Part shown: positions 1 to 64,000 of the stretch, one piece after another
How positions within the stretch are numbered: the stretch's first letter is position 1
How the letters are laid out: each line of letters starts with the position of its first letter
Assembly (NCBI GenBank): GCA_009726095.1
Contig: WLMZ01000001.1
Location: 270 to 64,269 of the forward strand
DNA: 64,000 bases
Source: Actinomycetota bacterium
GTDB taxonomy: Bacteria; Actinomycetota; Acidimicrobiia; Acidimicrobiales; Ilumatobacteraceae
Direction: 5' to 3'
Translations under genes and position numbers: made by a program
Notes under the pieces: model-generated
Told to the model about the DNA's origin: nothing
Databases searched by the model: none
Seen by the model: only the letters and a program-made list of their open reading frames with translations

Positions 1-690
1 GTAGTAGATCGGCGTGGTCGGCGACGACACCTCGCTGATGGTCAACACCTGACCGACCGAAGCCTGTGCTGCTCCGGCGTACTGGTCGGCACGCAGCTTG
101 GCGTCGGCGACGGCGGCCTTGCGGGCATCGGCCATTGCTGCGTCGGTGTTGGCGAGCGAGAAGCTGATTCCTCCAACGGTGACCTCGTTGCCGATCAGCG
201 CACCCGCTGCGTCGATGATCGTGCCCGTGTCGGCGATCTTGCGGATCGTCACCGTCATGGTGTTCGAGGCGTTGTAGCCGCTGATGGTCCGCCCGTCACC
301 GGCGTACTGCGGGTAGAGGTACAGCCCGCTGGTCTGAATGTCGTCCTTGCTCACACCGGCTGATGTGAGCACCTTCACGAGCGTGTCGGCCTTGGTGGCC
401 GCCTGGCGCAAGGCATCGTTGGCCTTGCCCGCCGTCACCGAGATGCCGAGGGACAACGTGGCCGTGTCGGGCTTGATCGTCACCTTGCCGTGCCCTGACA
501 CCGTGATGCTCCGCTTCACCACGCCGGCGTCAGTCGACGTACCGCCTGGCGAGGTGGTGGGCGAACTCACCGCGCTGACCGTTGTGTCGTGCGGCGTTGA
601 CGACGTGTTGTTGATCATGGCGACTGCGCCAACGGCAAGCACGCCGATCGCTGCGCCGCCGACGACTGTGGCAATCCATCCGTTCTTCAT
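1..690 (-). CDS. SIMPL/DUF541-family secreted protein (3' end runs off the window)
   Basis: My own minus-strand translation from ATG 690-688 gives MKNGWIATVVGGAAIGVLAVGAVAM (signal/TM), then ...RSITVSGHGKVTIKPDTATLSLGI...GYNASNTMTVTIRK..., which is SIMPL-like. It stays open to position 1. It is absent from the ORF track because there is no stop in the window. Confidence 0.6.
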   Translation of the reverse strand, partial: MKNGWIATVVGGAAIGVLAVGAVAMINNTSSTPHDTTVSAVSSPTTSPGGTSTDAGVVKRSITVSGHGKVTIKPDTATLSLGISVTAGKANDALRQAATKADTLVKVLTSAGVSKDDIQTSGLYLYPQYAGDGRTISGYNASNTMTVTIRKIADTGTIIDAAGALIGNEVTVGGISFSLANTDAAMADARKAAVADAKLRADQYAGAAQASVGQVLTISEVSSPTTPIYY

Positions 691-782
691 CAGAACTCCT
701 CGATCCGTTGTGGCATGTTCAGTGTGCGCCTTTTCGACGTCCATTGCTGGCGTTTTGGTTCCCGATCCAGCACGCTTGAGCG

Positions 783-1865
783 ATGGCACTGCCGCTGAAC
801 CCCCCGATCTCACCGATGTTGTCGAAGGCCGCCGACACCATTCCTGTTGGCGAGGGGTGGCACTACGAGCCGAAGTGGGACGGCTTCCGCTGCATCGTGT
901 TCCGCGATGGCGACACCGTGGTGCTGACCAGTCGCAACGAGCGCCCGTTCAACCGCTACTTCCCCGAATTGATCGCTCCGCTGCAGCAGGCGCTCCCCGA
1001 TCGGTGCGTCATCGATGGCGAGATCGTGCTGCCCTCGCCCACCGGGGACGGTCTCGATTTCGATGCCCTCCTGCAGCGCATCCACCCTGCCGAGTCACGC
1101 GTGCAGCGCCTGGCACAGGAGACACCTGCCAGCTTCGTGGCGTTCGACATGCTCGCCATCGGTGATCAGGTGCTGCTCGATGCTCCCCTGTCCGAGCGGC
1201 TCAAGCACCTTCGCGCCGCGCTTGGCGGTGCCGTCGCACCCGTGTACCTGTGCCCGTCGTCGTCGGACCCCGAGCTGGCCCACGACTGGTTCCATCGGTT
1301 CGAAGGCGCAGGTCTCGATGGCATCGTGGCCAAACGCCTCAGCGGCCTGTACACGCCCGATAAGCGCACGTTGGTGAAGGTGAAGCACCAGCGCACGGCC
1401 GAATGCGTGGTGGCCGGGTACCGCATGCACAAGGACGGCAAGGGTGTCGGTTCGCTGCTGCTCGGCCTGCACGACGATCTCGGTCGGCTACACCACGTCG
1501 GTGTCACCGCGGCGTTCACGGCCAAGTTCCGCGCCGAGTTGTTGAATGAGCTCGAGCCGCTCACCCATGAAGCCCTGGTGGAGCACCCATGGGCCGATTG
1601 GGCCGATGCGGCCGCCGAGTCCGATACCCGGCGCCCCGGAGCTGGCAGCCGCTGGAACGCCGGCAAGGACCTGAGTTGGGTGCCGTTACGCGTCGAACGC
1701 GTGGTCGAGGTGCACTTCGGCCAGTTGCAGAACGGTCGTTTCCGACACGGTGTGCAGTTCCAGCGCTGGCGACCCGACCGTACGACGCAGAGTTGCACCT
1801 ATGACCAACTCGATGTGGCAGCGCCAGTTCCGCTCCGCGAGCTGATGGCGAGCGGTTCAGCCTGA
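783..1865 (+). CDS. ATP-dependent DNA ligase, stand-alone LigC-like
   Basis: 360 aa. The adenylation motif I, EPKWDGFR (KxDG), is present. Size and layout fit the short actinobacterial ATP-dependent ligases. Confidence 0.85.
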   Translation: MALPLNPPISPMLSKAADTIPVGEGWHYEPKWDGFRCIVFRDGDTVVLTSRNERPFNRYFPELIAPLQQALPDRCVIDGEIVLPSPTGDGLDFDALLQRIHPAESRVQRLAQETPASFVAFDMLAIGDQVLLDAPLSERLKHLRAALGGAVAPVYLCPSSSDPELAHDWFHRFEGAGLDGIVAKRLSGLYTPDKRTLVKVKHQRTAECVVAGYRMHKDGKGVGSLLLGLHDDLGRLHHVGVTAAFTAKFRAELLNELEPLTHEALVEHPWADWADAAAESDTRRPGAGSRWNAGKDLSWVPLRVERVVEVHFGQLQNGRFRHGVQFQRWRPDRTTQSCTYDQLDVAAPVPLRELMASGSA

Positions 1866-3728
1866 CGAGGTACTGGTGGCGTTCGTGGTCGTGGTGGTGG
1901 TGGCGCCGTTCGTGCCGACGCCGGGCGGCGAAGTGACCACGGGTTGAGTCACCGTGGTGAGCGGTATGTCGGGCGTGGCACCAGTACCGGCCACCACATT
2001 CAGCACCGCCGCCTGATGGAACGTGCCGTCGGCCGACACGACGTCGAGCGTTACCGTCCATGCGCCTGCCACGGCGAACTGGATACCCGGGTCCATGGGG
2101 AGATAGGCAATCCCTGCGCTGCTGAGGGCCACAGATTCGACCGCCGACCTGGCAGTGCTGTTCAGCGGCGGGTCGAAACGAATGGTGATCTGGCTGATGG
2201 AGGACCTCGGCTTCACCACCTCCACGAGCATCTCGTTACGTCCGACCGCCGCCGGATCGATCGACAGCCGGAGATCGAGTTTCTTGGTCGAGTCGACGAA
2301 GCGCTGTTGATAGGCGAACTTGTTCGACGAGACGCCCGATGCCGACAGGTTGCCGGGCGGAGAGGCGAGCATCCATGCGGTGATTCCCAACACCACCACA
2401 CCGATGATGGCCTCCATGCCGATAGCCCGTCGGAGCTTGCCGGCCATCGGCGCAGACATGACATCGGCACGGTTCAAACGGGCCTGGATGAACTGGCGGG
2501 TCGCCACGCCGACGAACACCATCGCTGCAACCACAATCACCTTGAGCACCAGCAATCTGCCGTGATCGGTTCCGAGCAGGTGACCACTGTCGAGCCGATA
2601 GAGCTGAAAGCAGCCGGTTGCCAACACCGTGATCCAGGCAGGGGTCACCATGCGGCCGAACCCGCGGACCGCATGCACGAGGTCGTCGTCACCGGGGCCG
2701 GCAAGCACCACACGGGCCAACAGCAACAGCCCGCCCAGCCACACGGCCATCGCAACTGCGTGCAACATGCCAGCGCCGTAGCCGAGCAACTCAAGGTCGC
2801 CGCCGGCACGCGAGAACCCCATGGTGGCCACTGCCAGACCGGGAATGGCCAGCGCCGGCAACTGCGTGGCCGGGTCGATGCAGCGTTCGGGACGAATGAC
2901 CACCCAGGCTGACGCGGCCACCAGGAGCAACCGTGCCAGGGCAGCCTTGCCGGGTGTGGTGTGGGCGAGCTCGAACCAGTTGGTCGGGCCGAGCGAGCTC
3001 ATGAAGCTGTTGCCGGTGGCCTGGGCCGCCAGGCACGCCACGGTCACCACGGTGCCGAGCAGCGCAGCGAGCCACGCATAGCGCAAGAAGCGGATGGTGA
3101 GGATGTACTCCACACCCTCGGGCCATGCAACCGCGATCAGCGCCAACGAGCCAAACAGGGCGGCAAGCGCGAGGGTGGCAGCGATGCGGGCAAGTCCCAG
3201 GGCGCCGCCGACGTTGGAGCTCGCCGACGATGCCGACGGCGTGGCCGACGGCGTTGGTACCACGTCGGTCGACACGGTGCCATCAGCCCCGGGGGCGGCG
3301 GTGGGGAGGGTCGACGTGGTGGCCGCTGTGTCTTGCTGGATGTCGAAGGAGAACGTGCCGCTGCTCGTGCCGGCGTCGACCAGACCCTGCACCTTCCAAC
3401 CCACCACGCACGATCCACGTGGTAGCGGTTTGCTGCTGAGGTCGACGACGAGGCTCTGGAGGTCCTCGGTGGTGCGCGCCCCCGGCTGCGGCACAGCATT
3501 TCCGTTGCAGGTGATGACGACCGACGATGCCGACCCGATGGTCTGATCAAACGTCACCGTGATCGAGGTGGGCGACGTCGCCACAACCGACCCATCAGTG
3601 GGCACCGACGACACCACCGAAACCGGCGCCGCCCACGCCGGTTGCGCGCCAAGGAGCGGCCAGACGGCCAGCACGGCAACGGCCGCGAACAGGCCGCCAC
3701 AACGAAAAAGGGGAGTACTGCGCTTCAT
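1857..3728 (-). CDS. copper resistance protein, CopC-CopD fusion with C-terminal extracytoplasmic domain
   Basis: Signal peptide, then a CopC-like domain (VSSVPTDGSVVATSPTSITVTFDQ) followed by a polytopic CopD-like membrane region. Start could be ATG 3728 or TTG 3740. Confidence 0.75.
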   Translation of the reverse strand: MKRSTPLFRCGGLFAAVAVLAVWPLLGAQPAWAAPVSVVSSVPTDGSVVATSPTSITVTFDQTIGSASSVVITCNGNAVPQPGARTTEDLQSLVVDLSSKPLPRGSCVVGWKVQGLVDAGTSSGTFSFDIQQDTAATTSTLPTAAPGADGTVSTDVVPTPSATPSASSASSNVGGALGLARIAATLALAALFGSLALIAVAWPEGVEYILTIRFLRYAWLAALLGTVVTVACLAAQATGNSFMSSLGPTNWFELAHTTPGKAALARLLLVAASAWVVIRPERCIDPATQLPALAIPGLAVATMGFSRAGGDLELLGYGAGMLHAVAMAVWLGGLLLLARVVLAGPGDDDLVHAVRGFGRMVTPAWITVLATGCFQLYRLDSGHLLGTDHGRLLVLKVIVVAAMVFVGVATRQFIQARLNRADVMSAPMAGKLRRAIGMEAIIGVVVLGITAWMLASPPGNLSASGVSSNKFAYQQRFVDSTKKLDLRLSIDPAAVGRNEMLVEVVKPRSSISQITIRFDPPLNSTARSAVESVALSSAGIAYLPMDPGIQFAVAGAWTVTLDVVSADGTFHQAAVLNVVAGTGATPDIPLTTVTQPVVTSPPGVGTNGATTTTTTNATSTSSG

Positions 3729-3796
3729 GAGGTGTACCAACCGTAGCGACCGGGGCCACCCGCCGGGTGTACCTCGGCATTCCCGGTTGGGGCGCG

Positions 3797-4375
3797 TCAG
3801 CCGAGCTCGGCGATGAAGGCATCGATCAGCGGCGCTCCGTCGACTCCGGTTTCGGTGAGCACCGATACACCGATGCTGCCCTCGAAGACCGCGATCGCAT
3901 CGGTTGTCTCGAATGCCCCGACCGCGCGCTTACCGGTGTGCCCCTGCGGGGTGCTCACTGTTTGGCCCCCCGCCACGCCCTCGAACCCCAGATACGCATC
4001 GATGGCCGGTTGGGTCCACGGGCCGTTGAGCTGCAGCAGGTACACAGCGGCATCGGGCCCGCCCGTGGTGGACTGCAGGTAGCCGGCCCGATACGAAACC
4101 AGCAGGCCCGCCAACGCCGGATATCCCGACGGGTTGAGTTCCTCGGTGAGGTCCATCGCAGCCCACTGATAGCCCGCTGGCGCAGCGAACGCTGCAGACA
4201 GGTTGCCGGTGATCTGGGTGGGTGGCGGCGCTTCGGTCGTCACCGGGGCCGACCCGAGGGTGCCGGGCGACGCCGCCGTCGTGGCTGACGGCGCAGCGCC
4301 CGAGCACGAAGTGAGCAGCAACAGCGCCGACGTGGCCACGGTGGCCGTGATGTAGAACCTCGATCGGTGCGCCAT
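3797..4375 (-). CDS. hypothetical lipoprotein
   Basis: MAHRSRFYITATVATSALLLLTSCSG has a lipobox (LTSC). I recognise no family. Same strand and directly upstream of copCD. Confidence 0.55.
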   Translation of the reverse strand: MAHRSRFYITATVATSALLLLTSCSGAAPSATTAASPGTLGSAPVTTEAPPPTQITGNLSAAFAAPAGYQWAAMDLTEELNPSGYPALAGLLVSYRAGYLQSTTGGPDAAVYLLQLNGPWTQPAIDAYLGFEGVAGGQTVSTPQGHTGKRAVGAFETTDAIAVFEGSIGVSVLTETGVDGAPLIDAFIAELG

Positions 4376-4589
4376 CAGCACTGTGGCCCTGCCGTGCGAA
4401 CAGCATCGTCGCCAGCCTGCCTCGGCCACCAGTTCCGATGCTCGTGCCGCATGACCGTCTCCTCACCGCCCCACGACGGCGTGCCACCGCCCCAGAAGCC
4501 CCCATCATAGGAACTCCACGCTCGGTACATCATCTCCCTGCATCGCCCCTCACGTCGGCTGGGGCACCCTCTCTGTAGGCTCACTCACA

Positions 4590-6413
4590 ATGGCCACACA
4601 GTCGCTCTACCGCCGTTACCGTCCGCGCCGCTTCAGCGAAATACGCGGGCAGGAGCACGTCGTGCGCTCCCTGCGCAACGCCGTCATCAACCAGCGCGAA
4701 GGCCAGGGGTACCTGTTCAGCGGGCCCAGGGGTACGGGCAAGACGTCGTCGGCGCGCATTCTGGCCAAGGTGCTGAACTGCACCAACTCCGTGGATGGCG
4801 AGCCCTGCTGCGAATGCCCCTCATGCCTCGCGGTCGAGGCCGGCACCAGCTACGACGTGCACGAACTCGATGCCGCCAGCAACAACGGCGTCGACGCCAT
4901 GCGCGACCTCATCGAGAAGGCCTCGCTGGGCACTCCCGGTCGGCACAAGGTGTACATCCTCGACGAGGTGCACATGCTGTCCAAGGGCGCCGAGGCAGCG
5001 CTGCTGAAGACGCTCGAGGAGCCACCGCCGCACGTCGTGTTCGTGCTTGCCACCACCGACCCACAAAAGGTCAGCGCCACCATCCGGTCGCGGGTTCAGC
5101 ACCTCGAATTCCACCTGCTGCCGATGGACGAACTCGAGCAACACGTGCGTTGGGTGGCCGCCGACGCCGGGCTCACCGTGTCCGACGAAGCCTTCCAAGC
5201 CGTACTCGCACAGGGCGGCGGCTCGGCGCGAGACACGCTGTCTGCACTCGAGCTCGTCGCAGCCGGCGGCGGCGAGGTACCCGAGACGCTGTCATACGAC
5301 GAGTTCATCGAGGCGTTCATCGCCCACGATCCCGGCCAGGCCCTGGCCGCGCTGGCCCACGCCGTGCAGCAGGGCCGCGACCCGCGCACGCTCGCACAGG
5401 ACATCGTGCGTCATCTACGCGATTGCTTCCTGTCGCTGATGGCACCCGAGCTGGTGCAGCTCCCCGACCAACGTGCCGGCGTGGTCGCGGATCAGGCACA
5501 ACGCATGGGGGCCGCCGCCATCGTGCGCTCCATGGAGAAGCTCGGCGAGATCCTGGTCGAAATGCGCCATGCCCCCGACCCCCGGCTGCTGCTCGATGTG
5601 GCGCTGGTGCAGCTCACGCACGAGGCCGCCGGGAGCGACCTGGGCGCCATCCTGTCCCGACTCGAACGCCTCGAGCAGACCGTTGCCAAGGGCGCCACCA
5701 CCAGCGCCCCGCGGCCGGCCCCGGTAGATCCAAACACCGGACGCGCAGCGCTCGGCGGGCGCGCCCTCACCACCGAACCTGTTCCTCGGGCGGCTCCAGC
5801 ACCCGCTGCCGTTGCCCCCGCCGCAGTTGTGCCAACAGCAGCCGCGCCCCCAGCACCCCTTACCCGGGCACCCGCGCCCCCAGCACCCGTTGGCGCCGAT
5901 GCTGTCGTTGCTGCTGCCGCCGCTCCGCCGGCAGGCAGCGGTACCGCGATCACGGCTGCAAGCATCGCTGCGGTGTGGCAGCCGGTCATCCTGCCGACAC
6001 TCAAGCCCATGGCCCGGGCGTTGTTCTCTGCCGGGCACTTCCAGGGCGAGCGCAACGACGCGCTGGTGTTCGGCCTACCCAATGAGACACACCGCACACG
6101 ATGCGAGCAGTACCGCGCCGATGTCGAACGGGCCATCGAAGCGCATTTTGGCTCGAAAGTTCAGTTGGTGCTCGTGCTCGACAGCTCGCCGTCGCGCGAC
6201 GACGCCCCGAGCCAGACGACCTCACCTCGCACCAGCGACCCCGGGGCCTCAACTCCGGGCTCGGCGCAGACCGCGTCTGGCGCACAGTCCGAGCCCGACG
6301 AGGACATCGACATGGACGACCTGACCGATGCTCCGCCGGAGTCGGTGCTCTCGCCGCTCGATCGCCTGGCTCAGGCATTCCCCGGTTCGAAACTCATCGA
6401 CGAGCAGCGCTGA
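4590..6413 (+). CDS. dnaX: DNA polymerase III subunit gamma/tau
   Basis: [15 protein letters not shown], Walker [10 protein letters not shown], a CxxC zinc module, DEVHML, and a Pro/Ala-rich linker. Confidence 0.95.
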
Positions 6414-6415
6414 CC

Positions 6416-7021
6416 ATGGCAGCCACCTACACCCAGCCAGTGCAGGCGCTCATCGACGAGCTCGGCCGCCTTCCCGGCGTTGGGCCGAAATCAGCGCAGC
6501 GCATCGCCTTCCATCTCCTCAAGGCCCCGGGCGACGACGTCACCCGCCTTGCCCACTCCATCACCGATGCCAAGGCCCGCGTTCGGTTTTGTGTTCGCTG
6601 TTTCAACTTCGCCGAGGGCGAACTGTGCCCCATCTGCCTCGATGACCGGCGCAGTGGCCAGGTGCTCTGCGTCGTCGAGGAGTCACGCGACATCGTGGCA
6701 CTCGAGAAGACCGGCGAGTTCCACGGCCGGTATCACGTCTTGCTCGGGGCGATGAGCCCGCTCGAGGGGATTGGCCCTGAACAGTTGAAGATGAAAGAAC
6801 TGTTCATCCGTCTCGAACCCGAGGGCGTCGAGGAAGTCATCCTCTGCACCAATCCCAACACCGAGGGCGAGGTCACGGCGTTGTACATCGCACGCATGCT
6901 CAAGCCGTTCCAGGTGAAGGTCACCCGGATCGCCAGCGGCCTTCCCGTCGGCGGCGATCTGGAGTACGCAGACGAGCTCACCCTCGGCCGGGCGCTCGAA
7001 GGCCGCCGAGAGCTCACCTGA
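6416..7021 (+). CDS. recR: recombination protein RecR
   Basis: [25 protein letters not shown] (HhH), a C4 zinc finger ([16 protein letters not shown]) and a Toprim region. The ATG lies 2 nt after the dnaX stop. Confidence 0.95.
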
Positions 7022-7067
7022 TCCCGGCAAGACATCGCTGGCTTCACAGATGCGGCCCGAAAAAGTG

Positions 7068-7130
7068 CTGAGGTACCACCCCTGTAGCTGGTAGCGGGCG
7101 GACGGGCCAGCTCCAGAGGTGGTACCTCAG
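7068..7130. other. perfect 13-bp inverted repeat (CTGAGGTACCACC / GGTGGTACCTCAG) enclosing a 37-nt segment with its own inner stem
   Basis: Read directly. Arms at 7068-7080 and 7118-7130, inner AGCTGG/CCAGCT at 7086-7091 and 7107-7112. Function unknown. Confidence 0.4.
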
Positions 7131-7136
7131 TTCGTT

Positions 7137-7182
7137 CGTCGGCTGCTGAGTGAAGAGAAGCTCAACAGCCGACGTTGTTTAT
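7137..7182 (+). terminator. putative intrinsic terminator after recR
   Basis: 9-bp stem CGTCGGCTG / CAGCCGACG (7137-7145 and 7167-7175) followed by TTGTTTA. Confidence 0.4.
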
Positions 7183-7270
7183 GTCAGTTATGTTACAGAC
7201 CGCCACTCCGAGATCCCCCCAGTTTCGACATGAAACTGAAATATTTCACGGGTGTCATTTGTGCAGCGGG

Positions 7271-7292
7271 GTCGACGCTCAACAGCGTCGAC
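7271..7292 (-). terminator. putative terminator hairpin after the MinD/ParA-like gene
   Basis: 9-bp stem GTCGACGCT / AGCGTCGAC with a 4-nt loop, 10 nt past the stop at 7302. No U-tract. Confidence 0.35.
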
Positions 7293-7301
7293 GGGACTGC
7301 C

Positions 7302-8069
7302 TTAGTTCGCGAGGCGCTGAGCAACCGCGGCGATGGTCTGGGACCACGGGTGATCGGGGTTCGTGATGCTGAACAGCCCGCCCGAGGCGTTGGACACGAT
7401 GTCCTCGCTGAGCGGCAGCACGCCGGCAACTTCGCTGTTGTAGGCCTTGGAGACGTCGGCGGCCATTGCGCCGAGATCGGCGTTGGAGGGCACCTTGTTG
7501 ACGAGCAGGAGCAGCTCGGGCACCTCGAGGCGACGGGCGATGTCCACGGTGACCGCCGTGCCCTGGTAGTCCTGCTTGTCGGGGCGCAGGATCAACAACA
7601 GCGTGTCGCTGATGGTGATCGACAGCAGGGTCTCCTCGTTGAGGCCGGGATGCGTGTCGATGATGAGCACGTCGAGGTTCAGGCCCTTGGCGAGCTTGCG
7701 GAAACCCTCGTTGAGCAATTCGACGTCGTACCCCTGACGCAGCACCTTGGCGATGTCTCCGGCCTTGATGCTCGACGGCACCAAGAACAGCTGTCCGCCA
7801 GCCACGTAGCCGGGCCGAGACGACACGGTGGCGGTCACGTCGTGGGCGGCCTCGGTGATCGGGCAGCTTCCGTACAGGTAGTCGTTCAGGGTCTTGCCGG
7901 GCACGTTCTCGTCGAAGCCGAACAGGACGTGAATACCGGGAGACTGCACGTCGGTGTCGATCACGCCCACCCGCTTACCGGACATGGCGATCTGCGCCGA
8001 CAGGTTGGCGCTGGTGTTGCTCTTGCCAGTGCCACCGCGGAACGAGTGCACAGAAATAATCTTGGTCAT
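7302..8069 (-). CDS. MinD/ParA-family P-loop ATPase (orphan)
   Basis: MTKIISVHSFRGGTGKSNTSANL is a deviant Walker A with R in place of the signature K. GVIDTDVQSPGIHVLFG follows. An SD (GGAGGA) precedes ATG 8069. Confidence 0.75.
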   Translation of the reverse strand: MTKIISVHSFRGGTGKSNTSANLSAQIAMSGKRVGVIDTDVQSPGIHVLFGFDENVPGKTLNDYLYGSCPITEAAHDVTATVSSRPGYVAGGQLFLVPSSIKAGDIAKVLRQGYDVELLNEGFRKLAKGLNLDVLIIDTHPGLNEETLLSITISDTLLLILRPDKQDYQGTAVTVDIARRLEVPELLLLVNKVPSNADLGAMAADVSKAYNSEVAGVLPLSEDIVSNASGGLFSITNPDHPWSQTIAAVAQRLAN

Positions 8070-8191
8070 GGGTTGATTCCTCCAGCAGCGACGTTTATGC
8101 CCGACAGACGTGCACAAGTACAATTTGTTGTTCTAATGCAATATCGTGTTGGAGCGCAACTCTGCCGACTGCACTACCCAAGGGGAACTCC

Positions 8192-8734
8192 ATGGACGAC
8201 GAACTATTCAGCCGGGAAGAGATCCAGTCCGGAGCGCTGTCCCGAGTCCGCCGAGCACGCGCGCTGCTGTACCTCATTGAGCAGGAAGCCAACCGCGTGA
8301 CCGATAAGCGCTCGGCGCTGATGGCGATGTCGCCCGAGATGGGGTTCGTGGTCAGTGCCCTGGCGGCGGGCGATAGCGAGACCATGCGCAACGCCCTCCC
8401 CGGTGAAGGCGACACCGCCTACATCCAGTCGTTCCGTAATGCACGACGCACGTCGGCACCCGCCCGACTGCGCACGATCGAGTCCACCACGCGGTCCTGG
8501 AGCATGCTGGTGCCCGACGATTCGGCGATGCGTGCCGAACTGCTGCACCAGTTTTCCCTTCGACACGACATGCCCCGCAACCGGTGCAAGGCGATCGTGC
8601 GGGCGCTGGGCGCCGACACCCCCGAGTTCGCGGCTACCTACCAGTCCACCACCGGCGCCGACATCGCCAGCGCTTTCTCGCCGAACGCGAGCGTCTTCGG
8701 ATTCCTGCGCCGCTCAGCGTCAACCAAGAACTAG
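8192..8734 (+). CDS. hypothetical protein
   Basis: GC3-rich ORF with AAGGGGA upstream of the ATG. No family recognised. First gene of a 3-gene plus-strand operon. Confidence 0.5.
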   Translation: MDDELFSREEIQSGALSRVRRARALLYLIEQEANRVTDKRSALMAMSPEMGFVVSALAAGDSETMRNALPGEGDTAYIQSFRNARRTSAPARLRTIESTTRSWSMLVPDDSAMRAELLHQFSLRHDMPRNRCKAIVRALGADTPEFAATYQSTTGADIASAFSPNASVFGFLRRSASTKN

Positions 8735-8743
8735 ACCGACACC

Positions 8744-9736
8744 GTGGGAATCGATGCTGGCCTTGCGGCAGCGATCACCATGCGCCGCCACCGTCAGGGT
8801 GGCGGGGGAGCCTGCGTCGCCCGCGATGCCACGTTCCAGCTCTCGTTGGCCCACGTCCTCCTCGACGGCGGGTACGACGGCGTCAGCACCATCGGAGAGG
8901 TGCTACCGAGCGGCGACCACGGACTCGGCACCCTCGACCGCCTCAACGGCGAGTTGGTGGTGGTGGATTCAGAACCCTGGCAGGTGGATTACACGGGTAC
9001 CGCCAGGCTGCTGCCGCCCGAAGCCACGACACCGTTCGTGGTGCTCACCACGATGCAGGACCCACAGCGGATACGTCTGCGCGACACCGATCGCGACGGC
9101 GTACTCGCCCAGGCCGAGCGAATGGTCGACGATCCCGATGCCGTCGTGGCCGTACGCTTGGAGGGTCGCTTCCGCAGCGTGCTCGTGCGCAGCGTCTCGC
9201 CCCAGACGCCGCCGTACCGCTCGATCGCCGAGGTCCTTGCAGCCGATGAGGTGCGCTGGGACATCCGCGACTTCAACGGCGTCTTTGTCGGCTTTCGGTT
9301 CCCCGATCTGTCTGGCGGCGACACGGTCGGGGGCCTGCACCTGCACGGTATCGACACTGACCGCACCACGGGCGGTCACAACTACGAGCTCGTCGTTGAC
9401 GATGCCGAGCTCAGCGTCTCGGTGTCTCATGAGATCGCCCTCGCACTCCCCGATCGATCGATGATCGACCTGTTGGAGATGCCCGACGAACTCCGCTCCG
9501 TTCAACGTGTGCTGCTCCGACGCGGGGCCCTCACCGTCGAGCAGGTGGCCCGGGCGCTCACGATCGATGCAACCGAAAGCCTGTCCCGGTTGGGCTGGCT
9601 CGCCGATCGGGGATTCGCCGAGGAGCTCACCGGTGGCGTAGCCGGGCTCGGCGGGGTACCGCGCTGGCGCATTCTGCTGCGGGCGCGCAGCCAACGGCTA
9701 TCGCCACGCGTCGACGCGCTGCTGAGCGATTTGTGA
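8744..9736 (+). CDS. alpha-acetolactate decarboxylase-family domain fused to a C-terminal winged-helix-like domain
   Basis: LLDGGYDGVSTIGEVL..GDHGLGTLDRLNGELVVVD and the metal-site pattern GLHLHGIDTDRTTGGH match ALDC. The last ~90 aa (RVLLRRGALTVEQVARALTIDATESLSRLGWLADRGF) look like a MarR/ArsR-type wHTH. Confidence 0.65.
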   Translation: MGIDAGLAAAITMRRHRQGGGGACVARDATFQLSLAHVLLDGGYDGVSTIGEVLPSGDHGLGTLDRLNGELVVVDSEPWQVDYTGTARLLPPEATTPFVVLTTMQDPQRIRLRDTDRDGVLAQAERMVDDPDAVVAVRLEGRFRSVLVRSVSPQTPPYRSIAEVLAADEVRWDIRDFNGVFVGFRFPDLSGGDTVGGLHLHGIDTDRTTGGHNYELVVDDAELSVSVSHEIALALPDRSMIDLLEMPDELRSVQRVLLRRGALTVEQVARALTIDATESLSRLGWLADRGFAEELTGGVAGLGGVPRWRILLRARSQRLSPRVDALLSDL

Positions 9737-10551
9737 ACCAGTTCGGCGTGCTGCGGCTCGAGGGCGACAACGCCGAACAGATCGAGGTCTGCGATCTGGT
9801 CGATGGACGCCACGGCCACCTCGTCGCCGGCATGCAGGCCCTGCACGCCGAACACTTCCCCACCTATGTGACCGAGACCGCAGGCATCGCCATCGATGCC
9901 TCGCGGCCGTCAGCCCGCTATGGCCTGATGGTGCACCAGTGGCTCGTCACCATCGATGGGCAGCCGGCTGCGCTGCAGATCATGGACTCGAACCTCGTAC
10001 GCGGCATCGGGGTGGCCCGGTTCACCGCCATTGGCGGGTCGCACCGACGCACACGAATTGGCGGCCACAGGCTGTCGGCCTGGCTGACAACACTCGCCAG
10101 CGACACCCTCGTCAGCGACGTGGGCAGCAACGCACTGGGCCTGGTCGGTGAGGTCGAGGAGTTCGACGAAGGGGCGATCACGTTCTGGCTCAGCCTCGGC
10201 CACCGCCTGCTGCCGATCCCGCACGCCGAACGCGGTGAACGGTCACAGCCCGAGGCGCGGGCTCAAGACCACGCACAGGGCACGACCTGGGACGACCTCG
10301 TGCTCCAGACCGAGCAGCTCATCGAAGGCGATCCAAGGCTGCGCCCGAGTGCGCTGATGTGGGTCCCCGCTGCGGGCGTCGATGCCGACGCGCTCCAGCA
10401 ACACGTGTGCGAGGCCGGATCGGCGGCGTGGCTGCTCGACGAATACGCGCTCGATGCATTCCATCCCCTGGTGGTCGCAACAGTCGGTGACCAAGCGAAC
10501 CTGAGCAGCCCGGACCGCAACCGGGACGCAGCCGGAATAGCCCTACCCTAG
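9733..10551 (+). CDS. hypothetical protein (possibly GNAT-fold)
   Basis: The GTG overlaps the upstream stop (GTGA). A weak acetyltransferase-like segment (LVRGIGVARF...RRTRIGGHRLSAWL) is present. Confidence 0.35.
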   Translation: MNQFGVLRLEGDNAEQIEVCDLVDGRHGHLVAGMQALHAEHFPTYVTETAGIAIDASRPSARYGLMVHQWLVTIDGQPAALQIMDSNLVRGIGVARFTAIGGSHRRTRIGGHRLSAWLTTLASDTLVSDVGSNALGLVGEVEEFDEGAITFWLSLGHRLLPIPHAERGERSQPEARAQDHAQGTTWDDLVLQTEQLIEGDPRLRPSALMWVPAAGVDADALQQHVCEAGSAAWLLDEYALDAFHPLVVATVGDQANLSSPDRNRDAAGIALP

Positions 10552-12006
10552 GCGCTTACGTCGCTTCAGGCGGTACGAGAGCTGGGTGTCGTCCCACGTG
10601 CTCCCCACCCGGCGTCCGGCGGCCACTGCGGCGACCGCCAGCAACACCGCCACCAGCGGAGCGATCCACGTATTACCCATCAGGCGCGACAGCCCGATCG
10701 GGATGGCAACGACGATGAACCCAAGGGCAACCGGTACGAGATCGATGAGCAACGAGCTGCGCGCCCGACGCTCGTCGGGGATGGTGGCAAGCGCCGTCTG
10801 GCGGGCGCTCGCATCGGCGCTCCAGCGTGGCAGGCGCCAGACCAGCGTTGCCGCCACGGCCAACACGATCTGGTTGGCGGCACCGGCAACTGCGAGCAAC
10901 GCAGCACCGACGAGCGCAAACAGCGGCAGCAGCTGCAGAACCTTTTCGACGCCGCGGCGCTGCAACAACTTGGTGGTGGCAAAGGTCTGCACTGCCCAAC
11001 ACAACACGATACCGATGAGCGCTGTCCCGGCGTACAGGGTCTGGAACGAGCCGGCGGTCGTGAAGTGCTGACGAGCGATATCGAGGAAGCCGAACTCGAC
11101 GATGGCGCCGGCGGAAACGACGGCGAGCGACATGATCAGCATCCAGCGGAACGCAGGCAGTGCCCCGATGAACGAGACGGTCTCCTTCAGCGACTCACGC
11201 GTGGTCTCCGAGCGACCATGGCCGGCCGAGGCCGTTGCGTCGCGCAGGCGGCGGGGCAGGAAAATCGCCACACCGACACACACCACCGGAGGCAGCACCA
11301 GCAGCCAGCCGAGCGACGAATCGCTCGAGCCCAGAATGGATGGCGCGATCGTGGCGATACCGAGGCCAGAGACCTGGCCGACGAACAACCACCGCGAGAT
11401 CGAGGGGAAGACCGTGACGCCCTGCCCCGCGGTGAACACGTCTGCGGCCAGGGCCCAGATCATCAGCGGCAGCAGGTAGTTCATCTGATCGGCAAGCAGC
11501 CACGCCAGACCGAAGGTGACGGTGGTGGGGGCATGGGAGACAAGCAGCACCAGCGCCACCCCATACGCCGCTGCGTAGCCGAGGCACAAGCCGACCAGCA
11601 TGGGTAGACGGGCGACGCGATCGATGTATTTTGCCTGCAGGAGCGCAATCCCCAACAGCCCGAGGGCTGCCAGCGGCCATACCACCGCAAGCGCTGCGGT
11701 ACCGCTGTGGCTCACCACCTGCGACGCACCGACCGCTTCGGTGATGGCACCCGACACCGCGATGCCGGCGAACGACAGTGACAGCGCCCGGGCCCAGCGG
11801 CGCTTGGGCTCGCCGGTATCCACTTCTGGAGCGCTGCGCGCCTGAGCGCCGGCAGCCCTGATGAGGTCGTCCAACGCATCGGAGCGCTCGGCCTCGGTCT
11901 CGGCAGTGGAGTCGGTCGAGGGCTCGTCGAGCCGGCTCGCCCGGCGCCGACCGGCGCCAAGACTGCCGATCAGATCGTCGAGTCCGTCGCTCGTGCCATC
12001 AGGCAT
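10543..12006 (-). CDS. polytopic membrane protein, MFS / TLC (ATP:ADP antiporter)-like
   Basis: About 11-12 hydrophobic spans. The segment LLADQMNYLLPLMIWALAADVF resembles the FWxxaNe region of the TLC/AAA family. Its ATG 12006 overlaps the upstream stop (ATGCCTGA). Confidence 0.45.
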   Translation of the reverse strand: MPDGTSDGLDDLIGSLGAGRRRASRLDEPSTDSTAETEAERSDALDDLIRAAGAQARSAPEVDTGEPKRRWARALSLSFAGIAVSGAITEAVGASQVVSHSGTAALAVVWPLAALGLLGIALLQAKYIDRVARLPMLVGLCLGYAAAYGVALVLLVSHAPTTVTFGLAWLLADQMNYLLPLMIWALAADVFTAGQGVTVFPSISRWLFVGQVSGLGIATIAPSILGSSDSSLGWLLVLPPVVCVGVAIFLPRRLRDATASAGHGRSETTRESLKETVSFIGALPAFRWMLIMSLAVVSAGAIVEFGFLDIARQHFTTAGSFQTLYAGTALIGIVLCWAVQTFATTKLLQRRGVEKVLQLLPLFALVGAALLAVAGAANQIVLAVAATLVWRLPRWSADASARQTALATIPDERRARSSLLIDLVPVALGFIVVAIPIGLSRLMGNTWIAPLVAVLLAVAAVAAGRRVGSTWDDTQLSYRLKRRKRLG

Positions 12007-13153
12007 GATCCGCTCCGAGCTTCGCAGCGAGGGCGGCTGCCTCGGCATCGTCTTCGGCCTTGACCTTGGCCCGCAACAGTCCCACCTTGGCGGTGAGATC
12101 GGAGAAGAAGTCCGAGTCGGTGATCTCCTCAACGGCCTTGCGCCGGTTGACCTCGTCGATCTCCACCTTCAACACCTGGACCTGACGCACCAGGGTTCGT
12201 TCACGGGAACCAACGCGTTCTTTCATGATGTCGAAGGCAAGCGCTAGATCACTCATCTCATCGGAGAAGGTCGAGGTGGCGATGTCGCTCAGGTCGACCT
12301 CGTAGTCGCCATCGGCGATGAGCTGCGTGGCATTGGAGAGCCGGCCGAGCCGACGTGTGAGCCAGCCGGACAGGTACACGACGACGGCCAGCAGCACCAG
12401 GTAGGCAACACCGAACAGCGGGTAGAGCAAACGCAGCGCGCTGGACCGAACCTGATCGACGTAGGTGAGCGGATAATCGACTGCGAAAATCCCAACGACC
12501 TTGCCCGTGTGGTCCTTGATCGGGCTGAACGCTGACACCCAGTCGCCGTAGGCATCGACGTAGTTGTCGAACGAGACGGTGGTCAGCCCGGCCTTCATCT
12601 TGGCCTGTGTCTTGGCCGCTGTGGCGAGCGAATCGAGGCTCTGCAGAAAGCGCACACCATCGGGCTTGTCGCCCTTGGCCGGGTACCCGCCGGCGGCGAA
12701 CGAGGCCACGAAATTCAACGACCCATCGGCAGCAACGGTAACGGAGTACGGCTGCGCATCGGGGTTGATGTTGCGGATGCGCACCAGCTCTGCGACGTGC
12801 GCCCAGTAGTCGGCTGATGCCGGCCATTCGCTGTCTGCTGTCACGGTCTGGCCCGCCAAGAACCCCGCCGAGGCCGGATAGACGGCGCCGACCGTCGGCA
12901 CCGCCGGCTCGGCAACGAGCCGCTCGAACACGTCGCCGTCGATCGTGGCTGCACCACCGGTGGTGATGCTTTCCAACGTTGTATGGACGCGCGACGATGC
13001 CGTGTTGGTGGTGAACCGCAGCACCCAGACCGCCACCACGGCGAAGACCACCGTGAACCCCAACCCGAAGGCGAGCAACAACTTCCATCGCATGCCGAGA
13101 CGAAACTTCCGCCGGCTCCTGGGTGTCTCGGGGGTTGAAACTGGATCAGACAT
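11999..13153 (-). CDS. Cache-HAMP sensor protein without recognisable output domain
   Basis: N-terminal TM, then a Cache-like ectodomain (DAYGDWVSAFSPIKDHTGKVVGIFAVDY), a second TM and a HAMP domain (LTRRLGRLSNATQLIADGDYEVDL...EMSDLALAFDIM). It ends in a coiled-coil tail only. Confidence 0.7.
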   Translation of the reverse strand: MSDPVSTPETPRSRRKFRLGMRWKLLLAFGLGFTVVFAVVAVWVLRFTTNTASSRVHTTLESITTGGAATIDGDVFERLVAEPAVPTVGAVYPASAGFLAGQTVTADSEWPASADYWAHVAELVRIRNINPDAQPYSVTVAADGSLNFVASFAAGGYPAKGDKPDGVRFLQSLDSLATAAKTQAKMKAGLTTVSFDNYVDAYGDWVSAFSPIKDHTGKVVGIFAVDYPLTYVDQVRSSALRLLYPLFGVAYLVLLAVVVYLSGWLTRRLGRLSNATQLIADGDYEVDLSDIATSTFSDEMSDLALAFDIMKERVGSRERTLVRQVQVLKVEIDEVNRRKAVEEITDSDFFSDLTAKVGLLRAKVKAEDDAEAAALAAKLGADHA

Positions 13154-13249
13154 GACGGAGGACAGTAGCAGTCCTTGTACAGAACCAGAAATTTGTATCC
13201 GATGAACGGTGTACCCGATTCAGGTAGCGGACCTGCCGCCGGCGCAGGG

Positions 13250-16200
13250 TCAGGGCACGCACACGCTGAAGGTCTTGCTCGCCGACCCGGCCGGCCACGG
13301 CAGATCCCAACTGATCTTCTTGCTCACGCAGAACTTGCCCAGTTCCGGCATCGGGATGGGCGCAGCGACGGATCCCCACCCGTGCCACTTGCCCAGATAC
13401 CCAGCATCGAGGTCAGCCTTCACCCACGACGCGAAGCTGGGGGCGGCACTTGACGAGATGGTCATCGCGAGGACGCCGCTGAAACTCGCGCTCAACCCAC
13501 CCCACTTATCGCCAACCGAGTTCGACTTCGCGAAATCGATATTGAGTGCGCGGGAAAAGCCCCAGTTGTTATCGATCGGTATACCGCGGAACGGGAAGGT
13601 GAAGCCACTGACGTTCACGTCGGCGTCAAACGCAGGGGAGACCACGCCGTTGGCCACGATGAACCCGACCGTCGCATTGAACTGAAACCCCGAAGTCGAG
13701 ATGCTGATGGGTGCAGACAGATTGAGGTTCAGCGAGGCAGCGGGATTGGACGACGGGATGAGCGATGTCGACAGCTTGAGCGCCGACGAACCGAATGCCC
13801 CGCCCAGCGGGATGCTCACTGCTGCGTTGGCATTGAAATGACCGAGCACATCCATGCCGAGACTGACCGCAAGGCTTGCCGTTGATCCCGCCACCGGGAA
13901 CGAGATGCTGCCGGTGCCATTGTAGTACAGATTGCTCAACGACACGCCGAAGTCCGTGATGACCTTCACCTTCAGCCCACCGACATCGAGCGACGACGAG
14001 GACTGGACAGAATACAGGATCGGCCCGGGGTACCCCTTGACCGTGACGGCCGAGTCGAGGTTGAAGCCTGCGATGTTCAGCATTGCACTGCCGGTGAGCG
14101 TGAACCCGAACACGGTGGCGTCACCTGCGACGGCCACGTTGACGCCGTTGAGGCGTATTCCTCCCGCAAAACCCACGTGTGGAAGTTGGTATCCGCCGGC
14201 CACGAACGTGGCCGTGACGTTGTCCATCGTGAAACCGTTGGCGGTGAAGCCACCGATCGACGCATTGCCCTTGAGCGTCATCGGCGTGTTGGTATTGACC
14301 GTCACGTTGAAGTCCACCGGCACCTTGAGGATCGCCCCGTGGAAGGTCATCGAGAACCCGGCCGGCACCACATATGTGCCCACCGTGCACCCCAGCGGAG
14401 AGGCATAGAAGTGCGCATACGTGGCAGTGACGGCACCGCCGATGGAGATCACCGGCGTGGTGCCGTCAACCGTGCCGATGGAGACATCGAGGCAGGGCGA
14501 GGACAGTGACACGTTGGCGACGAAGCTCACAGGAATGGGATCGGTGGAGTTGATGCCCATTGCTTGGCGCAACGACGCCGGCAACGTACCGGAGCCTGCC
14601 AGACCGACGCCGACCGGAATGGAGTTCGCCCAGAGCTGGCCGCTGATCGCGAACCCATTCAGGTCCAGCCCCGGCACGCCCATCACGTTCGGCCACACCG
14701 CTGCCCCGTTCAGCCCGTTGGCCGACACCGAGAACGTGGTGGTCGCCACGGAAGGGTCGTAGGACATCGCGAGTCGAATAGCGATGTCTTTGACGTTGCC
14801 GGATGCACCCGAGATGGTGAGCAGGCCGTTCTCGGCGAGCGTGAACGTATACGTCTGGACCGCTGGGTTGGGGTTGATGGTGACGCTCAGGGTGGCATTG
14901 GTGAGGACGAACGTGTAGTCCTTCGAGAAGCTCGGCAGCTTCACACCCTCGGGGATCACCGCCGACAACGTGAGGCTGCCGTTCGATGTATACGTCATGT
15001 AGGAGCTCAATGGCTTGTCTGGCATGCCGATGGCCTGCAACCACGCGGGCATGGCCATGACGGCACCAAAGACGTACGAGCGCTTGGGCACGGTGATCGT
15101 GTTGCCCATCACCGTGGCGAGGGTGTCCTCGGCGTCGAAGTATGCGAACGAACTGACGCTGCCCGGCCCCACTGCGTGGGGGGCGAAGTCGCCGGCTACC
15201 ACCAGGCCACCGTTGACATAGGTGAGCACGATGTTGGGCAACTTCCAATCCTTGGCGAACGGCAGCGCCATCCTGCCCTCGCCGATGACCTGGATGTTGA
15301 AACCGCCGTTCACCCCACCACCCGGGATGACCACGCCGCTCTTGAGCACCGCGTAGGAGTTGTCATTGACGGACATCGCCAACCGCAACGTGCTGATCGT
15401 GAGGTTGGCGAACTCGGCGATCACCGTGGTGTCGAAGGTGGAGTCCAACGTGAACGCCCTGGTGTCGAGGTTCTCGGTGGCCGTGAAGCGCACACCGCTC
15501 TGCGCAGCCACCGGCCCGCCGATCTTGGCCGACAGCGTGCCATCGAGCAGCATGAAGACGGAGCCGCTGCACAGCTTCGTGCTGGTGGTGGTCGGGCAGT
15601 TCGGCGTGAACGTCACGGTTGCGGTGCTGAGTCCGATCTTGAGCGCGATCAGATCGGTCGGTGCACTCAAGGTCGCCGTGAGACCCCACACTTGTGAGCC
15701 GCCGACGCTGGAGATCGCGCCGCTCAACGCCGACAACGGCAGCTGGATTGTGTCGGTCAGGGCGACGGTGGCAGTGGACTGCGCCGGTGTAATCGACCAG
15801 TCGCCTGCACTGGTGTACGAGACGAAGGCGGCGAACTGCAGGTTCGAGCCGAGCCGTGCCGACGCTGCTCCGGTGAACACCGGAACAGACGTGGCGGCGG
15901 GAGAATATCTGAACGTGCCCGACACTGACGACGACGGACCAAACCGGACCGGTGTCGCGGGAGAGACCGACATCGTGATGATGCCCGACATCACTGCGGC
16001 GGCATCGACCACAGAGCCGCTGACCGCAACTGAGGTACCGTTCACGCTCGCCGTCGCCCCCGCTGCCACCTGGTAGCTCCATTCCTTGGGGTTCGCGTAG
16101 GTGAATGTCACCGGAAAGCGCAGGTCGGCCACCGCGGCCTGAGCCGTACCGGAATACCGCTGGCCGGACAATGAAACCGAGGCCACCGTCAACGTGTTGG

Positions 16201-16603
16201 GGCCAACGGACAGCACGGAACCCACGCTGACCGATGCGAGGGCGGCCACCGTCGTGGGCACCACCGTCGTGGGCACCACCGTCGTGGGCACCACCGTCGT
16301 GGGCACCACCGTCGTTGCCACCACCGTCGTTGCTGAGAGCACCGTCGTGGGCACCACCGTCGTGGTGTCCGCTGCCGAGGTGGCGGTTGGCGAAGTCGTC
16401 GGGGTGACCAGCGTGGTCGGCGGGGTCGAATCGACCCCGATGGTTCCAGACGTCCCGTTGCTGCTCCCCCGTATGGCCAGGGCACCGACCCCAATCGCTG
16501 CGACGCCACCAGCGATCCATGCGAGGCGCACCAGGCGCGTCCGGCGCCTACGTCGTGGCGATTGATCCGCTACAGAGAGATTCACAGCTGGCCTTCCTGC
16601 CAT
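13250..16603 (-). CDS. giant (1117 aa) membrane-anchored, Thr/Ser/Gly/Val-rich extracytoplasmic protein
   Basis: The N-terminus has an RRRRR-TM anchor, then a (PTTVV)n stalk, then about 950 aa of beta-rich low-charge sequence. No domain recognised. Confidence 0.7.
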   Translation of the reverse strand: MAGRPAVNLSVADQSPRRRRRTRLVRLAWIAGGVAAIGVGALAIRGSSNGTSGTIGVDSTPPTTLVTPTTSPTATSAADTTTVVPTTVLSATTVVATTVVPTTVVPTTVVPTTVVPTTVAALASVSVGSVLSVGPNTLTVASVSLSGQRYSGTAQAAVADLRFPVTFTYANPKEWSYQVAAGATASVNGTSVAVSGSVVDAAAVMSGIITMSVSPATPVRFGPSSSVSGTFRYSPAATSVPVFTGAASARLGSNLQFAAFVSYTSAGDWSITPAQSTATVALTDTIQLPLSALSGAISSVGGSQVWGLTATLSAPTDLIALKIGLSTATVTFTPNCPTTTSTKLCSGSVFMLLDGTLSAKIGGPVAAQSGVRFTATENLDTRAFTLDSTFDTTVIAEFANLTISTLRLAMSVNDNSYAVLKSGVVIPGGGVNGGFNIQVIGEGRMALPFAKDWKLPNIVLTYVNGGLVVAGDFAPHAVGPGSVSSFAYFDAEDTLATVMGNTITVPKRSYVFGAVMAMPAWLQAIGMPDKPLSSYMTYTSNGSLTLSAVIPEGVKLPSFSKDYTFVLTNATLSVTINPNPAVQTYTFTLAENGLLTISGASGNVKDIAIRLAMSYDPSVATTTFSVSANGLNGAAVWPNVMGVPGLDLNGFAISGQLWANSIPVGVGLAGSGTLPASLRQAMGINSTDPIPVSFVANVSLSSPCLDVSIGTVDGTTPVISIGGAVTATYAHFYASPLGCTVGTYVVPAGFSMTFHGAILKVPVDFNVTVNTNTPMTLKGNASIGGFTANGFTMDNVTATFVAGGYQLPHVGFAGGIRLNGVNVAVAGDATVFGFTLTGSAMLNIAGFNLDSAVTVKGYPGPILYSVQSSSSLDVGGLKVKVITDFGVSLSNLYYNGTGSISFPVAGSTASLAVSLGMDVLGHFNANAAVSIPLGGAFGSSALKLSTSLIPSSNPAASLNLNLSAPISISTSGFQFNATVGFIVANGVVSPAFDADVNVSGFTFPFRGIPIDNNWGFSRALNIDFAKSNSVGDKWGGLSASFSGVLAMTISSSAAPSFASWVKADLDAGYLGKWHGWGSVAAPIPMPELGKFCVSKKISWDLPWPAGSASKTFSVCVP
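16246..16335. repeat. 15-bp in-frame tandem repeat CCACCGTCGTGGGCA x6 (degenerating copies continue to about 16367)
   Basis: Read directly. It encodes (PTTVV)n on the minus strand, inside the giant protein gene. Confidence 0.9.
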
Positions 16604-16801
16604 CGCCAGAGCAACGAAGCACTGAGCCAGCCGCCGAGCCTAATAGTTGCACGACCACAGAAATCATGCAGTAGACAAGAAATTGATCATGTTCATGAGA
16701 TTCGCATACGATCTGGTCCAGCGAGACGCGCAACCATCCGTTGGGGTGCGCGCACATCGGCACGAACGATTCGCTCGACCTCTCAGAGGAAGGCTCCCAC
16801 C

Positions 16802-17494
16802 ATGACCGGGCTTCGGGCAACGAACAAGGAACGCAACCGCCGCCAGATCCTGCTGGCGGCTGCGACGATCGTCGAAGAGCGCGGGCTGGCGGCGATGACC
16901 ATGCGCGAGATCGCCCGCTGCGCCCAGTTGAGCGTGCCGACGATCTATAACCTCATCGGCGGCACCAACGACGTCGTACTGGCGATGGTGACCAGCCAGA
17001 ACGATCGCTACGGGGCGCAGTTCGAAAACAGCACCGCCAACCCCGAGGACCGCGCCGTCGCTGCTGTCACTGGCCTGGCCGACACGATGCTGGAGCACAG
17101 AACGGTCACCCGCGAGATCATCGGGCATTCGCAGACCATGTTGCGCGCCGCCGGCGGTCCCGGCATCTTCTCCAAGGCGACCGAGGTCCTGACCGGGTGC
17201 TTCCGTCAGGCCGAGAACGAGGGCCTGATCCGTGCGCACCTCGATCCGGCCATACTCGCCCGACGGACGATGGGGATGATCATTGCCTCAGCCCACAGTT
17301 GGGCGAACAACGACTCCAGCGACGCGGCCCTGCGCGTCGAAGCCGAACACGCAGTCCTGTTGATCATTGCTGCTGTCTCGATGCCTGCAGGGCGCGACCG
17401 GATCGACGCACGCCTACGCGAGGTCGAGCTGCGATTGACGAACCTGACCGGTGCGCCCGATCAGACGGTGCGCACCAGCAATGCGTCACCCTGA
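16802..17494 (+). CDS. TetR/AcrR family transcriptional regulator
   Basis: NRRQILLAAATIVEERGLAAMTMREIARCAQLSVPTIYNLIGG is a TetR HTH. Divergent from the giant protein gene. Confidence 0.9.
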   Translation: MTGLRATNKERNRRQILLAAATIVEERGLAAMTMREIARCAQLSVPTIYNLIGGTNDVVLAMVTSQNDRYGAQFENSTANPEDRAVAAVTGLADTMLEHRTVTREIIGHSQTMLRAAGGPGIFSKATEVLTGCFRQAENEGLIRAHLDPAILARRTMGMIIASAHSWANNDSSDAALRVEAEHAVLLIIAAVSMPAGRDRIDARLREVELRLTNLTGAPDQTVRTSNASP

Positions 17495-18642
17495 CCGCCG
17501 CCGCCGCACAGGGCCACGGCGCCCATGCCACCACCACGGCGGCGCAGTTCGTGCAACACGGTGAGCGCCAGGCGGTTGCCGCTCATGCCGATCGGGTGAC
17601 CGAGAGCGATCGCTCCGCCGTTTACGTTGGTGACCTCGTCGGTGATGCCCAACTCGGCCATCGAAGCGATTCCCACGGCAGCGAAGGCCTCGTTGAGTTC
17701 GAACAGATCGACGTCGCCGATGCTCTTGCCGGCGCGGGCAAGGGCCTTCAGGATTGCCCTGCTGGGCTGATGCAGCAGCGACGCGTTGTCAGGGCCGGCA
17801 ACCATGCCATAGCCAACCACCTGGCCGAGCGGCTGCACGCCACGGGCCTCGACGGCCTTGGCTGACATGACCACCACGGCGGAACCGCCATCGCTGATCT
17901 GCGAGGCGTTGGCGGCCGTGATGGACCCGGCCTTGTCGAAGGCGGGCTTCAGGCCGGCAAGGGATTCCATCGTGGTGTTGGCCCGGACGCCTTCGTCGGT
18001 ATCGACGATGAGCGCGTCGCCCTTGCGCTGCGGAATGGACACCGGGATGATCTCGTCGGTGAAGCGGCCGGCAGCGATGGCCGCTGCGGCACGCACGTTG
18101 CTCTTCATCGCCATCTCGTCTTGCTGGTCGCGGGTGATGGTGTCGCCCACATAACGATCGGTACCGAGGCCCATCAGGCAGGCATCGAATGCGCACCACA
18201 GACCATCTTTGATGATGGCATCGGCGAGCTCGACGTTGCCGTAGCGAAAGCCGCCACGCGCGCCCGGCGCCAGATACGGGGCATTGGTCATGCTCTCCAT
18301 GCCACCGGCGATGACGATGTCGGCCTCGCCAGCAGCAATCATCTGATCGGCCAGGTAGATGCTGTTGAGACCCGACAAGCAGACCTTGTTGACGTTGATG
18401 CTCGGCACGCTCATGGGAATACCGGCCTTCACGGCGGCCTGCCGCGCTGGCACCTGACCCTGGCCAGCCATCAGGACCTGGCCCATGATGACGTGGTCCA
18501 CGTCCTCGGGCGAGACGCCGGCGCGCTCGAGCGCCGCTTTGATCGCGAATCCCCCGAGATCAGCTGCGCTGAAACCGGCGAGCGCGCCGCTCATCTTGCC
18601 AATCGGCGTACGGGCTCCAGCAACGATGTATGAACCGGCCAT
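17461..18642 (-). CDS. acetyl-CoA C-acetyltransferase (thiolase II)
   Basis: 393 aa with VNKVCLSGL (active Cys), NVNGGAIALGHPIG and CGGGGQG. Confidence 0.95.
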   Translation of the reverse strand: MAGSYIVAGARTPIGKMSGALAGFSAADLGGFAIKAALERAGVSPEDVDHVIMGQVLMAGQGQVPARQAAVKAGIPMSVPSINVNKVCLSGLNSIYLADQMIAAGEADIVIAGGMESMTNAPYLAPGARGGFRYGNVELADAIIKDGLWCAFDACLMGLGTDRYVGDTITRDQQDEMAMKSNVRAAAAIAAGRFTDEIIPVSIPQRKGDALIVDTDEGVRANTTMESLAGLKPAFDKAGSITAANASQISDGGSAVVVMSAKAVEARGVQPLGQVVGYGMVAGPDNASLLHQPSRAILKALARAGKSIGDVDLFELNEAFAAVGIASMAELGITDEVTNVNGGAIALGHPIGMSGNRLALTVLHELRRRGGGMGAVALCGGGGQGDALLVRTV

Positions 18643-18660
18643 GGCCAGACCTTTCGTATG

Positions 18661-18674
18661 GACCGCGAGCGGTC
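18661..18674. promoter_or_regulatory. dyad GACCGC-GA-GCGGTC in the thiolase/ccr divergent region
   Basis: Read directly. Followed by a GTCAAC GTCAAC direct repeat. Candidate operator only. Confidence 0.2.
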
Positions 18675-18783
18675 AACGTCAACAAATCAAACCTAGGGGA
18701 ACGACGATAGCGGCCGGGAATCGGGCGTCAGCATCTCGCAGGAGGGTTGTGCCAGATCGGCGGCCGATCAGTAATGTCGCTGA

Positions 18784-20124
18784 ATGCAGCAGATTCTCGA
18801 AGCCATCCAGGCCGGCGCCTCCGGTGATGAACTCAGCAACATTGCCCTGCCCGACACCTACCGGGCCGCCTATGTGCGCCGTCAGGACGTCGCGATGTTC
18901 GAGGGCCTCGAATCGGCCGACAAGGACCCGCGCAAGAGCCTGCACATCGGCGACGTCGCCAGACCTGAGATTGCCCCTGACGAAGCGGTCGTGGCGGTGA
19001 TGGCCAGTTCCATCAACTTCAACACGGTGTGGACCAGCATCTTCGAGCCGCTGCCCACGTTCGGGTTCCTCGACCGCCTCGGCAAGGAGAGCGCTTGGGG
19101 CAAGCGCCACGCCCTCGATTATCACGTGGTGGGCTCCGATGCTGCCGGTGTGGTGTTGCGGGTCGGCTCGGCGGTGCGCAACTGGAAGCCGGGCGACAGG
19201 GTGACCGTGCACTGCAACTACGTCGACGATCAGGACCCGTCAGCGCACAACGACTCCATGCATGCCAGCAACCAGCGCATCTGGGGTTTCGAGACCAACT
19301 TCGGTGGCCTGGCCGACCTCACCATCGTGAAGGCCAATCAGCTGATGCCCAAGCCGAGCCACCTCACGTGGGAGGAATCAGCCGTCAACGCGCTGTGCAA
19401 CAGCACCAGCTACCGCATGCTCGTGAGCGACAACGGCGCCCGCATGAAGCAGGGAGACACCGTGCTGATCTGGGGAGCCACGGGCGGCATCGGCGGATAC
19501 GCCACCCAGTACGTGCTCAACGGCGGCGGCATCCCTGTCGGCGTGGTCAGCAGCCCGGCCAAGGCCGCACTGCTGAACGAGTTGGGCGTCGAGGCCGTCA
19601 TCGACCGCAGGGCCGAGAACTACCGCTTCTGGTCCGACGAGCACACCCAGGACGAGGGCGAATGGCGCCGCTTCGGCAAAAAGGTTCGTTCGCTCGTCGG
19701 CGACGATGCCGACATCGTCTTCGAGCACGTCGGCCGCCAGACGATGGGCGCATCGGTCTTTGCCTGCCGCCGGGGCGGCACCCTGGTGAGCTGTGCGGCG
19801 ACGTCGGGCTACATGGTCGAGTTCGACAACCGCCACTTCTGGATGAAGCTGAAGAAGCTCATCGGATCACACTTCGCCAACTATTCCGAGGCGTGGCAGG
19901 CCAACCGCCTCGTCGACATGGGCCGTATCCAGCCGCTGCTGTCGGCCGTGTATCCGCTCGAGGGCGTGGGCGAGGCGTCGCTGAAGATCCACCGCAACGA
20001 GCACGAGGGCAAGATCGGCATCCTGTGCCTTGCCCCCACCGAGGGCCTCGGCATCGACAACCCCGAAAAGCGGGCGCTCATCGGCGAGGACAAGATCACC
20101 CTGTTCCGCCGCCACGGCGGCTGA
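18784..20124 (+). CDS. ccr: crotonyl-CoA carboxylase/reductase
   Basis: 446 aa. SSINFNTVWTSIFEP...IWGFETNFGGLADLTIVKANQLMPKPSHLTWEE is characteristic of Ccr. Confidence 0.9.
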   Translation: MQQILEAIQAGASGDELSNIALPDTYRAAYVRRQDVAMFEGLESADKDPRKSLHIGDVARPEIAPDEAVVAVMASSINFNTVWTSIFEPLPTFGFLDRLGKESAWGKRHALDYHVVGSDAAGVVLRVGSAVRNWKPGDRVTVHCNYVDDQDPSAHNDSMHASNQRIWGFETNFGGLADLTIVKANQLMPKPSHLTWEESAVNALCNSTSYRMLVSDNGARMKQGDTVLIWGATGGIGGYATQYVLNGGGIPVGVVSSPAKAALLNELGVEAVIDRRAENYRFWSDEHTQDEGEWRRFGKKVRSLVGDDADIVFEHVGRQTMGASVFACRRGGTLVSCAATSGYMVEFDNRHFWMKLKKLIGSHFANYSEAWQANRLVDMGRIQPLLSAVYPLEGVGEASLKIHRNEHEGKIGILCLAPTEGLGIDNPEKRALIGEDKITLFRRHGG

Positions 20125-20190
20125 CCAGACGGCCAACGGCGCCGCTCAACGGTTGGCCTGCAACGCGTCGCCAGCCCTAGGCTTCGACGC

Positions 20191-20607
20191 ATGCTGTTGA
20201 CCGAGATCGACCACGTTGCCATTGCCGTCCGCGACCTCGAAGCGGCCATCGACTACTACCGGCGAGCATTCGGCGCCGAGGTCGAGCACCGCGAGATCGT
20301 CGAGAGCGACGGCGTAGAAGAAGCGCTCTTGAAAGTGGCCGAAAGCTACATCCAGTTGCTCACGCCCACACGCGACGACTCACCGGTAGCCAAGGCCATC
20401 GACAAGCGCGGTGAAGGCCTGCACCACATCGGGTACCGGGTCGATGATTGCGCGGCCGCGTTGGCCGCGATGATCGCCGCCGGGGCAACACCCATCGATC
20501 AGGCTCCCCGACCCGGAAGCCGCAACACCACCGTGGCGTTCATCCACCCCAAGGGCAGTTTCGGCACGCTCATCGAGCTCGTCCAGGAACCGGCCGCCGG
20601 TCACTGA
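20191..20607 (+). CDS. methylmalonyl/ethylmalonyl-CoA epimerase (VOC family)
   Basis: IDHVAIAVRDLEAAIDYY...GEGLHHIGYRVDD...AFIHPKGSFGTLIELVQ. Confidence 0.85.
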   Translation: MLLTEIDHVAIAVRDLEAAIDYYRRAFGAEVEHREIVESDGVEEALLKVAESYIQLLTPTRDDSPVAKAIDKRGEGLHHIGYRVDDCAAALAAMIAAGATPIDQAPRPGSRNTTVAFIHPKGSFGTLIELVQEPAAGH

Positions 20608-20625
20608 GCGCGCCTCCAGAACCGG

Positions 20626-21822
20626 TCACTCGGCCTCGAGTACCAGGCCCTTCAGGTAGGCCGCCTCGGGGAACGACAGCGGCACCGGATGATCGCCGGG
20701 CTGATCCAGTCGGCCGATGATGCGCAGGTTGCGCCGTGCGTCCAACGCCGCGCCGGCGACCACCTTCTGGAACAGATCGGGGCTCATTCCCCCGCTGCAC
20801 GAGAACGTCATCAGGATGCCTCCCGGCGCCAGCAGTTTGGCTGCCAGCAAGTTGAGGTCCTTGTAGGCGCGGGCGGCGCGATCCACCTGCGCCTCGGTCT
20901 GGGCGAGCTTGGGTGGATCGAGCAGGATCAGGTCGTAGCTGCGCGCACGATCGCGCAACGTGCGCAGCTCGGCAAACGCATCACCCTCGATCTGCTCGCC
21001 AACCTCCACATCGTTGATCTCGGCGTTACGCCGGGCGCCGACGAGTGCCGGCCCCGACGAATCGAGGCTCGTCACCGAGGCGGCGCCGTTGGCAGCCGCG
21101 ATCACACTGAACGCGCCGGTGTACGAGAACGCGTTGAGCACCCGCCGCCCCGCCGCCACCCGCGCGATCGCGGCGCGGGCGTGGCGCTGGTCGAGATAGA
21201 AGCCCGTCTTCTGGCCCTCGGTGAAACCGACGGCAAATCGGTAGGCGCGGCCATCGATGCGTTCGCCGATGATGGTCTCCGCCGGCGGGGTATCGCCACG
21301 CAGCACACCCGTACGCGCCGAGAGGCCCTCGCGTTCGCGGGCATCGATGTCGGAGCGCTCGTACACGCAGCCGACCCCTTCGATGGACATCAGCGCATCG
21401 GCCACGACATCGCGCCATCGTTCGGCGCCCGCAGAACCGAGCTGCACAACCACGAACTCGCCGTATCGGTCAGCGATGACCCCGGGAACGCCGTCGGCCT
21501 CGCTGAAGACCAACCGCACCGAGTCGCTGTCGGCATACATCCGCTGGCGGCGTTGCGCTGATTCGACCACGCGTCGGGCAACGAAGAGCTCGTCGATCAC
21601 GGTGTCGGGATCGAAGGTCCACATCCGCACGCGCAGCTGCGAGTCCGGCGAATAGGCGCCAGCACCGAGCGCTTCGCCCTGGGCCGACACGACGCGGACC
21701 GTGTCGCCCGGGCCCGGATTGCCGCGTACCTCCGCCACACCACCACTGAAGATCCACGGGTGCCAGCGCCGAACGGACTTGTCGCGCCCGGGGCGCAGCA
21801 CCACGGTTGGTTCCATGGGCAC
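20626..21822 (-). CDS. class I SAM-dependent rRNA methyltransferase, RlmI-like (PUA + MTase)
   Basis: RWHPWIFSGGV (PUA-like N-terminus) and VLNAFSYTGAFSV...DLILLDPP (MTase motifs). Confidence 0.8.
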   Translation of the reverse strand: MPMEPTVVLRPGRDKSVRRWHPWIFSGGVAEVRGNPGPGDTVRVVSAQGEALGAGAYSPDSQLRVRMWTFDPDTVIDELFVARRVVESAQRRQRMYADSDSVRLVFSEADGVPGVIADRYGEFVVVQLGSAGAERWRDVVADALMSIEGVGCVYERSDIDAREREGLSARTGVLRGDTPPAETIIGERIDGRAYRFAVGFTEGQKTGFYLDQRHARAAIARVAAGRRVLNAFSYTGAFSVIAAANGAASVTSLDSSGPALVGARRNAEINDVEVGEQIEGDAFAELRTLRDRARSYDLILLDPPKLAQTEAQVDRAARAYKDLNLLAAKLLAPGGILMTFSCSGGMSPDLFQKVVAGAALDARRNLRIIGRLDQPGDHPVPLSFPEAAYLKGLVLEAE

Positions 21823-21867
21823 TGAGGGTACGCGTCATGCGCGAGGAACCACCGATCCACCTCCCGA

Positions 21868-21908
21868 CTACCGGCTACGGCTACCGGCTACCGGCTACCG
21901 GCTACCGA
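21868..21908. repeat. heptanucleotide microsatellite (CTACCGG)n, about 6 units (one unit 6 nt, last unit CTACCGA)
   Basis: Read directly. It lies in the divergent intergenic region, 46 nt from the rlmI-like start and 173 nt upstream of the pilA ATG. Confidence 0.9.
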
Positions 21909-22080
21909 CTCAGGGAGCTCGCCCACCCGGGGTCTGCGCCATGCCACAAAAGATTTGCAGAACTTTTCAGAAGATTTCTCAAGGTTCACCGACAACTGCC
22001 GAAACCTACTCTGCACCGGGTTGGCAAGGATTGCTCCGGTGGGTTCGTGGACAGAACAATTGCGGGAGGAACGCACCATC

Positions 22081-22446
22081 ATGGAAAACCACAACGAAGC
22101 AACAAAGACCAACAAGCACGACAAGGGCTTCACCCTCGTCGAACTGCTGATCGTGATCGTGATTCTGGGCATCTTGGCCACCGTGACGGTGTTCGCTGTG
22201 CGAGGCATCACCGACAAGGGCCAGACCAGTGCCTGTGCAGCCGACAAAAAGACGATGGAAGTCGCCGTCGAGTCGTACTTCGCTCAGAACGGTGGCACGA
22301 CCATCCCGACCGCCACCCCGGCAACGGCAACCGTGGGCACCACTGCCTCGGAGACGCTCAAGCTCGCAGGCTTCCTGCGTGACGTCTCGGACAAGTACAC
22401 CGCCAACGCAAACGGCAGCCTGACCGCCGTTCTACCTTGCACCTGA
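22081..22446 (+). CDS. pilA: type IV pilin (prepilin-type N-terminal cleavage/methylation domain)
   Basis: MENHNEATKTNKHDKG|FTLVELLIVIVILGILA is a class III signal peptide. SD GGGAGGA precedes the ATG. 121 aa. Confidence 0.9.
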   Translation: MENHNEATKTNKHDKGFTLVELLIVIVILGILATVTVFAVRGITDKGQTSACAADKKTMEVAVESYFAQNGGTTIPTATPATATVGTTASETLKLAGFLRDVSDKYTANANGSLTAVLPCT

Positions 22447-22470
22447 TCCCCTGAGAGCAAGCAACACAAC

Positions 22471-22502
22471 GAACGAGCCGGGCCCTCGGGCCCGGCTCGT
22501 TC
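22471..22502. terminator. bidirectional terminator hairpin between pilA and the convergent oxidoreductase gene
   Basis: Perfect 14-bp stem GAACGAGCCGGGCC / GGCCCGGCTCGTTC with a 4-nt loop. Confidence 0.7.
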
Positions 22503-22527
22503 GCGTTTCCCAGCGCAGCGGGCTGTG

Positions 22528-23844
22528 CTAGCCCAGGACGCTGTTGGTGGTGTTGTGCAACGGTCGGGTGCGCGAGAAATGGCCGAGGTTGATCACATTC
22601 CCGGTGATCGGACACATCACAGACACGGGATCAGCGTCGTGGTCGCGGCCCGCTTCACACGCAGTGATGATGTCGGCCATGATCGGACCCACCATGGGGG
22701 CATTCTTGAACTGATTGCCGCTCGTGCCGATGGCCAGATACAGACCATCGAGGTCGCTGCGATCGTAGATGGGCACCCAGTCGCTGGATACGTCGTAGAG
22801 GGCGGCGATGCCAGTGGGACGCACCGGCACGCCGATGTCGGGCAGGCGACGGGCGACACGCGTGGTCTGGGCCTCCCACACCTCGGCCGTGGGCATGTCG
22901 TTGAACTGGTCGGCGTCGTCGATCCATTCGAGCGTGTCGCATTCGGGCTCGACCCCTCCGGTGATGATCGTCCCGCCGAGGTGCGGCCGGAAGTAGGTGC
23001 CCAGATCGGAGTCGGTGACCATGACCCCACCATCGTCGATCGTGAAACCCTGCGGTGCGGGGAGCACATCGACCTCCTGACGAAGCGCCCTCGTGGTGAT
23101 CCTCCGATCCGCAGCCAGGCCGGCCATCGCATTCACCTTCGACGAATGCGGGCCTGCTGCGTTCACCACGATTGGACACGCCACGAGCTCGCCCGTGGAC
23201 AACCGCACGCCGGTGACCCGGGCATCAAAGCGGTTGATGCCGACCACCTCGGTGTGGAAAAGGAACGTGGCGCCGGCCGCCGTTGCCGCCACCATCAAGT
23301 TGTGCGCTGCCAGCGCCGGGTCATCCACGAAGCCGGCATCGGGATTGAGGTAGGCGATCAGCTCGCCGTGGTTGTCCTCCCAGAACGCGTCATCGGCGAC
23401 CGGCTTGGGCGGGTAGTACCGGCCAAGGTCCAGGCTGGGGTAGCGCTCGTGCAGATCCGCTGTGCTCAGTGCCTCATACGGCACACCGACATCATCGAAC
23501 AACTGCTGCACCTTGCGCAGCGGCGTGGCCGGCGAGTCGAGCACCAGCAGTCCAGTACGCACGAACCGGGCCATGCCCAAGTCGTCGGTCACCCCGAGCA
23601 CCTCGGCCCATCGCGACCACATGTGCGCCGACTCCCATGCCAGCTTCACCGAATCGGGAGTGGAGTAGTTGAACCGGATGATCGCCGACGACGCGCTGGT
23701 CGAGCCTGCACCAGGCCCCGGGCCCTTGTCGAGCACCAGCGGAACATACCCACGCCGAGCCAGCTCGAAGGCGATGGAGCAGCCCATGATGCCCCCACCG
23801 ATGATGACGACGCCGCAGGCCGGAATCTGGGCAGATGAGCTCAT
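22528..23844 (-). CDS. FAD-dependent oxidoreductase (DAO / sarcosine oxidase beta-like)
   Basis: VVIIGGGIMGCSIAFELARRG is a dinucleotide-binding motif. About 438 aa from ATG 23844. Confidence 0.8.
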   Translation of the reverse strand: MSSSAQIPACGVVIIGGGIMGCSIAFELARRGYVPLVLDKGPGPGAGSTSASSAIIRFNYSTPDSVKLAWESAHMWSRWAEVLGVTDDLGMARFVRTGLLVLDSPATPLRKVQQLFDDVGVPYEALSTADLHERYPSLDLGRYYPPKPVADDAFWEDNHGELIAYLNPDAGFVDDPALAAHNLMVAATAAGATFLFHTEVVGINRFDARVTGVRLSTGELVACPIVVNAAGPHSSKVNAMAGLAADRRITTRALRQEVDVLPAPQGFTIDDGGVMVTDSDLGTYFRPHLGGTIITGGVEPECDTLEWIDDADQFNDMPTAEVWEAQTTRVARRLPDIGVPVRPTGIAALYDVSSDWVPIYDRSDLDGLYLAIGTSGNQFKNAPMVGPIMADIITACEAGRDHDADPVSVMCPITGNVINLGHFSRTRPLHNTTNSVLG

Positions 23845-23926
23845 GCACGCATTCTGAGCGTGCCCAGATGACCCCACATAGAGTCGTAAGACCCGAGATG
23901 GGCTCTGCTGGAGCGGCGCGAACGCG

Positions 23927-24646
23927 TCAGCGAACCAGTTCCATCCGTAACCCGTTGGCATCCCACGTCGGGTCGAGCGGCAAGCGGTTGATCGCTCGGC
24001 CCATTGCGCGGCGGGCGGTCCACAGCAGCGCCGCTGCCTGGATGACATGCACCTGACCGGCACCGGGTGGCGGCGGGGCGAGGATCACGTCCTCGATGCC
24101 GGGGAGTTTGTCTCGGATGAGCTTCATCCGTTCGATCACACCGTCTTGGTGGTACGGCGACGTCGTCAGCGGCCTGTCCTCGTTCAACAGGTAGAAGGCA
24201 AGGTCTGGATGCGACGAGAAGAAGCTGCGCTGATGAAACGGCTGGAAGGTCTGCTCTGCCTCGCGCAACCAGCGGAAGCGCCGGAAATCATCGGTGGTGA
24301 GCCACGGCTCGAGCTCGCGCGCCTTGGCCTTGCTGGTGGCGTGCAGCGCAGCGCGGCAAGGAATGGGGCGCACGCCCACCATGCGCGGCCAGCCGATCAG
24401 TTCGCGGGCATCACGATCGCAGTCGCGGTACTGACCCATCGGCTCGTCGTTGAACGCGAGCGGGATGTTGATGGCGGCCGCGTCGAACGAGGGGCGGAAG
24501 TCGACGACGTCCTGCAGGCTCCGCACGACCATTGCCTCCTCGACCACCACCGTGACACCAGCCAGGCGAGCGGGCACGAGAAGCCAACCGGCCGGGCACG
24601 GCGTGATGCCAACGAGCAGTTTGTATGGAAGTCCGCGTGCGGCCAT
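23927..24646 (-). CDS. DUF429-like protein (predicted RNase H-fold)
   Basis: The layout LVGITPCPAGW...AAAINIPL...YRDCDRDAREL resembles DUF429. Assignment is by eye only. Confidence 0.45.
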   Translation of the reverse strand: MAARGLPYKLLVGITPCPAGWLLVPARLAGVTVVVEEAMVVRSLQDVVDFRPSFDAAAINIPLAFNDEPMGQYRDCDRDARELIGWPRMVGVRPIPCRAALHATSKAKARELEPWLTTDDFRRFRWLREAEQTFQPFHQRSFFSSHPDLAFYLLNEDRPLTTSPYHQDGVIERMKLIRDKLPGIEDVILAPPPPGAGQVHVIQAAALLWTARRAMGRAINRLPLDPTWDANGLRMELVR

Positions 24647-24676
24647 GGCTCATCTCCTCGCTTCTGCAACGTACAT

Positions 24677-25837
24677 TCAGCGCGACCCGGCGGGCACGGA
24701 CTCGGCATTACCGGTGGATGCGGCCTGACCGGACGCCACCGTATTCTGGGCCAGCGCCGCAGCGCGTACGGTGTTTGCGTGCGCCATGATCTCCTTGGGG
24801 TAGGCGCTAATCTCGCACGCAGCCTCCATGGTGATCAGGCCGGAGGCCACCAGACGGGCCAGATCCATCTCGAGGGTCTGCATGCCCTCGCGCTGGCCCG
24901 TGGAAATCACGTTGCGCAGTTGACGGCTCTTGCCTTCGCGCACCAGGTTACGAACAGCCTCTGTACCCAACAGCACCTCATAGGCAGCCACGCGTCCCCC
25001 ACCCTCGACCGGGAGCAGACGCTGGCTGATGACACCCTGCAGCGCGCTGGCCAACTGGATCTGGATCTGGTCGCGGCGCTCGGCGGGGAACACGTCGACG
25101 ATTCTGTCGAGCGCCTGCGAGGCGTCGTTGGTGTGCAGCGTGGCAAACACGAGGTGGCCGGTCTCGGCCAACGACAACGTGATCGAAATGCTGTCAAGGT
25201 CGCGCATTTCGCCGAGCAGGATGACATCGGGGTCCTCGCGCAGTGCGCTGCGCAGGCCATCGGTGAAGCTGTTCACATCGGAGCCAACCTCGCGCTGGTT
25301 CACGAGCGCCATCTTGTGGGTGTGCACATACTCGACAGGGTCTTCGATGGTCAGGATGTGGCAGGGCCGTTCCTGGTTGATGCGATCGATCATCGCAGCC
25401 AAGGTGGTGCTCTTGCCCGAACCGGTGGGACCCACCACGAGCACCAATCCGTACGGCTTGTTCAGTAGCTCTGTGGCCGCCCGTGGAGCGCCGAGTTCTT
25501 CGAGCGAACGAACGCGGAACGGAACGACGCGCAGGGCCAGCGACAGGTGGCCGCGCTGACGAAAGGCGTTGGCTCGGAAGCGCCCGATGTCGCGCATTCC
25601 GAAGGAGAAGTCGACCTGGCTGTTGTCGTGCAGTTCCTCACGCTTGCGATCATCGAGCAAGGACATGACGATCCGCTCGATCGTCTCCGGTTCGAGCACC
25701 TCGACACCCTCGAAGGTGACCAGGACTCCATCACGGCGAGCCGTGGCCGGACGGCCCACGCTGAGGTGCAGGTCGCTGGCGCCGGCAGCGACCGTTGCCT
25801 GGAGCAATGTGACAAGCGCGGGGTCTGGCTGAATCAT
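24677..25837 (-). CDS. pilT: type IV pilus retraction ATPase PilT
   Basis: ASDLHL, Walker A GPTGSGKSTT, ILTIEDPVEY, ILLGEMRD, TGHLVFATLHTN. GGAGG lies 8 nt before ATG 25837. Confidence 0.9.
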   Translation of the reverse strand: MIQPDPALVTLLQATVAAGASDLHLSVGRPATARRDGVLVTFEGVEVLEPETIERIVMSLLDDRKREELHDNSQVDFSFGMRDIGRFRANAFRQRGHLSLALRVVPFRVRSLEELGAPRAATELLNKPYGLVLVVGPTGSGKSTTLAAMIDRINQERPCHILTIEDPVEYVHTHKMALVNQREVGSDVNSFTDGLRSALREDPDVILLGEMRDLDSISITLSLAETGHLVFATLHTNDASQALDRIVDVFPAERRDQIQIQLASALQGVISQRLLPVEGGGRVAAYEVLLGTEAVRNLVREGKSRQLRNVISTGQREGMQTLEMDLARLVASGLITMEAACEISAYPKEIMAHANTVRAAALAQNTVASGQAASTGNAESVPAGSR

Positions 25838-25887
25838 CTGACTAACCTCCGTTGGGGAGCCGCCCACCGCGGCGATGCGAAGGACTC

Positions 25888-26652
25888 ATGGTTATTACAT
25901 TTACGGCCGTCTACGGATTGCTGATCGGTTCGTTCCTGACCGTGGTCGTGGACCGCGTGCCACGGGGAAAGTCTATTGTCGCACCTGGATCGGCCTGCGG
26001 CGCGTGTGGGCTCCAATTGGGGCCACTCGATCTCGTGCCGGTACTCAGTTGGCTGGCACTGCGCGGTAAGTGCCGCCGCTGCAGGGCCCCGATCGGCATC
26101 GAGCCGCTCGTACTCGAACTCGCCACATCGGGGCTGTTCGTGGCCATCGAGGTGAAGTTCGGTCTCTCCTGGGAGCTCGGCGCTTACTGCGCACTTGCGG
26201 CCGGACTCGTGGCGCTGAGCTGGATCGACCTCAAGACCAAGCGCTTGCCACGCGAGATCATCTATGTCACGGCTGCGATCGGTGTGCCGTTGCTGTGTGT
26301 TGCGGCTCTGGTGACCCACGAACCGAAGCGGATCTGGATGCTGCTGCTCGGCGCGAGCATTGCGCTGGCCTTCATGGCTGGCGTGTATCTGCTCAGTCGT
26401 GGCGGCATGGGCGATGGCGACGTGCGTCTGTCTCCCCTGCTCGGCGCCTACCTCGGGTGGTTGAACCCGGGCTTCGTGGCCGTCGGGCTGTTCCTCGGGT
26501 TCCTGTTCGGTGCGGTGGTCGGCGTTGTCATGATGATCATGGGTCGTGCCGGTCGCAAGACAGCGGTGCCCTTCGGCCCGTTCCTGGCCGCTGGCACCAT
26601 GGCTGCCATCTGGGTTGGCCAACCCGCGATCGACCTGATCCTGCATCGCTGA
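25888..26652 (+). CDS. pilD: prepilin peptidase (A24 family)
   Basis: A CxxC...CxxC N-terminal region. The catalytic Asp contexts WIDLKTKRLP and GMGDGDVRL are present. Start is ATG 25888 or TTG 25852. Confidence 0.9.
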   Translation: MVITFTAVYGLLIGSFLTVVVDRVPRGKSIVAPGSACGACGLQLGPLDLVPVLSWLALRGKCRRCRAPIGIEPLVLELATSGLFVAIEVKFGLSWELGAYCALAAGLVALSWIDLKTKRLPREIIYVTAAIGVPLLCVAALVTHEPKRIWMLLLGASIALAFMAGVYLLSRGGMGDGDVRLSPLLGAYLGWLNPGFVAVGLFLGFLFGAVVGVVMMIMGRAGRKTAVPFGPFLAAGTMAAIWVGQPAIDLILHR

Positions 26653-26664
26653 TCCCCCGCCCGC

Positions 26665-27876
26665 TCAGATCGACTTCTTGGTGCTGTCGAGCACGCCGTA
26701 CATAGCCGACACCAGCGCCACCGCGACGAAACCCACGAGCAGACCCACGAAGATGATCATGATCGGCTCGAACATCGTGGTGAACTTCTTGATTCGGCTC
26801 TCCAGTTCGCGGTCGAAGTACAGGCTGGCGACCTCGAGCTGATCGTCGAGCGTTCCGGTCTCCTCGCCCACCTTGAACATCTGCTTGGCCGCACCGGGGA
26901 ACAACCCGGTGTCTGCGAGGGGACGGGCAAAGCCTCCACCCTCGAGCATGATCGCCTGCGCCTCTTCGAGCCGGGCCCGATACACGGTGTTGCTCGTTGC
27001 CTCGGTGGTGGTCTTCAGCCCCTCGGGAAGCGGCACGCCCGCCCGGATCATCGCGCCGAGAATGCGGCAGAATCGTTCGAGGATCGCGTAGTCGATGATG
27101 CCCTTGACCACCGGGATCTTGAGCACCAGCTTGTCCTTGGCCAGGCGTCCCCGGGGGGTCTTGGTCAGCCACAGGAACGTCGAGAGCACAATCATCAAGA
27201 ACGTGAACGGGATGTACCACATCGTGGTGAACAGCGATGCGCAGAACAGCAACGCTCTGGTGGGCAGCGGCAGGTCGGCGTGCAGTTCTTCGAACAGTGG
27301 TTTGAACTTGGGCAGCACATAGCCCGCAAGGATCGCCACGGTGAAGACAGCAAGCACCATGACGACCATCGGATACGACAGTGCAGACACCACCTTCGAG
27401 CGGGTCTCGACCTCGCGCTCGAGGTAGCCACCCAGGCTGTCGAGCGTCTCATCGAGCCGGCCGGTGAGCTCCGCCGACTCGAGAATGCCCATGTAGTAGG
27501 GCGGGAAGCACTCTGGGTGCATCCGTGCTGCAGCGGCCAACGTGCCGCCGTTGCGCAACCGCTCGACCATGCTGTTGAGCGTGCGGCGAAGAGCCACATC
27601 CTCGGTCTCGTCGCCGATGGTCTCGAGCGCCTCGGTGATGGGGATGCCGGCCTTGACGAACACGGCCAGCTGACGCGTGAAGTGCATCAGCTCCTTCTTC
27701 TTCACCTTCTCCTTGGTGAGCTCGAAGCTCAACGAGCCGCGGTGCTCCTCGAGCTTGGTGGGGAACAGGTTCTGGCCCATCAAGATCTGGCGTGCGTCGC
27801 CGATCGTGTCGGCTTTGGTGATTCCTTCAACCGCACTCCCGGTCTGGTCGATTGCGGCATAGGCGAACTTGGGCAT
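26665..27876 (-). CDS. pilC: type IV pilus platform protein PilC (GspF family)
   Basis: 403 aa from MPKFAYAAIDQTGS. Two GspF repeats with three TM segments. Confidence 0.9.
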   Translation of the reverse strand: MPKFAYAAIDQTGSAVEGITKADTIGDARQILMGQNLFPTKLEEHRGSLSFELTKEKVKKKELMHFTRQLAVFVKAGIPITEALETIGDETEDVALRRTLNSMVERLRNGGTLAAAARMHPECFPPYYMGILESAELTGRLDETLDSLGGYLEREVETRSKVVSALSYPMVVMVLAVFTVAILAGYVLPKFKPLFEELHADLPLPTRALLFCASLFTTMWYIPFTFLMIVLSTFLWLTKTPRGRLAKDKLVLKIPVVKGIIDYAILERFCRILGAMIRAGVPLPEGLKTTTEATSNTVYRARLEEAQAIMLEGGGFARPLADTGLFPGAAKQMFKVGEETGTLDDQLEVASLYFDRELESRIKKFTTMFEPIMIIFVGLLVGFVAVALVSAMYGVLDSTKKSI

Positions 27877-27887
27877 TGGTGGGTCTC

Positions 27888-29660
27888 CTAGTTGGCAAAC
27901 AGGGTGCGGACGACTTCGGGGATGGTGGTGACGTCGGACTCGACGAGCGTCATTGCCTCGCGCAACATGGTGCGCATTCCTTGGGCAACTGCGAGGCGGC
28001 GGAGTTCCTCGGTGGTGGCCCAGCCGACGATCAGACGCCGGAGCTCGGGGGTGATCCGCAAGAGCTCGTACACACCGATGCGGTCGCGGTAGCCGGTGCC
28101 GGCGCAGTAGTTGCAGCCGGCGCCATGGAAGAACTGTGTCTTGTCGCTGCCACCACTGTGCTGGCGAAAGACCGCCACCTCGTCTGCGCCCGGGGTGTAG
28201 GGCTCCTTGCACGAGTCACAGATCCGCCGCAGCAGACGCTGGCCGATGACGCCCACCACCGACGAGGCGATGAGGAAGGCCTCAATGCCCATGTCGAGGA
28301 AACGGTGCAGAGCAGCGACGCTGTCGGTGCCGTGCAGCGAGCTGAGCACGAAGTGACCGGTGAGCGCGCTCTGGATGGCGATTCGGGCCGTGTCGGCATC
28401 GCGGATCTCACCCACCAGAATCACATCGGGGTCCTGGCGCAGGATGGCCTTGAGACCCGTGGCAAAGGTGAGACCGGCCTGATCGTTGGTCTGGATCTGG
28501 TTGATGCCGGGGAACACGTACTCGACCGGGTCCTCGACCGTGGTCACGTTCTTGCCGCTCGAGTTGATCTCCTGCAGCGTGGCGTACAGCGTGGTGGTCT
28601 TGCCCGCACCCGTTGGCCCAGCGCAGATGACCATGCCGAACGGGGCATGCACCATCTTGGAATACTGCGCATAGGTGTCACGGGGAAAGCCGAGCTCGTG
28701 CAGACCGATCATCGACCGGTTCTTGTCGAGGATTCGCATGACGACCTTCTCGCCGAACACGGTGGCCACGCTGGCCACGCGAACGTCGACGTCCCTGCCA
28801 TCGATCGAGGTCGAGAACTGCCCGTCCTGAGGACGGCGACGCTCGACGATGTTCATCCCGCTCATGATCTTCAAGCGGCTGATGAGCGCACCGTGCACGC
28901 CGATCGGCAGGCTGAAGACCTCGACCAGGTTGCCGTCGATACGGAACCGGATGCGCAGGCTCTCGTCGAGCGGTTCCACATGGATATCGCTGGCGCGATC
29001 GCGCATGGCCTGGCCGACGATGCGGTTCACCAACTGGATGACCGGCGCCTGATCGTCGAGATTGACCTCGGCCGCCAGCGTCATCATGCGCTGCTGATCA
29101 TCGGGGATGTCGAACGCCTTGACCAGCCGGTCGACATCGGCGTCGGCACGCAACGTCGTATCGATGAAGGTGCGCACTGTGGCCGGGTCACCGACGAACC
29201 AGCGCAGCGGGTGGGTGGTTTCTTTCTCAACCGCAGCGCGGCGGTAGGGAGAGGGGTCTGCAGACAGCACCACGATGGTGTCGCCGTCGAGCGCCACGGG
29301 AATCACCTGATGGGCCCGGATCACGGCCTCGGGGAGCATGTTGATGATCTCGACGTCGAGCTCGACTCCCTTCGTGTCGGCAGCAGGGAGGCCGAGCACC
29401 TTGGCAACGGCCAACGCGATCTCTTGACGACCACAGGAGAAGCGGCTCAATGCCGTCTCGGCGAACTGCAAGAGGTTGCCGTTCGCGATCTGCAGGGCGG
29501 AGGCGAGATGCTCGGCGGTGAGCTGTCCACTCTCGACCAGGATCTGGCCGACCTGCAGGCACTCGGCAGCGCTCTCACCCATCGTCGGGGCTGCACCAGC
29601 AACGGGCTCGCTGGTTGCAACCGTGGCCGCTTCTTTGGGGGGTTTCGTGAAAAGGGCCAT
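27888..29660 (-). CDS. pilB: type IV pilus assembly ATPase PilB (GspE family)
   Basis: T2SSE N-domain, Walker A GPTGAGKTTT, VEDPVEY, ILVGEIRD, and a tetracysteine motif (CDSC...CNYC). Confidence 0.95.
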   Translation of the reverse strand: MALFTKPPKEAATVATSEPVAGAAPTMGESAAECLQVGQILVESGQLTAEHLASALQIANGNLLQFAETALSRFSCGRQEIALAVAKVLGLPAADTKGVELDVEIINMLPEAVIRAHQVIPVALDGDTIVVLSADPSPYRRAAVEKETTHPLRWFVGDPATVRTFIDTTLRADADVDRLVKAFDIPDDQQRMMTLAAEVNLDDQAPVIQLVNRIVGQAMRDRASDIHVEPLDESLRIRFRIDGNLVEVFSLPIGVHGALISRLKIMSGMNIVERRRPQDGQFSTSIDGRDVDVRVASVATVFGEKVVMRILDKNRSMIGLHELGFPRDTYAQYSKMVHAPFGMVICAGPTGAGKTTTLYATLQEINSSGKNVTTVEDPVEYVFPGINQIQTNDQAGLTFATGLKAILRQDPDVILVGEIRDADTARIAIQSALTGHFVLSSLHGTDSVAALHRFLDMGIEAFLIASSVVGVIGQRLLRRICDSCKEPYTPGADEVAVFRQHSGGSDKTQFFHGAGCNYCAGTGYRDRIGVYELLRITPELRRLIVGWATTEELRRLAVAQGMRTMLREAMTLVESDVTTIPEVVRTLFAN

Positions 29661-29709
29661 CAGGTGTTCTCCGCGATCGGTTCTGCGTCAAGGATTGAGA
29701 TGAGTCGGG

Positions 29710-31053
29710 CTACCACGATGACAGCGACGATTCAGACGAGTTCTGGGTGGGGGGTGGTGGCGCCATGCCCGGCGATTGGGGCCCGGAGGAGAGCAGATCG
29801 CCCTTGCGGACATACTGCGTAGGGTCGAGCTCGGTGATCGCCCGTTCCAGTTCCTCGAGGCGTTCGAGCTGAATGGCCGTGCTCACGTCCATGACTGTCT
29901 CGGTCACGGTTGCTTCGACCTCCGCGATGCGAACATTGATCTTGTCGAACTGCTCACCGGTACTCGACGCAACGCGTTCGAGTTCGATTCTGACCAGCAT
30001 CGCCTCACCGATCGCGCTCGACATCTGATCGCGCAGCTGGGAGATTGCCTCCTCATCGATCTTGCCGATCTGCTCGGCCACCTCGTTGATGCGCTGCATC
30101 ACGTCGAGGTTCTGATTCTCGAGTTCGATGACACGCTGCGACAGGGCGATGATGGCCTCGTCGATACCGCTGCTGATCCGGCCGACCGTGGCCTCCATGG
30201 CCGCCAGACGCGTGCCGGCGTGCTCGTTGACCCGCTCTTCCATGGCGAGCATGCGGTTGACGACCCGGGCATCGTTGTCCTCGATACGGCGACCGAAGTT
30301 CGTGGACTGTTCCACCACGAACTGACGCATCGCCACCATCGCCTCATCGGCACGCTGGCTGAGAGCCATGGTGCGCTCGTCGAGGCTGCTGCTAAGCACG
30401 CGACCGGAATCGTCGAGCCGCCGGTTGAACGCGGCGGTGGTGTCGTTCACGTGTTGCACAAGCGCCGACGACTGCTCGTCGAAGCGACGCGCTGCCCGCT
30501 GGAGTTCCTCGATACGGCTCGCCATCAGCTCGGTGCTGTGCTCGAAGCGCTGCTGGAGCGGCGCTGAGGCCGCTTCGATCTGGGCAGGCACTGCAAGCGC
30601 GACCTCGTCGGTGACCCGCTGGAGCCGACCTTCCACCTCGGTGAAACGCCAGTGCTGATTGGCTGCGAACTCGGTGAGTCGTTCCTCGAGTGCTGCCTGC
30701 AGGGCGTTCTCGTACTGCTCGTTGGTTTGCTGCGAGCGGGCGAGTTCGGCGCGTACCTGGTCCAATTGACCCTGAACGTGCGCCAGGACTTCAGCACGCC
30801 CGGCTTCGCCGGCCTGCTGAACTGCGTCGGCACGAGCGGCCATGGCCCCGAAATAGCGGGTGAGCTGATGCTCGACCGCTGCCAGGATTGCCTTGCTCGT
30901 TGCATCACCGCCGACAACCTGCGTCGAACTGAGCGACGACGCGGATGACGTCGGATCCGCGGATCCATCTGAATGTTGCTGCCTTGCCACGAAATAACTA
31001 TCGACAAGTTTGCCGCAATCTTGAGGAAGTTCCGATGGATTGGCCCCAGCCAC
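29710..31053 (-). CDS. long coiled-coil protein, first gene of the pilB-pilC operon (start uncertain)
   Basis: About 370 aa of heptad-like, E/R/Q/A-rich helix with no TM. The C-terminus is PPPPTQNSSESSLSSW. The first ~30 codons of the longest ORF (GTG 31053) have AT-rich third positions, so the true start may be GTG 30990 or ATG 30843. Confidence 0.6.
   Translation of the reverse strand: MAGANPSELPQDCGKLVDSYFVARQQHSDGSADPTSSASSLSSTQVVGGDATSKAILAAVEHQLTRYFGAMAARADAVQQAGEAGRAEVLAHVQGQLDQVRAELARSQQTNEQYENALQAALEERLTEFAANQHWRFTEVEGRLQRVTDEVALAVPAQIEAASAPLQQRFEHSTELMASRIEELQRAARRFDEQSSALVQHVNDTTAAFNRRLDDSGRVLSSSLDERTMALSQRADEAMVAMRQFVVEQSTNFGRRIEDNDARVVNRMLAMEERVNEHAGTRLAAMEATVGRISSGIDEAIIALSQRVIELENQNLDVMQRINEVAEQIGKIDEEAISQLRDQMSSAIGEAMLVRIELERVASSTGEQFDKINVRIAEVEATVTETVMDVSTAIQLERLEELERAITELDPTQYVRKGDLLSSGPQSPGMAPPPPTQNSSESSLSSW
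30953..30966. promoter_or_regulatory. perfect 14-bp palindrome GGATCCGCGGATCC
   Basis: Read directly. It lies in the low-GC 5' region of the coiled-coil/pilB operon, 156 nt from the divergent exonuclease ATG. Confidence 0.25.
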
Positions 31054-31121
31054 CGACCAGCGACGGACCGCTGCGGTACATCGCCACCCGGCGTGCGTGC
31101 GCCGCGCATATCGTGTCGCAC

Positions 31122-32003
31122 ATGAAGGTTCACCTCATCGACGGCACCTACGAGCTGTTCAGACAACACTTCGGGCAGGCGGCGCGCCACAGCGAGCCCG
31201 TGCCGAACGCCGCCACCATCGGGGTCCTGGCCTCGACACTGCAACTCGTTGCGCAGGGGGCCACGCACATCGGGGTGGCCAGCGACCACGTGATCGAGAG
31301 CTTCCGGAACGACCTGTGGCCCGGATACAAGACCAGTGCCGGAATGGCCGAGGAACTCCTCACCCAGATCCCTCTGATGGAGACCGCTCTCGAGGCGATG
31401 GGGATGACCACATGGGCAATGGTCGACCACGAGGCCGACGATGCGTTGGCCGCAGCGGCCATGGTGGCAGATGCCGACCCACGGGTGGAGCAGGTTCTGA
31501 TCATCACACCCGACAAAGATCTCGGGCAGTGCGTGCATGGCACCCGCGTCGTGCAATACGACCGCCGCAAGGACGAGATCATCGACGAGGCCGCTGTCAT
31601 CGCCCGCTTCGGCGTTGCGCCGTCATCGATTGCCGATTACCTGGCCCTGGTGGGCGACTCGGCCGACGGGTATCCGGGTCTGGCCGGGTGGGGGGCCAAG
31701 AGCGCCAGCGCCGTGCTGGCCCGGTTCGCCACCATCGAGGCCATCCCGGCATCGGCCGACGAATGGGGCATCGAGGGGCTCCGCGGTGCCGCCAAACTGG
31801 CGGCCTCGCTCGACAGCCAACGCGACCTCGCGCTGCTGTTCCGCCGTATCGCCACGGTCGTCACCGACATTGATGTGGGGGTCGTCGACGACTGGCGTTG
31901 GCGGGGGGTCACCCCGGCCTTCGCCGAACTGGCCGGGCAGATCGGCGCTGTTCACCTGATCGAACGAGCCGCACGGCTGGCGAAAAAGATCGACGCCCGC
32001 TGA
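31122..32003 (+). CDS. 5'-3' exonuclease (FEN/PIN_53EXO family)
   Basis: MKVHLIDGTYELFR, HEADDALAAAA, and LVGDSADGYPGLAGWGAKSA (H3TH). Confidence 0.85.
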   Translation: MKVHLIDGTYELFRQHFGQAARHSEPVPNAATIGVLASTLQLVAQGATHIGVASDHVIESFRNDLWPGYKTSAGMAEELLTQIPLMETALEAMGMTTWAMVDHEADDALAAAAMVADADPRVEQVLIITPDKDLGQCVHGTRVVQYDRRKDEIIDEAAVIARFGVAPSSIADYLALVGDSADGYPGLAGWGAKSASAVLARFATIEAIPASADEWGIEGLRGAAKLAASLDSQRDLALLFRRIATVVTDIDVGVVDDWRWRGVTPAFAELAGQIGAVHLIERAARLAKKIDAR

Positions 32004-32197
32004 CTGAGGTGACGGCCAGGTTCCCTGCGGCACACAGACGGTACCGTTGAAGGCTGCTACCTTCCGGTCCTGACCTGGTTCCCGGACGGCTGTTGCACAG
32101 GACCCGACCGCCACCTCACCCAACGGGCATCGAACGGTGTGGTCAGACTAGCCGGACGCTACCCTTCTCACACCTGCTGGGCTCATCGCCCGGCCGG

Positions 32198-32285
32198 GGA
32201 GGGTTGCGAGAGCGGCCGAATCGGCACGCCTGGAAAGCGTGTGAGGGGCAACCCTCCGTGGGTTCAAATCCCACACCCTCCGCCA
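32198..32285 (+). tRNA. tRNA-Ser (anticodon GGA)
   Basis: Hand-folded. Acceptor GGAGGGT/ACCCTCC, anticodon stem CACGC/GCGTG with loop CTGGAAA, long variable arm, T-loop GGTTCAAATCC, encoded CCA. Confidence 0.9.
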
Positions 32286-32797
32286 TGTTGGACCGTGTGG
32301 TCTCCGATGACGTCGCCGCAATGGCGTATGCACTGCACCAGGCGACGCTGGCACTTGCGCACGACGATGTACCCGTTGGTGCAGTGGTGGTGCGCAACGG
32401 CGTCGTGATCGCTGCCCGGCACAACGAGCGCGAACTCACCGGCGACCCCACCGCCCACGCCGAGATCCTGGCCATCCGCGACGCCGCCGAGCTCATCGGC
32501 CATTGGCGGCTCGAACAGTGCACGCTGTACGTCACCCTCGAGCCGTGCACCATGTGCGCCGGCGCGTTGGTCAACGCCCGCGTGCCGCGGGTCGTGTTCG
32601 GCGCCACCGACCCCAAAGCCGGAGCCGGAGGCAGCCTGTACAACGTGCTTGCCGACCCGCGGCTGAATCACCGTTGCGTTGTCGAGACCGGGGTGATGGC
32701 CGACGAGTGCGGAGCGATCCTGAAGACCTTTTTCGGGCTCCGACGGGCGGCCGGGCGGGCTTCAGCGGCGGCGAACGCCGTTGATGAGCCGGCGTAG
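32285..32797 (+). CDS. tadA: tRNA adenosine(34) deaminase
   Basis: HAEILAIR and TLEPCTMCAGAL (CDA zinc motifs). ATG 32285 shares its A with the tRNA 3' CCA. The alternative start is ATG 32321. Confidence 0.9.
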   Translation: MLDRVVSDDVAAMAYALHQATLALAHDDVPVGAVVVRNGVVIAARHNERELTGDPTAHAEILAIRDAAELIGHWRLEQCTLYVTLEPCTMCAGALVNARVPRVVFGATDPKAGAGGSLYNVLADPRLNHRCVVETGVMADECGAILKTFFGLRRAAGRASAAANAVDEPA

Positions 32798-34012
32798 AGC
32801 GCCTTTGCGGCTATCGCTGAGCGGCTGCCGGGCATCGGATTGAGCGTTCGGCTGGGCAGCGATCACCGGGCCTGCGGCCGCAGTGGTGGCCATCAAGTCA
32901 GCCATCGTTGGCCGGTCGGCACTGCCCGGTGCGGTGACGTGCACCGGACCGAAGTTGACGCCGGCACCTCCGAGAGCCGACTGCGTGGCGGCCTCGATCG
33001 CGGCGATCGCGTCGCGTACTGCGGCGGCAACATCTATGGGGACCGGGATGGAGTCGCTGTCGTTGTCGCTGTCGCTGGCGGGCTCAACGGAATCTCTGGT
33101 TGGTTGCTCGATGATCGGCGTCACGACCTGTACAGGCGCCGAGATCATCGAAACGAACAGCGGCGCAGTATCGGTGGCGGGGACAACGGGGTTCGACGCG
33201 GTAATCGGCTTGATCGGCACGAACGACTGCGTCGTCGAGATGCTTGCCAGGGGCGGCAGCGGCGCTGGCGCTGGCTCGGCGGGGCGCTGCTCGAGGGCCG
33301 CTGGCTGGGCCGGAGGCGTCACGACGGCGGGTTCGACCAACGGCGCCACCACCGGGAGAATACGGCCCGTGTAGGCGGCCGGTTTGGGCGGCAGCGTCGG
33401 TAGCGGCTGCAGGAGGGACGCTGGATCGACATCGACGACGTTGTCGCTGCGCGCGGGCACGGAGGCAGTCGGTGACGGTGGCTCCCACGGGCTCGCCGGC
33501 ACCGCACCGGCAGGTTCCGCTGCTGCGGATGCAACCGGGACGGACCAACGCACCACACCAGAAGGATGGTGCCGATACATGGTGATCGACGACGCCAGAA
33601 CCTGAAGTTGGGCGATCTCGGTCAGGGTCTGCTCGGTCATCAGCTCGAGTACCAGTTCCACCACGTCGCGCAGCACCGTGGTGTCACGGTCGAACAGGCG
33701 GCCAAGGTAGTCGACCCCGTTCAGCCGTACGATGCCCCGATCCAGTTGATCGGGGGTGATCGCGCCGGCCATCACCAAACGAGCGGCTAGCGGCTCGTCG
33801 GTGTCACGTTCGGCCAGGTAGACGACGCCCGAGTTGAGGTAGATCGTGATTGTCCCAGACAAGGCGGTGATCAACGACAGCTCGCCCGTCAGGCGAGCGT
33901 GACGCGCCTCGTCGATCAGTTCCCACGCAGCACGTGTCGGTTGCACCGTGGCTGGGTCGGGTTCGGCAGTGTGGCGTTCGGTGTCCATGGCATCATTCTG
34001 GGTCATGGTCAT
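32762..34012 (-). CDS. PATAN/DUF4388-like N-terminal domain protein with long Pro/Ala-rich C-terminal region
   Basis: ARLTGELSLITALSGTITIYLNSGVVYLAE...LVMAGAITPDQL resembles DUF4388. The remaining ~250 aa are low complexity. Its ATG overlaps the GTPase stop (ATGA). Confidence 0.5.
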   Translation of the reverse strand: MTMTQNDAMDTERHTAEPDPATVQPTRAAWELIDEARHARLTGELSLITALSGTITIYLNSGVVYLAERDTDEPLAARLVMAGAITPDQLDRGIVRLNGVDYLGRLFDRDTTVLRDVVELVLELMTEQTLTEIAQLQVLASSITMYRHHPSGVVRWSVPVASAAAEPAGAVPASPWEPPSPTASVPARSDNVVDVDPASLLQPLPTLPPKPAAYTGRILPVVAPLVEPAVVTPPAQPAALEQRPAEPAPAPLPPLASISTTQSFVPIKPITASNPVVPATDTAPLFVSMISAPVQVVTPIIEQPTRDSVEPASDSDNDSDSIPVPIDVAAAVRDAIAAIEAATQSALGGAGVNFGPVHVTAPGSADRPTMADLMATTAAAGPVIAAQPNAQSDARQPLSDSRKGALRRLINGVRRR

Positions 34013-34593
34013 CGGGTTCCTCCGTGACCGGACAGGGCGAAGTCGTTCGATTGGAGCAGGGCGACCAGCACCTCTGCCACCACCTCGCGACCCGAGGCAG
34101 GATCCACGAGTTGGCAGGGGATGACCGGCACCGACATCTTGGCACCGAGGGCATCGGCAACCCGGCGCGCCTGCGCAGGGTCGCCACAGCGGTTCACGGC
34201 GATGACCAATGGCGCCTCGAGGCCGGTCATCACCAGGGTCAACATCTGGCGTGCCTCGGCGAAGGTATCGGGGGCCTCGGCGTCGATCACGAAGGTCACA
34301 ACGTCGACATCGGCTTTCAGGATGTCGGTCATGAAGCGGAATCGATCCTGGCCGGGCGTTCCGAACATCAACAGGTGGATGGTCTCCTCGCCGTCCTCGA
34401 GACCGTCGAGGACGAACGTACCGAAGTCCATCGCCACGGTCGTGTTCTCCTTCACCTCGGCCTCGTCACCGGTGGTCGCCACCTCGGTGGTCACGACCGG
34501 GCTCTGCGAGATCGATTGGATCAACGATGTCTTGCCTGCAGCGAATGGGCCCGTAACCAGGATCTTGAAGGTGTGCTCTGTGAGATGCGACAC
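34009..34593 (-). CDS. small Ras-like GTPase of the MglA/CvnD (conservon) type
   Basis: G1 GPFAAGKTS and G3 FGTPGQDRF. 194 aa. A strong SD (GGGGAGG) precedes the GTG. Confidence 0.8.
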   Translation of the reverse strand: MSHLTEHTFKILVTGPFAAGKTSLIQSISQSPVVTTEVATTGDEAEVKENTTVAMDFGTFVLDGLEDGEETIHLLMFGTPGQDRFRFMTDILKADVDVVTFVIDAEAPDTFAEARQMLTLVMTGLEAPLVIAVNRCGDPAQARRVADALGAKMSVPVIPCQLVDPASGREVVAEVLVALLQSNDFALSGHGGTR

Positions 34594-34596
34594 GAT

Positions 34597-35034
34597 TCAG
34601 CGACCTCCCCGGACAACGGTGCGTAACGAGTCCGCACGGGACCTCACCTCGGAATTGATGTGATGCAGGTTGATGCTCGGACGGGCGAGCACCGTGAGCA
34701 CGCCCTCCTTGCCGACTGCGTACACGATCACAATGCCAGTGTCAGAGCGCACGATCACCTCTTCCAGTTCACGACCACCCACCATGCTCATCAGTTGTCC
34801 GGCCAGCCCCATGGTCGCGGCAATCATCGCCGACCGACTCGGGTCGTGCATCAGATCGTCCGAGTGCGCCAGGCTCCGACCGTCAGCACTGGCCACTGCC
34901 ACGCCAATCACACCGGCAACCGACCGGACAATCGAGTTCAGAATGGCCTGGGGATTCTGTCGCTGGTGAACCAACGACGCGACCGACACAGCAGCAGCGA
35001 GGGGGTTCGGGTTGATCATGATGAGATCCGTCAC
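34597..35034 (-). CDS. Roadblock/LC7 domain protein (MglB/CvnB-like)
   Basis: 145 aa. GVIGVAVASADGRSLAH...MIAATMGLAGQL...VIVRSDTGIVIVYAVG is the typical Roadblock pattern. Confidence 0.75.
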   Translation of the reverse strand: MTDLIMINPNPLAAAVSVASLVHQRQNPQAILNSIVRSVAGVIGVAVASADGRSLAHSDDLMHDPSRSAMIAATMGLAGQLMSMVGGRELEEVIVRSDTGIVIVYAVGKEGVLTVLARPSINLHHINSEVRSRADSLRTVVRGGR

Positions 35035-35162
35035 GGCGTAGGTATCGGCACGTCTTGGCCAACTCTTGAACCGGACTCCTGTCGAGTTCTCGGCCTCCGA
35101 ACCCAGATTTCGGGGCCCACACGGGTGCGAGAGTCCGTTTCGTTCCCGCTAGCCTGACGAGC

Positions 35163-35253
35163 GGAAGGGTGCCAGAGCGGACGAATGGGCCGGTCTCGAA
35201 AACCGTTGAGGCGTTCTGCGTCTCCGTGGGTTCAAATCCCACCCCTTCCGCCA
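35163..35253 (+). tRNA. tRNA-Ser (anticodon CGA)
   Basis: Hand-folded. Acceptor GGAAGGG/CCCTTCC, anticodon loop CTCGAAA, long variable arm, GGTTCAAATCC, encoded CCA. Confidence 0.9.
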
Positions 35254-35257
35254 CGGC

Positions 35258-35285
35258 AACAGGCCACCCACACGGGTGGCCTGTT
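35258..35285 (+). terminator. terminator hairpin after tRNA-Ser(CGA)
   Basis: 12-bp stem AACAGGCCACCC / GGGTGGCCTGTT with loop ACAC. Confidence 0.6.
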
Positions 35286-35306
35286 CGTGCGTGCAGCACC
35301 GGACCG

Positions 35307-36905
35307 CTAGCAGCGCGTGCCCACCGCTGGCACCGAGAGGGTGAGTAGGTAGTTGTCGATGGTCTGCTTCGAGCAGTCGTTCACGTCGTACCCGGTGTGC
35401 TGATCGGCCTCGACGACCAGCAACACTCCCTGCTCGAGCGCCTTGGTCATGTTCTCGCTGCTCGACAGCGGGGTGGCGGGGTCGCCCGTGGTGCCCACGA
35501 CCAGGATCGGGCCGGCCCCCCGACCCGTGATCGCCACCCGGGGGTCCTGCGACGGCGGATAGAAGGTGCAGAAGTAGTTGCCCGTGGTGCCCGGCGCGAA
35601 CCGTGGCGCCACCGCACGGTACCTGGCCGATTCCGCATCCTCCTGAGCCACGGTTGGGCGCTCGGCGGTGTCCATGCAGCTGATCGTCTGGAACGCCTCG
35701 AGCGAGTTGTCGTAGCTGCCGTCCGGTTGGCGCTGGAAATACGAGTCGTACAACGCCAACAGACCGGCGCCCTTGCCCTGTTGGGCATCAGCCAGCGCCT
35801 GCTCGAGGCCGGACCACAACGTTTGGGTGTACATCGCCTGTCCCACCGCCGTGAGCGCGACGTTTCGGGTGACATCGGGTCGCCCCTTCATGCTGGGGAT
35901 CGGCGTGCGGTCGAGGGACAGCATCAGGGCATCAAACGCCGACGCCGCATCACCGCGGTTGTAGAACGGGCACGTGGAATCGCTGCTGCAGCGCTTCAGA
36001 AACGTGGCGATGGCGTTCTCGAAACCCTGACTCTGCTGCAGGCCACTGGTGAGGAAATCGGCGTTGGGGTCAGCTGCACCGTCGAGCACGGCCGCGCGGA
36101 CGGTGCGGGGAAACAACGTGGCCCAGGTGGCCCCCAGCTCGCTGCCGTAACTGAATCCGAAGTACGAGATCGTCTGCTCGCCGAGCGCCCTGCGGATGGC
36201 ATCCATGTCGCGGGCGGCATTGTTGGTGCCGACGTACTGCAGGATCTTGGCGTTCTTGGTGGTGCAGGCGGTCTCGAATTCCTTGGCGAGATCGATGATC
36301 TGCTGACGCTCTGCATCAGTGTCGGGGGTGATGTCGGTGCTGGCGAAGTACTTGTCGTAGTTGTCGATGCAGTCGATGGCCGGCGTGCTCAGGCCTGTTC
36401 CACGTGGGTCCCAGGCGACGATGTCGAAACGGGCGAGCAGGGACTTGGAGTAGACCTGATCGGCGTACTCGGCGAAATCACTGCCGCCGAAACCGGGACC
36501 ACCAGGGTTCACCAACAGGCTGCCGATGCGATCCTTCGGGCTGGTGGCACGGTGACGCGCAACGTGGAGGTCGAACGTGCCCTTCGATGGGTCGCTGTAG
36601 TCGATCGGCACCACCAGGCTGCCGGTCTGCACCCGTGCGCTGCCGGCGAAATCCTGCCAACCGAAGGCGGCATCGCCGGTCGGAGTGGACGGCGGAGTGG
36701 ACGGCGGAGTGGTTGGGTCTGTGGCGGTCGTGGCGGGAGTGCTGGCACCAGGTGCGGTGGTTGCGGGTGCGCCGGTATCTGGCGTGGAATCACTGCCGCG
36801 CGAAGCGCTCTTGGTCGCTGTCACGCCGTCGTTTCGACCGTCGCCGCAGGCGGCCGCAATCATGACCGAGCAGACGAGCAGGGCAATGGTACGACGGCGG
36901 CGCAT
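35307..36905 (-). CDS. secreted alpha/beta hydrolase, tripeptidyl-aminopeptidase (S33 TAP)-like lipoprotein
   Basis: MRRRRTIALLVCSVMIAAACG (lipobox), LLVNPGGPGFGG, nucleophile elbow GFSYGS. Confidence 0.75.
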   Translation of the reverse strand: MRRRRTIALLVCSVMIAAACGDGRNDGVTATKSASRGSDSTPDTGAPATTAPGASTPATTATDPTTPPSTPPSTPTGDAAFGWQDFAGSARVQTGSLVVPIDYSDPSKGTFDLHVARHRATSPKDRIGSLLVNPGGPGFGGSDFAEYADQVYSKSLLARFDIVAWDPRGTGLSTPAIDCIDNYDKYFASTDITPDTDAERQQIIDLAKEFETACTTKNAKILQYVGTNNAARDMDAIRRALGEQTISYFGFSYGSELGATWATLFPRTVRAAVLDGAADPNADFLTSGLQQSQGFENAIATFLKRCSSDSTCPFYNRGDAASAFDALMLSLDRTPIPSMKGRPDVTRNVALTAVGQAMYTQTLWSGLEQALADAQQGKGAGLLALYDSYFQRQPDGSYDNSLEAFQTISCMDTAERPTVAQEDAESARYRAVAPRFAPGTTGNYFCTFYPPSQDPRVAITGRGAGPILVVGTTGDPATPLSSSENMTKALEQGVLLVVEADQHTGYDVNDCSKQTIDNYLLTLSVPAVGTRC

Positions 36906-37004
36906 GGCGCCGATGGTACAACGCACCCCAGCGACGCAGCCAGCAGCGGACCCTGCGACCGCACCCCGGGGTAAGCAACACCGGGGGCCGTAGCCTAGAG
37001 AGCT

Positions 37005-38864
37005 ATGCGAATGGGCCCCCACATGATGCTTCCAGGAGATTCCGACGCGGTGAAAGGGGCCAAGCTGAACAAGGGTGCCCTCCGCCGCGTGTGGACCTTC
37101 GCCCGTCCGTATCGGGCGAGCATCAACGGCTTTCTGATCACCATCGTGTTGGCGGCACTGTTGTCGCTGGCGGCACCGTTCGCGTTCCGTCGCATCATCG
37201 ACCATTCCATTCCCACCAAGGATCGCAGCGAGCTCACCATGCTTGCCATCATCGTGGTCATCGCCGCCATCGGTGATGCCGGCCTGGCCATCGTGCAGCG
37301 TTGGTATTCCGCCCGCATCGGCGAGGGCCTCATCTACGACCTACGCGTAGCGCTGTTCGACAAGGTGCAACGCATGCCCATTGCGTTCTTCACCCGCACA
37401 CAGACCGGGTCGGTCATCAGCCGGCTCAACAACGACGTCATCGGCGCCCAGTCAGCCGTCACCAGCACGCTGGGCAGTGTGGTGAGCAACATCGTCGTGC
37501 TCGCCACCTCGCTCACCACGATGGCGTATTTCGAGTGGCGTCTCACGTTGTTGTCGCTGGTGGTGCTGCCGATCTTCATCGTTCCCGCCAAGCGCGTCGG
37601 CAAGAAACTGCAGATCATCGCTCGCCAGCAAATGGAATACAACGCAGCGATGAACACACAGATGACCGAGCGCTTCAATGTCAGCGGCGCGCTGCTGGTC
37701 AAACTGTTCGGCCGCCACGATCGCGAGGTCTCCACATTCTCCAAGCGCGCTGGCGGTGTGCGCGACACCGGAATCAAGGCGGCCATGTACGGCCGGGTGT
37801 TCCTGGTCGCACTCGGTCTGGTGGGCGCGCTCGGTGCCGCTGCGGTCTACGGGGTCGGTGGGCATCTGGCCATCTCTGGCAATCTGTCACCCGGCACCCT
37901 GGTCCTGCTCGCCACGCTCGTGTCGCGCATCTACCAGCCGCTCACCGGGCTGACCAATGCCCGTGTCGACCTGATGACGGCCTTCGTCAGCTTCGAGCGC
38001 GTGTTCGAGGTGCTGGATGCGCCAGTCGCCATCGTCGATGCACCCGACGCCGTTGCACTGGTCGACCCCAAGGGCTCGGTCGAGTTCGCCAACGTCACGT
38101 TCCGTTACCCGCCCGCCTCCGCGGTGTCCATTGCCTCGCTCGAGGCGCCCGGGCCGCAGGGCGTCGACCCCGACCGCGACGTGCTGCGCAACCTGTCGCT
38201 CAGCATCGCCCCCGGGGAAACAGTGGCGCTGGTGGGTTCGTCGGGAGCTGGAAAGACGACACTGTCGTCGTTGATCACCCGGCTCTACGACGTGACCGGT
38301 GGCGCCGTGTTGATCGATGGCCATGATGTGCGAGCGCTCACCGGCGAGTCGCTACGGGCGGCGATCGGTGTGGTGTCGCAGGATCCCCACCTGTTCCACG
38401 AGAGCATCGAATCGAACCTGCGCTACGCCAAGCCCGACGCAACCGTGGCCGAACTCGACGAGGCGTGCCGGGCGGCACGCATCTACGACACCATCGCCAC
38501 CCTTCCCGACGGCTACGCCACCATTGTTGGCGAGCGCGGCCACCGGTTGAGCGGCGGCGAGAAGCAACGCCTGGCCATTGCCCGCATGCTGTTGAAGAAC
38601 CCTGCTGTCATGATCCTGGACGAAGCCACCAGCCATCTGGACAACGAGAACGAGGCGCTGGTGCAGGCTGCGCTGGATAACGCCCTGCAGGGCCGCACCG
38701 CGCTCGTCATCGCTCACCGCCTGTCCACCATCCGCGACGCCGACCGTATCGTGGTGCTCGATGACGGCCAGGTTGTCGAGCAGGGCACCCACGACGAGCT
38801 GATGGCCCTCGGAGGCATGTATGCCCGCCAGGAGCAGATCACTCAGTCACCAGCCCCTGATTGA
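37005..38864 (+). CDS. ABC exporter, fused permease/ATPase (MsbA/MdlB-like)
   Basis: Six-TM domain, Walker A GSSGAGKTT, signature LSGGEKQR, Walker B MILDEATS. Confidence 0.9.
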   Translation: MRMGPHMMLPGDSDAVKGAKLNKGALRRVWTFARPYRASINGFLITIVLAALLSLAAPFAFRRIIDHSIPTKDRSELTMLAIIVVIAAIGDAGLAIVQRWYSARIGEGLIYDLRVALFDKVQRMPIAFFTRTQTGSVISRLNNDVIGAQSAVTSTLGSVVSNIVVLATSLTTMAYFEWRLTLLSLVVLPIFIVPAKRVGKKLQIIARQQMEYNAAMNTQMTERFNVSGALLVKLFGRHDREVSTFSKRAGGVRDTGIKAAMYGRVFLVALGLVGALGAAAVYGVGGHLAISGNLSPGTLVLLATLVSRIYQPLTGLTNARVDLMTAFVSFERVFEVLDAPVAIVDAPDAVALVDPKGSVEFANVTFRYPPASAVSIASLEAPGPQGVDPDRDVLRNLSLSIAPGETVALVGSSGAGKTTLSSLITRLYDVTGGAVLIDGHDVRALTGESLRAAIGVVSQDPHLFHESIESNLRYAKPDATVAELDEACRAARIYDTIATLPDGYATIVGERGHRLSGGEKQRLAIARMLLKNPAVMILDEATSHLDNENEALVQAALDNALQGRTALVIAHRLSTIRDADRIVVLDDGQVVEQGTHDELMALGGMYARQEQITQSPAPD

Positions 38865-38987
38865 ACGGCCGGTCTCTGAACGTCCATGATCGCATCGTGG
38901 TCGGGACTTGTGTGATCCGTTGATGATGTCCGTTACGTACATGATGAGGGTGGTTCGCTGGGGGACCGCTGCGGCCGGTGAAGGGAT

Positions 38988-40592
38988 GTGCCCATGACAG
39001 ATATCGAGGACGCCGGAGCAGCATCGCCGGCGAACCCCACTGGCCAGCTCACGCCGCGTTGGTGGGGCGTGCTGATCGGCCTGGTGTCGCTCGGACTCGG
39101 CCTGGCTGCCGGAGAAGTGGTTGCTGGGTTGTCACGGCTGTTGCGCTCACCGATCGTCAGTGTGGGCGACCGAGTGATCGACCATGTACCAAAGCCGGTG
39201 AAGCAGTGGGCCATCCGTACGTTCGGCACCACCGACAAGACGGTGCTGATCTGGAGCATCGTCGTGGTCATCGCGTTGATCGCAATGGTGGTCGGCGTCG
39301 CAACGGTTCGCGGGCGCACCGACATCGGTATCGGGTCCGCTGTCCTGTTGGGCGTGCTCGGGGCATGGGCCGGGGGCGTGGGCCGCAACACCCGCTTCAT
39401 CGGTGTGCTGCCGTCACTGGTCGCCGCAACGGTCGCCGCCGGCGTGTTGGTGCTGGGCCACCGTCTGGCGCACCCGCGAGCAGAACATCGGCCATCGAGT
39501 GCAGCCGCCCAGAGCATGACCGGGCCACCAGCCCTCGACCGGCGACGCTTCCTGATGGGCACCGGTGGTCTGGCACTCGGCGCAGTGGCGCTGGCGTCCG
39601 TTGGCCGTTCCATGCAGAACCGTTTCGACTCGGCCCTCGAGCGCGCCGGTGTTCGCCTGCCCACGGCGCGCGCCCCCCTCCCCGCCCCGCCAACCGATCC
39701 GGCCCTGGCCACCGAGGGCCTGTCCCCGTTGATCACGCCAATCCCTGACTTCTATCGCATCGACACCGCCCTGTCGTTCCCATCGGTCTCGCTGAAAACG
39801 TGGAAGCTGAAGATCACCGGCATGGTGGAAAACGAACGGTCCTACACCTACGACGAGCTGATGGATCGCGAGCTGATCGAACGCGACATCACCATCTCGT
39901 GCGTCTCCAACGAGGTCGGGGGCGACCTCGTCGGCAATGGCCGCTGGATCGGGTGCCGGCTCGATGATCTGCTCGCCGAAGCAGGCATCCACCGCGACGC
40001 CGACCAGATCATGGGTGTGTCGGTGGACGAGTTCACGGCCGGGTTCCCAGTGGCCACGCTCGATGGCCGCGATGCCATCGTGGCGCTGGGCATGAACGGC
40101 GAGGCACTGCCGGTCAAGAACGGCTTCCCTGCCCGGCTCGTCATCCCCGGCCTCTACGGCTACGTCTCTGCCACCAAATGGCTCAGCGAGATCCGGTTGA
40201 CCAGGTTCGACAAGGAGGAGGGCTACTGGGTGCCCCGTGGGTGGTCGGCACTTGCACCGGTCAAGACCCAATCGCGTATCGATCGCCCCGGTTCGAGCAT
40301 CAGCGCTGGAACCGTCGCCATCGCCGGTGTGGCGTGGGCCCCGACGCGCGGCGTAGCTCGGGTGGAGGTGCAAGTCGACGACGGACCGTGGACCGCGTCC
40401 ACACTGGGTCCCTCGCTTGGCGATAACTCCTGGAGGCAGTGGTGGTTGAAGTGGGATGCCACACCGGGCACACACAAGATCCGCTGCCGAGCCACCGATG
40501 GAACCGGCGACACCCAGACCGAAGCGCGTGTCGATGTGGCACCCGACGGAGCAACCGGTTGGCACACCATTCGCATCGATGTCACGGGCTGA
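38988..40592 (+). CDS. membrane-anchored molybdopterin-dependent oxidoreductase (sulfite-oxidase fold)
   Basis: N-terminal TM segments, ISCVSNEVGG (Mo-ligand Cys context), MNGEALPVKNGFPARLVIPGLYGYVSATKW. Confidence 0.8.
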   Translation: MPMTDIEDAGAASPANPTGQLTPRWWGVLIGLVSLGLGLAAGEVVAGLSRLLRSPIVSVGDRVIDHVPKPVKQWAIRTFGTTDKTVLIWSIVVVIALIAMVVGVATVRGRTDIGIGSAVLLGVLGAWAGGVGRNTRFIGVLPSLVAATVAAGVLVLGHRLAHPRAEHRPSSAAAQSMTGPPALDRRRFLMGTGGLALGAVALASVGRSMQNRFDSALERAGVRLPTARAPLPAPPTDPALATEGLSPLITPIPDFYRIDTALSFPSVSLKTWKLKITGMVENERSYTYDELMDRELIERDITISCVSNEVGGDLVGNGRWIGCRLDDLLAEAGIHRDADQIMGVSVDEFTAGFPVATLDGRDAIVALGMNGEALPVKNGFPARLVIPGLYGYVSATKWLSEIRLTRFDKEEGYWVPRGWSALAPVKTQSRIDRPGSSISAGTVAIAGVAWAPTRGVARVEVQVDDGPWTASTLGPSLGDNSWRQWWLKWDATPGTHKIRCRATDGTGDTQTEARVDVAPDGATGWHTIRIDVTG

Positions 40593-40629
40593 GACAGCCA
40601 ACGCCGACGCGTTGGGGCAGAATCAGGGA

Positions 40630-41991
40630 GTGAGCCAGCCCGCATTCGAATTCGCGCTGGACGACGGCGCCGAGCACACCTACTCGGTCGGCGAGCTGGC
40701 CGATGCTGTGAACGGGGCGTTGCGCAGCAGGTTCGGTTCCGGCGTGTGGATACGCGGCGAAATCCAGGGCTACAGCGAACGCGGTCCGCATGCATACTTC
40801 CGCCTGGTCGAGGTGACCGACGCCGGCAAGGCCGTACTCGACGTCTCGCTCTTCGCCAATGCGCGGGTGCGCCTACGGCCCCTCCTGCAAAAGCACGGCC
40901 TCCAGCTGGCCGAGGGCATCAAGGTGCGCGTGTTCGGCTCGCTCGATTTCTATGCGCCGAGCGGTCGGCTCAGCCTGAAGATGTCCGGCATCGATCCGCG
41001 CTACACGCTCGGCGAGATGGCCCTACAGCGCGACGACGTGATCCGCCGTCTGGTGGCATCGGGCATGTACGACGCGAATCGGCGGCGGACGCTGACGCTG
41101 CTGCCGCTGCGCATCGGCCTGATCACCAGCGTGGGGAGCGCGGCGTGGCACGACTTCACCAAGGAACTCGAGCAGAGCGGGCACGGCTTCGAGATTCGCG
41201 CCGTTGACGTGCGGGTACAGGGTGACACTGCAGCCGCCATGGTGACCGCAGCGATCAACGAGCTGAACGGCCACGGCGATCTGGATGTGATCGTGATCGT
41301 GCGCGGTGGCGGCCCGCGAACGGAACTGGCCGTGTTCGACTCGGAGTCCATTGCGCTTGCCATTGCCGCTGCGCCGTGCCCGGTGTTCACCGGGTTGGGC
41401 CACGAGATCGATCGCAGTGTGGCCGACGAGGTGGCGCACACGGCGTTCAAGACACCGACGGCCTGCGCCGGGGCACTCGTCGAGCGCGCCCAGGCGTTCT
41501 CGCAGCGCACCGAAGGCGCATGGACGGCCATCGCCGCGCTCGCCGGCCGACAGATCGAGCAGGCCTCCACAGGTTTGCTGGACACGGCGCGGCGCATCGA
41601 ACAACGAACCGTTGCTGCCGTGGAACGCGCCGATCAACGCCTCACCGACCGATCACACCGCGTCAACCTGTCCAGCGGGCGAGCGCTCGAACAGGCATCG
41701 ATGCACATGCAACGATCCACCGAACGGGTCGGGCGTCGCGCGCTGCAGTTTGCCACCCAGGAGCTGTCCACCCTGCAGCAGATCGAGGCGCGTGTTCGCC
41801 TCTTGGATCCGGTGCACACGCTCGCTCGCGGCTGGAGCCTCACACGCACCGCCGACGGGCGCGTCGTGCGCAGCGCCGAAGAACTCGCTGTCGGCGCAAC
41901 GATCATCACCACGTTCGCCTCTGGGCAGGCCAGCAGCACCGTGGACACGTTGGCTGAAACACCGACCGCCTCTCAAGGAGAACCAGCATGA
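40630..41991 (+). CDS. xseA: exodeoxyribonuclease VII large subunit
   Basis: YSVGELADAVNGALRSRFGSGVWIRGEIQGYS (OB fold) and VIVIVRGGG. A GTG start is inferred. Confidence 0.9.
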   Translation: MSQPAFEFALDDGAEHTYSVGELADAVNGALRSRFGSGVWIRGEIQGYSERGPHAYFRLVEVTDAGKAVLDVSLFANARVRLRPLLQKHGLQLAEGIKVRVFGSLDFYAPSGRLSLKMSGIDPRYTLGEMALQRDDVIRRLVASGMYDANRRRTLTLLPLRIGLITSVGSAAWHDFTKELEQSGHGFEIRAVDVRVQGDTAAAMVTAAINELNGHGDLDVIVIVRGGGPRTELAVFDSESIALAIAAAPCPVFTGLGHEIDRSVADEVAHTAFKTPTACAGALVERAQAFSQRTEGAWTAIAALAGRQIEQASTGLLDTARRIEQRTVAAVERADQRLTDRSHRVNLSSGRALEQASMHMQRSTERVGRRALQFATQELSTLQQIEARVRLLDPVHTLARGWSLTRTADGRVVRSAEELAVGATIITTFASGQASSTVDTLAETPTASQGEPA

Positions 41992-42185
41992 GTGAACCCA
42001 TTGGCTACGCCGAGGCGCTCGCCGAACTCGAGGGCATCCTGGCCGAACTCGAACGCGACAACGTCGATGTCGATCGACTGGCGAGTCAGGTGCAGCGCGC
42101 CGCCGAGCTGATCAGGTTGTGTCGCGAACGCATCGGCAACGCGCGCCTGCAGATCGAACACGTCGTCGCCGAGCTCGGCAGCTGA
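41988..42185 (+). CDS. xseB: exodeoxyribonuclease VII small subunit
   Basis: 65 aa. YAEALAELEGILAELE. The start overlaps the xseA stop. Confidence 0.9.
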   Translation: MSEPIGYAEALAELEGILAELERDNVDVDRLASQVQRAAELIRLCRERIGNARLQIEHVVAELGS

Positions 42186-42239
42186 GCTCGGCAATTGGCC
42201 CGACGGCGGGCTCCCGACCTCGACCGCTAGCCTGACCGC

Positions 42240-43298
42240 GTGCTTCCTGTCGCCCCTGCGTCGCTCGCTCAGATCGCTACACGCGTCGACACGCGTCTGC
42301 GGGCGCTCATCGACATCGAGGATGCCCGCTGGTCGGGGTTCGATGCCACGCTCGCCGATCCGTTCATCGCCATTCGCGGGCTGGTGTTGGGTGGCGGCAA
42401 GCGGCTCCGCCCCGCCTTCTGCCACTGGGGTTTCGTGGGTGCAGGCGGCGACGCCGACCACCAGCAGATCATCGATGCTGGCGCCGCATTGGAACTGCTA
42501 CACGCGTTCGCCCTCTTCCACGACGACGTCATGGATGGCTCTGCCACCCGCCGCGGCGAGCCCACTGTGCATACCGTGCACGAACAGCGTCATGCGGGCA
42601 AATGGGCCGGCGAGGCCCGCCGCTATGGCGAAGGTGTGGCCATTCTGGTCGGCGACCTCACGTTCGTCTATGCCGATCAACTCATGCGCGGTGCCTCCGC
42701 GGCCGCCTGGGACATCTGGAACGAACTTCGCATCGAGCTCAACATCGGCCAGTACCTCGACATCGTCGGCTCTGCGCATCGCGAGCGGCGCTGGGAGAAG
42801 GCCGCCCAGATCTGCCGATACAAGAGCGGCAAGTACACCATCGAACGGCCGCTGCACATGGGCGCGATGCTGGCTGCGCCCGAGCGTGCCGACGAGCTAC
42901 TGGCGCCGCTGTCTGCATACGGCCTCCCGTTGGGCGACGCGTTCCAGATGCGCGACGACGTCCTCGGCGTCTACGGCGACACCGCCATCACCGGCAAGCC
43001 CGTTGCAGACGACCTTCGCGAGGGCAAGCCCACCCCGCTCATGGCACTTGCATGCGCAGCAGCGACACCCGCTCAGCTTCTGATACTGGACCGCGTCGGA
43101 GAGCCCAACATGAGCGCGCAGACCATCGCCGATGTGCAACAGGTCATCATCGACACCGGTGCGCTGGCCGAGCTCGAAGGCCACATCCGCTCCCTCACCG
43201 ATCAGGCGTTGGCCGCACTGGCCACCATGCCGCTCACCACAGAGTCGCTCGACGAACTCGCATCGCTGGCCAGCTACGTCAGCTGGCGCGACATCTGA
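42240..43298 (+). CDS. polyprenyl diphosphate synthase (GGPP synthase-like)
   Basis: FARM LFHDDVMD and SARM FQMRDDVLG. Confidence 0.9.
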   Translation: MLPVAPASLAQIATRVDTRLRALIDIEDARWSGFDATLADPFIAIRGLVLGGGKRLRPAFCHWGFVGAGGDADHQQIIDAGAALELLHAFALFHDDVMDGSATRRGEPTVHTVHEQRHAGKWAGEARRYGEGVAILVGDLTFVYADQLMRGASAAAWDIWNELRIELNIGQYLDIVGSAHRERRWEKAAQICRYKSGKYTIERPLHMGAMLAAPERADELLAPLSAYGLPLGDAFQMRDDVLGVYGDTAITGKPVADDLREGKPTPLMALACAAATPAQLLILDRVGEPNMSAQTIADVQQVIIDTGALAELEGHIRSLTDQALAALATMPLTTESLDELASLASYVSWRDI

Positions 43299-43317
43299 GG
43301 CCACAGGGAGCTCCGCC

Positions 43318-43887
43318 ATGACAAGCCTGCGCGACCGACCCAGCACCGCCCTGTTGGTCGTAGACGTACAGCGCGATGTCGTGGCCAACGCCCACAACCG
43401 CGACGCGGTCATCGCCAACATCGAGACGTTGCTCAATCGCGCCCGCGCCGGGCAGGTGCCGGTGATCTGGGTGCAGCATGCCGATGACAACCTGGCGGTG
43501 GGCAGCGAGGGCTGGCAGTACGTGGCCGAGTTGCAGCGCCAGGAGACCGAGCCACTGGTGCACAAGGCCTACGGCGACTCGTTCGAGGACACCACGCTCG
43601 AGGCCGAACTGGCGCAGCGAGGTGTCGGCCGGGTCGTCGTCACCGGCGCGCAGACCGACGCCTGCATACGCGCCACACTGCACGGCGCGTTCGTCCGCGG
43701 CTACGACACCATTCTGGTCAGCGATGCACACACGACGGACGACCTCTCCGACTACGGCCTACCCACGCCTGACAAGGTGATCGTGCACACCAACATGTAC
43801 TGGACCTGGCAGGCTGGCCCCGCCCGCATCGCCAGCGTGGTCGCCACCGCTGATGTCAACTTCTGTGCGACCATGGAGGAAGCATGA
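43318..43887 (+). CDS. isochorismatase-family cysteine hydrolase
   Basis: ALLVVDVQ...VVVTGAQTDACIRAT. Confidence 0.8.
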   Translation: MTSLRDRPSTALLVVDVQRDVVANAHNRDAVIANIETLLNRARAGQVPVIWVQHADDNLAVGSEGWQYVAELQRQETEPLVHKAYGDSFEDTTLEAELAQRGVGRVVVTGAQTDACIRATLHGAFVRGYDTILVSDAHTTDDLSDYGLPTPDKVIVHTNMYWTWQAGPARIASVVATADVNFCATMEEA

Positions 43888-44282
43888 ATCATCTCGACGC
43901 CATTGATCCGGAACTGTTCAACAACCCGTTCGCCACCCTCACCACGCTCGGCGCAGGTGGCGATCCGCAGATGACCGCCGTGTGGTTCCGCGTCGAGGAC
44001 GGCAAGATTCTGATCTCTGCAACGGCGCGGCGGCGCAAGGTGAAGAACCTCATGGCCGACCCGCGGTGCTCGCTGTTCATCTTCCATCCGACAACCGGCG
44101 ACTACTGCGTCGAACTCCGCGGCACCGCCCAGGTTGTCGACGACGCGGACTACGCGATCGCCGACCTGATCAGCCCCCGCTACAACGCCGACTTCCGTGG
44201 CTTCGACAGCCCGACAGACCGGCGGATGGGGATCATCGTCACACCCGAACGCGTCATCGTCACCGACGTGCGCGCCCACTGA
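43884..44282 (+). CDS. PPOX-class (likely F420-dependent) oxidoreductase
   Basis: ATLTTLGAGGDPQMTAVWF...KVKNLMADPRCSL. Confidence 0.7.
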   Translation: MNHLDAIDPELFNNPFATLTTLGAGGDPQMTAVWFRVEDGKILISATARRRKVKNLMADPRCSLFIFHPTTGDYCVELRGTAQVVDDADYAIADLISPRYNADFRGFDSPTDRRMGIIVTPERVIVTDVRAH

Positions 44283-44313
44283 CACCAGCGCCAGCAACGT
44301 GGGTAGACCAGCC

Positions 44314-44604
44314 ATGGAGCTCGAGTTCACGGACGAACTGTGGTTCTGGAGGGGCCCAGCGCCCTGGTACTTCATCACCGTGCCAGATGCAGAGTGCCGA
44401 ATCCTCACCGAGGAGTGGCGGTTCGCCAGCTACGGCTGGGGCATGATCCCCGTCACCGCCCGGATCGGTTGCAGCACATGGGCCACCTCACTGTTCCCAA
44501 AGGACGGCCGCTACATCCTTCCCGTGAAGGCAGCAGTCCGACGCGCCGAGCAATTGGACGAGGGTGACGTCCCGCTCGTCAGCATGACGATCCGCTACCC
44601 CTGA
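44314..44604 (+). CDS. DUF1905 domain protein
   Basis: WFWRGPAPWYFITVP...GWGMIPVTARIG...TSLFPKDGRYILPVK. Confidence 0.7.
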   Translation: MELEFTDELWFWRGPAPWYFITVPDAECRILTEEWRFASYGWGMIPVTARIGCSTWATSLFPKDGRYILPVKAAVRRAEQLDEGDVPLVSMTIRYP

Positions 44605-44697
44605 CCCGCAACCCAGTGAACTTACAGTAGATGTGAGCCGTCAAGGGCACGGATCAACTGCCAGAACGGGGTGACGGCGCAGGGCAGACCGGGGCTG

Positions 44698-45348
44698 CTA
44701 CAGCGACTGGTAGGTGGCGAGCGCCTCGCGTACCGATGCCTGGGCCACACCGACCTCATCGGCAACTGCGGCCAGCCACTGGGGCCGCACGATGGCCGCC
44801 ACCGTGATGGGTTCGTCGAGCCCGGAGTGCTCCATCGCCATGCGCACGAACAGCGTGGCGTAGTCGGGGGGCCGCAGATCGCGGGACAGCTCGAACAGGG
44901 CGTACGGATCGGGTGGCGTGCTGCGCGGCTCGAGCGAGAGGAAGCTCGATGACGTGGGCGTCACTGCCCCGCCAGCGAGGCCGGGGCCATCGGCGAGTAC
45001 CGCGCCGCGCACCGAACCCGCGCGGGCTCCGGCCAGCTGCAGCGCGATGTAGGCACCGAGACCGCGGCCTACCACGGTGACCTCGCCGAGAGCGGCCAGC
45101 GCCGTATCAGCATCGGCCAGCAGCATCTCGGCGCTGTACCCACCACCGCGCGGCACGGTGCTGTGCCCGTGGCCGGTGAAATCGAGTGCGGTCACGGGGC
45201 CGGGCCACTCGTTGCACCAGGCAGGCTCGGTGGCGGGGGCGTGCTCGCCGAGCCCGTGCAACAACAGCAACGGGCGACCCTCACCCTCACGCAGGTAGTG
45301 CAGCGCCAGGGAGACCTTGCCGTGCAGCAGCATGGAGACCCGGCTCAT
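44698..45348 (-). CDS. alpha/beta-hydrolase-fold protein lacking the nucleophile serine
   Basis: LLLLHGLGEH is present, but the elbow reads GRGLG instead of GxSxG. The start overlaps the upstream stop (ATGA). Confidence 0.6.
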   Translation of the reverse strand: MSRVSMLLHGKVSLALHYLREGEGRPLLLLHGLGEHAPATEPAWCNEWPGPVTALDFTGHGHSTVPRGGGYSAEMLLADADTALAALGEVTVVGRGLGAYIALQLAGARAGSVRGAVLADGPGLAGGAVTPTSSSFLSLEPRSTPPDPYALFELSRDLRPPDYATLFVRMAMEHSGLDEPITVAAIVRPQWLAAVADEVGVAQASVREALATYQSL

Positions 45349-46229
45349 GATGCACCACCGAGGAAATCGAGAATCATCGATGACACCAGATGTGGCTGTT
45401 CGATGTGCACGAAGTGACCGACGTTGTCGAGCACCTCGCACCGTCCGCCGTCGGGCAGGTACTTGGCCACGTGGCGGGGCAGCGTGCCCCATCCCATCTC
45501 CTCGAGCTCGCTGCCGAGGATGCCGAAGAACGGCATGGGCAGGCCCGGCAGCCGGGTGATGGTCCACTCGGGGCGCCACGGCCCAAAACCACCGAAGCGC
45601 ATGGCGGGGTCGATCTTCCATCGCCAGCCATCGGCATCATGACGTGCACCGACGGTGACGAGATGGCACAGCCACTCGTGTGAGAGTCGAGGGTTCATCC
45701 GGCCGCGGCGGCGGGCGAGATCGTCGAGCGTTCCGGGCTTGCGCGATGCCTGGCTGACCTTGCGGCGGTCGTCGAGCCAGCGTTGCACGTCGCCGGCCAT
45801 CATCCGGGTGCGCTCGTGATCGGAGACGTCGGGAATACGGCGACGGTAAGGGATGCCATCCATGTTGATGAGATGGCTGAAGCGATACGGCTGGGCATCG
45901 GCGAGCTGGATCATCAGTGCCCCGCCCTTGGAGTGCCCGATCACAGGCGCCGGACGGGAGGTGACCGAGTCCATCACGGCCATCGCATCGCGCATGTCGC
46001 CGTCCCACGAATACAGCTCGGTGTGATCGCTGTCGCCGTGACCGCGTTGGTCCCAGCTGACAACGCGCCAACCCGCCCGTGCAAGCAACGGCGCGAACAC
46101 GTCGTAGGTGCGAGCGAAGTCGAAGCCGCCGTGCACGAGGAACATCGGGTCAGCGGTTTCAGCGCCCCACTCATGCACAGCGATGTTGACCTGTCCGGCA
46201 GCGATGGAATAGTCGCGATCCGGGGCCAT
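45345..46229 (-). CDS. alpha/beta hydrolase
   Basis: FLVHGGFD, WDQRGHGDS, elbow IGHSKGG. Confidence 0.8.
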   Translation of the reverse strand: MAPDRDYSIAAGQVNIAVHEWGAETADPMFLVHGGFDFARTYDVFAPLLARAGWRVVSWDQRGHGDSDHTELYSWDGDMRDAMAVMDSVTSRPAPVIGHSKGGALMIQLADAQPYRFSHLINMDGIPYRRRIPDVSDHERTRMMAGDVQRWLDDRRKVSQASRKPGTLDDLARRRGRMNPRLSHEWLCHLVTVGARHDADGWRWKIDPAMRFGGFGPWRPEWTITRLPGLPMPFFGILGSELEEMGWGTLPRHVAKYLPDGGRCEVLDNVGHFVHIEQPHLVSSMILDFLGGAS

Positions 46230-46292
46230 CGCTCCCGGGTAGGCGCCGGGTACGGGAGCGGGGGTTGAGGCAGGCTGCACCTTGACGAATCT

Positions 46293-46691
46293 ATGCGTAG
46301 CATGGCGCGGATGAGTTATCGCGCACGCCTTGCCCTGGTCATCGGACTGGTCTCGTCTGCTGCATTGGTAGCGGCGTGCAGCAGCGACAGTTCGGCCAAC
46401 GACACCCTGCCGCCCATCTCCACCACGTCGACGACCACCACCATGCCGGCCACCACCACCACCATCCCGCAGGTGTACGTGGTACGGAAGGGCGACTCGT
46501 TGTTCAGCATCGCCAAGAAGTTCGGCATCAGCGCGGCCGATCTCGCGGCCTTCAACAACATCACCGACCCCGACAAAATCCAGGCCGGTCAAAAACTGAA
46601 CCTGCCCCAACAGGGCGAGACGGTCACGCTGCCCCCAACGACGGCACCCACCACACCAGTCACCACCGCACCAGTCACCACCTCTGGCTGA
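46293..46691 (+). CDS. LysM-domain lipoprotein
   Basis: Lipobox LVAAC. LysM segment YVVRKGDSLFSIAKKFGISAADLAAFNNI...GQKLNLP. Confidence 0.85.
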   Translation: MRSMARMSYRARLALVIGLVSSAALVAACSSDSSANDTLPPISTTSTTTTMPATTTTIPQVYVVRKGDSLFSIAKKFGISAADLAAFNNITDPDKIQAGQKLNLPQQGETVTLPPTTAPTTPVTTAPVTTSG

Positions 46692-46774
46692 CGCCGGACC
46701 AGTTCTGAAACGGGCCGATGCTGGACCGCTGCGGTGACCTGATCCGATCCGGGATGCGGTCCTAGACTTCGTTC

Positions 46775-47476
46775 ATGACATCGTTCTGGCCCACACAGGA
46801 ACACTGGTCCGTCGCGATCCCGCTGCACACTCCTCACCCCCGTCTGCCGATTCTCAACGCAACGGGCTTCGTGCAGTTGCCTGCCGCAGATTTCGTGGTG
46901 CCGCCGAGCGAGTACGAGTCGCTCGAGTACCTCGATTGGAAGAGCGGTGGTGACACCAACTTCGCGCCGCTCGCATCAGCCGACGGCGAGCTGGATTGTC
47001 GCGGCTTCTGGGACAAGGGCAAGACCGACAAGGACGCGCTCTGGACCTCGAATGCCGACCACGCGCCCACGCTGAAGCACTACGTGTCGGGCGTCGGCGC
47101 CAACTTCGGCCGGGTTCGCATCATCAAGTTGCAGCCCCAAGATCGCGAGACAGCGATTCGCAGTATCCACCGCGACGACAACAACCGCTTCAACCCCGAC
47201 AACGAGGGCTGGGTCGTACGGTCGTGGGTAGAGCTCAGCGACAATCCCGACAGCTACATGCTGCTGATGGACAACGGGCCCGATGGACTCCCCGATCCGT
47301 CCACCGAGGTGCGCGTACCGCTTTCGCGTGGCGCCCGTTTCGTCGTCGACACCCAACGCCTCTGGCACGTGGTGGTACACCCCGGCACCTCGGCGCGCCA
47401 TGCCCTCATCACCAGCTTCGAAAGCGGCCCGGTGCTGGAGGAGTGGATCGATGGCCAGATCGGTGCCCGGGCCTGA
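46775..47476 (+). CDS. hypothetical protein, possibly aspartyl/asparaginyl beta-hydroxylase-like cupin
   Basis: HRD (HxD) ... FVVDTQRLWHVVVH pattern. The stop TGA lies inside the first 13-bp repeat unit. Confidence 0.4.
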   Translation: MTSFWPTQEHWSVAIPLHTPHPRLPILNATGFVQLPAADFVVPPSEYESLEYLDWKSGGDTNFAPLASADGELDCRGFWDKGKTDKDALWTSNADHAPTLKHYVSGVGANFGRVRIIKLQPQDRETAIRSIHRDDNNRFNPDNEGWVVRSWVELSDNPDSYMLLMDNGPDGLPDPSTEVRVPLSRGARFVVDTQRLWHVVVHPGTSARHALITSFESGPVLEEWIDGQIGARA

Positions 47477-47546
47477 TCATTGGGCCTGATCATTGGGCCT
47501 GTTCACCGGGCCTGATCATCGGGCCTGATCATCGGGCCTGATCACA
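47469..47546. repeat. 13-bp tandem repeat array, 6 units of GGGCCTGATCAT(C/T) (third unit GGGCCTGTTCACC)
   Basis: Read directly. Units start at 47469, 47482, 47495, 47508, 47521 and 47534. Confidence 0.95.
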
Positions 47547-47702
47547 GACATTGACTGCGCGAGGGCTTTGATGTGTGCCGGGGCGCTGCACCACCGACGA
47601 CCTTTCCTCTACCGAGCCGGCCCTTCGTACTTCTTGTCCAATCGTTCGTCTAGTTAGCTGGCTCTCTCGGGCACGGTGTGTCAGGGGAGGGGAGACGTTG
47701 GG

Positions 47703-48569
47703 ATGAACCGTCAGAGGTTGCGCACAAAGAGAAACGCCGTGATTGCAACAGTCGTTGCGCTGGCGATCGCTGCTGGAACGTGGGCCCTGGTCAGCGCTTC
47801 CGATTCGACCAGTAAGCGCGAAGGGGCCACCTACAACGTCATCAGCAAGAAGGTCAACTACGGATCGAAGATCGTGATCAGGAACGACGGCCCGTACCTG
47901 CTGAGGGTCACCGATATGCAGAACGGCGCGGGAGTGGTGTACCTCCAAAGTTGCACCATGGAGACCTACTGGCCCAAAGTGGAGGAGGAGTTTTGGTGGG
48001 TAGGCCCGACTGTCAACGAGTATTTGTTCCCGCCCACCCCGGCGTCGAGGAACTTCCTCTTCGACACCTATGCCGCTGACCCGACAGCGTGCCAACACGA
48101 ATGGATTGGGAAGGTCAAGGGCCAATTTACTGACCTCGACCTTCAGATCGAGGCGTGCGTGCCGCTCAGAGGCCATTTGAGTTTTGCTGGCACCGCAAGC
48201 GAGGCAGACAAAACTAGTGCTGCGAACACCTACGGATGTCACCTGCAAAACAAGCACTACGACTATGACGGTTCCACGCAATCCCACGCGTGGGGACTGC
48301 AGGTTGATCGGGTGAAGGCGCGGTCGAGCGCCGCAGGGGTGCATGCCATCTCGAAAGGCCTCCAGAGCATCACCGACAACTACACCGGCAGAAGCGAGGT
48401 CTGGGAGTTCTCAGCTGGTTATGGACAAGGTTTACAGTTCACTGTGGTTGCAAGCGAGCACAAGCGTATGGACGAGGACAACCCCTATGTCTACACGCTG
48501 CAAAACTTTGGGCCGCCCAAGTGCCTTGACGCTGCATATTCTTCTGCACATCTCGATTGCTCCGAGTAG
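47703..48569 (+). CDS. orphan secreted protein (288 aa, six Cys), low-GC gene
   Basis: SD GGGGAGGGGA before the ATG. Signal peptide NAVIATVVALAIAAGTWALVSA|SD. No family recognised. Composition is atypical for the window. Confidence 0.6.
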   Translation: MNRQRLRTKRNAVIATVVALAIAAGTWALVSASDSTSKREGATYNVISKKVNYGSKIVIRNDGPYLLRVTDMQNGAGVVYLQSCTMETYWPKVEEEFWWVGPTVNEYLFPPTPASRNFLFDTYAADPTACQHEWIGKVKGQFTDLDLQIEACVPLRGHLSFAGTASEADKTSAANTYGCHLQNKHYDYDGSTQSHAWGLQVDRVKARSSAAGVHAISKGLQSITDNYTGRSEVWEFSAGYGQGLQFTVVASEHKRMDEDNPYVYTLQNFGPPKCLDAAYSSAHLDCSE

Positions 48570-48721
48570 AACCGTGCGGAGCGACCAGCCACACACGAAC
48601 AACGCTCCCGGCTCCCGCACACACGGTCGAAGCCCTTTCGAACAACCATTTTCGGACCTTCGAGCCAACTTTTCGCCTGACAACCGGCCTGTCAGCACCT
48701 GCGCACCGAATAACGCACAGT

Positions 48722-48786
48722 CCTCCTGATCACCGGGCCTGATCATCGGGCCTGATCATCGGGCCTGATCATCGGGCCTGATCAGG
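48722..48786. repeat. second array of the same 13-bp repeat, same orientation (1 degenerate + 4 units)
   Basis: CCTCCTGATCACC, then GGGCCTGATCATC x3, then GGGCCTGATCAGG. The last unit contains the minus-strand stop of the phosphatase gene. Confidence 0.95.
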
Positions 48787-49336
48787 GTGCGACGAGCGCA
48801 GCGATCAGGTCGCGCTGTGCCCCTGCCTCGGGTCCAGCCATCGGTCGATGCGCTGCCACCAGAGCGAGTGCGTCGGCGGCACCCGATCCCAGAGCCATCA
48901 GCAAACCCGCAGCGATCGTGCCCGCACGGCCGATGCCGGCGCCGCAATGCACCAACAACGTGTCCCCACGTTCGACCCGCTGGCACAACGACTCGAGCAG
49001 CTCGGTTGCGGCGTCCAGGTGCGGTGCGCCGAGGTCGGGAATGGGGAACCACACCGCCCGCAGCGGCGCCTGCGTTCGCAGCCACTCGACGTAGTGCGGA
49101 TACCGGTCCACCAGCTCACTGCGTTGGTTCAGGCACACAACCGCGGACGCACCAACGGCCGCCAGCGCAGCGTCGGGGTCGGGCCCCACAAAGTGTTTGC
49201 CGCACAGCCACAACCGGCCACCGTTCGGCAACGGCACGGCGTCGGCTCCGCCGTGTCGCGCACGGTCGTTGTACCAGCCATCCATCGGGACCTGGGGGCG
49301 ACCCGCCGCCGCCGACGAGGGATCGACGACGCTCAT
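48782..49336 (-). CDS. dual-specificity / Cys-based protein phosphatase
   Basis: P-loop VHCGAGIGRAGT (HCx5R). The ATG overlaps the meaA stop (ATGA). Confidence 0.8.
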   Translation of the reverse strand: MSVVDPSSAAAGRPQVPMDGWYNDRARHGGADAVPLPNGGRLWLCGKHFVGPDPDAALAAVGASAVVCLNQRSELVDRYPHYVEWLRTQAPLRAVWFPIPDLGAPHLDAATELLESLCQRVERGDTLLVHCGAGIGRAGTIAAGLLMALGSGAADALALVAAHRPMAGPEAGAQRDLIAALVAP

Positions 49337-51303
49337 CCGCCGTTGCGGTGGCGCGCCGCCAGTTCGGCGATGTCACGCATGATGCTGCTGAGTTCGTAGT
49401 CCTTGGGCGTGTAGCAGCGGGCGACGCCTGCTGCGGCGAGCCGCTCCTGATCTTGCTGGGGGATGATGCCACCTACCACCACGGGGATGTCCACGCCCAG
49501 CGCAGCCAGACATGCCAGCACGTCGGGAACCAGTGCAAGGTGCGATCCGCTGAGAATGGACAGGCCAATCACATCGGGGTCCTCGTCGCGGGCCGACGCA
49601 GCGATCTGCTCGGGTGTCAGGCGGATACCGCTGTAGACCACCTCCATGCCCGCATCGCGCGCGGCCACGGCGATCTGCTCGGCGCCATTGGAATGACCAT
49701 CGAGGCCGGGCTTCGCAACCAGGAACTTCGGCGGCCCGCCGGGGATGCTGCGTACGTACTCGGCCACGGCAGCCAGCTCGCTGCTGCGACGGCCCACTGC
49801 GGCGCTCACCCCGGTGGGCGCACGGTATTCGCCGAACACGCCCCGCAGCGTGGTGGCCCACTCGCCCGTGGTGCCACCGGCACGGGCCAGGCGGATGGAC
49901 GCCAGCATGATGTTCTCGTCACCCTCAGCCGCCGCCCGCAACGCAACCAGCGCCGCCTCGACAGCCGCGTTGTCGCGATTGGCACGCCACTGCTCGACAT
50001 CGTCGATGGTCTCCTGCTCGACCGCGGGATCGACCACCAAGATGTTGCCCTCGCCACCCAACGGGCTCTCGGCTGTCTCCTTGAAGCTGTTCACGCCGAC
50101 CACCATCTGCTCGCCCGATTCAATACGACGAGTGCGCCCGGCCATGGACCGTACGAGACGACCCTTCAGCTCGTCGACGGCCTCAAACGCACCACCGAGG
50201 CCGAGCACGTCTTGGAGCTCGGCCCACGCAGCGTCGCGCAGTTCGTTGGTCTTGGCCTCGATGACGACAGAGCCCTCGAAGATGTCGTCGTACTCCAGCA
50301 GGTCGGTCTCGAAAGCGAGTACCTGTTGCATACGCAACGACCACTGCTGGTCCCACGGACGGGGAAGCCCGAGCGCCTCGTTCCATGCCGGCAGTTGCAC
50401 ACTGCGCGCCCGCGCGTCTTTTGACAACGTGACCGCAAGCATCTCGAGCACGATGCGCTGGATGTTGTTCTCGGGCTGGGCCTCGGTGAGCCCCAGGGAG
50501 TTCACCTGCACGCCGTAACGGAACCGACGAGCCTTGTCGTTGGTTACCCCGTAACGCTCGAGCCCGATGCGGTCCCACAGTTGGGTGAACGCACGCATCT
50601 TGCACGTCTCCTCGATGAACCGGATGCCAGCGTTGACGAAGAACGAGATGGAACCGAAGACCTGGGCGAACTGATCGGGCTCGACCTGGCCGCTGTCACG
50701 GACGGCATCGAGCACACCAATGGCAGTGGCGAGCGAGTATGCGATCTCCTGCACCGGCGTGGCCCCGGCCTCTTGCAGATGGTACGAGCACACGTTCATC
50801 GGGTTCCACTTCGGTGCGTGCTGCGCGCACCAGGCGACCATGTCGACGATCAACCGACGAGATGCCTCGGGTGGGAAGATGTAGGTACCGCGGCTGAGAT
50901 ATTCCTTGACGATGTCGTTCTGCGTCGTGCCGCGCAGCGCCTCGCTGGGCACGCCCTGTTCGTCGGCGTTGGCGACGTAGAGCGCCAGCAACCACGCTGC
51001 GGTGGCATTGATGGTCATCGAGGTGTTCATCTTCGCCGGAGGTATGGAGTGCAGCAGCGTGCGCATGTGGCCGAGGTGGGCCACTGGTACCCCCACCTTG
51101 CCGACCTCGCCCCTGGCCAGGGTGTCGTCCGGGTCGTAGCCGGTCTGCGTGGGGAGATCGAAGGCGATGGACAAACCGGTCTGGCCCTTGGCCAGGTTCG
51201 TGCGGTACAACTCGTTGGATGCCCCGGCTGTGGAATGGCCCGAGTAGGTGCGCATCAACCAGGGTTCATCGCGCGGCGCGGCGTCAGGCGTACTGTCGTT
51301 CAT
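49333..51303 (-). CDS. meaA: ethylmalonyl-CoA mutase (MeaA-type B12-dependent acyl-CoA mutase, fused catalytic + B12 domains)
   Basis: WLMRTYSGHSTAGASNELYRTNLAKGQTGLSIAFDLPTQTGYD, and a C-terminal B12 domain (GLDGHSNGAEQIA). 656 aa from ATG 51303. Confidence 0.85.
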   Translation of the reverse strand: MNDSTPDAAPRDEPWLMRTYSGHSTAGASNELYRTNLAKGQTGLSIAFDLPTQTGYDPDDTLARGEVGKVGVPVAHLGHMRTLLHSIPPAKMNTSMTINATAAWLLALYVANADEQGVPSEALRGTTQNDIVKEYLSRGTYIFPPEASRRLIVDMVAWCAQHAPKWNPMNVCSYHLQEAGATPVQEIAYSLATAIGVLDAVRDSGQVEPDQFAQVFGSISFFVNAGIRFIEETCKMRAFTQLWDRIGLERYGVTNDKARRFRYGVQVNSLGLTEAQPENNIQRIVLEMLAVTLSKDARARSVQLPAWNEALGLPRPWDQQWSLRMQQVLAFETDLLEYDDIFEGSVVIEAKTNELRDAAWAELQDVLGLGGAFEAVDELKGRLVRSMAGRTRRIESGEQMVVGVNSFKETAESPLGGEGNILVVDPAVEQETIDDVEQWRANRDNAAVEAALVALRAAAEGDENIMLASIRLARAGGTTGEWATTLRGVFGEYRAPTGVSAAVGRRSSELAAVAEYVRSIPGGPPKFLVAKPGLDGHSNGAEQIAVAARDAGMEVVYSGIRLTPEQIAASARDEDPDVIGLSILSGSHLALVPDVLACLAALGVDIPVVVGGIIPQQDQERLAAAGVARCYTPKDYELSSIMRDIAELAARHRNGG

Positions 51304-51313
51304 GATGCAAGTG

Positions 51314-52657
51314 TTACCCGCTGGCGGGGCGCACTTCCACCTGCGCCGAGCGCCCGGTGGCGCCAACGGTGATCCGCCAGCCCTCGATCGTCCACGAAGA
51401 TCCTGGGGTCGACAGCAACTGCAGGTGAGGCGCCGTGCTGCCGAGCGTGGCCTGCACGCGCGTTGCACCCGTGCACGGACCCGCTGTTGCGTCGCCCGTC
51501 GTGACCTCGGTCGCGGCATCGGTACCGAGTTCAGCGGCACACGCAGCAGGCGATTGGTCGATGTGATGCACCGCCAGCCCGGCGGCTGGAAGAAAGTCAT
51601 TGAAGCCGTCGGCTGTGAGGTATTCGACCGAGAGGAACGAGCCGTCTGCGATCGGCAGCACCAGCAAACGCAGCCCCTGCGCGCCGGTGGATGGCCAGAG
51701 ACTGAACGCGCCGCCTCCGGGCGCTGCAACCGCGAGATCGTCGGCGGTCAGCCAGCCGAGCGCCAATCGGTTGACGGCGAGCGTGTCCGGTCCATTCCGG
51801 CGAGCGGGCTCGGCGTCGCGCGGCGAGGCGCTGTTGCTCATCAGGTCGATGCCGCTCGCGTGCTGATCGGTGCTGCCGAAATCGCCGCTGTGCGGAAGGC
51901 CGAGCGTGTGCCCGATCTCGTGCTCAATCAGGTCGACCGCCGGGACCGCGCCCCAGTCGGGATGAAAGTCAGAAGCGCCGACGTACAGGGCACGGCGCGT
52001 CTGGCGGGCTGGGCAGAACTCCGTCGTGCAGGCCGAACCGGCCAGCCCCCACCCGCCCGGCTCGGTGGCGAGATGCTCGGCATTGGCCACCACCAACACC
52101 GCAGCCGTGGTGGCGCCGCTGGCATCGATGGCCCGCTGGAGACACTGGTCATGGGTTTCGCCCGGCGCCATGGTGAGCGTCAGCCCAGCGACGAAGTGCG
52201 GGTGATAGAGCCCGTGGGACAACGCCTCGAAGTACGGGGTAACGGTCGTGTCGAGTTTGGCGGCCACGTCGTCGGGCACCAGGTCCAGCCGCAACGGCAG
52301 CCGGCCGTAGATCGCGTCGGTGGTGTCGAGCGGCACGGCGCACACGAACACCTCGAACTGATCGTTGGTGGGCGCCGGCGAGCTGCCCAGGATCAGGCGC
52401 AGGCCAACCGGAAAGTCGGCTGATGCGCGCACGACCGAACCAACGGGGACGGTCAGGGTTCTGGAGTCGTCGTTGCTGCACGAGGCCCCGAACAGCGCGA
52501 TCGGGATACCGAGCAACGACACCGACGTCGCCCGGGAAAAGAATCCTGAACAATTCTTCAACAAACGCTCAAGTCGGCCACTGTGCCTGCCGATACACCA
52601 TCGGCAGCGTCGCGAATACGCGACCTGCGATGCTGCGACGGTTGGTCTCCCCTCCAT
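51314..52657 (-). CDS. secreted metzincin-type zinc metalloprotease (start uncertain)
   Basis: HEIGHTLGLPH (HExxHxxGxxH). Candidate starts are ATG 52657, or TTG near 52561-52564, which would give a lipoprotein-like signal (...LLGIPIALFGASC). Confidence 0.65.
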   Translation of the reverse strand: MEGRPTVAASQVAYSRRCRWCIGRHSGRLERLLKNCSGFFSRATSVSLLGIPIALFGASCSNDDSRTLTVPVGSVVRASADFPVGLRLILGSSPAPTNDQFEVFVCAVPLDTTDAIYGRLPLRLDLVPDDVAAKLDTTVTPYFEALSHGLYHPHFVAGLTLTMAPGETHDQCLQRAIDASGATTAAVLVVANAEHLATEPGGWGLAGSACTTEFCPARQTRRALYVGASDFHPDWGAVPAVDLIEHEIGHTLGLPHSGDFGSTDQHASGIDLMSNSASPRDAEPARRNGPDTLAVNRLALGWLTADDLAVAAPGGGAFSLWPSTGAQGLRLLVLPIADGSFLSVEYLTADGFNDFLPAAGLAVHHIDQSPAACAAELGTDAATEVTTGDATAGPCTGATRVQATLGSTAPHLQLLSTPGSSWTIEGWRITVGATGRSAQVEVRPASG

Positions 52658-52740
52658 CGCGCAGGTCTTGCCGGTGTCGGCCGTGGCGGAACGGGCCGAC
52701 ACCGACGAACTGCCCTGCCTGCTCGTCGACACGCCGTTGC

Positions 52741-53400
52741 TCACGATGCTGTCGCCCGTTCGAGCAGCCCCAGATATGTGCTGCGGGACACGTCGACTGC
52801 CCCCAACGAGCGGAGGTGCTCGGTGGTCCACTGCACGTCGAGCAACAGCGCTCCCGCACGACCGAGTTCGTCCACCAACGCCACGAGAGCAACCTTTGAT
52901 GCATCGGTGGCCTCGGAGAACATGCTCTCTCCGGCGAAGAGTCCACCGACCTTCACGCCGTACAGCCCACCCACGAGACGAGCGTCGGCATCGAACACCT
53001 CGACGCTGTGTGCCCAACCCAGCGCGTGCAGGCGGGAGTAGGCATCGACGAAGTCCTGGTTGATCCAGCCGTGTGGACGACGCGGATCGCTGCAACGCGT
53101 CATCACCTCGCGAAAACATGTGTTGAACCGCACGTTGTACTTCCGGCAACTCTGACGCAACGACTTCGACACGTGCAGGCCATCCAGTGGGATGATGCCA
53201 CGCGGGTCGGGTGACCACCAGGCCACCTCCCACCAATCGATCGGCATCGGGAACAAGCCGCTGCGGTAAGCAGCCAGCAGCGTGCCCGGTTCGAGATCGG
53301 CACCGACACCGGCCAGACCATGTTCGTCGGCGCGATGCGCCAGGGGGAGCCGCCAGCGCGAACGCGGTGGCTCCACAGGCGAGGCATCGAAGGCGGTCAC
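52741..53400 (-). CDS. aat: leucyl/phenylalanyl-tRNA--protein transferase
   Basis: YRSGLFPMP...WWSPDPRGI...GGLYGVKVGGLFAGESMF. Confidence 0.9.
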   Translation of the reverse strand: MTAFDASPVEPPRSRWRLPLAHRADEHGLAGVGADLEPGTLLAAYRSGLFPMPIDWWEVAWWSPDPRGIIPLDGLHVSKSLRQSCRKYNVRFNTCFREVMTRCSDPRRPHGWINQDFVDAYSRLHALGWAHSVEVFDADARLVGGLYGVKVGGLFAGESMFSEATDASKVALVALVDELGRAGALLLDVQWTTEHLRSLGAVDVSRSTYLGLLERATAS

Positions 53401-53451
53401 CGCACCAGCATGCCCGACAAGAATGCGTTGTTCAGTGCGCGAGCGACTGAA

Positions 53452-54309
53452 TCAGCGTGAGTAGTCGAAGAACCCGCGACCGCTCTTGCGGCCCAAACGA
53501 CCAGCGGCAACCATGCGACGCAGCGTGGGAACTGCGGCGTAATTGGGATCACGGAACTCGGCATACAGTGCATCGAGGATGGCCAGCGAGGTGTCGAGCC
53601 CCACCAGGTCGAGCAGCGCGAACGGGCCCATCGGAAAGTTGCAGCCACCCTTCATCGCCGTGTCGATATCGGCAATGGACGCCGTGCCCTGCTCGCTGAG
53701 GCGCACCGCATTGTTGAGGTACGGGAACAACAACGCGTTCACGATGAAGCCGGCCTGATCCTTGACCTCGACGGCGTCCTTGCCGCACGCCACGGCGAAC
53801 GCAGTGGCCGCTGCGATCGTGTCGTCGCTGGCGGTGAGCGGCCGGACGATCTCCACGAGCTTCATCATCGGGGCCGGGTTGAAGAAGTGAATACCGCACA
53901 CCTTGTCGGGGCGTTGGGTCACCATTGCCAGTTCAACCACGGCGAGCGTGCTGGTGTTCGTGGCGAAAATTGCGTTGGGCTGCACGACCTGCTCGAGCTC
54001 GGCAAACAGTTCCTTCTTCACTGCCAAATCCTCGATCACGCTCTCGATGACGAGATCGCAGTCGCGGAGCGCACCGAGGTGATCGGTGGCGCTGACCCGG
54101 CCGAGGATGACCAGGCGCTCGTCGTCGGCGAGCTTGCCGCGCTCCACCTGCTTGGCCAGGTTCTTGGTGAGCGACGCCACCATGGCGTCGGCGCTCGCCT
54201 GCGTACGCGATCGTAAGATGACGTTGTAGCCCGCTTTGGCGGCAACCTCGGCCAACCCGGATCCCATGATCCCCGAACCCAAGATGCCAACTGTCGTGAT
54301 GTTGTCCAT
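53452..54309 (-). CDS. 3-hydroxybutyryl-CoA dehydrogenase
   Basis: VGILGSGIMGSGLA, TNTSTL, HFFNPAPMMKLVE. Confidence 0.9.
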   Translation of the reverse strand: MDNITTVGILGSGIMGSGLAEVAAKAGYNVILRSRTQASADAMVASLTKNLAKQVERGKLADDERLVILGRVSATDHLGALRDCDLVIESVIEDLAVKKELFAELEQVVQPNAIFATNTSTLAVVELAMVTQRPDKVCGIHFFNPAPMMKLVEIVRPLTASDDTIAAATAFAVACGKDAVEVKDQAGFIVNALLFPYLNNAVRLSEQGTASIADIDTAMKGGCNFPMGPFALLDLVGLDTSLAILDALYAEFRDPNYAAVPTLRRMVAAGRLGRKSGRGFFDYSR

Positions 54310-54384
54310 TTCATGACGCTACTTACCGGCGGGTAACCAACTGAAGCCGGACGGCCGACAATGCCGATGTCCTAGGATTCGGAC

Positions 54385-55578
54385 GTGGTTCAACGAACGA
54401 TCTTGCGGCCACTACGGGCATTTCTCGCCACAGAGGCCGCTGGAGGAATCCTGGCCGTCGGTGCGGCCATCGCCGCTGTCGTCTGGGCCAATGCCGCGCC
54501 GCACAACTACGAGTCGTGGTGGTCGACCGAGGCGGCCATCTCTGTCGGTCACCACGTCCTGCGGCTCGACCTGAAGCACTGGGTCAACGACGCGCTGATG
54601 GCCATCTTCTTTCTGGTCGTCGGTCTGGAGATCAAGCGCGAGTTGGTGCAGGGCGAACTGCGGGTGCCCCGACGGGCCGCCCTGCCCGTTGCTGCAGCGC
54701 TCGGTGGGATGGTTGTGCCAGCAGCGCTGTTCGCAATCATCAACACCGGCCAACCCACCATCCGGGGTTGGGGCGTGCCGATGGCCACCGATATCGCCTT
54801 GGCGTTGGGGGTCATTGCGCTGATCGGGCGCAGGATCGTGCCGGCATCATTGTCGTTGTTCCTGCTCGCCGTCGCAATCGTCGATGACATCGGCGCCATT
54901 GTGGTCATCGCTGTCTTCTACAGCAACGGCATCCGGTTCTCCTGGTTGGCACTGGGCGTCGCAATGGTGGCGCTCACCATCGCGATGCGACGCCTACGGG
55001 TGGGAGCGATGGGCCCCTATCTCGTGGCGGGGACCGTGTTGTGGTTCGCTCTGCACGAAGCAGGGATCCACGCCACCATTGCCGGGGTGATCATGGGCCT
55101 GCTCGCACCCACGACCGCCGTGTTGTCCTCGGGTTCCACCAGCGTGGTCGAACGACTCGAACACGCCCTACACCCATGGTCGAGCTTTGTCATCGTGCCC
55201 ATCTTCGCCCTCTCCAACGCCGGCATTCGGCTGAACAGCGAACTGTTCGACGGGGTCCTCAGCGCACACGTGTTCTGGGGAATCATCGTCGGCCTGGTGA
55301 TCGGCAAGCCCGTCGGTATCACCCTGGCATCGTGGTTGGCCGTGCGGACGGGGGTGGCCGAGCTACCCAACGGCGTGCGCATGTCACAGATTGCCGCCAT
55401 TGGCGCCGTTGCCGGCATTGGTTTCACCGTCAGCCTGTTCGTGTCCGACCTTGCGTTCGGTAACGCCGTAGATCTCGGCCACGACAAGTTCGCCGTATTG
55501 GTGGCCTCGATTTCGGCCGGGCTGATCGGCGCGACCGCCCTGCGTGCATCGTCGCGACGGCAAGCAACCAAAGGCTGA
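54385..55578 (+). CDS. nhaA: Na+/H+ antiporter NhaA
   Basis: WVNDALMAIFFLVVGLEIKRE and ATDIALALG. Confidence 0.9.
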   Translation: MVQRTILRPLRAFLATEAAGGILAVGAAIAAVVWANAAPHNYESWWSTEAAISVGHHVLRLDLKHWVNDALMAIFFLVVGLEIKRELVQGELRVPRRAALPVAAALGGMVVPAALFAIINTGQPTIRGWGVPMATDIALALGVIALIGRRIVPASLSLFLLAVAIVDDIGAIVVIAVFYSNGIRFSWLALGVAMVALTIAMRRLRVGAMGPYLVAGTVLWFALHEAGIHATIAGVIMGLLAPTTAVLSSGSTSVVERLEHALHPWSSFVIVPIFALSNAGIRLNSELFDGVLSAHVFWGIIVGLVIGKPVGITLASWLAVRTGVAELPNGVRMSQIAAIGAVAGIGFTVSLFVSDLAFGNAVDLGHDKFAVLVASISAGLIGATALRASSRRQATKG

Positions 55579-55603
55579 GCTGCCGGTCGAATACAGTGAG
55601 GCA

Positions 55604-56233
55604 ATGACCGGAACGCTTGCACTCCTGGGTGGTGGCCCCTTCGAGGCCAATGACGAACTCGACCGTCGACTGATCGCTGCGGCGGCTGCCACCGAGGTGG
55701 TCGTGTTGCCCACAGCGGATGCGTTCGAACACCCCAGCAGGCTCATCGACACCGCACGACAGTGGGGTGAGCGCATGGGCGTCTCCATCGATGGCCGGTT
55801 GGTGCTGCGCCGGGCGGACGCCAACGACACCACGCACGCACGGGCGGTCGAGCAGGCGCGCATGGTCTATCTGGTCGGCGACTCACCCCTCCATCTCCGT
55901 TCGGTCCTGAAAGATGCCGCCACCTTCGAGGCGTTGCGCAGCGTCATCGCCAACGGTGGCGTCGTGGCCGCCACCGGCGCCAGCGCCGCATGCCTGTGCG
56001 ACCCCATGACCGACCCACGCGGCGGCGCGTTCACGTTGGGTCTGGGCCTGGTTAACGGGCTCGCCCTGCTGACCGAGTCAGAGACCTGGTCCCCCGAACG
56101 CCTGCATCGCACGTTGAAGCTGGCCAAGGGTTTCGCTGTGGCCGTGTTACCCACGGGCAGCGCACTGCTGCGGGCTGACTCAACCTGGGAAATGGTCGGC
56201 AACGTCGAGCTTCACGGCGACCTCACCAGCTGA
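55604..56233 (+). CDS. type 1 glutamine amidotransferase-like / peptidase S51 (cyanophycinase-like) protein
   Basis: LALLGGGPF...VVLPTA...MVYLVGDSPLHL...GASAA. Confidence 0.55.
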   Translation: MTGTLALLGGGPFEANDELDRRLIAAAAATEVVVLPTADAFEHPSRLIDTARQWGERMGVSIDGRLVLRRADANDTTHARAVEQARMVYLVGDSPLHLRSVLKDAATFEALRSVIANGGVVAATGASAACLCDPMTDPRGGAFTLGLGLVNGLALLTESETWSPERLHRTLKLAKGFAVAVLPTGSALLRADSTWEMVGNVELHGDLTS

Positions 56234-56296
56234 ACGATTCCACCCGAACGATTCCACCCGACCGGCGCCACCTGGCCGGCGCCAGCGGAACGGTTG

Positions 56297-57136
56297 CTAC
56301 TGCTCGGTGATGGTGACCTTGGTGATGGAGATCGGCTCCTTGGTGGGCACGCCATTGGATGCCGCAGGATCGGCTGCCGCCTCGAGGCCGCGCACCGAGG
56401 TGTCGAAGCCGTCGGTGACCTGACCGAGCAGGCTGTACTCGGCAGGCAGGGCCACGCCGGCGTCACCGGTGATCACGAAGAACTGGCTGTCGTTGGTGGT
56501 GGCGCCTGACGCCTTGGCCATGGCCACGGTGCCCAGGGCGTACTTGCCGCTCTTGGGCGCCTCCACGGGCACGGAGATGCCGGCGCCGCCCGAACCGGTA
56601 CCGGTGGGATCGCCACACTGCACCATGAAGTCCTTGATGGCGCGATGGCAGGGCGTGCCGTCGTAGAAGTGGTAACGAGCCAGGTACACGAACTGGTTCA
56701 CGTTCAGCGGCGAGTTCACAGCGTCGAGCGCAACCGTATAGCTGCCCTTGTTGGTCTCGATCAGCGCCGTGTAGGTCTTTCCAACGGCGATGCAACTGGG
56801 GGCGGCAGCCTTGAAGGCCACAACGCGGGGCGCAGTGCCATCAGCGGCGGGGCAGGGGTAAGCGCCTGACGCGTCGGTTGCAGGGGGCGTGCCGATGGTG
56901 GTGCTGGGCAGGCCGACGTCGGTGGCCACGGTCGTGGTGGTGGCCGACGTCGGGGTGCTCGAGGTGTCGCTGCCGAACAGGCGCACGAGCAGGAACACGG
57001 CCACGATGAGCGCCGGCACGCCGACACCGATCTGAAGGCCACGCTTTTTCGTCTTGGCCTTGCGAGCGTCGCGCGCAAGCTCCTCGAGCTTCAGCTGACG
57101 GTTGGCTTTCTGACGTTCACGCTTGTCGGTACCCAC
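56297..57136 (-). CDS. membrane-anchored cyclophilin-type peptidyl-prolyl isomerase
   Basis: Basic N-terminus plus TM. FHRAIKDFMVQCGDPTGTGSGG and SQFFV. Confidence 0.9.
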   Translation of the reverse strand: MGTDKRERQKANRQLKLEELARDARKAKTKKRGLQIGVGVPALIVAVFLLVRLFGSDTSSTPTSATTTTVATDVGLPSTTIGTPPATDASGAYPCPAADGTAPRVVAFKAAAPSCIAVGKTYTALIETNKGSYTVALDAVNSPLNVNQFVYLARYHFYDGTPCHRAIKDFMVQCGDPTGTGSGGAGISVPVEAPKSGKYALGTVAMAKASGATTNDSQFFVITGDAGVALPAEYSLLGQVTDGFDTSVRGLEAAADPAASNGVPTKEPISITKVTITEQ

Positions 57137-57213
57137 AAGGACGAGAGGCTACTCCGCGCGACCCCGTCATCGGGGGTCGACCCGCCCAACTCCGCAACGT
57201 CGTTCGTCAACTT

Positions 57214-57291
57214 ATGGAGAAGATCAACAAGGCCATGGGTCAGGCCATCGACAAGAACGGCTCAAGGAGACGACGTTGCGTGTCGATATGA
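57214..57291 (+). CDS. candidate 25-codon upstream ORF (MEKINKAMGQAIDKNGSRRRRCVSI)
   Basis: Read directly. The first 15 codons are GC3-rich, like genuine genes here. Its TGA overlaps ATG 57288 of the large ORF (ATGA). No obvious SD. Confidence 0.25.
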   Translation: MEKINKAMGQAIDKNGSRRRRCVSI

Positions 57292-60200
57292 ACAGCACAG
57301 CGTTCGCTCGCCGCGCACGACAGCACACGGATCAGCCAGAAGCGAGACAGCCACATCATGCACGTCGGGACACCATGAGCCAGCGGAAGAAATCAGATCC
57401 CCAGCCTCGCCACGGCATTGGGCTCGACGGCTTTGTGGATCCTCAGTCAACGTCGGTGCACCGGCTCGGCCAACAGTTCGGGCTGGTTGCGTTGGCCGTC
57501 GGCATTGCATATCTGGTGTGGCGCTGTGGTTGGTCGTTGCACGGCGCCGGGGCATCGGTTGCCTGGTGGTTGGCCGTTCCCGCCCTTGTCGTGGAGGTCA
57601 CTGGTCTGCTCTGCGTTGCCCTGCTCGTCTGGGCCCTGTGGCGTCAACCGGGCACGATGCCCAAGATCCACCTGGTCAACTCGTCGAAGCACGCCAACGA
57701 GCCGGACTACGACGTGGCGATCGTCGCCACCGGAAGATCACTGGAGGACCTGCGCGCCACACTGGTGGCGCTGCACCTCGATCCGCTCCGACCGGATGCG
57801 CTCGTCATCGATCATTCCCGACGGCTCGAAGTGGCCCGACTCGCCGCCGAGTTCGACGCCAATTTTCGGGTGCCCCACGCCAGCGACACCACCGGGCTCG
57901 CCACAGCGGCTGCAGCATCGCGCCGCCAGTTCATCCTCCTCCTCGATGCGGGGGACATCCTCGCTGCAGGGGCGGCACGATCGCTGGCCCAGTGGATGAC
58001 CAACGACCGCGTCGCCGCGGTGCAGGGTGTTGTCACCGCCTCGCATGGCGACTCGGCCGAGCACGGACCGGACGGCCGGCACGACCTGACCTTCGAGCGC
58101 ATCGGGCTGAACCCGGCCCTCGGTGCACGCGGCACGGGCATCGTGACGGGCAGCGGGGCGCTCATCCGCCGTTCGGCCCTCGAGGGCATCAACCTGACCG
58201 ATCGCCCCCGGTACCGGGTGCTGTGGGAACTCATGCCGCAATTCGCCACCCGGGGCACGCTGGTCATCGCCGCATCCGGCCCGGCAGTGGTCGCCGAGAA
58301 GCCGCTGACATCGGCTCCCGCCGTCGCCGCCGATCGACGCAGCCGGGCCGACGCTGGTTGGCACCTGCTGACCGGTTCGCATGGTGCCCTGCGGGCCCGT
58401 GGGCTGCACCGGCGCGACCGCATGGCGCTCGCTGCCTGGGCCGTCCGTTCGATCGACGGATTGCGCCGTGCCGGCTTGGCTGGCGTCGTGCTGGGTGCGT
58501 TGTTGGCCGGCCGCGCTCCGTTCGCCGCCGACCCATCAGCACTCCTGTATTTGTGGTTACCGGCCTTTGTGCTCGCCTCGGTTTCGCTGGCGCTGTTGTC
58601 CGGTGGCGCCCTTCGACCCGGAGATCGACTGCGCGGCTCGGTACGGGCAGTCGGGTTACCGGTCGGTTTCGTGGTGGCGATCAGCTCGGTGCTCGTGATT
58701 CGCGGCATCTCCGATCGCTTCACCCATGCCCTGCACCCGCTCGATCACAACGTCCAGATCGGCCTCTCGGCGGTTTCCCTGTGGCTGCTGGCGGGTTCGC
58801 TGGATTCTCTGCGGCTGCTGGCCCGCCGACGTCAGAACCGGCGAGCGATGCGCCTCGGGGCGTCGGGTACCGGGCGTCTTGGCGAACTCGACGTGTACGT
58901 CTCGGATCTCACGATGCTCGGTGCCGGCCTGCTGGCCGATCACGCTGTCGATGTTGGCGAGCACCTGCAGCTGTCGTTCTCGGTGCCCAGCGAAACGGGC
59001 ATCACCTCGCTCCAGGTGCCCTGCACCGTGCGCAATGTTCGCCCCGACCTGCTCAGCGCCTGGCGCATCGGCGTCGAATTCAACGACGTCGATTCCTACG
59101 CGCTCAACACGCTGGCTGAGTGCTGCGCCGTGCTCCCCGCTCGTGGCGTGTTCGCCGGCGAGCAACCCCTTTCCGGGCAACTCGACGACAACCCCTCGGC
59201 CAAACTCGGACCTCGCCGGATCGCCCTGCAGGTTGCCGCGCTGCTTGCACTCGCCGGGGTCGTCTCCTCCACGGCACCAATCAACGCAGAGGCCAGTGCT
59301 CCATCCATCCGTTTGGTCTCTGGGGTCGTGGTCGACACGAGTGATCCGCCCGTGCCTCCGTCAGCCACCACGACCGCCGGCGCTCCCGGCAGCGCGGGTC
59401 CCGACGCCACGACCGTTGTCGGGATCGGCACCGGCACCGACGACACGTCGCCCAGTGGCTCATCACCAACCGACACATCACCAACCGGCACATCACCCAC
59501 CGACACGGTCCCTGACGGCTCCTCCCCTGCGGAGCCAGCGACGCCAACCGACCCAGCGGCGACGGTCCCTACGTCCTCGACGATGCCGTCCGGATCCGGT
59601 GATGCTGGCGGCCCCGGCATGAGCGGGATCACCGTGATCGGCGTGTGCTCGTTGGATGCCGGCGATGACCTGACGTTCGGGACCAGCGACGACACCTACG
59701 GCGCAACCGTGAGCACCATCACCGATGCCCTCGGGCACTACACGCTCGCCCTCGACGGTCTGGCCTGCTGGGTCTCGATCGAGCCACCGGCCCTGCCCTT
59801 GCGGGCAGCATTCTCCACCGGTGGACCGTCGATCGGCGAAGCAATGCTGGTCGACTTCGGCCACCCCGGAGCCGTCTCCATGCGGCCCGTGCTCGTGGAT
59901 CGGCCGATGAACCCCGTCTCCGTGTCCCCAGCGGCCGCCGGGTCAGAAACCGCCGTGCTCGGCGACCGGGTCTGGATCGATCAGAACTCCGACGGCACCC
60001 AACAGCCGAACGAGGCCGGGGTGGCGGGCGCCACCGTGACCCTGTACGGCGCAACGGGTACAACGCTCGGCACCACGAGCACCGGCACCGACGGCAGGTT
60101 CAGCTTCACCCGGCTCGCCAGCGGGATGTACAGCCTGGGCGTGTCGAACCTTCCTGCTGGTCTGCGGGTGCCTCACGTGGATCCGCTCACCTCGCGGACC

Positions 60201-60449
60201 CCGCTGGTGGCAGTGCGCGACGGAGAGCAGATGTCGAGCGCTGACGTCGGCGTTGTCCAGACCGCTGCTGGCGCTCTCGAACCCATCGTGTTGCCGACGC
60301 CCAATGCACATCAGCTCAACGTGCCCGGTGGATCGAGCCCGTCGGAGCTGCCGACACTGCTGATCATCCTGATGGCGGCGTTCCTGGGGGGCAGCGTGCT
60401 GTTCGCGTCAACGCAACCTATTCGGGGTCGTCGTCCGATTTCGCGATGA
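57288..60449 (+). CDS. multidomain membrane protein: BcsA-like GT2 region (degenerate motifs) + PilZ + extracytoplasmic SdrD-B-like domains + C-terminal TM anchor
   Basis: TM pair, then a GT2-like region (DYDVAIVATG...LLLDAGD...GSGALIRRSALEG), more TM segments, and PilZ motifs RQNRR and DLTMLG. After an internal TM come a P/T/S linker, DRVWIDQNSDGTQQPNEAGVAGATVTLY...GTDGRFSF and a terminal TM plus RGRR. Start is TTG 57276, ATG 57288 or ATG 57375. Confidence 0.65.
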   Translation: MNSTAFARRARQHTDQPEARQPHHARRDTMSQRKKSDPQPRHGIGLDGFVDPQSTSVHRLGQQFGLVALAVGIAYLVWRCGWSLHGAGASVAWWLAVPALVVEVTGLLCVALLVWALWRQPGTMPKIHLVNSSKHANEPDYDVAIVATGRSLEDLRATLVALHLDPLRPDALVIDHSRRLEVARLAAEFDANFRVPHASDTTGLATAAAASRRQFILLLDAGDILAAGAARSLAQWMTNDRVAAVQGVVTASHGDSAEHGPDGRHDLTFERIGLNPALGARGTGIVTGSGALIRRSALEGINLTDRPRYRVLWELMPQFATRGTLVIAASGPAVVAEKPLTSAPAVAADRRSRADAGWHLLTGSHGALRARGLHRRDRMALAAWAVRSIDGLRRAGLAGVVLGALLAGRAPFAADPSALLYLWLPAFVLASVSLALLSGGALRPGDRLRGSVRAVGLPVGFVVAISSVLVIRGISDRFTHALHPLDHNVQIGLSAVSLWLLAGSLDSLRLLARRRQNRRAMRLGASGTGRLGELDVYVSDLTMLGAGLLADHAVDVGEHLQLSFSVPSETGITSLQVPCTVRNVRPDLLSAWRIGVEFNDVDSYALNTLAECCAVLPARGVFAGEQPLSGQLDDNPSAKLGPRRIALQVAALLALAGVVSSTAPINAEASAPSIRLVSGVVVDTSDPPVPPSATTTAGAPGSAGPDATTVVGIGTGTDDTSPSGSSPTDTSPTGTSPTDTVPDGSSPAEPATPTDPAATVPTSSTMPSGSGDAGGPGMSGITVIGVCSLDAGDDLTFGTSDDTYGATVSTITDALGHYTLALDGLACWVSIEPPALPLRAAFSTGGPSIGEAMLVDFGHPGAVSMRPVLVDRPMNPVSVSPAAAGSETAVLGDRVWIDQNSDGTQQPNEAGVAGATVTLYGATGTTLGTTSTGTDGRFSFTRLASGMYSLGVSNLPAGLRVPHVDPLTSRTPLVAVRDGEQMSSADVGVVQTAAGALEPIVLPTPNAHQLNVPGGSSPSELPTLLIILMAAFLGGSVLFASTQPIRGRRPISR

Positions 60450-61053
60450 GGTAGCCAATCGCCCGCTCGGCTTTTGGATAGCGGTGCACGAGGCGCCAGA
60501 ACTCCGGGGAATGATCACCCACCTCAAGATGCGCGAGCTCGTGGACGATGACGTAATCGATCACCCAGTCGGGAAATCGGGCGAGGCGCGTACTGATCCG
60601 GATGAGACCGGTGGTCGGGGTACACGAGCCCCACCGCTTCAACATGTCGTCAGACCAGCGAATCTCGCGGGCGCGTGGCAGATCGTGGCGACGCGAGAGC
60701 GTCAGCGCCCGGTCGACGAGATCGAGTCGATCTGCCGACAGCTTGCGACGGTAACGCCCGCTCATCACGTCGACCCAGTGATCCTGCTCGGCGCGGCTCA
60801 TCCATGTGGGCACCACCACCTTCAGCACGCCGCCGGTGAGTTGTGCCCCGACCGTGCGTTTGCGTCGGGCCGACCGTTCGATCTCGACAACGAAGGGTTC
60901 GTCGAAATCGGGCACGACGTTCGGGGAGGGTTCAACAGGGGCCGACGGCGCCACGAGATCAGCTGCCGGTGGTGGTGTCCGTGCGACAGCACCAACGACG
61001 TCGTCGTCGAAGAGACGCAGTTCGCCGCTCATGGGATCACGCTCGTCACTCAC
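60418..61053 (-). CDS. YgjP/DUF45 (M48/WLM-like) metal-dependent hydrolase
   Basis: YVIVHELAHLEVGDHSPEFW (HExxH). Confidence 0.8.
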   Translation of the reverse strand: MSDERDPMSGELRLFDDDVVGAVARTPPPAADLVAPSAPVEPSPNVVPDFDEPFVVEIERSARRKRTVGAQLTGGVLKVVVPTWMSRAEQDHWVDVMSGRYRRKLSADRLDLVDRALTLSRRHDLPRAREIRWSDDMLKRWGSCTPTTGLIRISTRLARFPDWVIDYVIVHELAHLEVGDHSPEFWRLVHRYPKAERAIGYLIAKSDDDPE

Positions 61054-61076
61054 CCATGATTGCGTACGCAGCGCAC

Positions 61077-61691
61077 CTACAGGGCCATCCCGGTTGGTTC
61101 CGCGTCGATCAGGCTCACCAGGTCGCCCGCGATCACCTGGCCGTGTTGCACCAGGAACCAGCTGGCGCCGAGGTTCGGCATCCGTTCGTTTCGTGCACCG
61201 AGCAGTTGCCGCACGGCGCGGATGGCCCCACCGTGGCTGATGATCAGCACCTCACCACCCGGGTTTGCGGCGGCAATATCGCCAAAGGCTGCCAACATCC
61301 GGGTGGCCGCCGTGTCGTAGGGCTCGAAGCCCTCGGGTCGGCGCCGATCGGCGAGCAGACCCGGCCAACCCTGCTCGACCTCGGCGTGGGTGAGCCCCTG
61401 CCAGGGCCCAACATCGGTCTCGCGCAAGCGGGGATCGATGAGCACGGGCCCGATGCCCAAGAGCTCGGCGATGATCTGGGCGGTCAGCGAGGCGCGCTGC
61501 AGATCGCTCGCCCAGACGGCATCGAACGTACCCAGGCGTATCCCGGCATCGGCAGCCTGGCGCATGCCCTCGTCGCTGAGGGGCGGATCTGCGTGCCCCT
61601 GCCACCGACCGAGCGCATTCCATTCGCTCTGACCATGACGGGCCACCAGCAGCCGCGTCGGCGGTGCTTTGGCGATACGGGTCTCAGACAT
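61077..61691 (-). CDS. histidine phosphatase family protein (phosphoglycerate mutase-like)
   Basis: LLVARHGQSEWN (RHG motif) and ISHGGAIR. Confidence 0.85.
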   Translation of the reverse strand: MSETRIAKAPPTRLLVARHGQSEWNALGRWQGHADPPLSDEGMRQAADAGIRLGTFDAVWASDLQRASLTAQIIAELLGIGPVLIDPRLRETDVGPWQGLTHAEVEQGWPGLLADRRRPEGFEPYDTAATRMLAAFGDIAAANPGGEVLIISHGGAIRAVRQLLGARNERMPNLGASWFLVQHGQVIAGDLVSLIDAEPTGMAL

Positions 61692-61727
61692 CCCCGGCGA
61701 GGGTAGCGGCGGGGGTACGATCTGCGT

Positions 61728-61970
61728 GTGGCTATTCTGCGACTGTTTGCATCGGCTCGCGAGGCAGCCGGCACCGGACGCGACGACGTGCCGGGGCACA
61801 CGGTCGGCGAGCTCCTCGCCACCGCGCAGGCTCGCTACGGTGAGGCATTCGCAGCGGTGCTGAGCAGCTGCCGAATCTGGGTCAACGGAGAATCGGCAAC
61901 CGCCGATACTGTCATTTCTGCCCGTGACGAAGTGGCTGTGCTGCCACCCGTGTCGGGTGGAGCGGTCTGA
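61728..61970 (+). CDS. MoaD/ThiS-family sulfur-carrier-like protein
   Basis: 80 aa with a beta-grasp-like pattern. It ends ...VLPPVSGGAV, i.e. Gly-Gly followed by two residues. Confidence 0.6.
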   Translation: MAILRLFASAREAAGTGRDDVPGHTVGELLATAQARYGEAFAAVLSSCRIWVNGESATADTVISARDEVAVLPPVSGGAV

Positions 61971-61979
61971 GGAGAATTC

Positions 61980-62486
61980 ATGGACAACCCAACATCTGAC
62001 CCGTCAGCTGACCCATCGTCGCTGAGCCTTGCCGACCTGCGCGCGCTGCGGGCCAAGCTGCAGGCCGACGACGATGCCATCAGCTACGTGCGCCGTCTCG
62101 TGCAGGGACGGCTCGATCTGGTGCTGGCCGAGCAGCAGCGACGAGTCAGCGGCAACGAACGTGATGTATCCGAGTACCTACCCGCCATCTTGGGGCGCCA
62201 GCTCACCGGTGGTCCGGCGCGACCGCCGCGACCCACCGAGGACGCCAGCGAGCACCCGCTGGCCATCGAGCTCGACGAGCTCTGCCGCGGTCTTGGCGCC
62301 AACCACGTGACAGAACTCGATGCAACGCAATTGTCTGCGCTGTCCTCGGGCCTCCAGGAGTTCGAGCAGGCGCGCTCACAGGAGCGACGCGATCTGTTCG
62401 GTCGTCTCGATGCACTCACCGCCGAGCTCGTGCGCCGCTACCGCGACGGCGAGGCCAGCGTCGACGGCTTACTCGCCGACGGGTGA
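61980..62486 (+). CDS. RsiG-like helical protein with c-di-GMP-binding-type motif
   Basis: Residues 31-46, DDAISYVRRLVQGRLD, fit [E/D]x3Sx2Rx3Qx3D. Residues 129-144, EQARSQERRDLFGRLD, fit at 4 of 5 positions. Confidence 0.5.
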   Translation: MDNPTSDPSADPSSLSLADLRALRAKLQADDDAISYVRRLVQGRLDLVLAEQQRRVSGNERDVSEYLPAILGRQLTGGPARPPRPTEDASEHPLAIELDELCRGLGANHVTELDATQLSALSSGLQEFEQARSQERRDLFGRLDALTAELVRRYRDGEASVDGLLADG

Positions 62487-62549
62487 GCCCGGCGCCAGGC
62501 GCACCACCTGAGCCTGGCAGCAGCATCAGCACCGGCCCCAGTGGCGGAA

Positions 62550-62573
62550 TACCGACCAAGTCGGTAGGGTTTT
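62550..62573 (+). terminator. weak intrinsic terminator candidate
   Basis: 7-bp stem TACCGAC/GTCGGTA, loop CAA, then GGGTTTT. Confidence 0.3.
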
Positions 62574-62581
62574 GACTCATC

Positions 62582-63793
62582 GTGCAACGGCTCGCTGTGC
62601 TCTCTCTCCACACCTCGCCCCTGGCCCAGCCCGGGTCGGGCGACAGTGGCGGCATGAACGTGTATGTGCGCGAGCTGGTCTCCGCCCTGGCCCAGGCTGG
62701 CGTCGACTGCACCACCTACACCAGGGCCTCGCGGCCCGGGCTGCCCGAGGTCGTGCAGGTCGAACCGGGCCACCGCGTCGTGCACCTGCCGGCCGGCCCG
62801 TTCGACCTGGCCAAAGAAGACCTGCCCCATGTCGTGACCGAGTTCGGTGATGCGGTCATCGACCACCTCAAGAACGGTCCGGGGGCCGACGTGGTCCACG
62901 CCAACTACTGGCTCAGCGGCCTCGTGGCGCACCGGGTGAAGCACGAGCTCGAACTGCCCTTCGTCAGCACCTTCCACACCCTGGCGCGCGTCAAGGCCGA
63001 GGGTGGCGACCCCGAGCCGGCGTGGCGCGAACGGGCCGAGGCCGAGATCATCAACTGTGCCGACGCCATCTGCGTCAGCTGCACGGAGGAGGAAAGCCAG
63101 TTCCGGCGCCTCTACGGCGACCCGCAGGGTCGCATCGAGATCGTCTCGCCGGGCGTGGAGCACGCGTTCTTCGCCCCCGGCGACAAGCGCGGGGCGCGGC
63201 ACGCCCTGGGGCTCGGCTCGGGTCCGGTGCTGTTGTTCGTCGGCCGCATCCAGCCGTTGAAGGGACTCGATGTTGCGGTACGGGCGCTGAGCGAGCTGCA
63301 CCGACCGGATGCGCGCCTGCTCGTGGTCGGGGGCGCCAGCGGGCTCGAGGGCAGTACCGAGGTTGCCCGAATCAGCACCATCATCGATTCGCTCGGCCTG
63401 CGCGACCAGGTGATCTTCGTCGACCCACAGCCCCACCACATCCTGTCCACCTACTACCGGGCGGCCGATGTGGTCGTGGTGCCCAGCCGCAGCGAGAGCT
63501 TCGGCCTGGTCGCGCTCGAAGCCGCTGCGTGCGGCACTCCCGTGGTCGCCAGCGCCGTTGGTGGCTTGCTCACCCTTGTCGATGACGGCCTCACCGGCTA
63601 TCTCGTCGCTGGCCGCGACCCCTCGCACTTCGCATCGCGCATCGCCACCATTCTCAACGACCCCGCACTCGCCACCTCCATGAGCGTGCGTGCCGCCGAC
63701 CGCGCCCGCCGTTACACATGGAGCTTTGCCGCCGCACGACTGCGCCGGGTGTACTCCGACCTCGCAGTGCGCGAGCTCGTTGCCTGCTCGTAG
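62582..63793 (+). CDS. mshA: D-inositol-3-phosphate glycosyltransferase (mycothiol biosynthesis)
   Basis: LSLHTSPLAQPGSGDSGGMNVYVRELV is the MshA N-terminal signature. C-terminal GT4 EX7E region (PSRSESFGLVALEAAACGTPVVA). Confidence 0.9.
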   Translation: MQRLAVLSLHTSPLAQPGSGDSGGMNVYVRELVSALAQAGVDCTTYTRASRPGLPEVVQVEPGHRVVHLPAGPFDLAKEDLPHVVTEFGDAVIDHLKNGPGADVVHANYWLSGLVAHRVKHELELPFVSTFHTLARVKAEGGDPEPAWRERAEAEIINCADAICVSCTEEESQFRRLYGDPQGRIEIVSPGVEHAFFAPGDKRGARHALGLGSGPVLLFVGRIQPLKGLDVAVRALSELHRPDARLLVVGGASGLEGSTEVARISTIIDSLGLRDQVIFVDPQPHHILSTYYRAADVVVVPSRSESFGLVALEAAACGTPVVASAVGGLLTLVDDGLTGYLVAGRDPSHFASRIATILNDPALATSMSVRAADRARRYTWSFAAARLRRVYSDLAVRELVACS

Positions 63794-63814
63794 CTACCTC
63801 ATGGTCGGCCCCGG

Positions 63815-64000
63815 ATGAGCAACCTCTTCGACGACCGATCGGTCGCAGTCCTCGAGCGTCAGATCGACGAATGGCTCGCTGGTTTCGCAGCGACGAACCC
63901 CGCCATCGTCGCCATCGACCGCGGCGAGGCTGACGAGCTGCGCTGGTACGTACGCATGCGTGGCGACGACAAGGAGTTCATCACGGTGTGGCTCACCCTC
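63815..64000 (+). CDS. YbjN-domain protein (5' part; continues beyond the window)
   Basis: My translation gives MSNLFDDRSVAVLERQIDEWLAGF...LRWYVRMRGDDKEFITVWLTL. This is the usual mshA-downstream gene in actinobacteria. Confidence 0.6.
   Translation, partial: MSNLFDDRSVAVLERQIDEWLAGFAATNPAIVAIDRGEADELRWYVRMRGDDKEFITVWLTL

Follow-up and report, generated by a model that had tools for sequence, protein, structure and literature searches.

A Roadblock–small GTPase operon with a PATAN-like partner protein near type IV pilus genes in Acidimicrobiia

The locus

The window analysed here, a stretch of 64,000 nucleotides from an actinobacterium of the family Ilumatobacteraceae, carries three closely spaced minus-strand genes, which encode a Roadblock/LC7 protein, a small GTPase and a 416-aa protein termed P3. 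These form a real three-gene operon. Type IV pilus genes are found in the same window, and the features of the region are as follows.

22081-22446, plus strand: pilin gene (pilA); Pfam N_methyl, 5.3e-10
24677-25867, minus strand: pilT; Pfam T2SSE, 3.7e-47
25852-26652, plus strand: pilD; Pfam A24_N_bact, 2.1e-28
26665-27876, minus strand: pilC; Pfam T2SSF
27888-29660, minus strand: pilB; Pfam T2SSE, 1.7e-120
29710-31053, minus strand: coiled-coil protein
32198-32285, plus strand: tRNA-Ser(gga); ARAGORN
32285-32797, plus strand: tRNA adenosine deaminase of the tadA type, convergent with P3, whose 3′ end it overlaps by 36 nt
32762-34012, minus strand: P3, 416 aa; N-terminal domain PATAN-like, then a disordered acidic Ala/Pro linker and two conserved helices
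32768-32815, minus strand: P3 C-terminal basic amphipathic helix, residues 400-415, GALRRLINGVRRR; motif, AlphaFold2
32972-33037, minus strand: P3 mid helix, residues 326-347, VPxDVAxAVRRAIAAIE; alignment, AlphaFold2
33533-33931, minus strand: P3 PATAN/DUF4388-like alpha/beta domain, residues ~28-160; DUF4388 matches, AlphaFold2
34009-34593, minus strand: small Ras-superfamily GTPase, MglA family (GTPGQ type), 194 aa; Pfam ATP_bind_1, Ras
34597-35034, minus strand: Roadblock/LC7 (MglB-like) protein, 145 aa, predicted GTPase regulator (GAP); Pfam Robl_LC7, E=3.9e-11
35163-35253, plus strand: tRNA-Ser(cga), the upstream boundary of the operon; ARAGORN, Rfam tRNA

The open reading frames of 145, 194 and 416 aa are present where an earlier, sequence-only reading of this DNA had put them, and the close packing that it described can be read directly from the nucleotides. 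The Roadblock stop codon TGA is followed by ATC and then by the GTG start of the GTPase, a spacing of 3 nt; the strong Shine-Dalgarno sequence noted before the GTPase is GGGGAGG, 10 nt 5′ of this GTG; and the P3 start overlaps the GTPase stop in the sequence ATGA. P3 has its own GGAGG 6 nt 5′ of its start. The Roadblock start has two candidates some 15 nt apart, the GTG at 35034 and the ATG at 35019. At 48 of 53 loci the gap between GTPase stop and P3 start is between −8 and +8 nt. All three genes are kept in dozens of Acidimicrobiia genomes, and therefore are real genes and not chance open reading frames.

ARAGORN places tRNA-Ser(gga) and tRNA-Ser(cga) at either side of the operon, in agreement with the bracketing by two tRNA-Ser genes first described. 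The flanking tRNA genes suggested a mobile island, an idea set aside in view of the uniform GC content, the lack of an integrase and the conserved synteny. A paralogue search found no second copy of the Roadblock, GTPase or P3 gene in the window. The Rfam scan detected two tRNAs, the SRP RNA and one sub-threshold match, with no cis-regulatory RNA 5′ of the operon; the sub-threshold match (35198-35250) overlaps the tRNA-Ser and is taken as spurious. A consensus scan of 32000-35500 for promoters and terminators gave zero sites, but such a scan is uninformative for a high-GC actinobacterium. The minus-strand open reading frame at 25834-26646 is antisense to the prepilin peptidase gene and was rejected as a gene.

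The Roadblock protein and the GTPase

The Robl_LC7 match bears out the Roadblock assignment of the first gene. By sequence, the nearest solved relatives are the Robl_LC7 protein 7f8m (9e-6) and Mycobacterium Rv3364c (4e-4), and NCBIfam gives a weak, sub-threshold match to MglB. An A-D-G motif is invariant across 40 Roadblock orthologues and matches the Asp-Gly pair described for the MglB partners of Group 2-5 MglA proteins (PMC4316618). MglB coupling is defined by a Roadblock/LC7 gene no more than four genes from the GTPase gene together with the conserved Asp-Gly; here the Robl_LC7 gene is adjacent to that of the GTPase and carries the invariant ADG.

The second gene was correctly recognized as a GTPase: its Pfam matches are ATP_bind_1 (E=2.9e-13), Ras (E=4.4e-8), Roc and Arf. 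Both motifs quoted for it, GPFAAGKT and GTPGQ, are found in the protein, and among 52 orthologues G1 (GPFAAGKT), G2 (TTVAMDFG) and G3 (FGTPGQ) vary little or not at all. Thr-Thr in G2 and GTPGQ in G3 are the signature of MglA Groups 2-5 (PMC4316618), and the 52 orthologues are of this catalytic type, with Thr-Thr and not Arg-Thr in G2. The marks of Group 1, TVPGQ in G3 and an arginine finger beside the G2 threonine, are replaced by GTPGQ and N-T-T-V. In G4, VNRC is invariant in the 52 orthologues and is followed by D, G or N among the sequences shown; the residue is D in Ilumatobacter coccineus and others, and G in the window (N-R-C-G-D). Relative to the canonical Group 5 G4, [NT]KxD, the N-R-C-D of most orthologues has Arg in place of Lys. 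The G4 of a Deinococcus GTPase whose gene adjoins a Roadblock gene is T-R-Q-D, that is, [NT]RxD. Taken together, the domains and motifs (P-loop, TT, GTPGQ, ADG) agree with the Group 2-5 MglA/MglB signature (PMC4316618). No solved MglA is among the 15 PDB sequence matches obtained at E≤0.001 with the GTPase as query.

The partner protein P3

In the full-length AlphaFold2 model of P3, residues 29-158 are folded and confident, residues 161-320 and 348-399 are disordered, and residues 326-347 and 400-415 form helices. The stretch of about 250 aa originally described as Pro/Ala-rich is indeed so, since residues 161-400 are 19.6% Ala and 17.5% Pro. The mid helix is nearly invariant in the full-length alignment, is predicted with a pLDDT of 70-86, and is also retained, as DEVAEAVRRALAAID, in a clade without the Roadblock and GTPase genes (see below). 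Outside the folded domain, no segment has a higher hydrophobic moment than the C-terminal helix (0.61), and an ALRRLIxxLR motif is found within the last 40 aa of 205 of the 254 P3-family proteins. Judged from sequence and model, this helix may be a membrane-targeting or a GTPase/Roadblock-binding element.

The N-terminus had been proposed to be a PATAN/DUF4388 domain, a proposal that has some support at the level of the family and falls short for the window protein. Full-length P3 has no Pfam match; its N-terminal 164 aa match DUF4388 (PF14332, model length 122) at E=0.0032 and 18 bits, under the Pfam gathering score of 25 bits, whereas the family consensus reaches 26.1 bits (E=9.4e-6). The alignment covers the N-terminal half of the model, within positions 11-75 of 122; for the consensus it spans positions 11-70. 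DUF4388 is matched by 24 of 40 family members (12 of 18 in one set, 12 of 22 in the other; best E=6.3e-6) and is the only recurrent match, as no other Pfam family recurs in more than two members of either set. These comparisons point to a marginal, remote homology of the N-terminal domain to PATAN, at family level only. AlphaFold2 predicts this domain with a pLDDT of 81.8 and a pTM of 0.70, as three beta-strands, short helices, a long helix and a beta-hairpin. The model has no match to the PDB at E≤0.001 by Foldseek, and structural confirmation of PATAN is therefore absent.

Profile matches of P3 to PDB sequences consist only of designed helical and TPR proteins (E≥0.004) and are taken as spurious. 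The 248-aa hypothetical protein encoded 5′ of a Deinococcus plasmid GTPase-Roadblock pair was considered as a reference PATAN protein and discarded, as it shows no similarity to the P3 family (hhalign probability 0.2%) and has no Pfam match. NCBIfam has no family for P3.

Distribution of P3 and a clade without the GTPase pair

P3 has 174 homologues, and the P3 family comprises about 360-415 clusters, every one seen in Acidimicrobiia; the count of 415 refers to clusters at 50% identity and E≤1e-3. Cultured Ilumatobacter coccineus YM16-304 has the same locus. A tblastn search of 72,556 plasmids with the P3 consensus gave nothing meaningful.

In a distinct clade of 23 loci, P3 directly follows tRNA-Ser sequence and there is no Roadblock or GTPase gene; in some of these loci there is no room for one. 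Translated open reading frames reveal tRNA-derived sequence immediately 5′ of P3. The proteins of this clade retain both N-terminal domain and mid helix, and terminate shortly beyond the helix. At 15 loci P3 and pilB occur without the GTPase pair. Because a whole clade has P3 and pilus genes without Roadblock and GTPase, P3 is not strictly GTPase-dependent. Of 45 orthologues encoded next to a GTPase gene, 37 have the C-terminal helix, against one of 24 that lack such a neighbour; the single case (L008) is a locus truncated upstream by the end of its contig. One evolutionary event may be enough to explain this correlation of helix and GTPase pair.

Relation to known systems

MglB-MglA-PATAN trios have been listed for Group 5 MglA in five phyla, namely Aquificae, Chloroflexi, Cyanobacteria, Deinococcus-Thermus and, for the actinobacteria, Acidothermus cellulolyticus (Wuichet and Søgaard-Andersen, 2015; PMC4316618, Table S2); such neighbourhoods are attributed there to Makarova et al. 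(2006), a source used here only as cited in that paper. Like the present locus, these trios place next to one another the genes for a Roadblock/MglB protein, an MglA-family GTPase of ~175-200 aa (TT in G2, GTPGQ in G3) and a PATAN-type protein. The Acidimicrobiia form differs in its G4, N-R-C-(D/G/N) and not [NT]KxD; in its gene order, MglB>MglA>PATAN; in a P3 family seen in Acidimicrobiia only; and in the PATAN-like domain, which is so divergent that all 120 listed homologues are without a precomputed Pfam domain, and which is followed in the same protein by a long disordered linker, by a conserved helix and by an amphipathic helix at the C-terminus. To our knowledge, none of the MglB-MglA-PATAN trios has been characterized experimentally or assigned a function.

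The Group 1 MglA-MglB systems of Myxococcus and Thermus (with RomR/RomX, SgmX, FrzS and SopA) share with this locus a small GTPase, a Roadblock GAP and pilus genes nearby. They differ from it in having TVPGQ rather than GTPGQ and an arginine finger rather than Thr-Thr at G2, and in their REC, TPR or RomX-type partners. The layout of P3, with a folded N-terminal domain, a Pro-rich linker and a conserved C-terminal part, recalls that of RomR. The cyanobacterial PatA-type PATAN-REC proteins (PixG/PilG/PixE, which bind PilB1) also have a PATAN-type domain encoded near pilus genes, and they offer a precedent for a PATAN protein that acts on the pilus extension ATPase (10.1101/2021.06.11.447907). 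In P3, however, PATAN homology is marginal and there is neither a receiver domain nor a chemotaxis operon: Response_reg is not matched, and except for the two helices the model shows disorder throughout the C-terminal 250 aa. The input would be a GTPase rather than phosphorylation.

Proposed mechanism and alternatives

On balance, the operon probably encodes an MglA/MglB-type small-GTPase switch together with a dedicated partner protein. The GTPase would alternate between GTP-bound and GDP-bound states, and the Roadblock protein, probably a dimer, would be its cognate GAP or regulator, in the way that MglB acts on MglA. P3 would bind the GTPase as effector or scaffold, with the PATAN-like domain as a protein-interaction module and the long, disordered acidic Ala/Pro-rich linker bearing one conserved docking helix. 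The C-terminal helix may anchor the complex at the cytoplasmic membrane; alternatively, the GTPase/Roadblock pair may act on it. The system would thereby control a membrane-associated machine, either in space or as an on/off switch. As its target we favour, as a plausible if tentative choice, the motor of the type IV pilus (PilB/PilT), whose genes are 2-8 kb away.

The neighbourhood bears on this choice. The PilB start is 3.1 kb from the P3 stop, as the initial estimate of about 3 kb had it, and pilB is downstream of the module in 44 of 48 loci. The module is flanked on one side by a tRNA-Ser gene, an alpha/beta hydrolase and an ABC transporter, and on the other by tadA (Pfam MafB19-deam 4.9e-41, dCMP_cyt_deam_1 3.4e-28; context only, outside the module), a tRNA-Ser gene, the SRP RNA and a 5′-3′ exonuclease; homology searches with the window proteins as queries recover the same set at other loci. 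These unrelated flanks are kept as often as pilB, at 90-95% (hydrolase 54/60, ABC transporter 43/48, exonuclease 54/57; all loci are from one class, Acidimicrobiia, and hence the counts are not independent), and the opposite-strand housekeeping genes tadA, tRNA-Ser, SRP RNA and exonuclease separate the module from the pilB operon. For these two reasons a pilus link is still something that we infer, and the pilus-switch role put forward in the sequence-only reading finds no support beyond general gene order. The same GTPase switch may have a different output, such as cell polarity or the placement of a growth zone, division, envelope or secretion control, with proximity to pilus genes a matter of inherited gene order; we consider this about as possible as the pilus motor. 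In four rearranged loci GTPase and P3 are retained with no pilB within 10 kb, and where synteny is broken the module remains with the ABC transporter and hydrolase, to be followed by ribosomal-protein genes or others. Actinobacterial conservons, moreover, govern development or drug resistance and not pili (PMC4316618). On the other hand, the little that is known of MglA-family GTPases and of PATAN domains favours type IV pili: in Synechocystis, PATAN-REC regulators are binding partners of PilB1 (10.1101/2021.06.11.447907), and Myxococcus MglA recruits PilB via SgmX (PMC11580455). In Ilumatobacteraceae, prepilin-like and PA14 genes are also found 5′ of the module and are retained with it in three rearranged loci, so that the module has prepilin-like genes on one side and the pilB operon on the other.

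The actinobacterial conservon is reportedly the set CvnA-CvnB-CvnC-CvnD, said to have been described by Komatsu in 2006. The locus had been framed as such a conservon with a PATAN protein in the CvnC slot, a frame that gives way to the closer MglB-MglA-PATAN trios (PMC4316618, Table S2). The window GTPase scores 100 bits against the Deinococcus GTPase that has a Roadblock gene beside it and 87 bits against the best-scoring CvnD of Streptomyces, the former being the nearer of the two. Phylum, Roadblock protein and a GTPGQ-type GTPase with an ATP_bind_1 match are shared with conservons (MglA Group 2); the Roadblock protein resembles Rv3364c, a mycobacterial conservon protein, and the NCBI name 'ATP/GTP-binding protein' is common to relatives and to CvnD. 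That the trio is a decayed conservon, with the kinase and the DUF742 gene lost, is nevertheless very improbable. The absence of CvnA and CvnC beside the trio, asserted from the outset, is seen both in the window and in Pfam-annotated Ilumatobacter coccineus, and since neither gene is adjacent the trio is not a conservon fragment. The only HAMP protein in the window is 20 kb off and has no HATPase match, the Roadblock and GTPase genes are just 3 nt apart, and P3, an unrelated third gene product, has no DUF742 match in Pfam. The ATP_bind_1 match here is partial (model positions 55-166 of 240, 51 bits), whereas the GTPase of a true conservon (L085: kinase, Roadblock, DUF742, GTPase) matches over its full length with 108 bits, the Streptomyces CvnD match covering positions 1-238 at 108 bits. 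The other Group 2 marks are NxFD in G4 and DAR in G5; here G4 reads NRC(G/D/N). The arrangement is, in addition, stably conserved. Perhaps P3 instead functions on its own as a scaffold or adaptor, with a core of PATAN-like domain and DEVAxAVRRA helix that works free of a GTPase, the Roadblock-GTPase pair and C-terminal helix being a later addition in some lineages. The 23-locus clade and the architecture of its proteins favour this, but the pair, where present, is translationally coupled to P3, and in pair-less genomes a GTPase may be encoded elsewhere; we regard it as unlikely.

The switch with a dedicated partner remains the preferred reading. In its most specific form it would be an Acidimicrobiia-specific polarity or activity switch for a monoderm type IV pilus, in which an MglA-like GTPase and a Roadblock GAP act via a membrane-tethered, divergent PATAN-like effector that positions or activates PilB/PilT, the C-terminal helix having been gained or retained with the pair. 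This full version is rather doubtful, a little more so than the choice of target by itself.

Significance

The MglA/MglB paradigm comes almost wholly from Myxococcus, Thermus and Bdellovibrio. The MglB-MglA-PATAN trio is already catalogued in other phyla and occurs in at least five. This family offers a cleaner entry point to the trios, with a compact, translationally coupled operon and an interpretable partner layout, and it includes a natural 'experiment' in the clade without GTPase pair and tail, as well as a cultured host, Ilumatobacter coccineus YM16-304. If the pilus link is false, P3 is still an unannotated family of ~400 clusters that merits a Pfam or NCBIfam entry. If the link is true, GTPase-based control of type IV pili reaches monoderm Actinomycetota; the pilus switch would then be the first GTPase-based pilus control in this phylum and would provide a first function for the MglB-MglA-PATAN trios.

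Gene organization and surroundings of the trio

The three minus-strand open reading frames described in the sequence-only reading lie exactly at 34597–35034 (Roadblock protein), 34009–34593 (GTPase) and 32762–34012 (third protein, P3, 416 aa), and the GC content is even throughout the region. The spacing is also as described. The Roadblock and GTPase genes are separated by 3 nt (TGA-ATC-GTG), with a strong Shine–Dalgarno sequence, GGGGAGG, 10 nt 5′ of the GTG; the GTPase stop and P3 start overlap as ATGA, and the sequence reads GGAGG 6 nt 5′ of this. Two tRNA-Ser genes, at 32198–32285 and 35163–35253, bracket the trio.

Features surrounding the trio in the window
Upstream side: tRNA-Ser, then a TAP-like alpha/beta hydrolase (minus strand), then an ABC exporter (plus strand)
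32285–32797, plus strand: tadA, downstream of and convergent with P3, the two 3′ ends sharing 36 nt (32762–32797)
32011–32109, minus strand: bacterial small SRP RNA (Rfam RF00169, 73.9 bits, E=7.7e-16)
Past tadA, tRNA-Ser and SRP RNA, plus strand: 5′-3′ exonuclease
Beyond the exonuclease, minus strand: coiled-coil protein, pilB and pilC
29710–31053, minus strand: the coiled-coil protein, 447 aa, heading the pilB-pilC operon
25852–26652, plus strand: pilD, prepilin peptidase (A24_N_bact, 2.1e-28), between pilC and pilT
22081–22446, plus strand: type IV pilin, 121 aa, KGFTLVELLIVIVILGILA (N_methyl, 5.3e-10)

The tadA ATG overlaps the final base of tRNA-Ser(gga). The SRP RNA gene is placed between the exonuclease gene and tRNA-Ser(gga), and it thus lengthens the housekeeping run that parts the trio from the pilB operon. 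The pilin gene is 2.2 kb past pilT, beyond two unrelated genes (DUF429 and FAD-oxidoreductase). A minus-strand open reading frame at 25834–26646 was discarded as an antisense shadow of pilD, which is equally long. The 447-aa coiled-coil protein belongs to no real Pfam family, with weak Apolipoprotein-like matches only. Its gene is kept at the head of pilB-pilC in Ilumatobacter coccineus as well as in 49/52 Acidimicrobiia loci, and the protein, uncharacterised so far, is a candidate pilus accessory or regulatory factor. Elsewhere in the window, a 1129-aa open reading frame (13250–16639, minus strand) displays good coding statistics (GC3 0.82) and no Pfam match; the 406-aa protein that follows it (11999–13219, minus strand) has a HAMP domain as its only match.

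The Roadblock protein and GTPase

Pfam searches confirm protein 1 as Roadblock/LC7 (E=3.9e-11) and protein 2 as a small Ras-superfamily GTPase (ATP_bind_1 2.9e-13, Ras 4.4e-8). Among solved structures, protein 1 is closest in sequence to a Robl_LC7 protein and to Mycobacterium Rv3364c. Motif conservation was scored in 52 GTPase and 40 Roadblock orthologues.

Motifs invariant or nearly so in the 52 GTPase orthologues
G1: GPFAAGKT
G2: TTVAMDFG
G3: FGTPGQ
G4: VNRC, with D, G or N next in the sequences shown

MglA Groups 2–5 are defined by Thr-Thr in G2 together with GTPGQ in G3, and coupled MglB proteins are marked by an Asp-Gly pair; Group 1, the MglA of Myxococcus and Thermus, has Arg-Thr and TVPGQ instead (Wuichet & Søgaard-Andersen, PMC4316618). 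Because the window GTPase, unlike Group 1, carries Thr-Thr and GTPGQ, and A-D-G is invariant in the 40 Roadblock orthologues, its motifs type the pair as an MglA/MglB-like couple whose catalytic type is not that of Group 1. Searched by tblastn against plasmids, the window GTPase has its top match in a Deinococcus GTPase encoded beside a Roadblock gene (100 bits at 41% identity). It scores 87 bits with the best Streptomyces CvnD, which belongs to a canonical kinase-Roadblock-DUF742-GTPase conservon. ATP_bind_1 matches CvnD over its full length (108 bits), and the window and Deinococcus GTPases partially (51 and 62). The G4 pattern [NT]-R-x-D is common to Acidimicrobiia and Deinococcus GTPases, and the compared Streptomyces CvnD has N-Q-F-P.

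L084, a locus of Deinococcus sp. D7000 plasmid CP058535.1, has at 3249–4994 a GTPase-Roadblock pair preceded by the gene of a 248-aa hypothetical protein. That protein matches nothing in Pfam and is dissimilar to P3 (0.2% probability in hhalign); there may therefore be further unannotated partner families for GTPase-Roadblock pairs. The rearranged Ilumatobacteraceae locus L069 has a second, distant GTPase paralogue (14058–14561, minus strand; 32% identity) ∼4 kb downstream of the module, and a relative of the coiled-coil protein at 18710–19828.

The P3 family

Pfam and NCBIfam scans of full-length P3 gave no match, and the N-terminal 164 residues score 18 bits against DUF4388 (PATAN), under the 25-bit cut-off. 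A homology search found 174 relatives; among the 120 listed, none has a precomputed Pfam domain and all those named are Ilumatobacteraceae. An exhaustive profile search yielded 415 clusters (50% identity, E<=1e-3), 360 of them at E<=1e-10. P3 and its relatives are a discrete family, whose alignment reveals three conserved modules.

Conserved modules of P3
Module 1: N-terminal domain of ∼130 aa, with W30, TGE42–44, Y58, G62, Y65, A67, LGRxF and YRHHxSGxxRW
Module 2: helix, motif VPxDVAxAVRRAIAAIE
Module 3: extreme C-terminus, motif R(S/G)ALRRLIxxLRR

Diverse N-terminal domains scanned singly matched DUF4388 in 12/18 and then 12/22 cases (best E=6.3e-6), and no other family appeared in more than two members of either set. 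The family consensus reaches 26.1 bits (E=9.4e-6), just over the cut-off and covering model positions 11–70 of 122 only. The PATAN/DUF4388 N-terminus proposed earlier thus finds support at the level of the family and is marginal for the window protein alone; P3 is probably a remote PATAN-like relative. AlphaFold2 gives a confident alpha/beta model of the N-terminal domain (pLDDT 81.8, pTM 0.70), for which no resemblance was found among solved structures. In the full-length model, residues 161–320 and 348–399 are disordered, and 326–347 and 400–415 are helices. The linker is rich in Ala (19.6%) and Pro (17.5%), with a net charge of −14. The C-terminal 14-mer has the top hydrophobic moment outside the folded domain, and this basic amphipathic helix appears similar to the sequences that direct MinD and FtsA to the membrane.

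Conservation of gene order

A comparative scan with one genome per species gave 131 matches, of which the best 80 loci were retained; nearly all of these are labelled Acidimicrobiia or broader actinobacterial MAGs, and two are labelled as other groups. Homology searches with the window's proteins delineate a conserved block: ABC – hydrolase – [Roadblock – GTPase] – P3 – tadA – exonuclease – coiled-coil – pilB – pilC – pilD – pilT – DUF429.

Loci with the feature over loci with enough flank, among the best 80 of 131
GTPase adjoining P3: 48/74
pilB downstream: 44/48, median 4.8 kb
Hydrolase upstream: 54/60
ABC transporter upstream: 43/48
Exonuclease downstream: 54/57

Since the hydrolase, ABC transporter and exonuclease genes are kept to the same degree, pilB proximity is no better conserved than that of unrelated genes. 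The GTPase stop is within −8 to +8 nt of the P3 start in 48/53 GTPase-bearing loci. Four rearranged loci, L033, L040, L052 and L069, have GTPase and P3 with different downstream genes, e.g. ribosomal protein genes in locus L052.

The locus is the same in cultured I. coccineus YM16-304 (AP012057.1, about 296.3–299.0 kb), where P3 has 563 aa. Upstream of the ABC transporter, this strain and ∼20 Ilumatobacteraceae loci have a PA14 gene and a pair of prepilin-like genes, and the GTPase module therefore lies between two pilus-related gene groups. In I. coccineus (locus L082, 28–5536) the prepilin-like products have a GFTLPE motif and 188 and 630 aa, and the PA14-domain gene encodes 1018 aa. These genes remain with the module in the rearranged loci L033, L040 and L069, and are absent from the window.

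Twenty-three loci form a distinct clade in which P3 comes straight after the tRNA-Ser sequence and both Roadblock and GTPase genes are absent; some of these loci have no space for either. The median P3 length in this clade is 314 aa, versus 520 aa. In these shorter proteins the N-terminal domain and DEVAEAVRRALAAID helix are retained, and the distal linker and basic C-terminal helix are missing. Of 45 P3 orthologues encoded next to a GTPase, 37 carry the C-terminal motif; of 24 that are not, one does, and that one, L008, is truncated by the start of its contig. This co-occurrence of tail helix and GTPase pair is the most informative new observation, and may stem from one evolutionary event.

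Relation to known systems and proposed function

PMC4316618 cites Makarova et al. 2006 for the occurrence of MglB homologues near PATAN genes. Table S2 of that paper has Group 5 MglA trios (MglB>PATAN>MglA, PATAN>MglA>MglB and similar) in Aquificae, Chloroflexi, Cyanobacteria, Deinococcus-Thermus and the actinobacterium Acidothermus cellulolyticus. Han et al. (10.1101/2021.06.11.447907) demonstrate binding of PATAN-REC regulators to PilB1, and comment that genes for MglA/MglB homologues are regularly found close to PATAN genes. In Myxococcus, MglA recruits PilB via SgmX, with which two unstudied PATAN proteins co-occur (PMC11580455). The trio is better grouped with these catalogued MglB-MglA-PATAN neighbourhoods than with conservons, which have a kinase and DUF742. 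As the sequence-only reading held, neither a CvnA-like kinase nor a DUF742 gene adjoins the trio in the window, and the sole HAMP protein is 20 kb away with no HATPase match. A conservon fragment is rejected on these grounds, and a decayed conservon is very improbable.

A switch with P3 as effector is the reading to which we lean slightly. Observed are the three genes and their conservation, the domains and catalytic motifs they encode, translational coupling, and the association of tail helix and GTPase pair. By analogy with the established MglA/MglB systems, GTP hydrolysis by the GTPase is most likely under the control of the Roadblock protein, and the GTP-bound GTPase would engage P3. The C-terminal helix may hold P3 at the membrane, or may be the element acted on by the GTPase pair; the PATAN-like domain and conserved mid helix would recruit or regulate a target. 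The earlier proposal that this target is the type IV pilus motor is a reasonable hypothesis, with pilB downstream in most loci, and lacks specific support, as unrelated genes are kept equally. It is tentative, and a switch with an output unrelated to pili is likewise possible without being likely. That P3 is primarily autonomous is improbable.

The initial observation is thus confirmed, and its interpretation has partial support. The kind of system is known, though uncharacterised, and the module is a divergent form of it specific to its lineage; since the cultured I. coccineus YM16-304 carries it, the switch-plus-effector model is testable in that host.

Follow-up and report, generated by a model that had tools for sequence, protein, structure and literature searches.

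The 64,000-nucleotide window analysed here contains a gene of unusual base composition that separates two arrays of the same 13-bp repeat, and the arrays in turn lie between two convergent genes. This arrangement raises the question of whether the repeat is the target of a mobile element or whether a gene has entered native repetitive DNA by other means. The evidence makes it probable that a native 13-bp VNTR was split by the illegitimate insertion of a self-contained gene unit, an event that the two resulting arrays make reversible. The locus does not look like a new kind of mobile element.

Two tandem-repeat arrays between convergent genes

The features of the locus are, in window coordinates:

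46775-47476, + strand: upstream conserved hypothetical gene, 233 aa, no Pfam match, GC3 0.82
47469-47546, + strand: left 13-bp array, six GGGCCTGATCAYY units with unit 3 degenerate; predicted long hairpin
47537-47545, + strand: left copy of the 9-nt junction string CCTGATCAC
47546-48724, + strand: inserted gene unit of ~1.18 kb, missing from a strain at 99% and from relatives at 86% identity
47624-47645, + strand: conserved upstream block TTCGTACTTCTTGTCCAATCGT, about 60-80 nt ahead of the ATG
47703-48569, + strand: ORF288, 288 aa; signal peptide or membrane anchor, then a beta-rich domain
48722-48786, + strand: right 13-bp array, one degenerate unit, three perfect ones and a final one that ends in CAG; predicted hairpin
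48782-49336, - strand: dual-specificity / tyrosine phosphatase gene, 184 aa, convergent with the upstream gene

Arrays of period 13 were located with Tandem Repeats Finder, and the order of the units was read directly from the letters. The left array (47468-47544 in Tandem Repeats Finder, 5.9 copies, 90% matches) consists of GGGCCTGATCATT twice, GGGCCTGTTCACC, GGGCCTGATCATC twice and GGGCCTGATCAC. The right array (48725-48784, 4.6 copies, 97% matches) begins with the degenerate unit CCTCCTGATCACC (48722-48734), followed by three copies of GGGCCTGATCATC and by GGGCCTGATCAG. Six units on one side and four plus the degenerate one on the other, all in the same orientation, thus enclose the ~1.18 kb, and as direct repeats the two arrays have an exact stretch of 42 nt in common. 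With zero or one mismatch allowed, the 12-mer of the repeat has no further copy in the 64-kb window. The junction string CCTGATCAC recurs at 48725-48733; it may represent microhomology used during insertion or plain array sequence, the right copy perhaps being just a degenerate unit.

The arrays are predicted to fold into stable hairpins (overall -49 to -56 kcal/mol, z -4.2 to -5.8). For the left array the predicted RNA fold has -56.1 kcal/mol (z -5.8), and for the right array -49.2 kcal/mol (z -5.0) on the + strand and -38.3 kcal/mol (z -3.0) on the - strand. The palindrome TGATCA gives a TGA on either strand, and a period of 13, not divisible by 3, shifts the frame from unit to unit, so that three units halt all six reading frames. 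Being quasi-palindromic, the array probably also forms a hairpin that would work like a terminator for the two genes. The predicted hairpins are strong on the + strand and weaker on the - strand; a T-tract is lacking, which is why a consensus terminator scan gave no match. Between 46500 and 49500 no Rfam family was found at E <= 1.

The repeat unit derives from the ends of the flanking genes

The upstream gene is widespread in Ilumatobacteraceae/Acidimicrobiia, with 3199 homologues, most of which end in ...ARV. Its stop codon (47474-47476) lies inside repeat unit 1, which starts with CGG GCC TGA, and CGGGCCTGA encodes its conserved C-terminus (R-A-stop). In a relative at 81% identity (L040) the gene ends GCC CGG GTC TGA (GCCCGGGTCTGA), compared with GCCCGGGCCTGA in the window. 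On the other side, the phosphatase stop (48782-48784) lies in the last repeat unit, where Pro-stop, CCC TGA, reads TCAGGG on the + strand. The positions of the two stops, as well as the two arrays around a low-GC insert, had already been described in a first-pass annotation of the letters and are confirmed here.

These correspondences show that the repeat unit is native and derived from the 3' ends of both flanking genes. The array would then be a minisatellite (VNTR) of 13-bp units that forms hairpins and originated in place; it may have arisen by tandem duplication at the junction of convergent genes with abutting stops (GCC TGA | TCA GGG). It has the properties of a VNTR/minisatellite, namely head-to-tail copies of period 13 and a copy number that varies between related strains.

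A self-contained gene unit between the arrays

With 58.0% GC, positions 47547-48721 form the lowest 1175-bp stretch in the window (mean 65.5%, sd 2.1). The compositional shift reported in the first-pass annotation is therefore real, but the average is above the 50-55% given there, and the statement that the gene lacks the GC3 bias of its neighbours was too strong: ORF288 retains the order GC3 > GC1 > GC2 (0.72/0.54/0.46), with a GC3 of 0.716 compared with about 0.78-0.82 in neighbouring genes. Its codon adaptation (0.543 vs 0.666 +/- 0.054) is the second-lowest among 66 ORFs, and as the only ORF below it overlaps a real gene on the opposite strand, ORF288 is the lowest among real genes. The family has a low GC content in every genome in which it occurs (gene 0.58-0.61, contig 0.64-0.67). 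Low GC is hence in part intrinsic to the family, and composition alone does not prove a recent transfer.

Homologues of ORF288 occupy other genomic contexts: those at 70-74% identity follow a TetR gene or neighbour a gene for 769 aa, and those at about 40% identity follow ychF. In the DNA alignment, the upstream block TTCGTACTTCTTGTCCAATCGT travels with the gene in 4/4 genomic contexts. BLASTN homology to one of these loci (L036) begins at window position 47624, and DNA homology to the homologue loci generally is limited to 47624-48569, that is, to the upstream block and the ORF, while the 3' flanks align poorly. Judged from this conservation, the block is probably the promoter or operator of ORF288 itself; a scan for the sigma-70 promoter consensus gave no match. 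With a probable control block upstream, the gene for a secreted protein and a 3' untranslated stretch, the insert forms a self-contained unit.

ORF288 belongs to a tiny family. A profile search of 1.84 billion representatives returned 12 matches, 8 of them below 1e-10. Of its cysteines, four are invariant throughout the family and two more are kept in the close subfamily. A dN/dS of 0.21-0.27 relative to the homologues shows that the protein is under purifying selection. As in the first-pass annotation, which had recognised no family for it, nothing over threshold was found in Pfam, PHROG or NCBIfam, and a sequence profile search of the PDB gave a best E of 0.2. The AlphaFold model is weak (pLDDT 59, pTM 0.61), and Foldseek with this low-confidence model reached best E values of 0.04 in the PDB and 0.2 among the viral structures of BFVD. 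A resemblance to actinoporin/aegerolysin-like beta-sandwiches had TM values of only 0.2-0.4 and was taken as noise. ORF288 thus represents a rare, uncharacterised family of secreted, Cys-containing proteins without a significant match to a described family. On viral contigs neither relatives of ORF288 nor the array pattern are present.

Filled and empty alleles in closely related strains

The filled allele comes from the NCBI MAG and from ERZ27277814. The empty allele is known from a single 1909-bp contig (L006, sample ERZ28593167, KAVA23-1), whose source strain matches the window at about 99.5% identity in the flank. It carries one uninterrupted array of six units, which joins the stop of the upstream gene directly to the phosphatase gene without the cassette. 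Compared with the window, it has 8 mismatches over 1790 bp of the left flank and 1 over 107 bp of the right flank. The order of its units is GGGCCTGATCATT, GGGGGCTCTTCATC, three times GGGCCTGATCATC and GGGCCTGATCAG, after which GGTGCGACG leads on into the phosphatase 3' end. As the two arrays of the filled allele have 42 nt in common, an assembler working with a small k could collapse them, skip the cassette and mimic an empty allele. In relatives at 86% protein identity, used as outgroups (L007-L012, L013, L038/L039), both genes converge with 18-20 bp between them, and array and cassette are both missing. Lineages between 86% and 99% identity that have the array but no history of the cassette were not found. 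An exact-protein look-up of the phosphatase returned the two filled contigs and no further allele, and the locus was absent from a scan of JGI metagenomes.

The first-pass annotation had proposed that foreign DNA was inserted into a pre-existing array, which would predict an array without an interruption in relatives. L006 fits this prediction, and the absence of the cassette from the 86% relatives and the unrelated contexts of the ORF homologues also argue for the proposal. An origin of the gene unit elsewhere is further supported by its codon adaptation and by a dS of 0.63-0.75 between ORF288 and its nearest homologues, while the flanks of filled and empty allele differ by about 0.4%. On the other hand, no relative of ORF288 above 74% protein identity was found that could represent the donor. 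L006 itself could be either a pre-insertion or a post-excision allele. The presence or absence of the ORF288 unit between strains more than 99% identical looks like a gain or loss in progress.

In the course of events that we favour, an insertion in one lineage of a freshwater Ilumatobacteraceae-like population would have cut the array in two. Ancestrally the two genes had no non-coding DNA between them other than the array, so any surviving insertion must fall within it and a targeting mechanism is not needed. The insert would be likely to survive, since no other DNA at this position is dispensable and each gene retains an array at its 3' end. The joining may have been illegitimate or assisted by microhomology, at a point where the hairpin-prone array had broken or had stalled a replication fork, which would be consistent with CCTGATCAC at both junctions. 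Subsequently, the two direct arrays permit a precise loss by homologous recombination and, as a result, a presence/absence polymorphism between strains. Both the joining mechanism and the direction of the latest event are inferences.

It is also conceivable, though unlikely, that the cassette is older in the species and that L006 was derived from a filled allele by deletion between the direct arrays, i.e. by gene loss. The 42-nt exact direct repeat would suffice for RecA-dependent or slippage deletion, and the array of L006 (ATT, degenerate, ATC x3, CAG) is the product expected from a crossover between left and right array. The dS of 0.63-0.75 between ORF288 and its nearest homologues also shows that a recent donor is not among the sampled sequences. 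However, the left units of L006 differ from those of the window, with one ATT unit fewer, another degenerate unit and GGTCACC instead of GGTGCCC upstream, so that L006 is not a simple recent derivative of the window allele. Moreover, the outgroups are without cassette and an earlier insertion is still required; gene loss would alter only the polarity of the latest event.

With insertion into a native VNTR as the preferred explanation, the locus provides a natural pair of filled and empty alleles, in which a repeat born from stop codons hosts a new gene in a compact genome without visible mobile machinery, and in which the two resulting arrays make the gene gain reversible. Were this to hold generally, small hairpin-forming arrays at the ends of genes would offer streamlined environmental bacteria inexpensive safe harbours for accessory genes. 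At present, the scope is one well-documented locus.

The same repeat at other loci

Among 185,579 species genomes scanned, 15 contained two perfect units, each at a single place, and all 15 belong to Actinomycetota. These arrays adjoin unrelated genes, and none is split by an insert. The tandem 11-mer core was also found on 6 metagenome contigs, and the arrays usually begin where an unrelated gene has its stop codon. For random sequence of equal base composition about 0.04 matches would be expected by chance, which is the wrong null for tandem duplications. None of the 21 other arrays is split or lies near a second array within the surrounding 5-15 kb. At arrays in other Ilumatobacteraceae (L018, L027), nothing island-like was seen in the ORF lists or, for L018, in the base composition. 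The copy number varies at one unrelated Streptosporangiaceae locus that carries the same unit, where 3, 5, 8 and at least 4 copies are present (L019, L029, L031, L033), and at the window locus, with 6 units in L006 compared with 6 + 5 split units. In the literature the 11-mer appeared only in unrelated primers, and a keyword search on tandem-repeat insertion hot spots between convergent genes returned nothing specific.

The recurrence could mean that GGGCCTGATCAYY arrays did not arise as separate accidents but are a functional element common to Actinomycetota, a self-complementary module that acts as an all-frame-stop, bidirectional 3'-end terminator or insulator and as a preferred, reversible landing pad for single genes, the preference being due to the hairpin-prone nature of the arrays. 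We consider this doubtful; if it were true, the window would be the first filled example.

It is still less probable, and in our view very much so, that a dedicated site-specific system, integron-like or bridge-RNA/IS110-like and with the recombinase encoded elsewhere, uses the palindromic repeat of the array for attachment and shuttles gene cassettes that bring their own promoter. Some recombinases use structured targets, and the TGATCA and GGCC palindromes with their strong predicted hairpins resemble these; the insert also lies exactly inside the array with CCTGATCAC at both junctions, and the GGGCCTGATCAYY unit recurs in the 15 actinomycetotal genomes. Yet among the called genes within 10 kb on either side there are no integrase or transposase domains, in agreement with the first-pass annotation, 0/21 other arrays are split, each genome has one array beside unrelated genes, the unit is made from native coding ends, the terminal inverted repeat is weak (p about 0.04), and homologous cassettes occur elsewhere without the 13-bp repeat. 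The earlier suggestion that the array is a recombination target is accordingly not upheld: the native unit, the unsplit lone arrays elsewhere, the VNTR behaviour and the lack of a recombinase nearby all speak against it.

Comparison with known element classes

Mycobacterial MIRU-VNTR loci, associated with the work of Supply et al., are reportedly intergenic VNTRs with a unit of roughly 46-100 bp. The window array is likewise head-to-tail, intergenic and variable in copy number between strains, with ends that overlap the flanking stops, but its unit has 13 bp, it is not a dispersed family, with one array per genome in the species scan and none elsewhere in the window, and a gene has been inserted into it. 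Extragenic palindromes of the REP/BIME type form hairpins at 3' ends and are insertion hot spots; REPs are dispersed high-copy families moved by dedicated transposases. Like them, the window array is palindrome-rich, extragenic at convergent gene ends, predicted to form stable hairpins and the site of an insertion. In contrast to them, it is single-copy, born in place from coding ends and without an insertion sequence; the 64-kb window has no further copy of it, and the 15 genomes have one array each.

Small flexible-genome islets, specific to a strain, lie between direct repeats and are gained or lost by recombination. They resemble the locus in that one accessory gene of odd composition is present or absent at >99% identity, with direct repeats on both sides. 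Here, however, the repeats are the halves of a tandem array and not att sites or duplicated genes, and no tRNA, integrase or IS lies near the insert, the tRNAs of the window being confined to 32-35 kb. With integron cassettes the insert has in common that it is a single-gene unit at a structured repeat site without a mobility gene of its own. It differs in having its own upstream control region and chromosomal 13-mers as flanking repeats; an IntI integrase or attI was not found within 10 kb, and an attC-like core (RYYYAAC/GTTRRRY) was not seen when the right end of the cassette was read by eye.

Four further classes were considered. An insertion sequence or MITE is not supported, as there is no transposase and the best terminal inverted repeat scores 22, a value equalled in 38/1000 shuffles; this repeat sits 15 and 85 nt inside the cassette ends. 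A prophage remnant or integrase island does not agree with the lack of PHROG matches and of relatives on viral contigs, or with the tRNAs lying elsewhere. Iteron-like sites, also suggested by the first-pass annotation, find no support, since the neighbours are housekeeping genes and no replication gene is nearby. CRISPR arrays have repeats of 24-48 bp and unique spacers of similar length; the units here are contiguous 13-mers, and the single 1.18-kb interruption is a gene.

Integrity of the filled allele

The sources are metagenome assemblies and repeats are classic places for mis-joins, but a chimeric join at the repeats is the least credible explanation of the filled allele: the arrays of 78 and 65 bp are shorter than the k of 141 implied by the contig name, so that single k-mers bridge unique flank and unique cassette; the ORF is intact, under purifying selection and accompanied by its own conserved upstream block; and the identical cassette with both junctions is present in two assemblies that are set apart by 16 SNPs in 20.8 kb.

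The 13-bp arrays and their flanking genes

In agreement with the first-pass annotation, direct reading of the sequence and Tandem Repeats Finder show two period-13 arrays in one common orientation, with the stop codons of the flanking convergent genes in the first and last units.

46775-47476, plus strand: upstream gene (233-aa conserved hypothetical), its TGA inside unit 1 of the left array
47469-47546: left array, six units, GGGCCTGATCATT x2, degenerate GGGCCTGTTCACC, GGGCCTGATCATC x2, GGGCCTGATCAC
47703-48569: ORF288 (288 aa), within the cassette
48722-48786: right array, degenerate CCTCCTGATCACC, GGGCCTGATCATC x3, GGGCCTGATCAG
48782-49336, minus strand: phosphatase (PTP/DSP domains), its stop inside the last unit of the right array

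Within the 64-kb window the 12-mer is not found outside the two arrays with 0-1 mismatch, while matches at ≤2 mismatches number 29 versus 7.0 ± 2.6 in shuffles. The filled allele, in which the cassette splits the array, is backed by two assemblies, as the 80.8-kb ENA contig L001 carries the same locus, with 16 SNPs relative to the window in 20.8 kb and zero in 43823-49750. An identical copy of the ORF288 protein is annotated as hypothetical in a freshwater 'Actinobacteria bacterium' MAG. Homologues of the upstream gene number 3199, assigned to Ilumatobacteraceae, Acidimicrobiia or Actinomycetota where the source is named.

Empty allele and relatives

The annotation had read the locus as foreign DNA inserted into a pre-existing array. 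A corresponding empty site is present on L006, a 1909-bp contig from a different sample, where one unbroken array joins the upstream gene (99% identical) to the phosphatase. After ...GGTCACC this array reads GGGCCTGATCATT GGGGGCTCTTCATC GGGCCTGATCATC x3 GGGCCTGATCAG and continues with GGTGCGACGAGCGCAGCGATCAGG..., the phosphatase 3' end; mismatches to the window amount to 8 in 1790 bp of left flank and 1 in 107 bp of right flank. In relatives with an 86% identical upstream gene (L007-L012, L013, L038/L039), synteny is kept, and the genes are convergent and spaced by 18-20 bp, with both array and cassette absent between them. Adjacency of the two genes is therefore ancestral, and array and cassette are both derived. 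Together, L006 and these relatives support an insertion, with the caveat that the empty allele is known from a single short contig. Because the filled allele's two arrays have a 42-nt exact stretch in common, the unbroken array could instead reflect collapse of the repeats during assembly at small k. As an allele, L006 may be either pre-insertion or post-excision, since direct arrays on both sides would make precise deletion of the cassette easy; the unit variants of L006 and of the window arrays differ and are too far apart to tell the two states from each other.

In L007 (10698-10723), the 18-bp spacer of the convergent genes reads CCTGATTCCTTCG CCTGATTCGTTTA and holds two CCTGATTC motifs 13 bp apart, which may reflect a 13-bp repeat that has decayed or is just emerging, or coincidence. 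Gene calls for the phosphatase vary among these near-identical contigs, with 131 aa in L007/L008/L009/L011 (10721-11116) and 181 aa in L010/L012 (10721-11266), suggesting that the strains differ by a frameshift or in the start site.

Origin of the unit and mode of insertion

Most members of the upstream-gene family terminate in ...ARV, the window protein, of equal length, in ...GARA, and an 81% relative has the 3' end GCC CGG GTC TGA versus GCC CGG GCC TGA in the window. CGGGCCTGA is therefore native coding sequence (R-A-stop) of the upstream gene. The phosphatase ends in CCC TGA, reading TCAGGG on the plus strand. With native ends of both genes in it, the repeat unit is the tandem-duplicated junction of two abutting convergent stops, and this accounts for the placement of the two stop codons in the first and the last unit. 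As read from the sequence, TGATCA gives TGA on either strand, and three units suffice, given the period of 13, to provide a stop in all six frames.

The array is quasi-palindromic, unit and reverse-complement unit matching at 10 of 13 positions (counted by hand). Strong RNA hairpins are predicted for the left array (-56.1 kcal/mol, z -5.8), the right array (-49.2 kcal/mol, z -5.0) and the unbroken array of L006 (-52.3 kcal/mol, z -4.2), and are weaker on the minus strand. From these models we infer a possible terminator function of the arrays; a T-tract is absent at the arrays and a consensus terminator scan was empty.

The left junction passes from GGGCCTGATCAC into AGACATT and the right from ...CAGTCCTCCTGATCAC into CGGGCC. 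The 9-mer CCTGATCAC at both junctions (47537-47545 and 48725-48733) fits microhomology-assisted joining and a mutated right-hand array unit equally well, and a candidate terminal inverted repeat (47562-47584 with 48611-48636) is matched by 4% of shuffles. Given this ambiguous microhomology and weak inverted repeat, the favoured route is illegitimate insertion into the hairpin-prone array, at a break or a stalled fork. A linear or circular fragment would have joined via microhomology into one unit of an array of ~10 units. Its position would have been set by selection, the array being the sole non-coding DNA between the two genes, and each gene would still terminate in an array after the insertion.

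The cassette and the ORF288 family

GC between the arrays is 58.0%, the window minimum for 1175-bp stretches (mean 65.5%, sd 2.1). ORF288 has a GC3 of 0.716 (neighbours ~0.78-0.82) and a codon adaptation index of 0.543 versus 0.666 ± 0.054, second-lowest among 66 ORFs, the lowest of which overlaps a real opposite-strand gene. The proposed compositional shift thus holds for GC and for the level of GC3, but the gene does not lack GC3 bias, as the coding pattern GC3 > GC1 > GC2 is retained. In every contig with an ORF288 homologue, gene GC is 0.58-0.61 versus 0.64-0.67 for the host contig, so the GC shift is partly a property of the protein family.

The family is very small, with 9 clusters among 5.8 billion proteins and 8 representatives below 1e-10 among 1.84 billion; family and fold searches with ORF288 gave no assignment. 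In its alignment, ~250 conserved residues come after an N-terminal basic-hydrophobic segment that ends in SAS. The family shares four invariant Cys, and the close subfamily also keeps two C-terminal ones. Against 70-74% homologues, dN/dS is 0.21-0.27 and dS 0.63-0.75, consistent with a real gene under purifying selection and with no recent donor among the sampled homologues.

Loci of ORF288 homologues
L002, L004: 3' of a TetR gene, 5' of a repeat protein and NRPS
L036: beside a divergent 769-aa gene
L003, L037: 40% subfamily, 3' of ychF, once adjoining an IS3-family transposase

None of the homologue loci has the 13-mer or a comparable array. DNA homology with them is limited to window 47624-48569, comprising the ORF and a conserved block, TTCGTACTTCTnGTnCA, ~60-80 nt 5' of the ORF288 ATG, which is probably the gene's own promoter or operator, moving with it. 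The remaining cassette ends (~75 nt left, ~150 nt right) gave zero matches. In L037 (1730-3807) the 40%-identity homologue has ychF on one side and, on the other, an IS3-family transposase pair (rve and HTH_Tnp_1), the only mobile-element gene seen adjoining any family member.

The unit in other genomes

Of 185,579 species genomes, 15 contain two perfect units, each genome in a single array (two Ilumatobacteraceae, one Microthrixaceae, two Nonomuraea, two Streptomyces, one Amycolatopsis, one Nocardioides, a Streptosporangiaceae MAG, four unclassified actinomycete MAGs and a Rhodospirillaceae MAG); such pairs are also present in 6 JGI metagenome contigs, and in zero viral contigs. In the DNA fetched for the species genomes and JGI contigs, none of the arrays is split by an insert or has a second array nearby. 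In about half, the array start coincides with, or slightly precedes, the stop codon of a high-GC3 ORF. By their translations the adjacent ORFs are mutually unrelated (CYTH-like, short-chain dehydrogenase-like, a metalloprotease with an HExxH motif, others), and 4 of the 10 listed end in ...RA, which favours independent origins at gene ends of a similar kind over the spread of an element. One locus has 3, 5, 8 and at least 4 units across samples (L019, L029, L031, L033), which is VNTR behaviour. In L030 (~4050-4160, minus strand) a GGGCCTGATCACT x4 array abuts a second 13-bp array, GGGCCTGAGGGCT x3, so that a unit can mutate and its variant expand anew. L018 (3138-3301), from an Ilumatobacteraceae MAG, has an array of two units 62 nt 3' of a tRNA-Pro(GGG) gene, with no compositional anomaly seen and no obvious island downstream.

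The array of the window likewise has the properties of a VNTR and lacks those that define REP/BIME families, integron cassettes, IS/MITE elements, integrase islands, iterons or CRISPR. As first noted from the sequence, no integrase or transposase is present among the called genes within 10 kb on both sides, which are ordinary (exonuclease VII, polyprenyl synthase, hydrolases, LysM protein, MeaA-like mutase, Leu/Phe transferase, NhaA). This absence, and the unsplit arrays elsewhere, leave the suggested dedicated recombination target or iterons unsupported. Taken as a whole, the locus fits best among small indels of the flexible genome with direct repeats on either side. What is unusual is that a single hairpin-forming minisatellite, derived from stop codons, supplies both repeats as its two halves. 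The example is tidy and testable, but comes from one locus, with no new mechanism demonstrated.

Other differences in the neighbourhood

Between the polyprenyl synthase and the hydrolases, the window (~43300-44700; L001 5616-6902) has genes for an isochorismatase, a PNPOx-like protein and a DUF1905 protein, all three missing from that position in L007-L012. Those contigs instead have an RmuC gene between an ABC transporter and a molybdopterin oxidoreductase. Gene content around the cassette differs at these points as well. When L008 and L011 were compared with L007, L009, L010 and L012, contigs with an identical upstream-gene protein, four small ORFs were found in place of the ABC-transporter gene in L008 (positions 1-2100), while L011 has the transporter, a strain-level replacement at another site. 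Elsewhere in the window, a type-IV-pilin-like gene (ORF start near 22082; N-terminus ...KGFTLVELLIVIVILGILA) has two repeats ~100-200 bp 5' of it (21864-21978), a 7-bp tandem repeat (CCGGCTA x6.4) and an AT-rich 10-bp one. A repeat in this pilin promoter region whose period is no multiple of 3 could be a phase-variation switch.

Follow-up and report, generated by a model that had tools for sequence, protein, structure and literature searches.

LapD is a transmembrane c-di-GMP receptor built of catalytically dead enzyme domains, which relays cytoplasmic c-di-GMP outward and controls a surface adhesin; its degenerate enzyme domains are GGDEF-EAL, its relay is HAMP, and the protease LapG is trapped by its periplasmic domain. 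In the MSCRAMM adhesins of Gram-positive bacteria, SdrD_B domains form a stalk projecting a binding region. In processive beta-glycosyltransferases such as the cellulose synthase BcsA, roles have been assigned to the TED catalytic base, the Q(Q/R)xRW and HAKAGN motifs, and a UDP-coordinating gating loop (PMC8892547). Here, we describe a gene from a 64,000-nucleotide stretch of Acidimicrobiia DNA (the window), whose product combines a BcsA-like core with a PilZ domain and an SdrD-B-type region predicted to be surface-exposed. We interpret it as a non-catalytic c-di-GMP receptor descended from a PilZ-type cellulose synthase and equipped with a surface stalk, probably expressed under WhiG control, a reading to which we give somewhat better than even chances.

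57375..60449, + strand: coding sequence of the BcsA-like pseudo-synthase/PilZ/SdrD-B protein, 1024 aa from a conserved ATG (MSQRKK), from the ORF list

An earlier note on this DNA had described five parts within one continuous ORF starting at 57288, and all of them were recovered from the ORF list without interruption. The order is TM pair, GT2-like domain, four TM helices, PilZ, and a signal-peptide-like TM helix, followed by a Pro/Thr linker, a Cys-pair beta module, the SdrD-B domain, a C-terminal TM helix, and an RGRR tail. The start has to be moved: translation probably begins at ATG 57375, as judged from comparison of orthologous sequences, with TTG 57276 and ATG 57288 as alternative in-frame starts. 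ATG 57375 is kept in all orthologues and the frame upstream of it is not; conservation there is at the nucleotide level and indels are not multiples of three, so this DNA is non-coding. Database protein P0001 (1024 aa) is 100% identical to the 57375-60449 product. Residue numbers are nevertheless counted from 57288 throughout. Hydropathy and AF2 place TM helices at approximately 56-85, 93-118, 386-407, 416-437, 456-479, 487-512, 642-662, and 1021-1041.

57453..57647, + strand: N-terminal TM pair, equivalent to BcsA TM3-TM4 (residues 56-120; hydropathy)
57693..58373, + strand: GT-A-fold GT2-like domain without the catalytic signature (residues 136-362; sub-threshold Pfam GT2, pLDDT >90, motif mapping)
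58374..58823, + strand: interface helix and four TM helices, equivalent to BcsA TM5-TM8 (residues 363-512; AF2 helices, Foldseek to 4p00_A)
58614..58634, + strand: RPGDRLR motif in the short cytosolic TM6-TM7 loop, where BcsA has interface helix 3 and its FxVTxK gating loop
58824..59153, + strand: PilZ domain (residues 513-622; Pfam PF07238, E=2.8e-10 at 513-613, above gathering score)

The family profile matches BcsA structures (E=2e-12), and the AF2 model, with pLDDT above 90 in the GT and PilZ domains, superposes on BcsA 4p00_A over 739 columns (Foldseek, E=5e-23). The N-terminal TM pair corresponds to AF2 helices 52-85 and 93-116, and it aligns by HMM with residues 202 onward of E. coli BcsA; the proposed BcsA-like fold and topology are thus borne out by HMM alignment and Foldseek. 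GT2 Pfam families match below threshold only (Glyco_tranf_2_3, 20.9 bits versus a cut-off of 27). Mean pairwise identity amounts to 53% in the GT-like domain, 57% in PilZ, and 20-35% in linkers, the best-conserved segment being the interface helix and TM core (residues 363-512) with 65%.

An ordinary synthase would have been indicated by intact D,D,D,QxxRW residues, but when the protein was aligned with BcsA and with its canonical relatives from actinobacteria, they proved not to be intact. HASDTTGL (residues 197-204) and DRRSRADAGW (349-358) indeed occupy the positions of HAKAGN and QxxRW, as had been claimed, and TED lacks any acidic counterpart. The GT-like domain carries IDH for DDG, DAGD for DxDH, QGVV for QTPH, VTGSG for FFCGS, RVL for TED, and DRRSR for QRxRW; the HAKAGN site has suffered a three-residue deletion, with ASDTTGL in its place. 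The alignments contain no conserved acidic residue near the finger-helix tip in any register. At the DxD site, no acid is universally kept across relatives: D220 varies within its own clade (N, H, G, A) and D223 is Q in 39 of 194 aligned relatives. The FxVTxK gating loop, which the earlier note did not mention, is deleted, leaving a gap of ~35 residues relative to canonical FKVTPK relatives. Its site is taken by the RPGDRLR loop, in which R443, G445, D446, R447, and R449 are invariant in A2, with G in 167/194 and D in 159/194 members across the family. D175, the GD pair G222/D223, FER, and GSGALIRR are conserved.

These conserved residues, together with a GT-A fold under purifying selection, could still allow nucleotide-sugar binding or unorthodox catalysis. 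The protein might be a working, non-canonical membrane glycosyltransferase or polymer translocase with a remodelled site, making or exporting exopolysaccharide under c-di-GMP control, with the ectodomain guiding the polymer through the wall in the role of BcsB. The BcsA fold and TM core are retained, and the GT-like domain is conserved as well as PilZ. Relatives carry CarboxypepD_reg-type domains in their tails, folds that often bind carbohydrate. The arrangement of core plus tail-anchored ectodomain also mirrors BcsA-BcsB, sometimes encoded as one chain (PMC8892547). Against this stands the loss of every defining signature (the TED base; Q, R, and W of Q(Q/R)xRW; HAKAGN; the gating loop), and across relatives the DxD site has no conserved acid. 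Canonical relatives have the conserved DS..H..RHE..F residues as well, so these are inherited rather than a new catalytic set. Pfam detects no BcsB homology, some orthologues (short forms) lack any ectodomain, and no bcsB, bcsZ, or other exopolysaccharide genes lie adjacent to the gene or nearby. We therefore consider an active enzyme improbable.

A search for relatives yielded 295 clusters at E<1e-30, including 168 relatives that were motif-scorable. QxxRW is missing in 160 of these 168, and in most of the 160 PilZ is followed by TM segments and a tail of 100 to ~4,850 aa, whereas the eight relatives with QxxRW end in tails of 17-77 aa without a TM segment. Scanned tails contained beta-sandwich arrays (SdrD_B, CarboxypepD_reg, DUF7507, or MG-like) or nothing known to Pfam, and no enzyme domain was found among them. 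No paper describing the architecture was found in the literature.

The PilZ domain proposed earlier is supported by its Pfam match and by conservation of the c-di-GMP motifs across relatives. The AF2 model comprises six strands and a C-terminal helix (pLDDT about 90). D540-L-T542-M-L-G545 sits at the DxSxxG position in the alignment to BcsA, as had been suggested, while RxxxR, read before as RQNRR, is placed instead in the register R518-R-A-M-R522. Among 194 relatives, R518 (173), R522 (177), D540 (174), and G545 (178) are near-universal. Competence to bind c-di-GMP is inferred from these motifs, without binding data.

59208..59294, + strand: TM7, an internal helix with the build of a signal peptide (PRR as n-region, IALQVAALLALAGVV as h-region, SSTAPINAEA as c-region; hydropathy)
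59295..59627, + strand: Pro/Thr/Ser-rich disordered linker (residues 670-780; evident from the sequence itself, pLDDT <50, identity 35%)
59628..59792, + strand: small conserved beta module (residues 781-835; invariant columns, pLDDT about 80)
59952..60263, + strand: SdrD-B/CnaB-type beta-sandwich domain (residues 889-992; Pfam PF17210, E=4e-19)
60342..60446, + strand: C-terminal TM anchor followed by a basic cytoplasmic tail (residues 1019-1053, ...PIRGRRPISR; hydropathy, AF2 helix 1021-1041)

The internal signal-like TM helix, the CnaB/SdrD-B-type ectodomain, and the C-terminal anchor anticipated in the earlier note were all identified by Pfam, PDB, hydropathy, and Foldseek. The SdrD_B Pfam match spans residues 890-961 above the gathering score; the domain matches SdrD B domains in PDB sequences (E=6.6e-20), and its Foldseek matches comprise SdrD 8vdk (E=2e-7), UafA, and CnaB2. 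The ectodomain model resembles SdrD, UafA, CnaB, and Gram-positive pilins (Foldseek). Of the two beta-sandwich segments postulated, the second is this SdrD-B domain, whereas the first (781-835) gives only a weak SdrD-B profile match (hhalign probability 22%); in this small module, C787 and C827 are invariant and the DAGxDxxFGTxDDxYG loop is acidic. The C-terminal TM is kept in long forms, and in the short-form orthologues, which are entirely devoid of the ectodomain, it constitutes the second arm of a TM hairpin.

A putative signal-peptidase site is predicted in TM7 at A669|S670, from sequence only. Signal peptidase I might thus cut after A669, yielding a core that ends in TM7 and a tail-anchored surface protein (670-1053), associated via TM helices: a two-subunit complex from one gene, compatible with a catalytic as well as a non-catalytic core. 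TM7 has a textbook n-h-c layout, A669 (-1) is invariant, position -3 is occupied by A, G, or V in all 17 long forms, and these also have P at -5 or -6; moreover, BcsA has in BcsB a tail-anchored partner that bears a signal peptide and can share the BcsA chain (PMC8892547). However, short forms keep the ASA motif with only ~8-10 residues between the two TM helices, so the small residues may simply mark the helix end, and internal signal-anchor helices mostly remain uncleaved. Processing is consequently a possibility we regard as doubtful.

The same architecture was found in ~20 orthologues with 37-62% identity (NCBI, ENA, JGI, and Logan assemblies), which occupy the same syntenic locus, in the order cyclophilin, pseudo-synthase gene, YgjP, His_Phos, ThiS, RsiG, and is shared by many more distant members. 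Eroded catalytic motifs and sub-threshold GT2 Pfam scores could be expected if a chimeric assembly or frameshift had joined a synthase to a surface-protein gene, or if a pseudogenised synthase were drifting neutrally. Independent assemblies carry the fusion at a locus of conserved gene order, which excludes an assembly artefact, against which the earlier note had advised a check. The reading frame stays open over 3.1 kb in 68% GC DNA, domains are 53-65% conserved compared with 20-35% for linkers, and the upstream promoter is conserved; taken with architecture and synteny, this effectively refutes an artefact or dying gene, to which we assign hardly any credence.

57247..57289, + strand: conserved non-coding block with a sigma-WhiG (sigma-28 family) type promoter, conserved across orthologues
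61882..62486, + strand: rsiG-like neighbour gene with upstream WhiG-type motif (CDS 61980-62486; Pfam RsiG PF22802, E=2.4e-26; syntenic in relatives)

The WhiG-type promoter upstream of the pseudo-synthase gene is an element newly recognized here. It consists of a -35 TCAA (57262-57265), a 16-nt spacer, and a -10 GTCGATAT (57282-57289). Upstream of these elements, ATCGACAAGAAC makes up a 7-nt inverted repeat together with TGTCGAT. Orthologues whose proteins are no more than ~60% identical share the block without change. The promoter motif agrees with the published WhiG2 consensus T(A/C)AA-N16-GCCGATAA (PMC12871210), with one mismatch in the -10 element (GTCGA versus GCCGA). The window contains five matches to TCAA-N15/16-GYCGATA versus 0.03 expected, and the motif lies upstream of 32/38 orthologous loci (background 0.048 per 480 nt). 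It also precedes type IV pilus-linked genes and the neighbouring rsiG-like gene, where it is perfect (TCAA-N16-GCCGATA, 61882-61908). Within the window, no gene was recognized as WhiG. The WhiG regulons of other unicellular actinobacteria consist of genes for type IV pili and genes related to c-di-GMP (PMC8325347). We predict that the rsiG-like and pseudo-synthase genes belong to the same c-di-GMP/WhiG circuit, WhiG dependence itself being inferred from the motif. Co-regulation with type IV pili would suit exopolysaccharide production, and would fit a real synthase equally well.

The testable elements of a c-di-GMP-gated, non-catalytic scaffold with an adhesin-like ectodomain, as first proposed, have held, and the whole remains an inference, not a demonstration. 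Homology and fold, motif loss, conservation of the PilZ motifs, of the architecture, and of synteny, and the promoter motif are established, and c-di-GMP binding, absence of catalysis, conformational coupling, a role at the surface, and WhiG dependence are inferred from them. It is now better founded because motif loss is family-wide and correlates with gain of a post-PilZ membrane tail, and because the GT-like domain is constrained. On our reading as a non-catalytic receptor, a PilZ-type BcsA ancestor would have retained its GT-A fold, six-helix membrane core, and c-di-GMP-competent PilZ, and shed the residues and gating loop needed for processive glycosyl transfer. Past PilZ, the chain would cross the membrane on the signal-peptide-like helix, display the Pro/Thr linker, disulfide-type beta module, and CnaB/SdrD-B stalk outside the cell, and re-enter via the C-terminal anchor. 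Binding of c-di-GMP to PilZ may shift both the PilZ/TM8 hinge and the RPGDR loop, an invariant element that replaces the gating loop, and this change in the membrane core might be relayed to the tethered stalk or to membrane partners, rendering a surface property, e.g., attachment or aggregation, c-di-GMP-dependent. Transcription would probably be driven by WhiG, itself restrained by RsiG, a c-di-GMP-armed anti-sigma whose gene lies three genes downstream; the protein would then share a regulon with type IV pilus-linked genes. Because the ectodomain is missing from short-form orthologues, the core must be able to function without it, and since AF2 places TM7 and TM8 with low confidence (pLDDT 45-67), there is no structural support for coupling.

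With LapD, the protein shares an analogy of mechanism only, the inside-out logic proposed for it: it is not homologous, has no GGDEF-EAL, HAMP, or LapG-trapping part, and no coupling has been shown for it. To BcsA (R. sphaeroides 4HG6/4P00; E. coli 7LBY/9FMV) it is homologous by profile and fold, with the same order of TM pair, GT-A domain, interface helix, four TM helices, and C-terminal PilZ, and with RxxxR and DxSxxG-type motifs at matching places. Unlike BcsA, it lacks HAKAGN, the second Asp of DxD, the TED base, QxxRW, the FxVTxK gating loop, and TM1-2, has two additional TM helices past PilZ with the ectodomain between them, resides in a monoderm host, and has no bcsB, bcsZ, or bcsC nearby. 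Its closest relatives with intact motifs, canonical actinobacterial BcsA-PilZ proteins (P0137, P0148, P0164, P0165, P0175), have the TM pair, GT2 domain, TM core, PilZ, and DS..H..RHE block in common with it, but keep DDG, HAKAGN, DADH, QTPH, FWCGS, AED, QRxRW, and FKVTPK, and end 26-52 aa past the approximate PilZ boundary without TM segment or ectodomain. Single-chain BcsA-BcsB fusions (AcsAB type) likewise place an extracytoplasmic part on a C-terminal TM anchor behind a synthase-like core, with a signal-peptide-like helix at the junction (PMC8892547); here, the core lacks catalytic motifs and the ectodomain has no BcsB homology, with a Pro/Thr linker, Cys-pair module, and CnaB/SdrD-B domain in contrast to the jellyroll carbohydrate-binding and flavodoxin-like domains of BcsB. 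Finally, residues 889-992 are a bona fide SdrD_B domain of the SdrD/UafA/CnaB type found as B repeats in MSCRAMM adhesins and pilins, including the D-x-N-x-D-G...E loop. The protein has no ligand-binding A region, Ser-Asp repeats, or LPXTG sortase signal; unlike in those adhesins, TM helices tether its SdrD_B domain to the membrane, on one side or on both, and the domain is part of a fusion with a cytoplasmic c-di-GMP sensor.

The pseudo-synthase gene, encoding the BcsA-like GT2/PilZ/SdrD-B protein of the window, lies within a single unbroken ORF from 57123 to 60449 on the + strand, according to the ORF listing of the window. The ATG at 57288, taken as the start in the earlier note, yields 1053 aa, and the ATG at 57375 yields 1024 aa, identical to database protein P0001. 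DNA at 57247–57289 is near-perfectly conserved among orthologues, where its distance to the conserved ATG (MS[RQ]...) varies by non-multiples of three and the upstream frames disagree; this block is therefore non-coding. ATG 57288 was rejected, as orthologues carry frame-breaking indels over a stretch conserved as DNA, and the comparison favours ATG 57375 as the likely start codon, a judgment made from sequence alone. TTG 57276, which has a good AAGGAG 6 nt upstream and agrees with the MRVD start annotated in the relatives P0002 and P0005, was rejected owing to frame-breaking indels in orthologues despite conservation at the DNA level; this AAGGAG belongs to the −35 region, CTCAAGGA. Residue numbers used here count from ATG 57288.

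The protein was laid out by hydropathy and an AlphaFold2 model (mean pLDDT 71.5, above 90 in the GT-like and PilZ parts).

Layout of the pseudo-synthase (CDS 57375–60449, + strand)
Residues 56–118: TM pair
Residues 136–362: cytoplasmic alpha/beta domain
Residues 386–512: four TM helices
Residues 523–622: beta-barrel and helix (PilZ)
Residues 642–662: TM helix (TM7)
Residues 670–780: disordered Pro/Thr stretch
Residues 781–835: small beta module
Residues 889–992: beta-sandwich
Residues 1021–1041: last TM helix, followed by RGRRPISR

By the positive-inside rule the GT-like and PilZ parts are cytoplasmic and residues 670–1018 outside. Pfam, hydropathy and the model together establish that all five parts described in the earlier note, from the BcsA-like TM pair and GT2-like region to the extracytoplasmic segments, are real. 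For the core, four Pfam GT2 families match residues 181–341, all sub-threshold, and NCBIfam holds no model. A PDB search with the single sequence returned only SdrD and UafA B domains, and the link to BcsA required the family profile. This profile (32 members) matches BcsA of E. coli (E=2e-12) and R. sphaeroides (E=1e-11) across the TM pair, the GT domain and into the TM core. BcsA is also the best PDB match of the model in Foldseek (4p00_A, E=5e-23, 739 columns, target TM-score 0.59), with plant CesA and hyaluronan synthases ranking after it, and the GT-A domain sits within a TM channel core in an overall BcsA-type fold. We regard homology to BcsA, and the fold, as settled. An exhaustive HMM search with the family profile retrieved 2,425 relatives at E≤1e-3, 295 of these below 1e-30.

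Processive beta-glycosyltransferases bear a signature that includes a Q(Q/R)xRW motif and an FxVTxK gating loop, which coordinates UDP and is released by c-di-GMP (PMC8892547). The HMM search also recovered a few canonical actinobacterial enzymes (P0137, P0148, P0164, P0165 and P0175), which read VLDDG, HAKAGN, LDADHV, VQTPH, FWCGS, AED, QRxRW and FKVTPK. Window motifs were mapped by alignment to BcsA and to these canonical relatives.

Synthase motifs and their counterparts in the pseudo-synthase
DDG: VIDHS, with D175 retained (IDH)
HAKAGN: ASDTTGL and a 3-residue deletion
DxDH: LDAGDI (D220-A-G222-D223), the second Asp replaced by an invariant Gly
QTPH: VQGVV
FFCGS: VTGSG
TED: RVL (R310-V311-L312)
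QRxRW: DRRSR (D349-R-R-S-R353)
FxVTxK gating loop: a gap of ~35 residues after RPGDRLR

The Asp pair that coordinates UDP and Mg (DDG, DxD) is no longer complete, D175 being its remaining member. D220 varies to N, H, G or A within the protein's own clade, 168 of 194 relatives have Gly (G222) where the second Asp would stand, D223 is Q in 39/194, and no universally kept acid was found at the DxD site among these 194 aligned relatives. Likewise there is no TED catalytic base at the finger-helix tip and no conserved acid in any nearby register. D305 was considered as a substitute ('LTD'), and since this 'TD' (304–305) aligns five residues upstream of TED, to an E/D, and is unconserved, no register supplies the base. 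The Q(Q/R)xRW motif retains only its non-essential second position (R350), and HAKAGN and the gating loop are gone; the short loop in place of the latter carries an invariant RPGDRxR (G in 167/194, D in 159/194 relatives). A DS..H..RHE..F block of the GT-like domain is common to the canonical relatives; it therefore reflects descent and is not a newly evolved catalytic set. The pseudo-synthase, though a BcsA homologue, hence fails membership of the processive synthases on four defining features. The losses of HAKAGN, TED and QRxRW that the earlier note had read from the sequence are upheld by these alignments.

The short forms, orthologues without the ectodomain, differ at the gating-loop position of BcsA: P0022–P0046, for example, have a ~33-residue segment there (…RRAPIMTPHxLQHGG…; columns 520–555 of A2, the alignment that includes short-form relatives). 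Its PIMTPH bears a faint likeness to FxVTxK. The window's clade has deleted the segment, which suggests that the family has lost the gating loop step by step.

The sensor, by comparison with BcsA, is retained. Pfam PilZ (PF07238) matches residues 513–613 with E=2.8e-10 and 40.9 bits against a cut-off of 22.5, and the model shows the expected six-stranded barrel and helix (strands 523–598, C-terminal helix 603–622, pLDDT ~90). The RxxxR before the barrel is R518-R-A-M-R522, which aligns to that of BcsA, with R518 in 173 and R522 in 177 of 194 relatives. The refined second motif, [D/N]hSxxG (10.1101/814665), is present as D540-L-T542-M-L-G545 with Thr replacing Ser; D540 is found in 174/194 and G545 in 178/194 relatives, and at the third position 118 relatives have T and 38 have S. 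The PilZ fold and the DLTMLG motif named in the earlier note therefore stand, whereas its RQNRR was the wrong register for RxxxR. We infer that the domain binds c-di-GMP.

A word-indexed search returned 49 relatives, ~20 of which have the same full architecture (37–62% identity; NCBI, ENA, JGI and Logan assemblies) and ~28 of which are short forms of 670–708 aa ending after two TM helices ~8–10 residues apart. All named sources are Acidimicrobiia MAGs (Ilumatobacteraceae, Acidimicrobiaceae, Acidimicrobiales). Both P0002, a long form that carries the ectodomain, and P0025, a short form, lie at the same locus as the window gene.

Conserved gene order
Cyclophilin (−)
Window gene (+)
YgjP-like (−)
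His_Phos_1 (−)
ThiS (+)
RsiG (+)

Since long and short forms are positional orthologues, the ectodomain is an insertion in the C-terminal TM hairpin loop, or has been lost from it in the short forms. An artefactual gene fusion, which the earlier note had wished to rule out, or a pseudogene is effectively excluded, the same architecture being found in ~20 orthologues of independent assemblies and, in P0002, at the same locus. Constraint on the protein is likewise observed.

Mean pairwise identity among full-length orthologues
GT-like domain: 53%
TM core: 65%
PilZ: 57%
Cys module: 62%
SdrD-B domain: 52%
Linkers: 20–35%

By these segment identities (53% vs 20–35% in the linkers), the GT-like domain is not decaying.

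We found no bcsB or other bcs gene nearby, the neighbours being cyclophilin, YgjP-like, His_Phos_1, ThiS, RsiG and GT4 genes, likewise in two relatives. This bears on the main rival explanation, by which the protein is still active as a synthase or translocase of an unorthodox type, its ectodomain taking the role of BcsB. Such an activity is not excluded, and we consider it improbable: all the signatures and the gating loop have been lost together, no acid is universally conserved, and polysaccharide genes are absent. The best-supported reading, which we hold with slightly better than even confidence, is a non-catalytic, BcsA-derived c-di-GMP receptor carrying a surface stalk; its lack of catalysis is inferred.

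Several neighbours deserve mention in their own right. The divergent cyclophilin-type prolyl isomerase (56297–57136, −) adjoins the pseudo-synthase gene in long-form and short-form genomes alike, and is probably an extracytoplasmic foldase because it is anchored by an N-terminal TM helix and has a Thr/Pro-rich linker of its own. The GT4 glycosyltransferase at 62582–63793 (+) is MshA-like. Between rsiG and GT4, relatives carry an HTH_31 regulator and a prepilin-type (N_methyl) gene (15176–16152 in L001, a relative's locus) that are missing from the window.

Scoring QxxRW in the 168 relatives that cover both GT and PilZ regions separates two groups. The motif is kept in 8, whose chains run on for 17–77 residues past PilZ without a TM segment, like classical BcsA; it is absent from the other 160, most with 100 to ~4,850 post-PilZ residues and usually one to three TM segments. 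Across these predicted proteins, loss of the catalytic motif goes with gain of a tail. Pfam scans of the tails of eleven long members revealed beta-sandwich arrays in nine and no match in two; the arrays comprise up to 7 SdrD_B, 8 CarboxypepD_reg, DUF7507 and macroglobulin-like domains, and no enzyme or BcsB domain was found in the eleven. Very large members are built on the same dead-synthase/PilZ core, namely P0183 (5415 aa), P0092 (2646 aa), P0106 (2236 aa), P0102 (2145 aa) and P0166 (2077 aa), with ectodomains of up to 7 SdrD_B or 8 CarboxypepD_reg repeats plus DUF7507. What has varied over the family's evolution appears to be the length of the stalk.

In the window protein itself, SdrD_B (PF17210) matches residues 890–961 above the gathering score (E=4e-19), and SdrD is matched in the PDB by sequence (E=6.6e-20) and by Foldseek (8vdk, E=2e-7). 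A separate ectodomain model (residues 776–1000) matches SdrD, UafA, CnaB2 and Gram-positive pilins, so that an SdrD-B/CnaB beta-sandwich repeat is present. The earlier note had proposed two beta-sandwich-like segments including an SdrD-B type; the SdrD-B domain is confirmed, but the first segment is not demonstrable as a second one (hhalign, 18 columns, probability 22%). That module resembles SdrD-B only in the T-D-x-x-G-x-[FY] hallmark, and it has two invariant Cys and an acidic loop. With MSCRAMM/SdrD adhesins the protein has the SdrD-B domain in common, whereas the ligand-binding A region has no match in it, and no LPXTG sortase signal directly precedes the C-terminal TM helix; it is therefore no MSCRAMM. 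With the NCBIfam SdrC/SdrD models the protein reaches 40 bits, far short of their cut-offs of 1700–2500. The sole LPxP string (residues 1002–1005) was considered, as 'LPTP' with TM helix and RGRR, as a sortase/exosortase-type sorting signal and rejected because it lies 17 residues before the helix. A role at the surface remains an inference.

The signal-like internal helix proposed in the earlier note is recognisable in TM7, by hydropathy and by its n-h-c signal-peptide layout (PRR / IALQVAALLALAGVV / SSTAPINAEA). Position −1 is Ala in 17/17 long forms, and −3 is A, G or V. This layout, with its conserved −1/−3 residues, would suit a cut at A669|S670 into two subunits, a core and a tail-anchored surface protein, which is the BcsA–BcsB arrangement and can be encoded as one chain (PMC8892547). 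Cleavage is inferred, and a similar ASA motif in short forms weakens the inference; we consider such processing possible but doubtful. It is compatible with both catalytic and non-catalytic readings.

The conserved non-coding block upstream of the gene reads CTCAAGGAGACGACGTTGCGTGTCGATAT, that is, TCAA-N16-GTCGATAT, and ends 85 nt before ATG 57375. The published WhiG2 consensus is T(A/C)AA-N16-GCCGATAA, with an essential central CGA (PMC12871210); the block has one mismatch, its CGA core is intact, and by the criteria of that study, which allow up to 200 bp between motif and start codon, it thus qualifies as a T(A/C)AA-N16-GCCGA promoter. TCAA-N15/16-GYCGATA is matched 5 times in the window, where dinucleotide shuffles predict 0.03.

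WhiG-type motifs in the window
Upstream of the pseudo-synthase gene (+)
72 nt before the rsiG-like gene (region 61882–62486, +), within the 3' end of a ThiS-like ORF: perfect motif (TCAA-N16-GCCGATA)
35069–35043 (−): ends 9 nt before the GTG of a Roadblock gene
31024–30999 (−): at the start of an ORF that precedes the gene for a PilB-type ATPase with MshEN
52569–52595 (+): perfect motif (TCAA-N16-GCCGATA), in a gap without an obvious + strand gene

The motif recurs 25–150 nt upstream of the alignment start in 32/38 orthologous loci, including short forms with a diverged spacer, against a background of 0.048 per 480 nt, a promoter-type footprint. A sigma-70 promoter and terminator scan of 57000–60700 returned nothing, and as the conserved 5' leader (57100–57450) has no Rfam match at E≤1, a known riboswitch is unlikely. 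This WhiG-type promoter, an observed motif, is a new observation; no WhiG gene was identified in the window, and WhiG dependence is inferred.

RsiG is the c-di-GMP-armed anti-sigma factor of WhiG. The rsiG-like gene, syntenic with the pseudo-synthase gene in two relatives, encodes 168 aa and matches Pfam RsiG (E=2.4e-26) in two stretches, hence probably a twin-motif form, and its perfect motif 72 nt upstream suggests that the anti-sigma factor is expressed WhiG-dependently. In Rubrobacter, which is unicellular, WhiG controls genes for type IV pili and for the turnover of c-di-GMP (PMC8325347). On motif evidence only, the pseudo-synthase appears to belong to the same RsiG/WhiG circuit.

The other motifs adjoin further loci. 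Region 27891–35069 (−) looks like a type IV pilus or motility-linked region, with a PilB-type T2SSE ATPase at 27891–29660 (−) carrying MshEN, a known c-di-GMP-binding domain, two ORFs of 447 and 416 aa without Pfam match, and a Roadblock/LC7 (34600–35034) and Ras-like GTPase (34012–34593) pair recalling MglB/MglA. The 9-nt spacing to the Roadblock GTG implies a leaderless or near-leaderless transcript. The motif at 52569–52595 lies in an apparent ~300-nt gap between minus-strand genes (a 375-aa unknown and Leu/Phe-tRNA transferase) and could drive a small unannotated ORF, sRNA or antisense transcript. Just upstream of the −35 of the pseudo-synthase promoter (57247–57261, +), 12 bases, ATCGACAAGAAC, show no variation among the long-form orthologues. 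ATCGACA and TGTCGAT, the latter overlapping the −10, make up a 7-nt inverted repeat that is imperfect in orthologues with GCCGAT. This repeat could be the operator of an additional regulator.

Databases label these proteins hypothetical, 'GT2 family' / 'glycosyltransferase family 2' or 'cellulose synthase (UDP-forming)', and annotation as glycosyltransferase family 2 or cellulose synthase is probably wrong. BcsA is the founding member of the PilZ proteins and serves as the model case for c-di-GMP-gated polysaccharide synthesis. If the receptor reading holds, the family would form a new class of pseudoenzyme c-di-GMP effector, large and keeping sensor and scaffold without the chemistry, and would offer a natural experiment on the coupling of PilZ to a membrane core without catalysis. 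It would also offer a first way into the c-di-GMP outputs of Acidimicrobiia, a lineage of freshwater, sea and soil that is abundant but for the most part uncultured. The RsiG–WhiG regulon, whose known outputs are spores, flagella and type IV pili, would extend to a PilZ surface protein, given the inferred WhiG dependence.

Mechanistically, the dead GT pocket, the RPGDR loop and PilZ may together act as an inside-out switch that alters the state of a surface stalk of one to several dozen CnaB/SdrD-B repeats, depending on the member; this conformational coupling to the outside is inferred. In these monoderm bacteria the outcome would be c-di-GMP-controlled adhesion, and wiring of the switch into an RsiG/WhiG/type IV pilus circuit would let c-di-GMP govern both its transcription and its activity. 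More tentatively, Acidimicrobiia may hold a whole radiation of cellulose-synthase descendants turned into transmembrane c-di-GMP receptors for controlled adhesion and wired into this circuit. We found no paper on the BcsA-like/PilZ/SdrD-B architecture in the literature, in keeping with the earlier note, which knew of no characterised example. The closest logic is that of LapD-type proteins, inside-out receptors built from dead enzyme domains, which the proposed receptor would resemble by analogy, not by homology.
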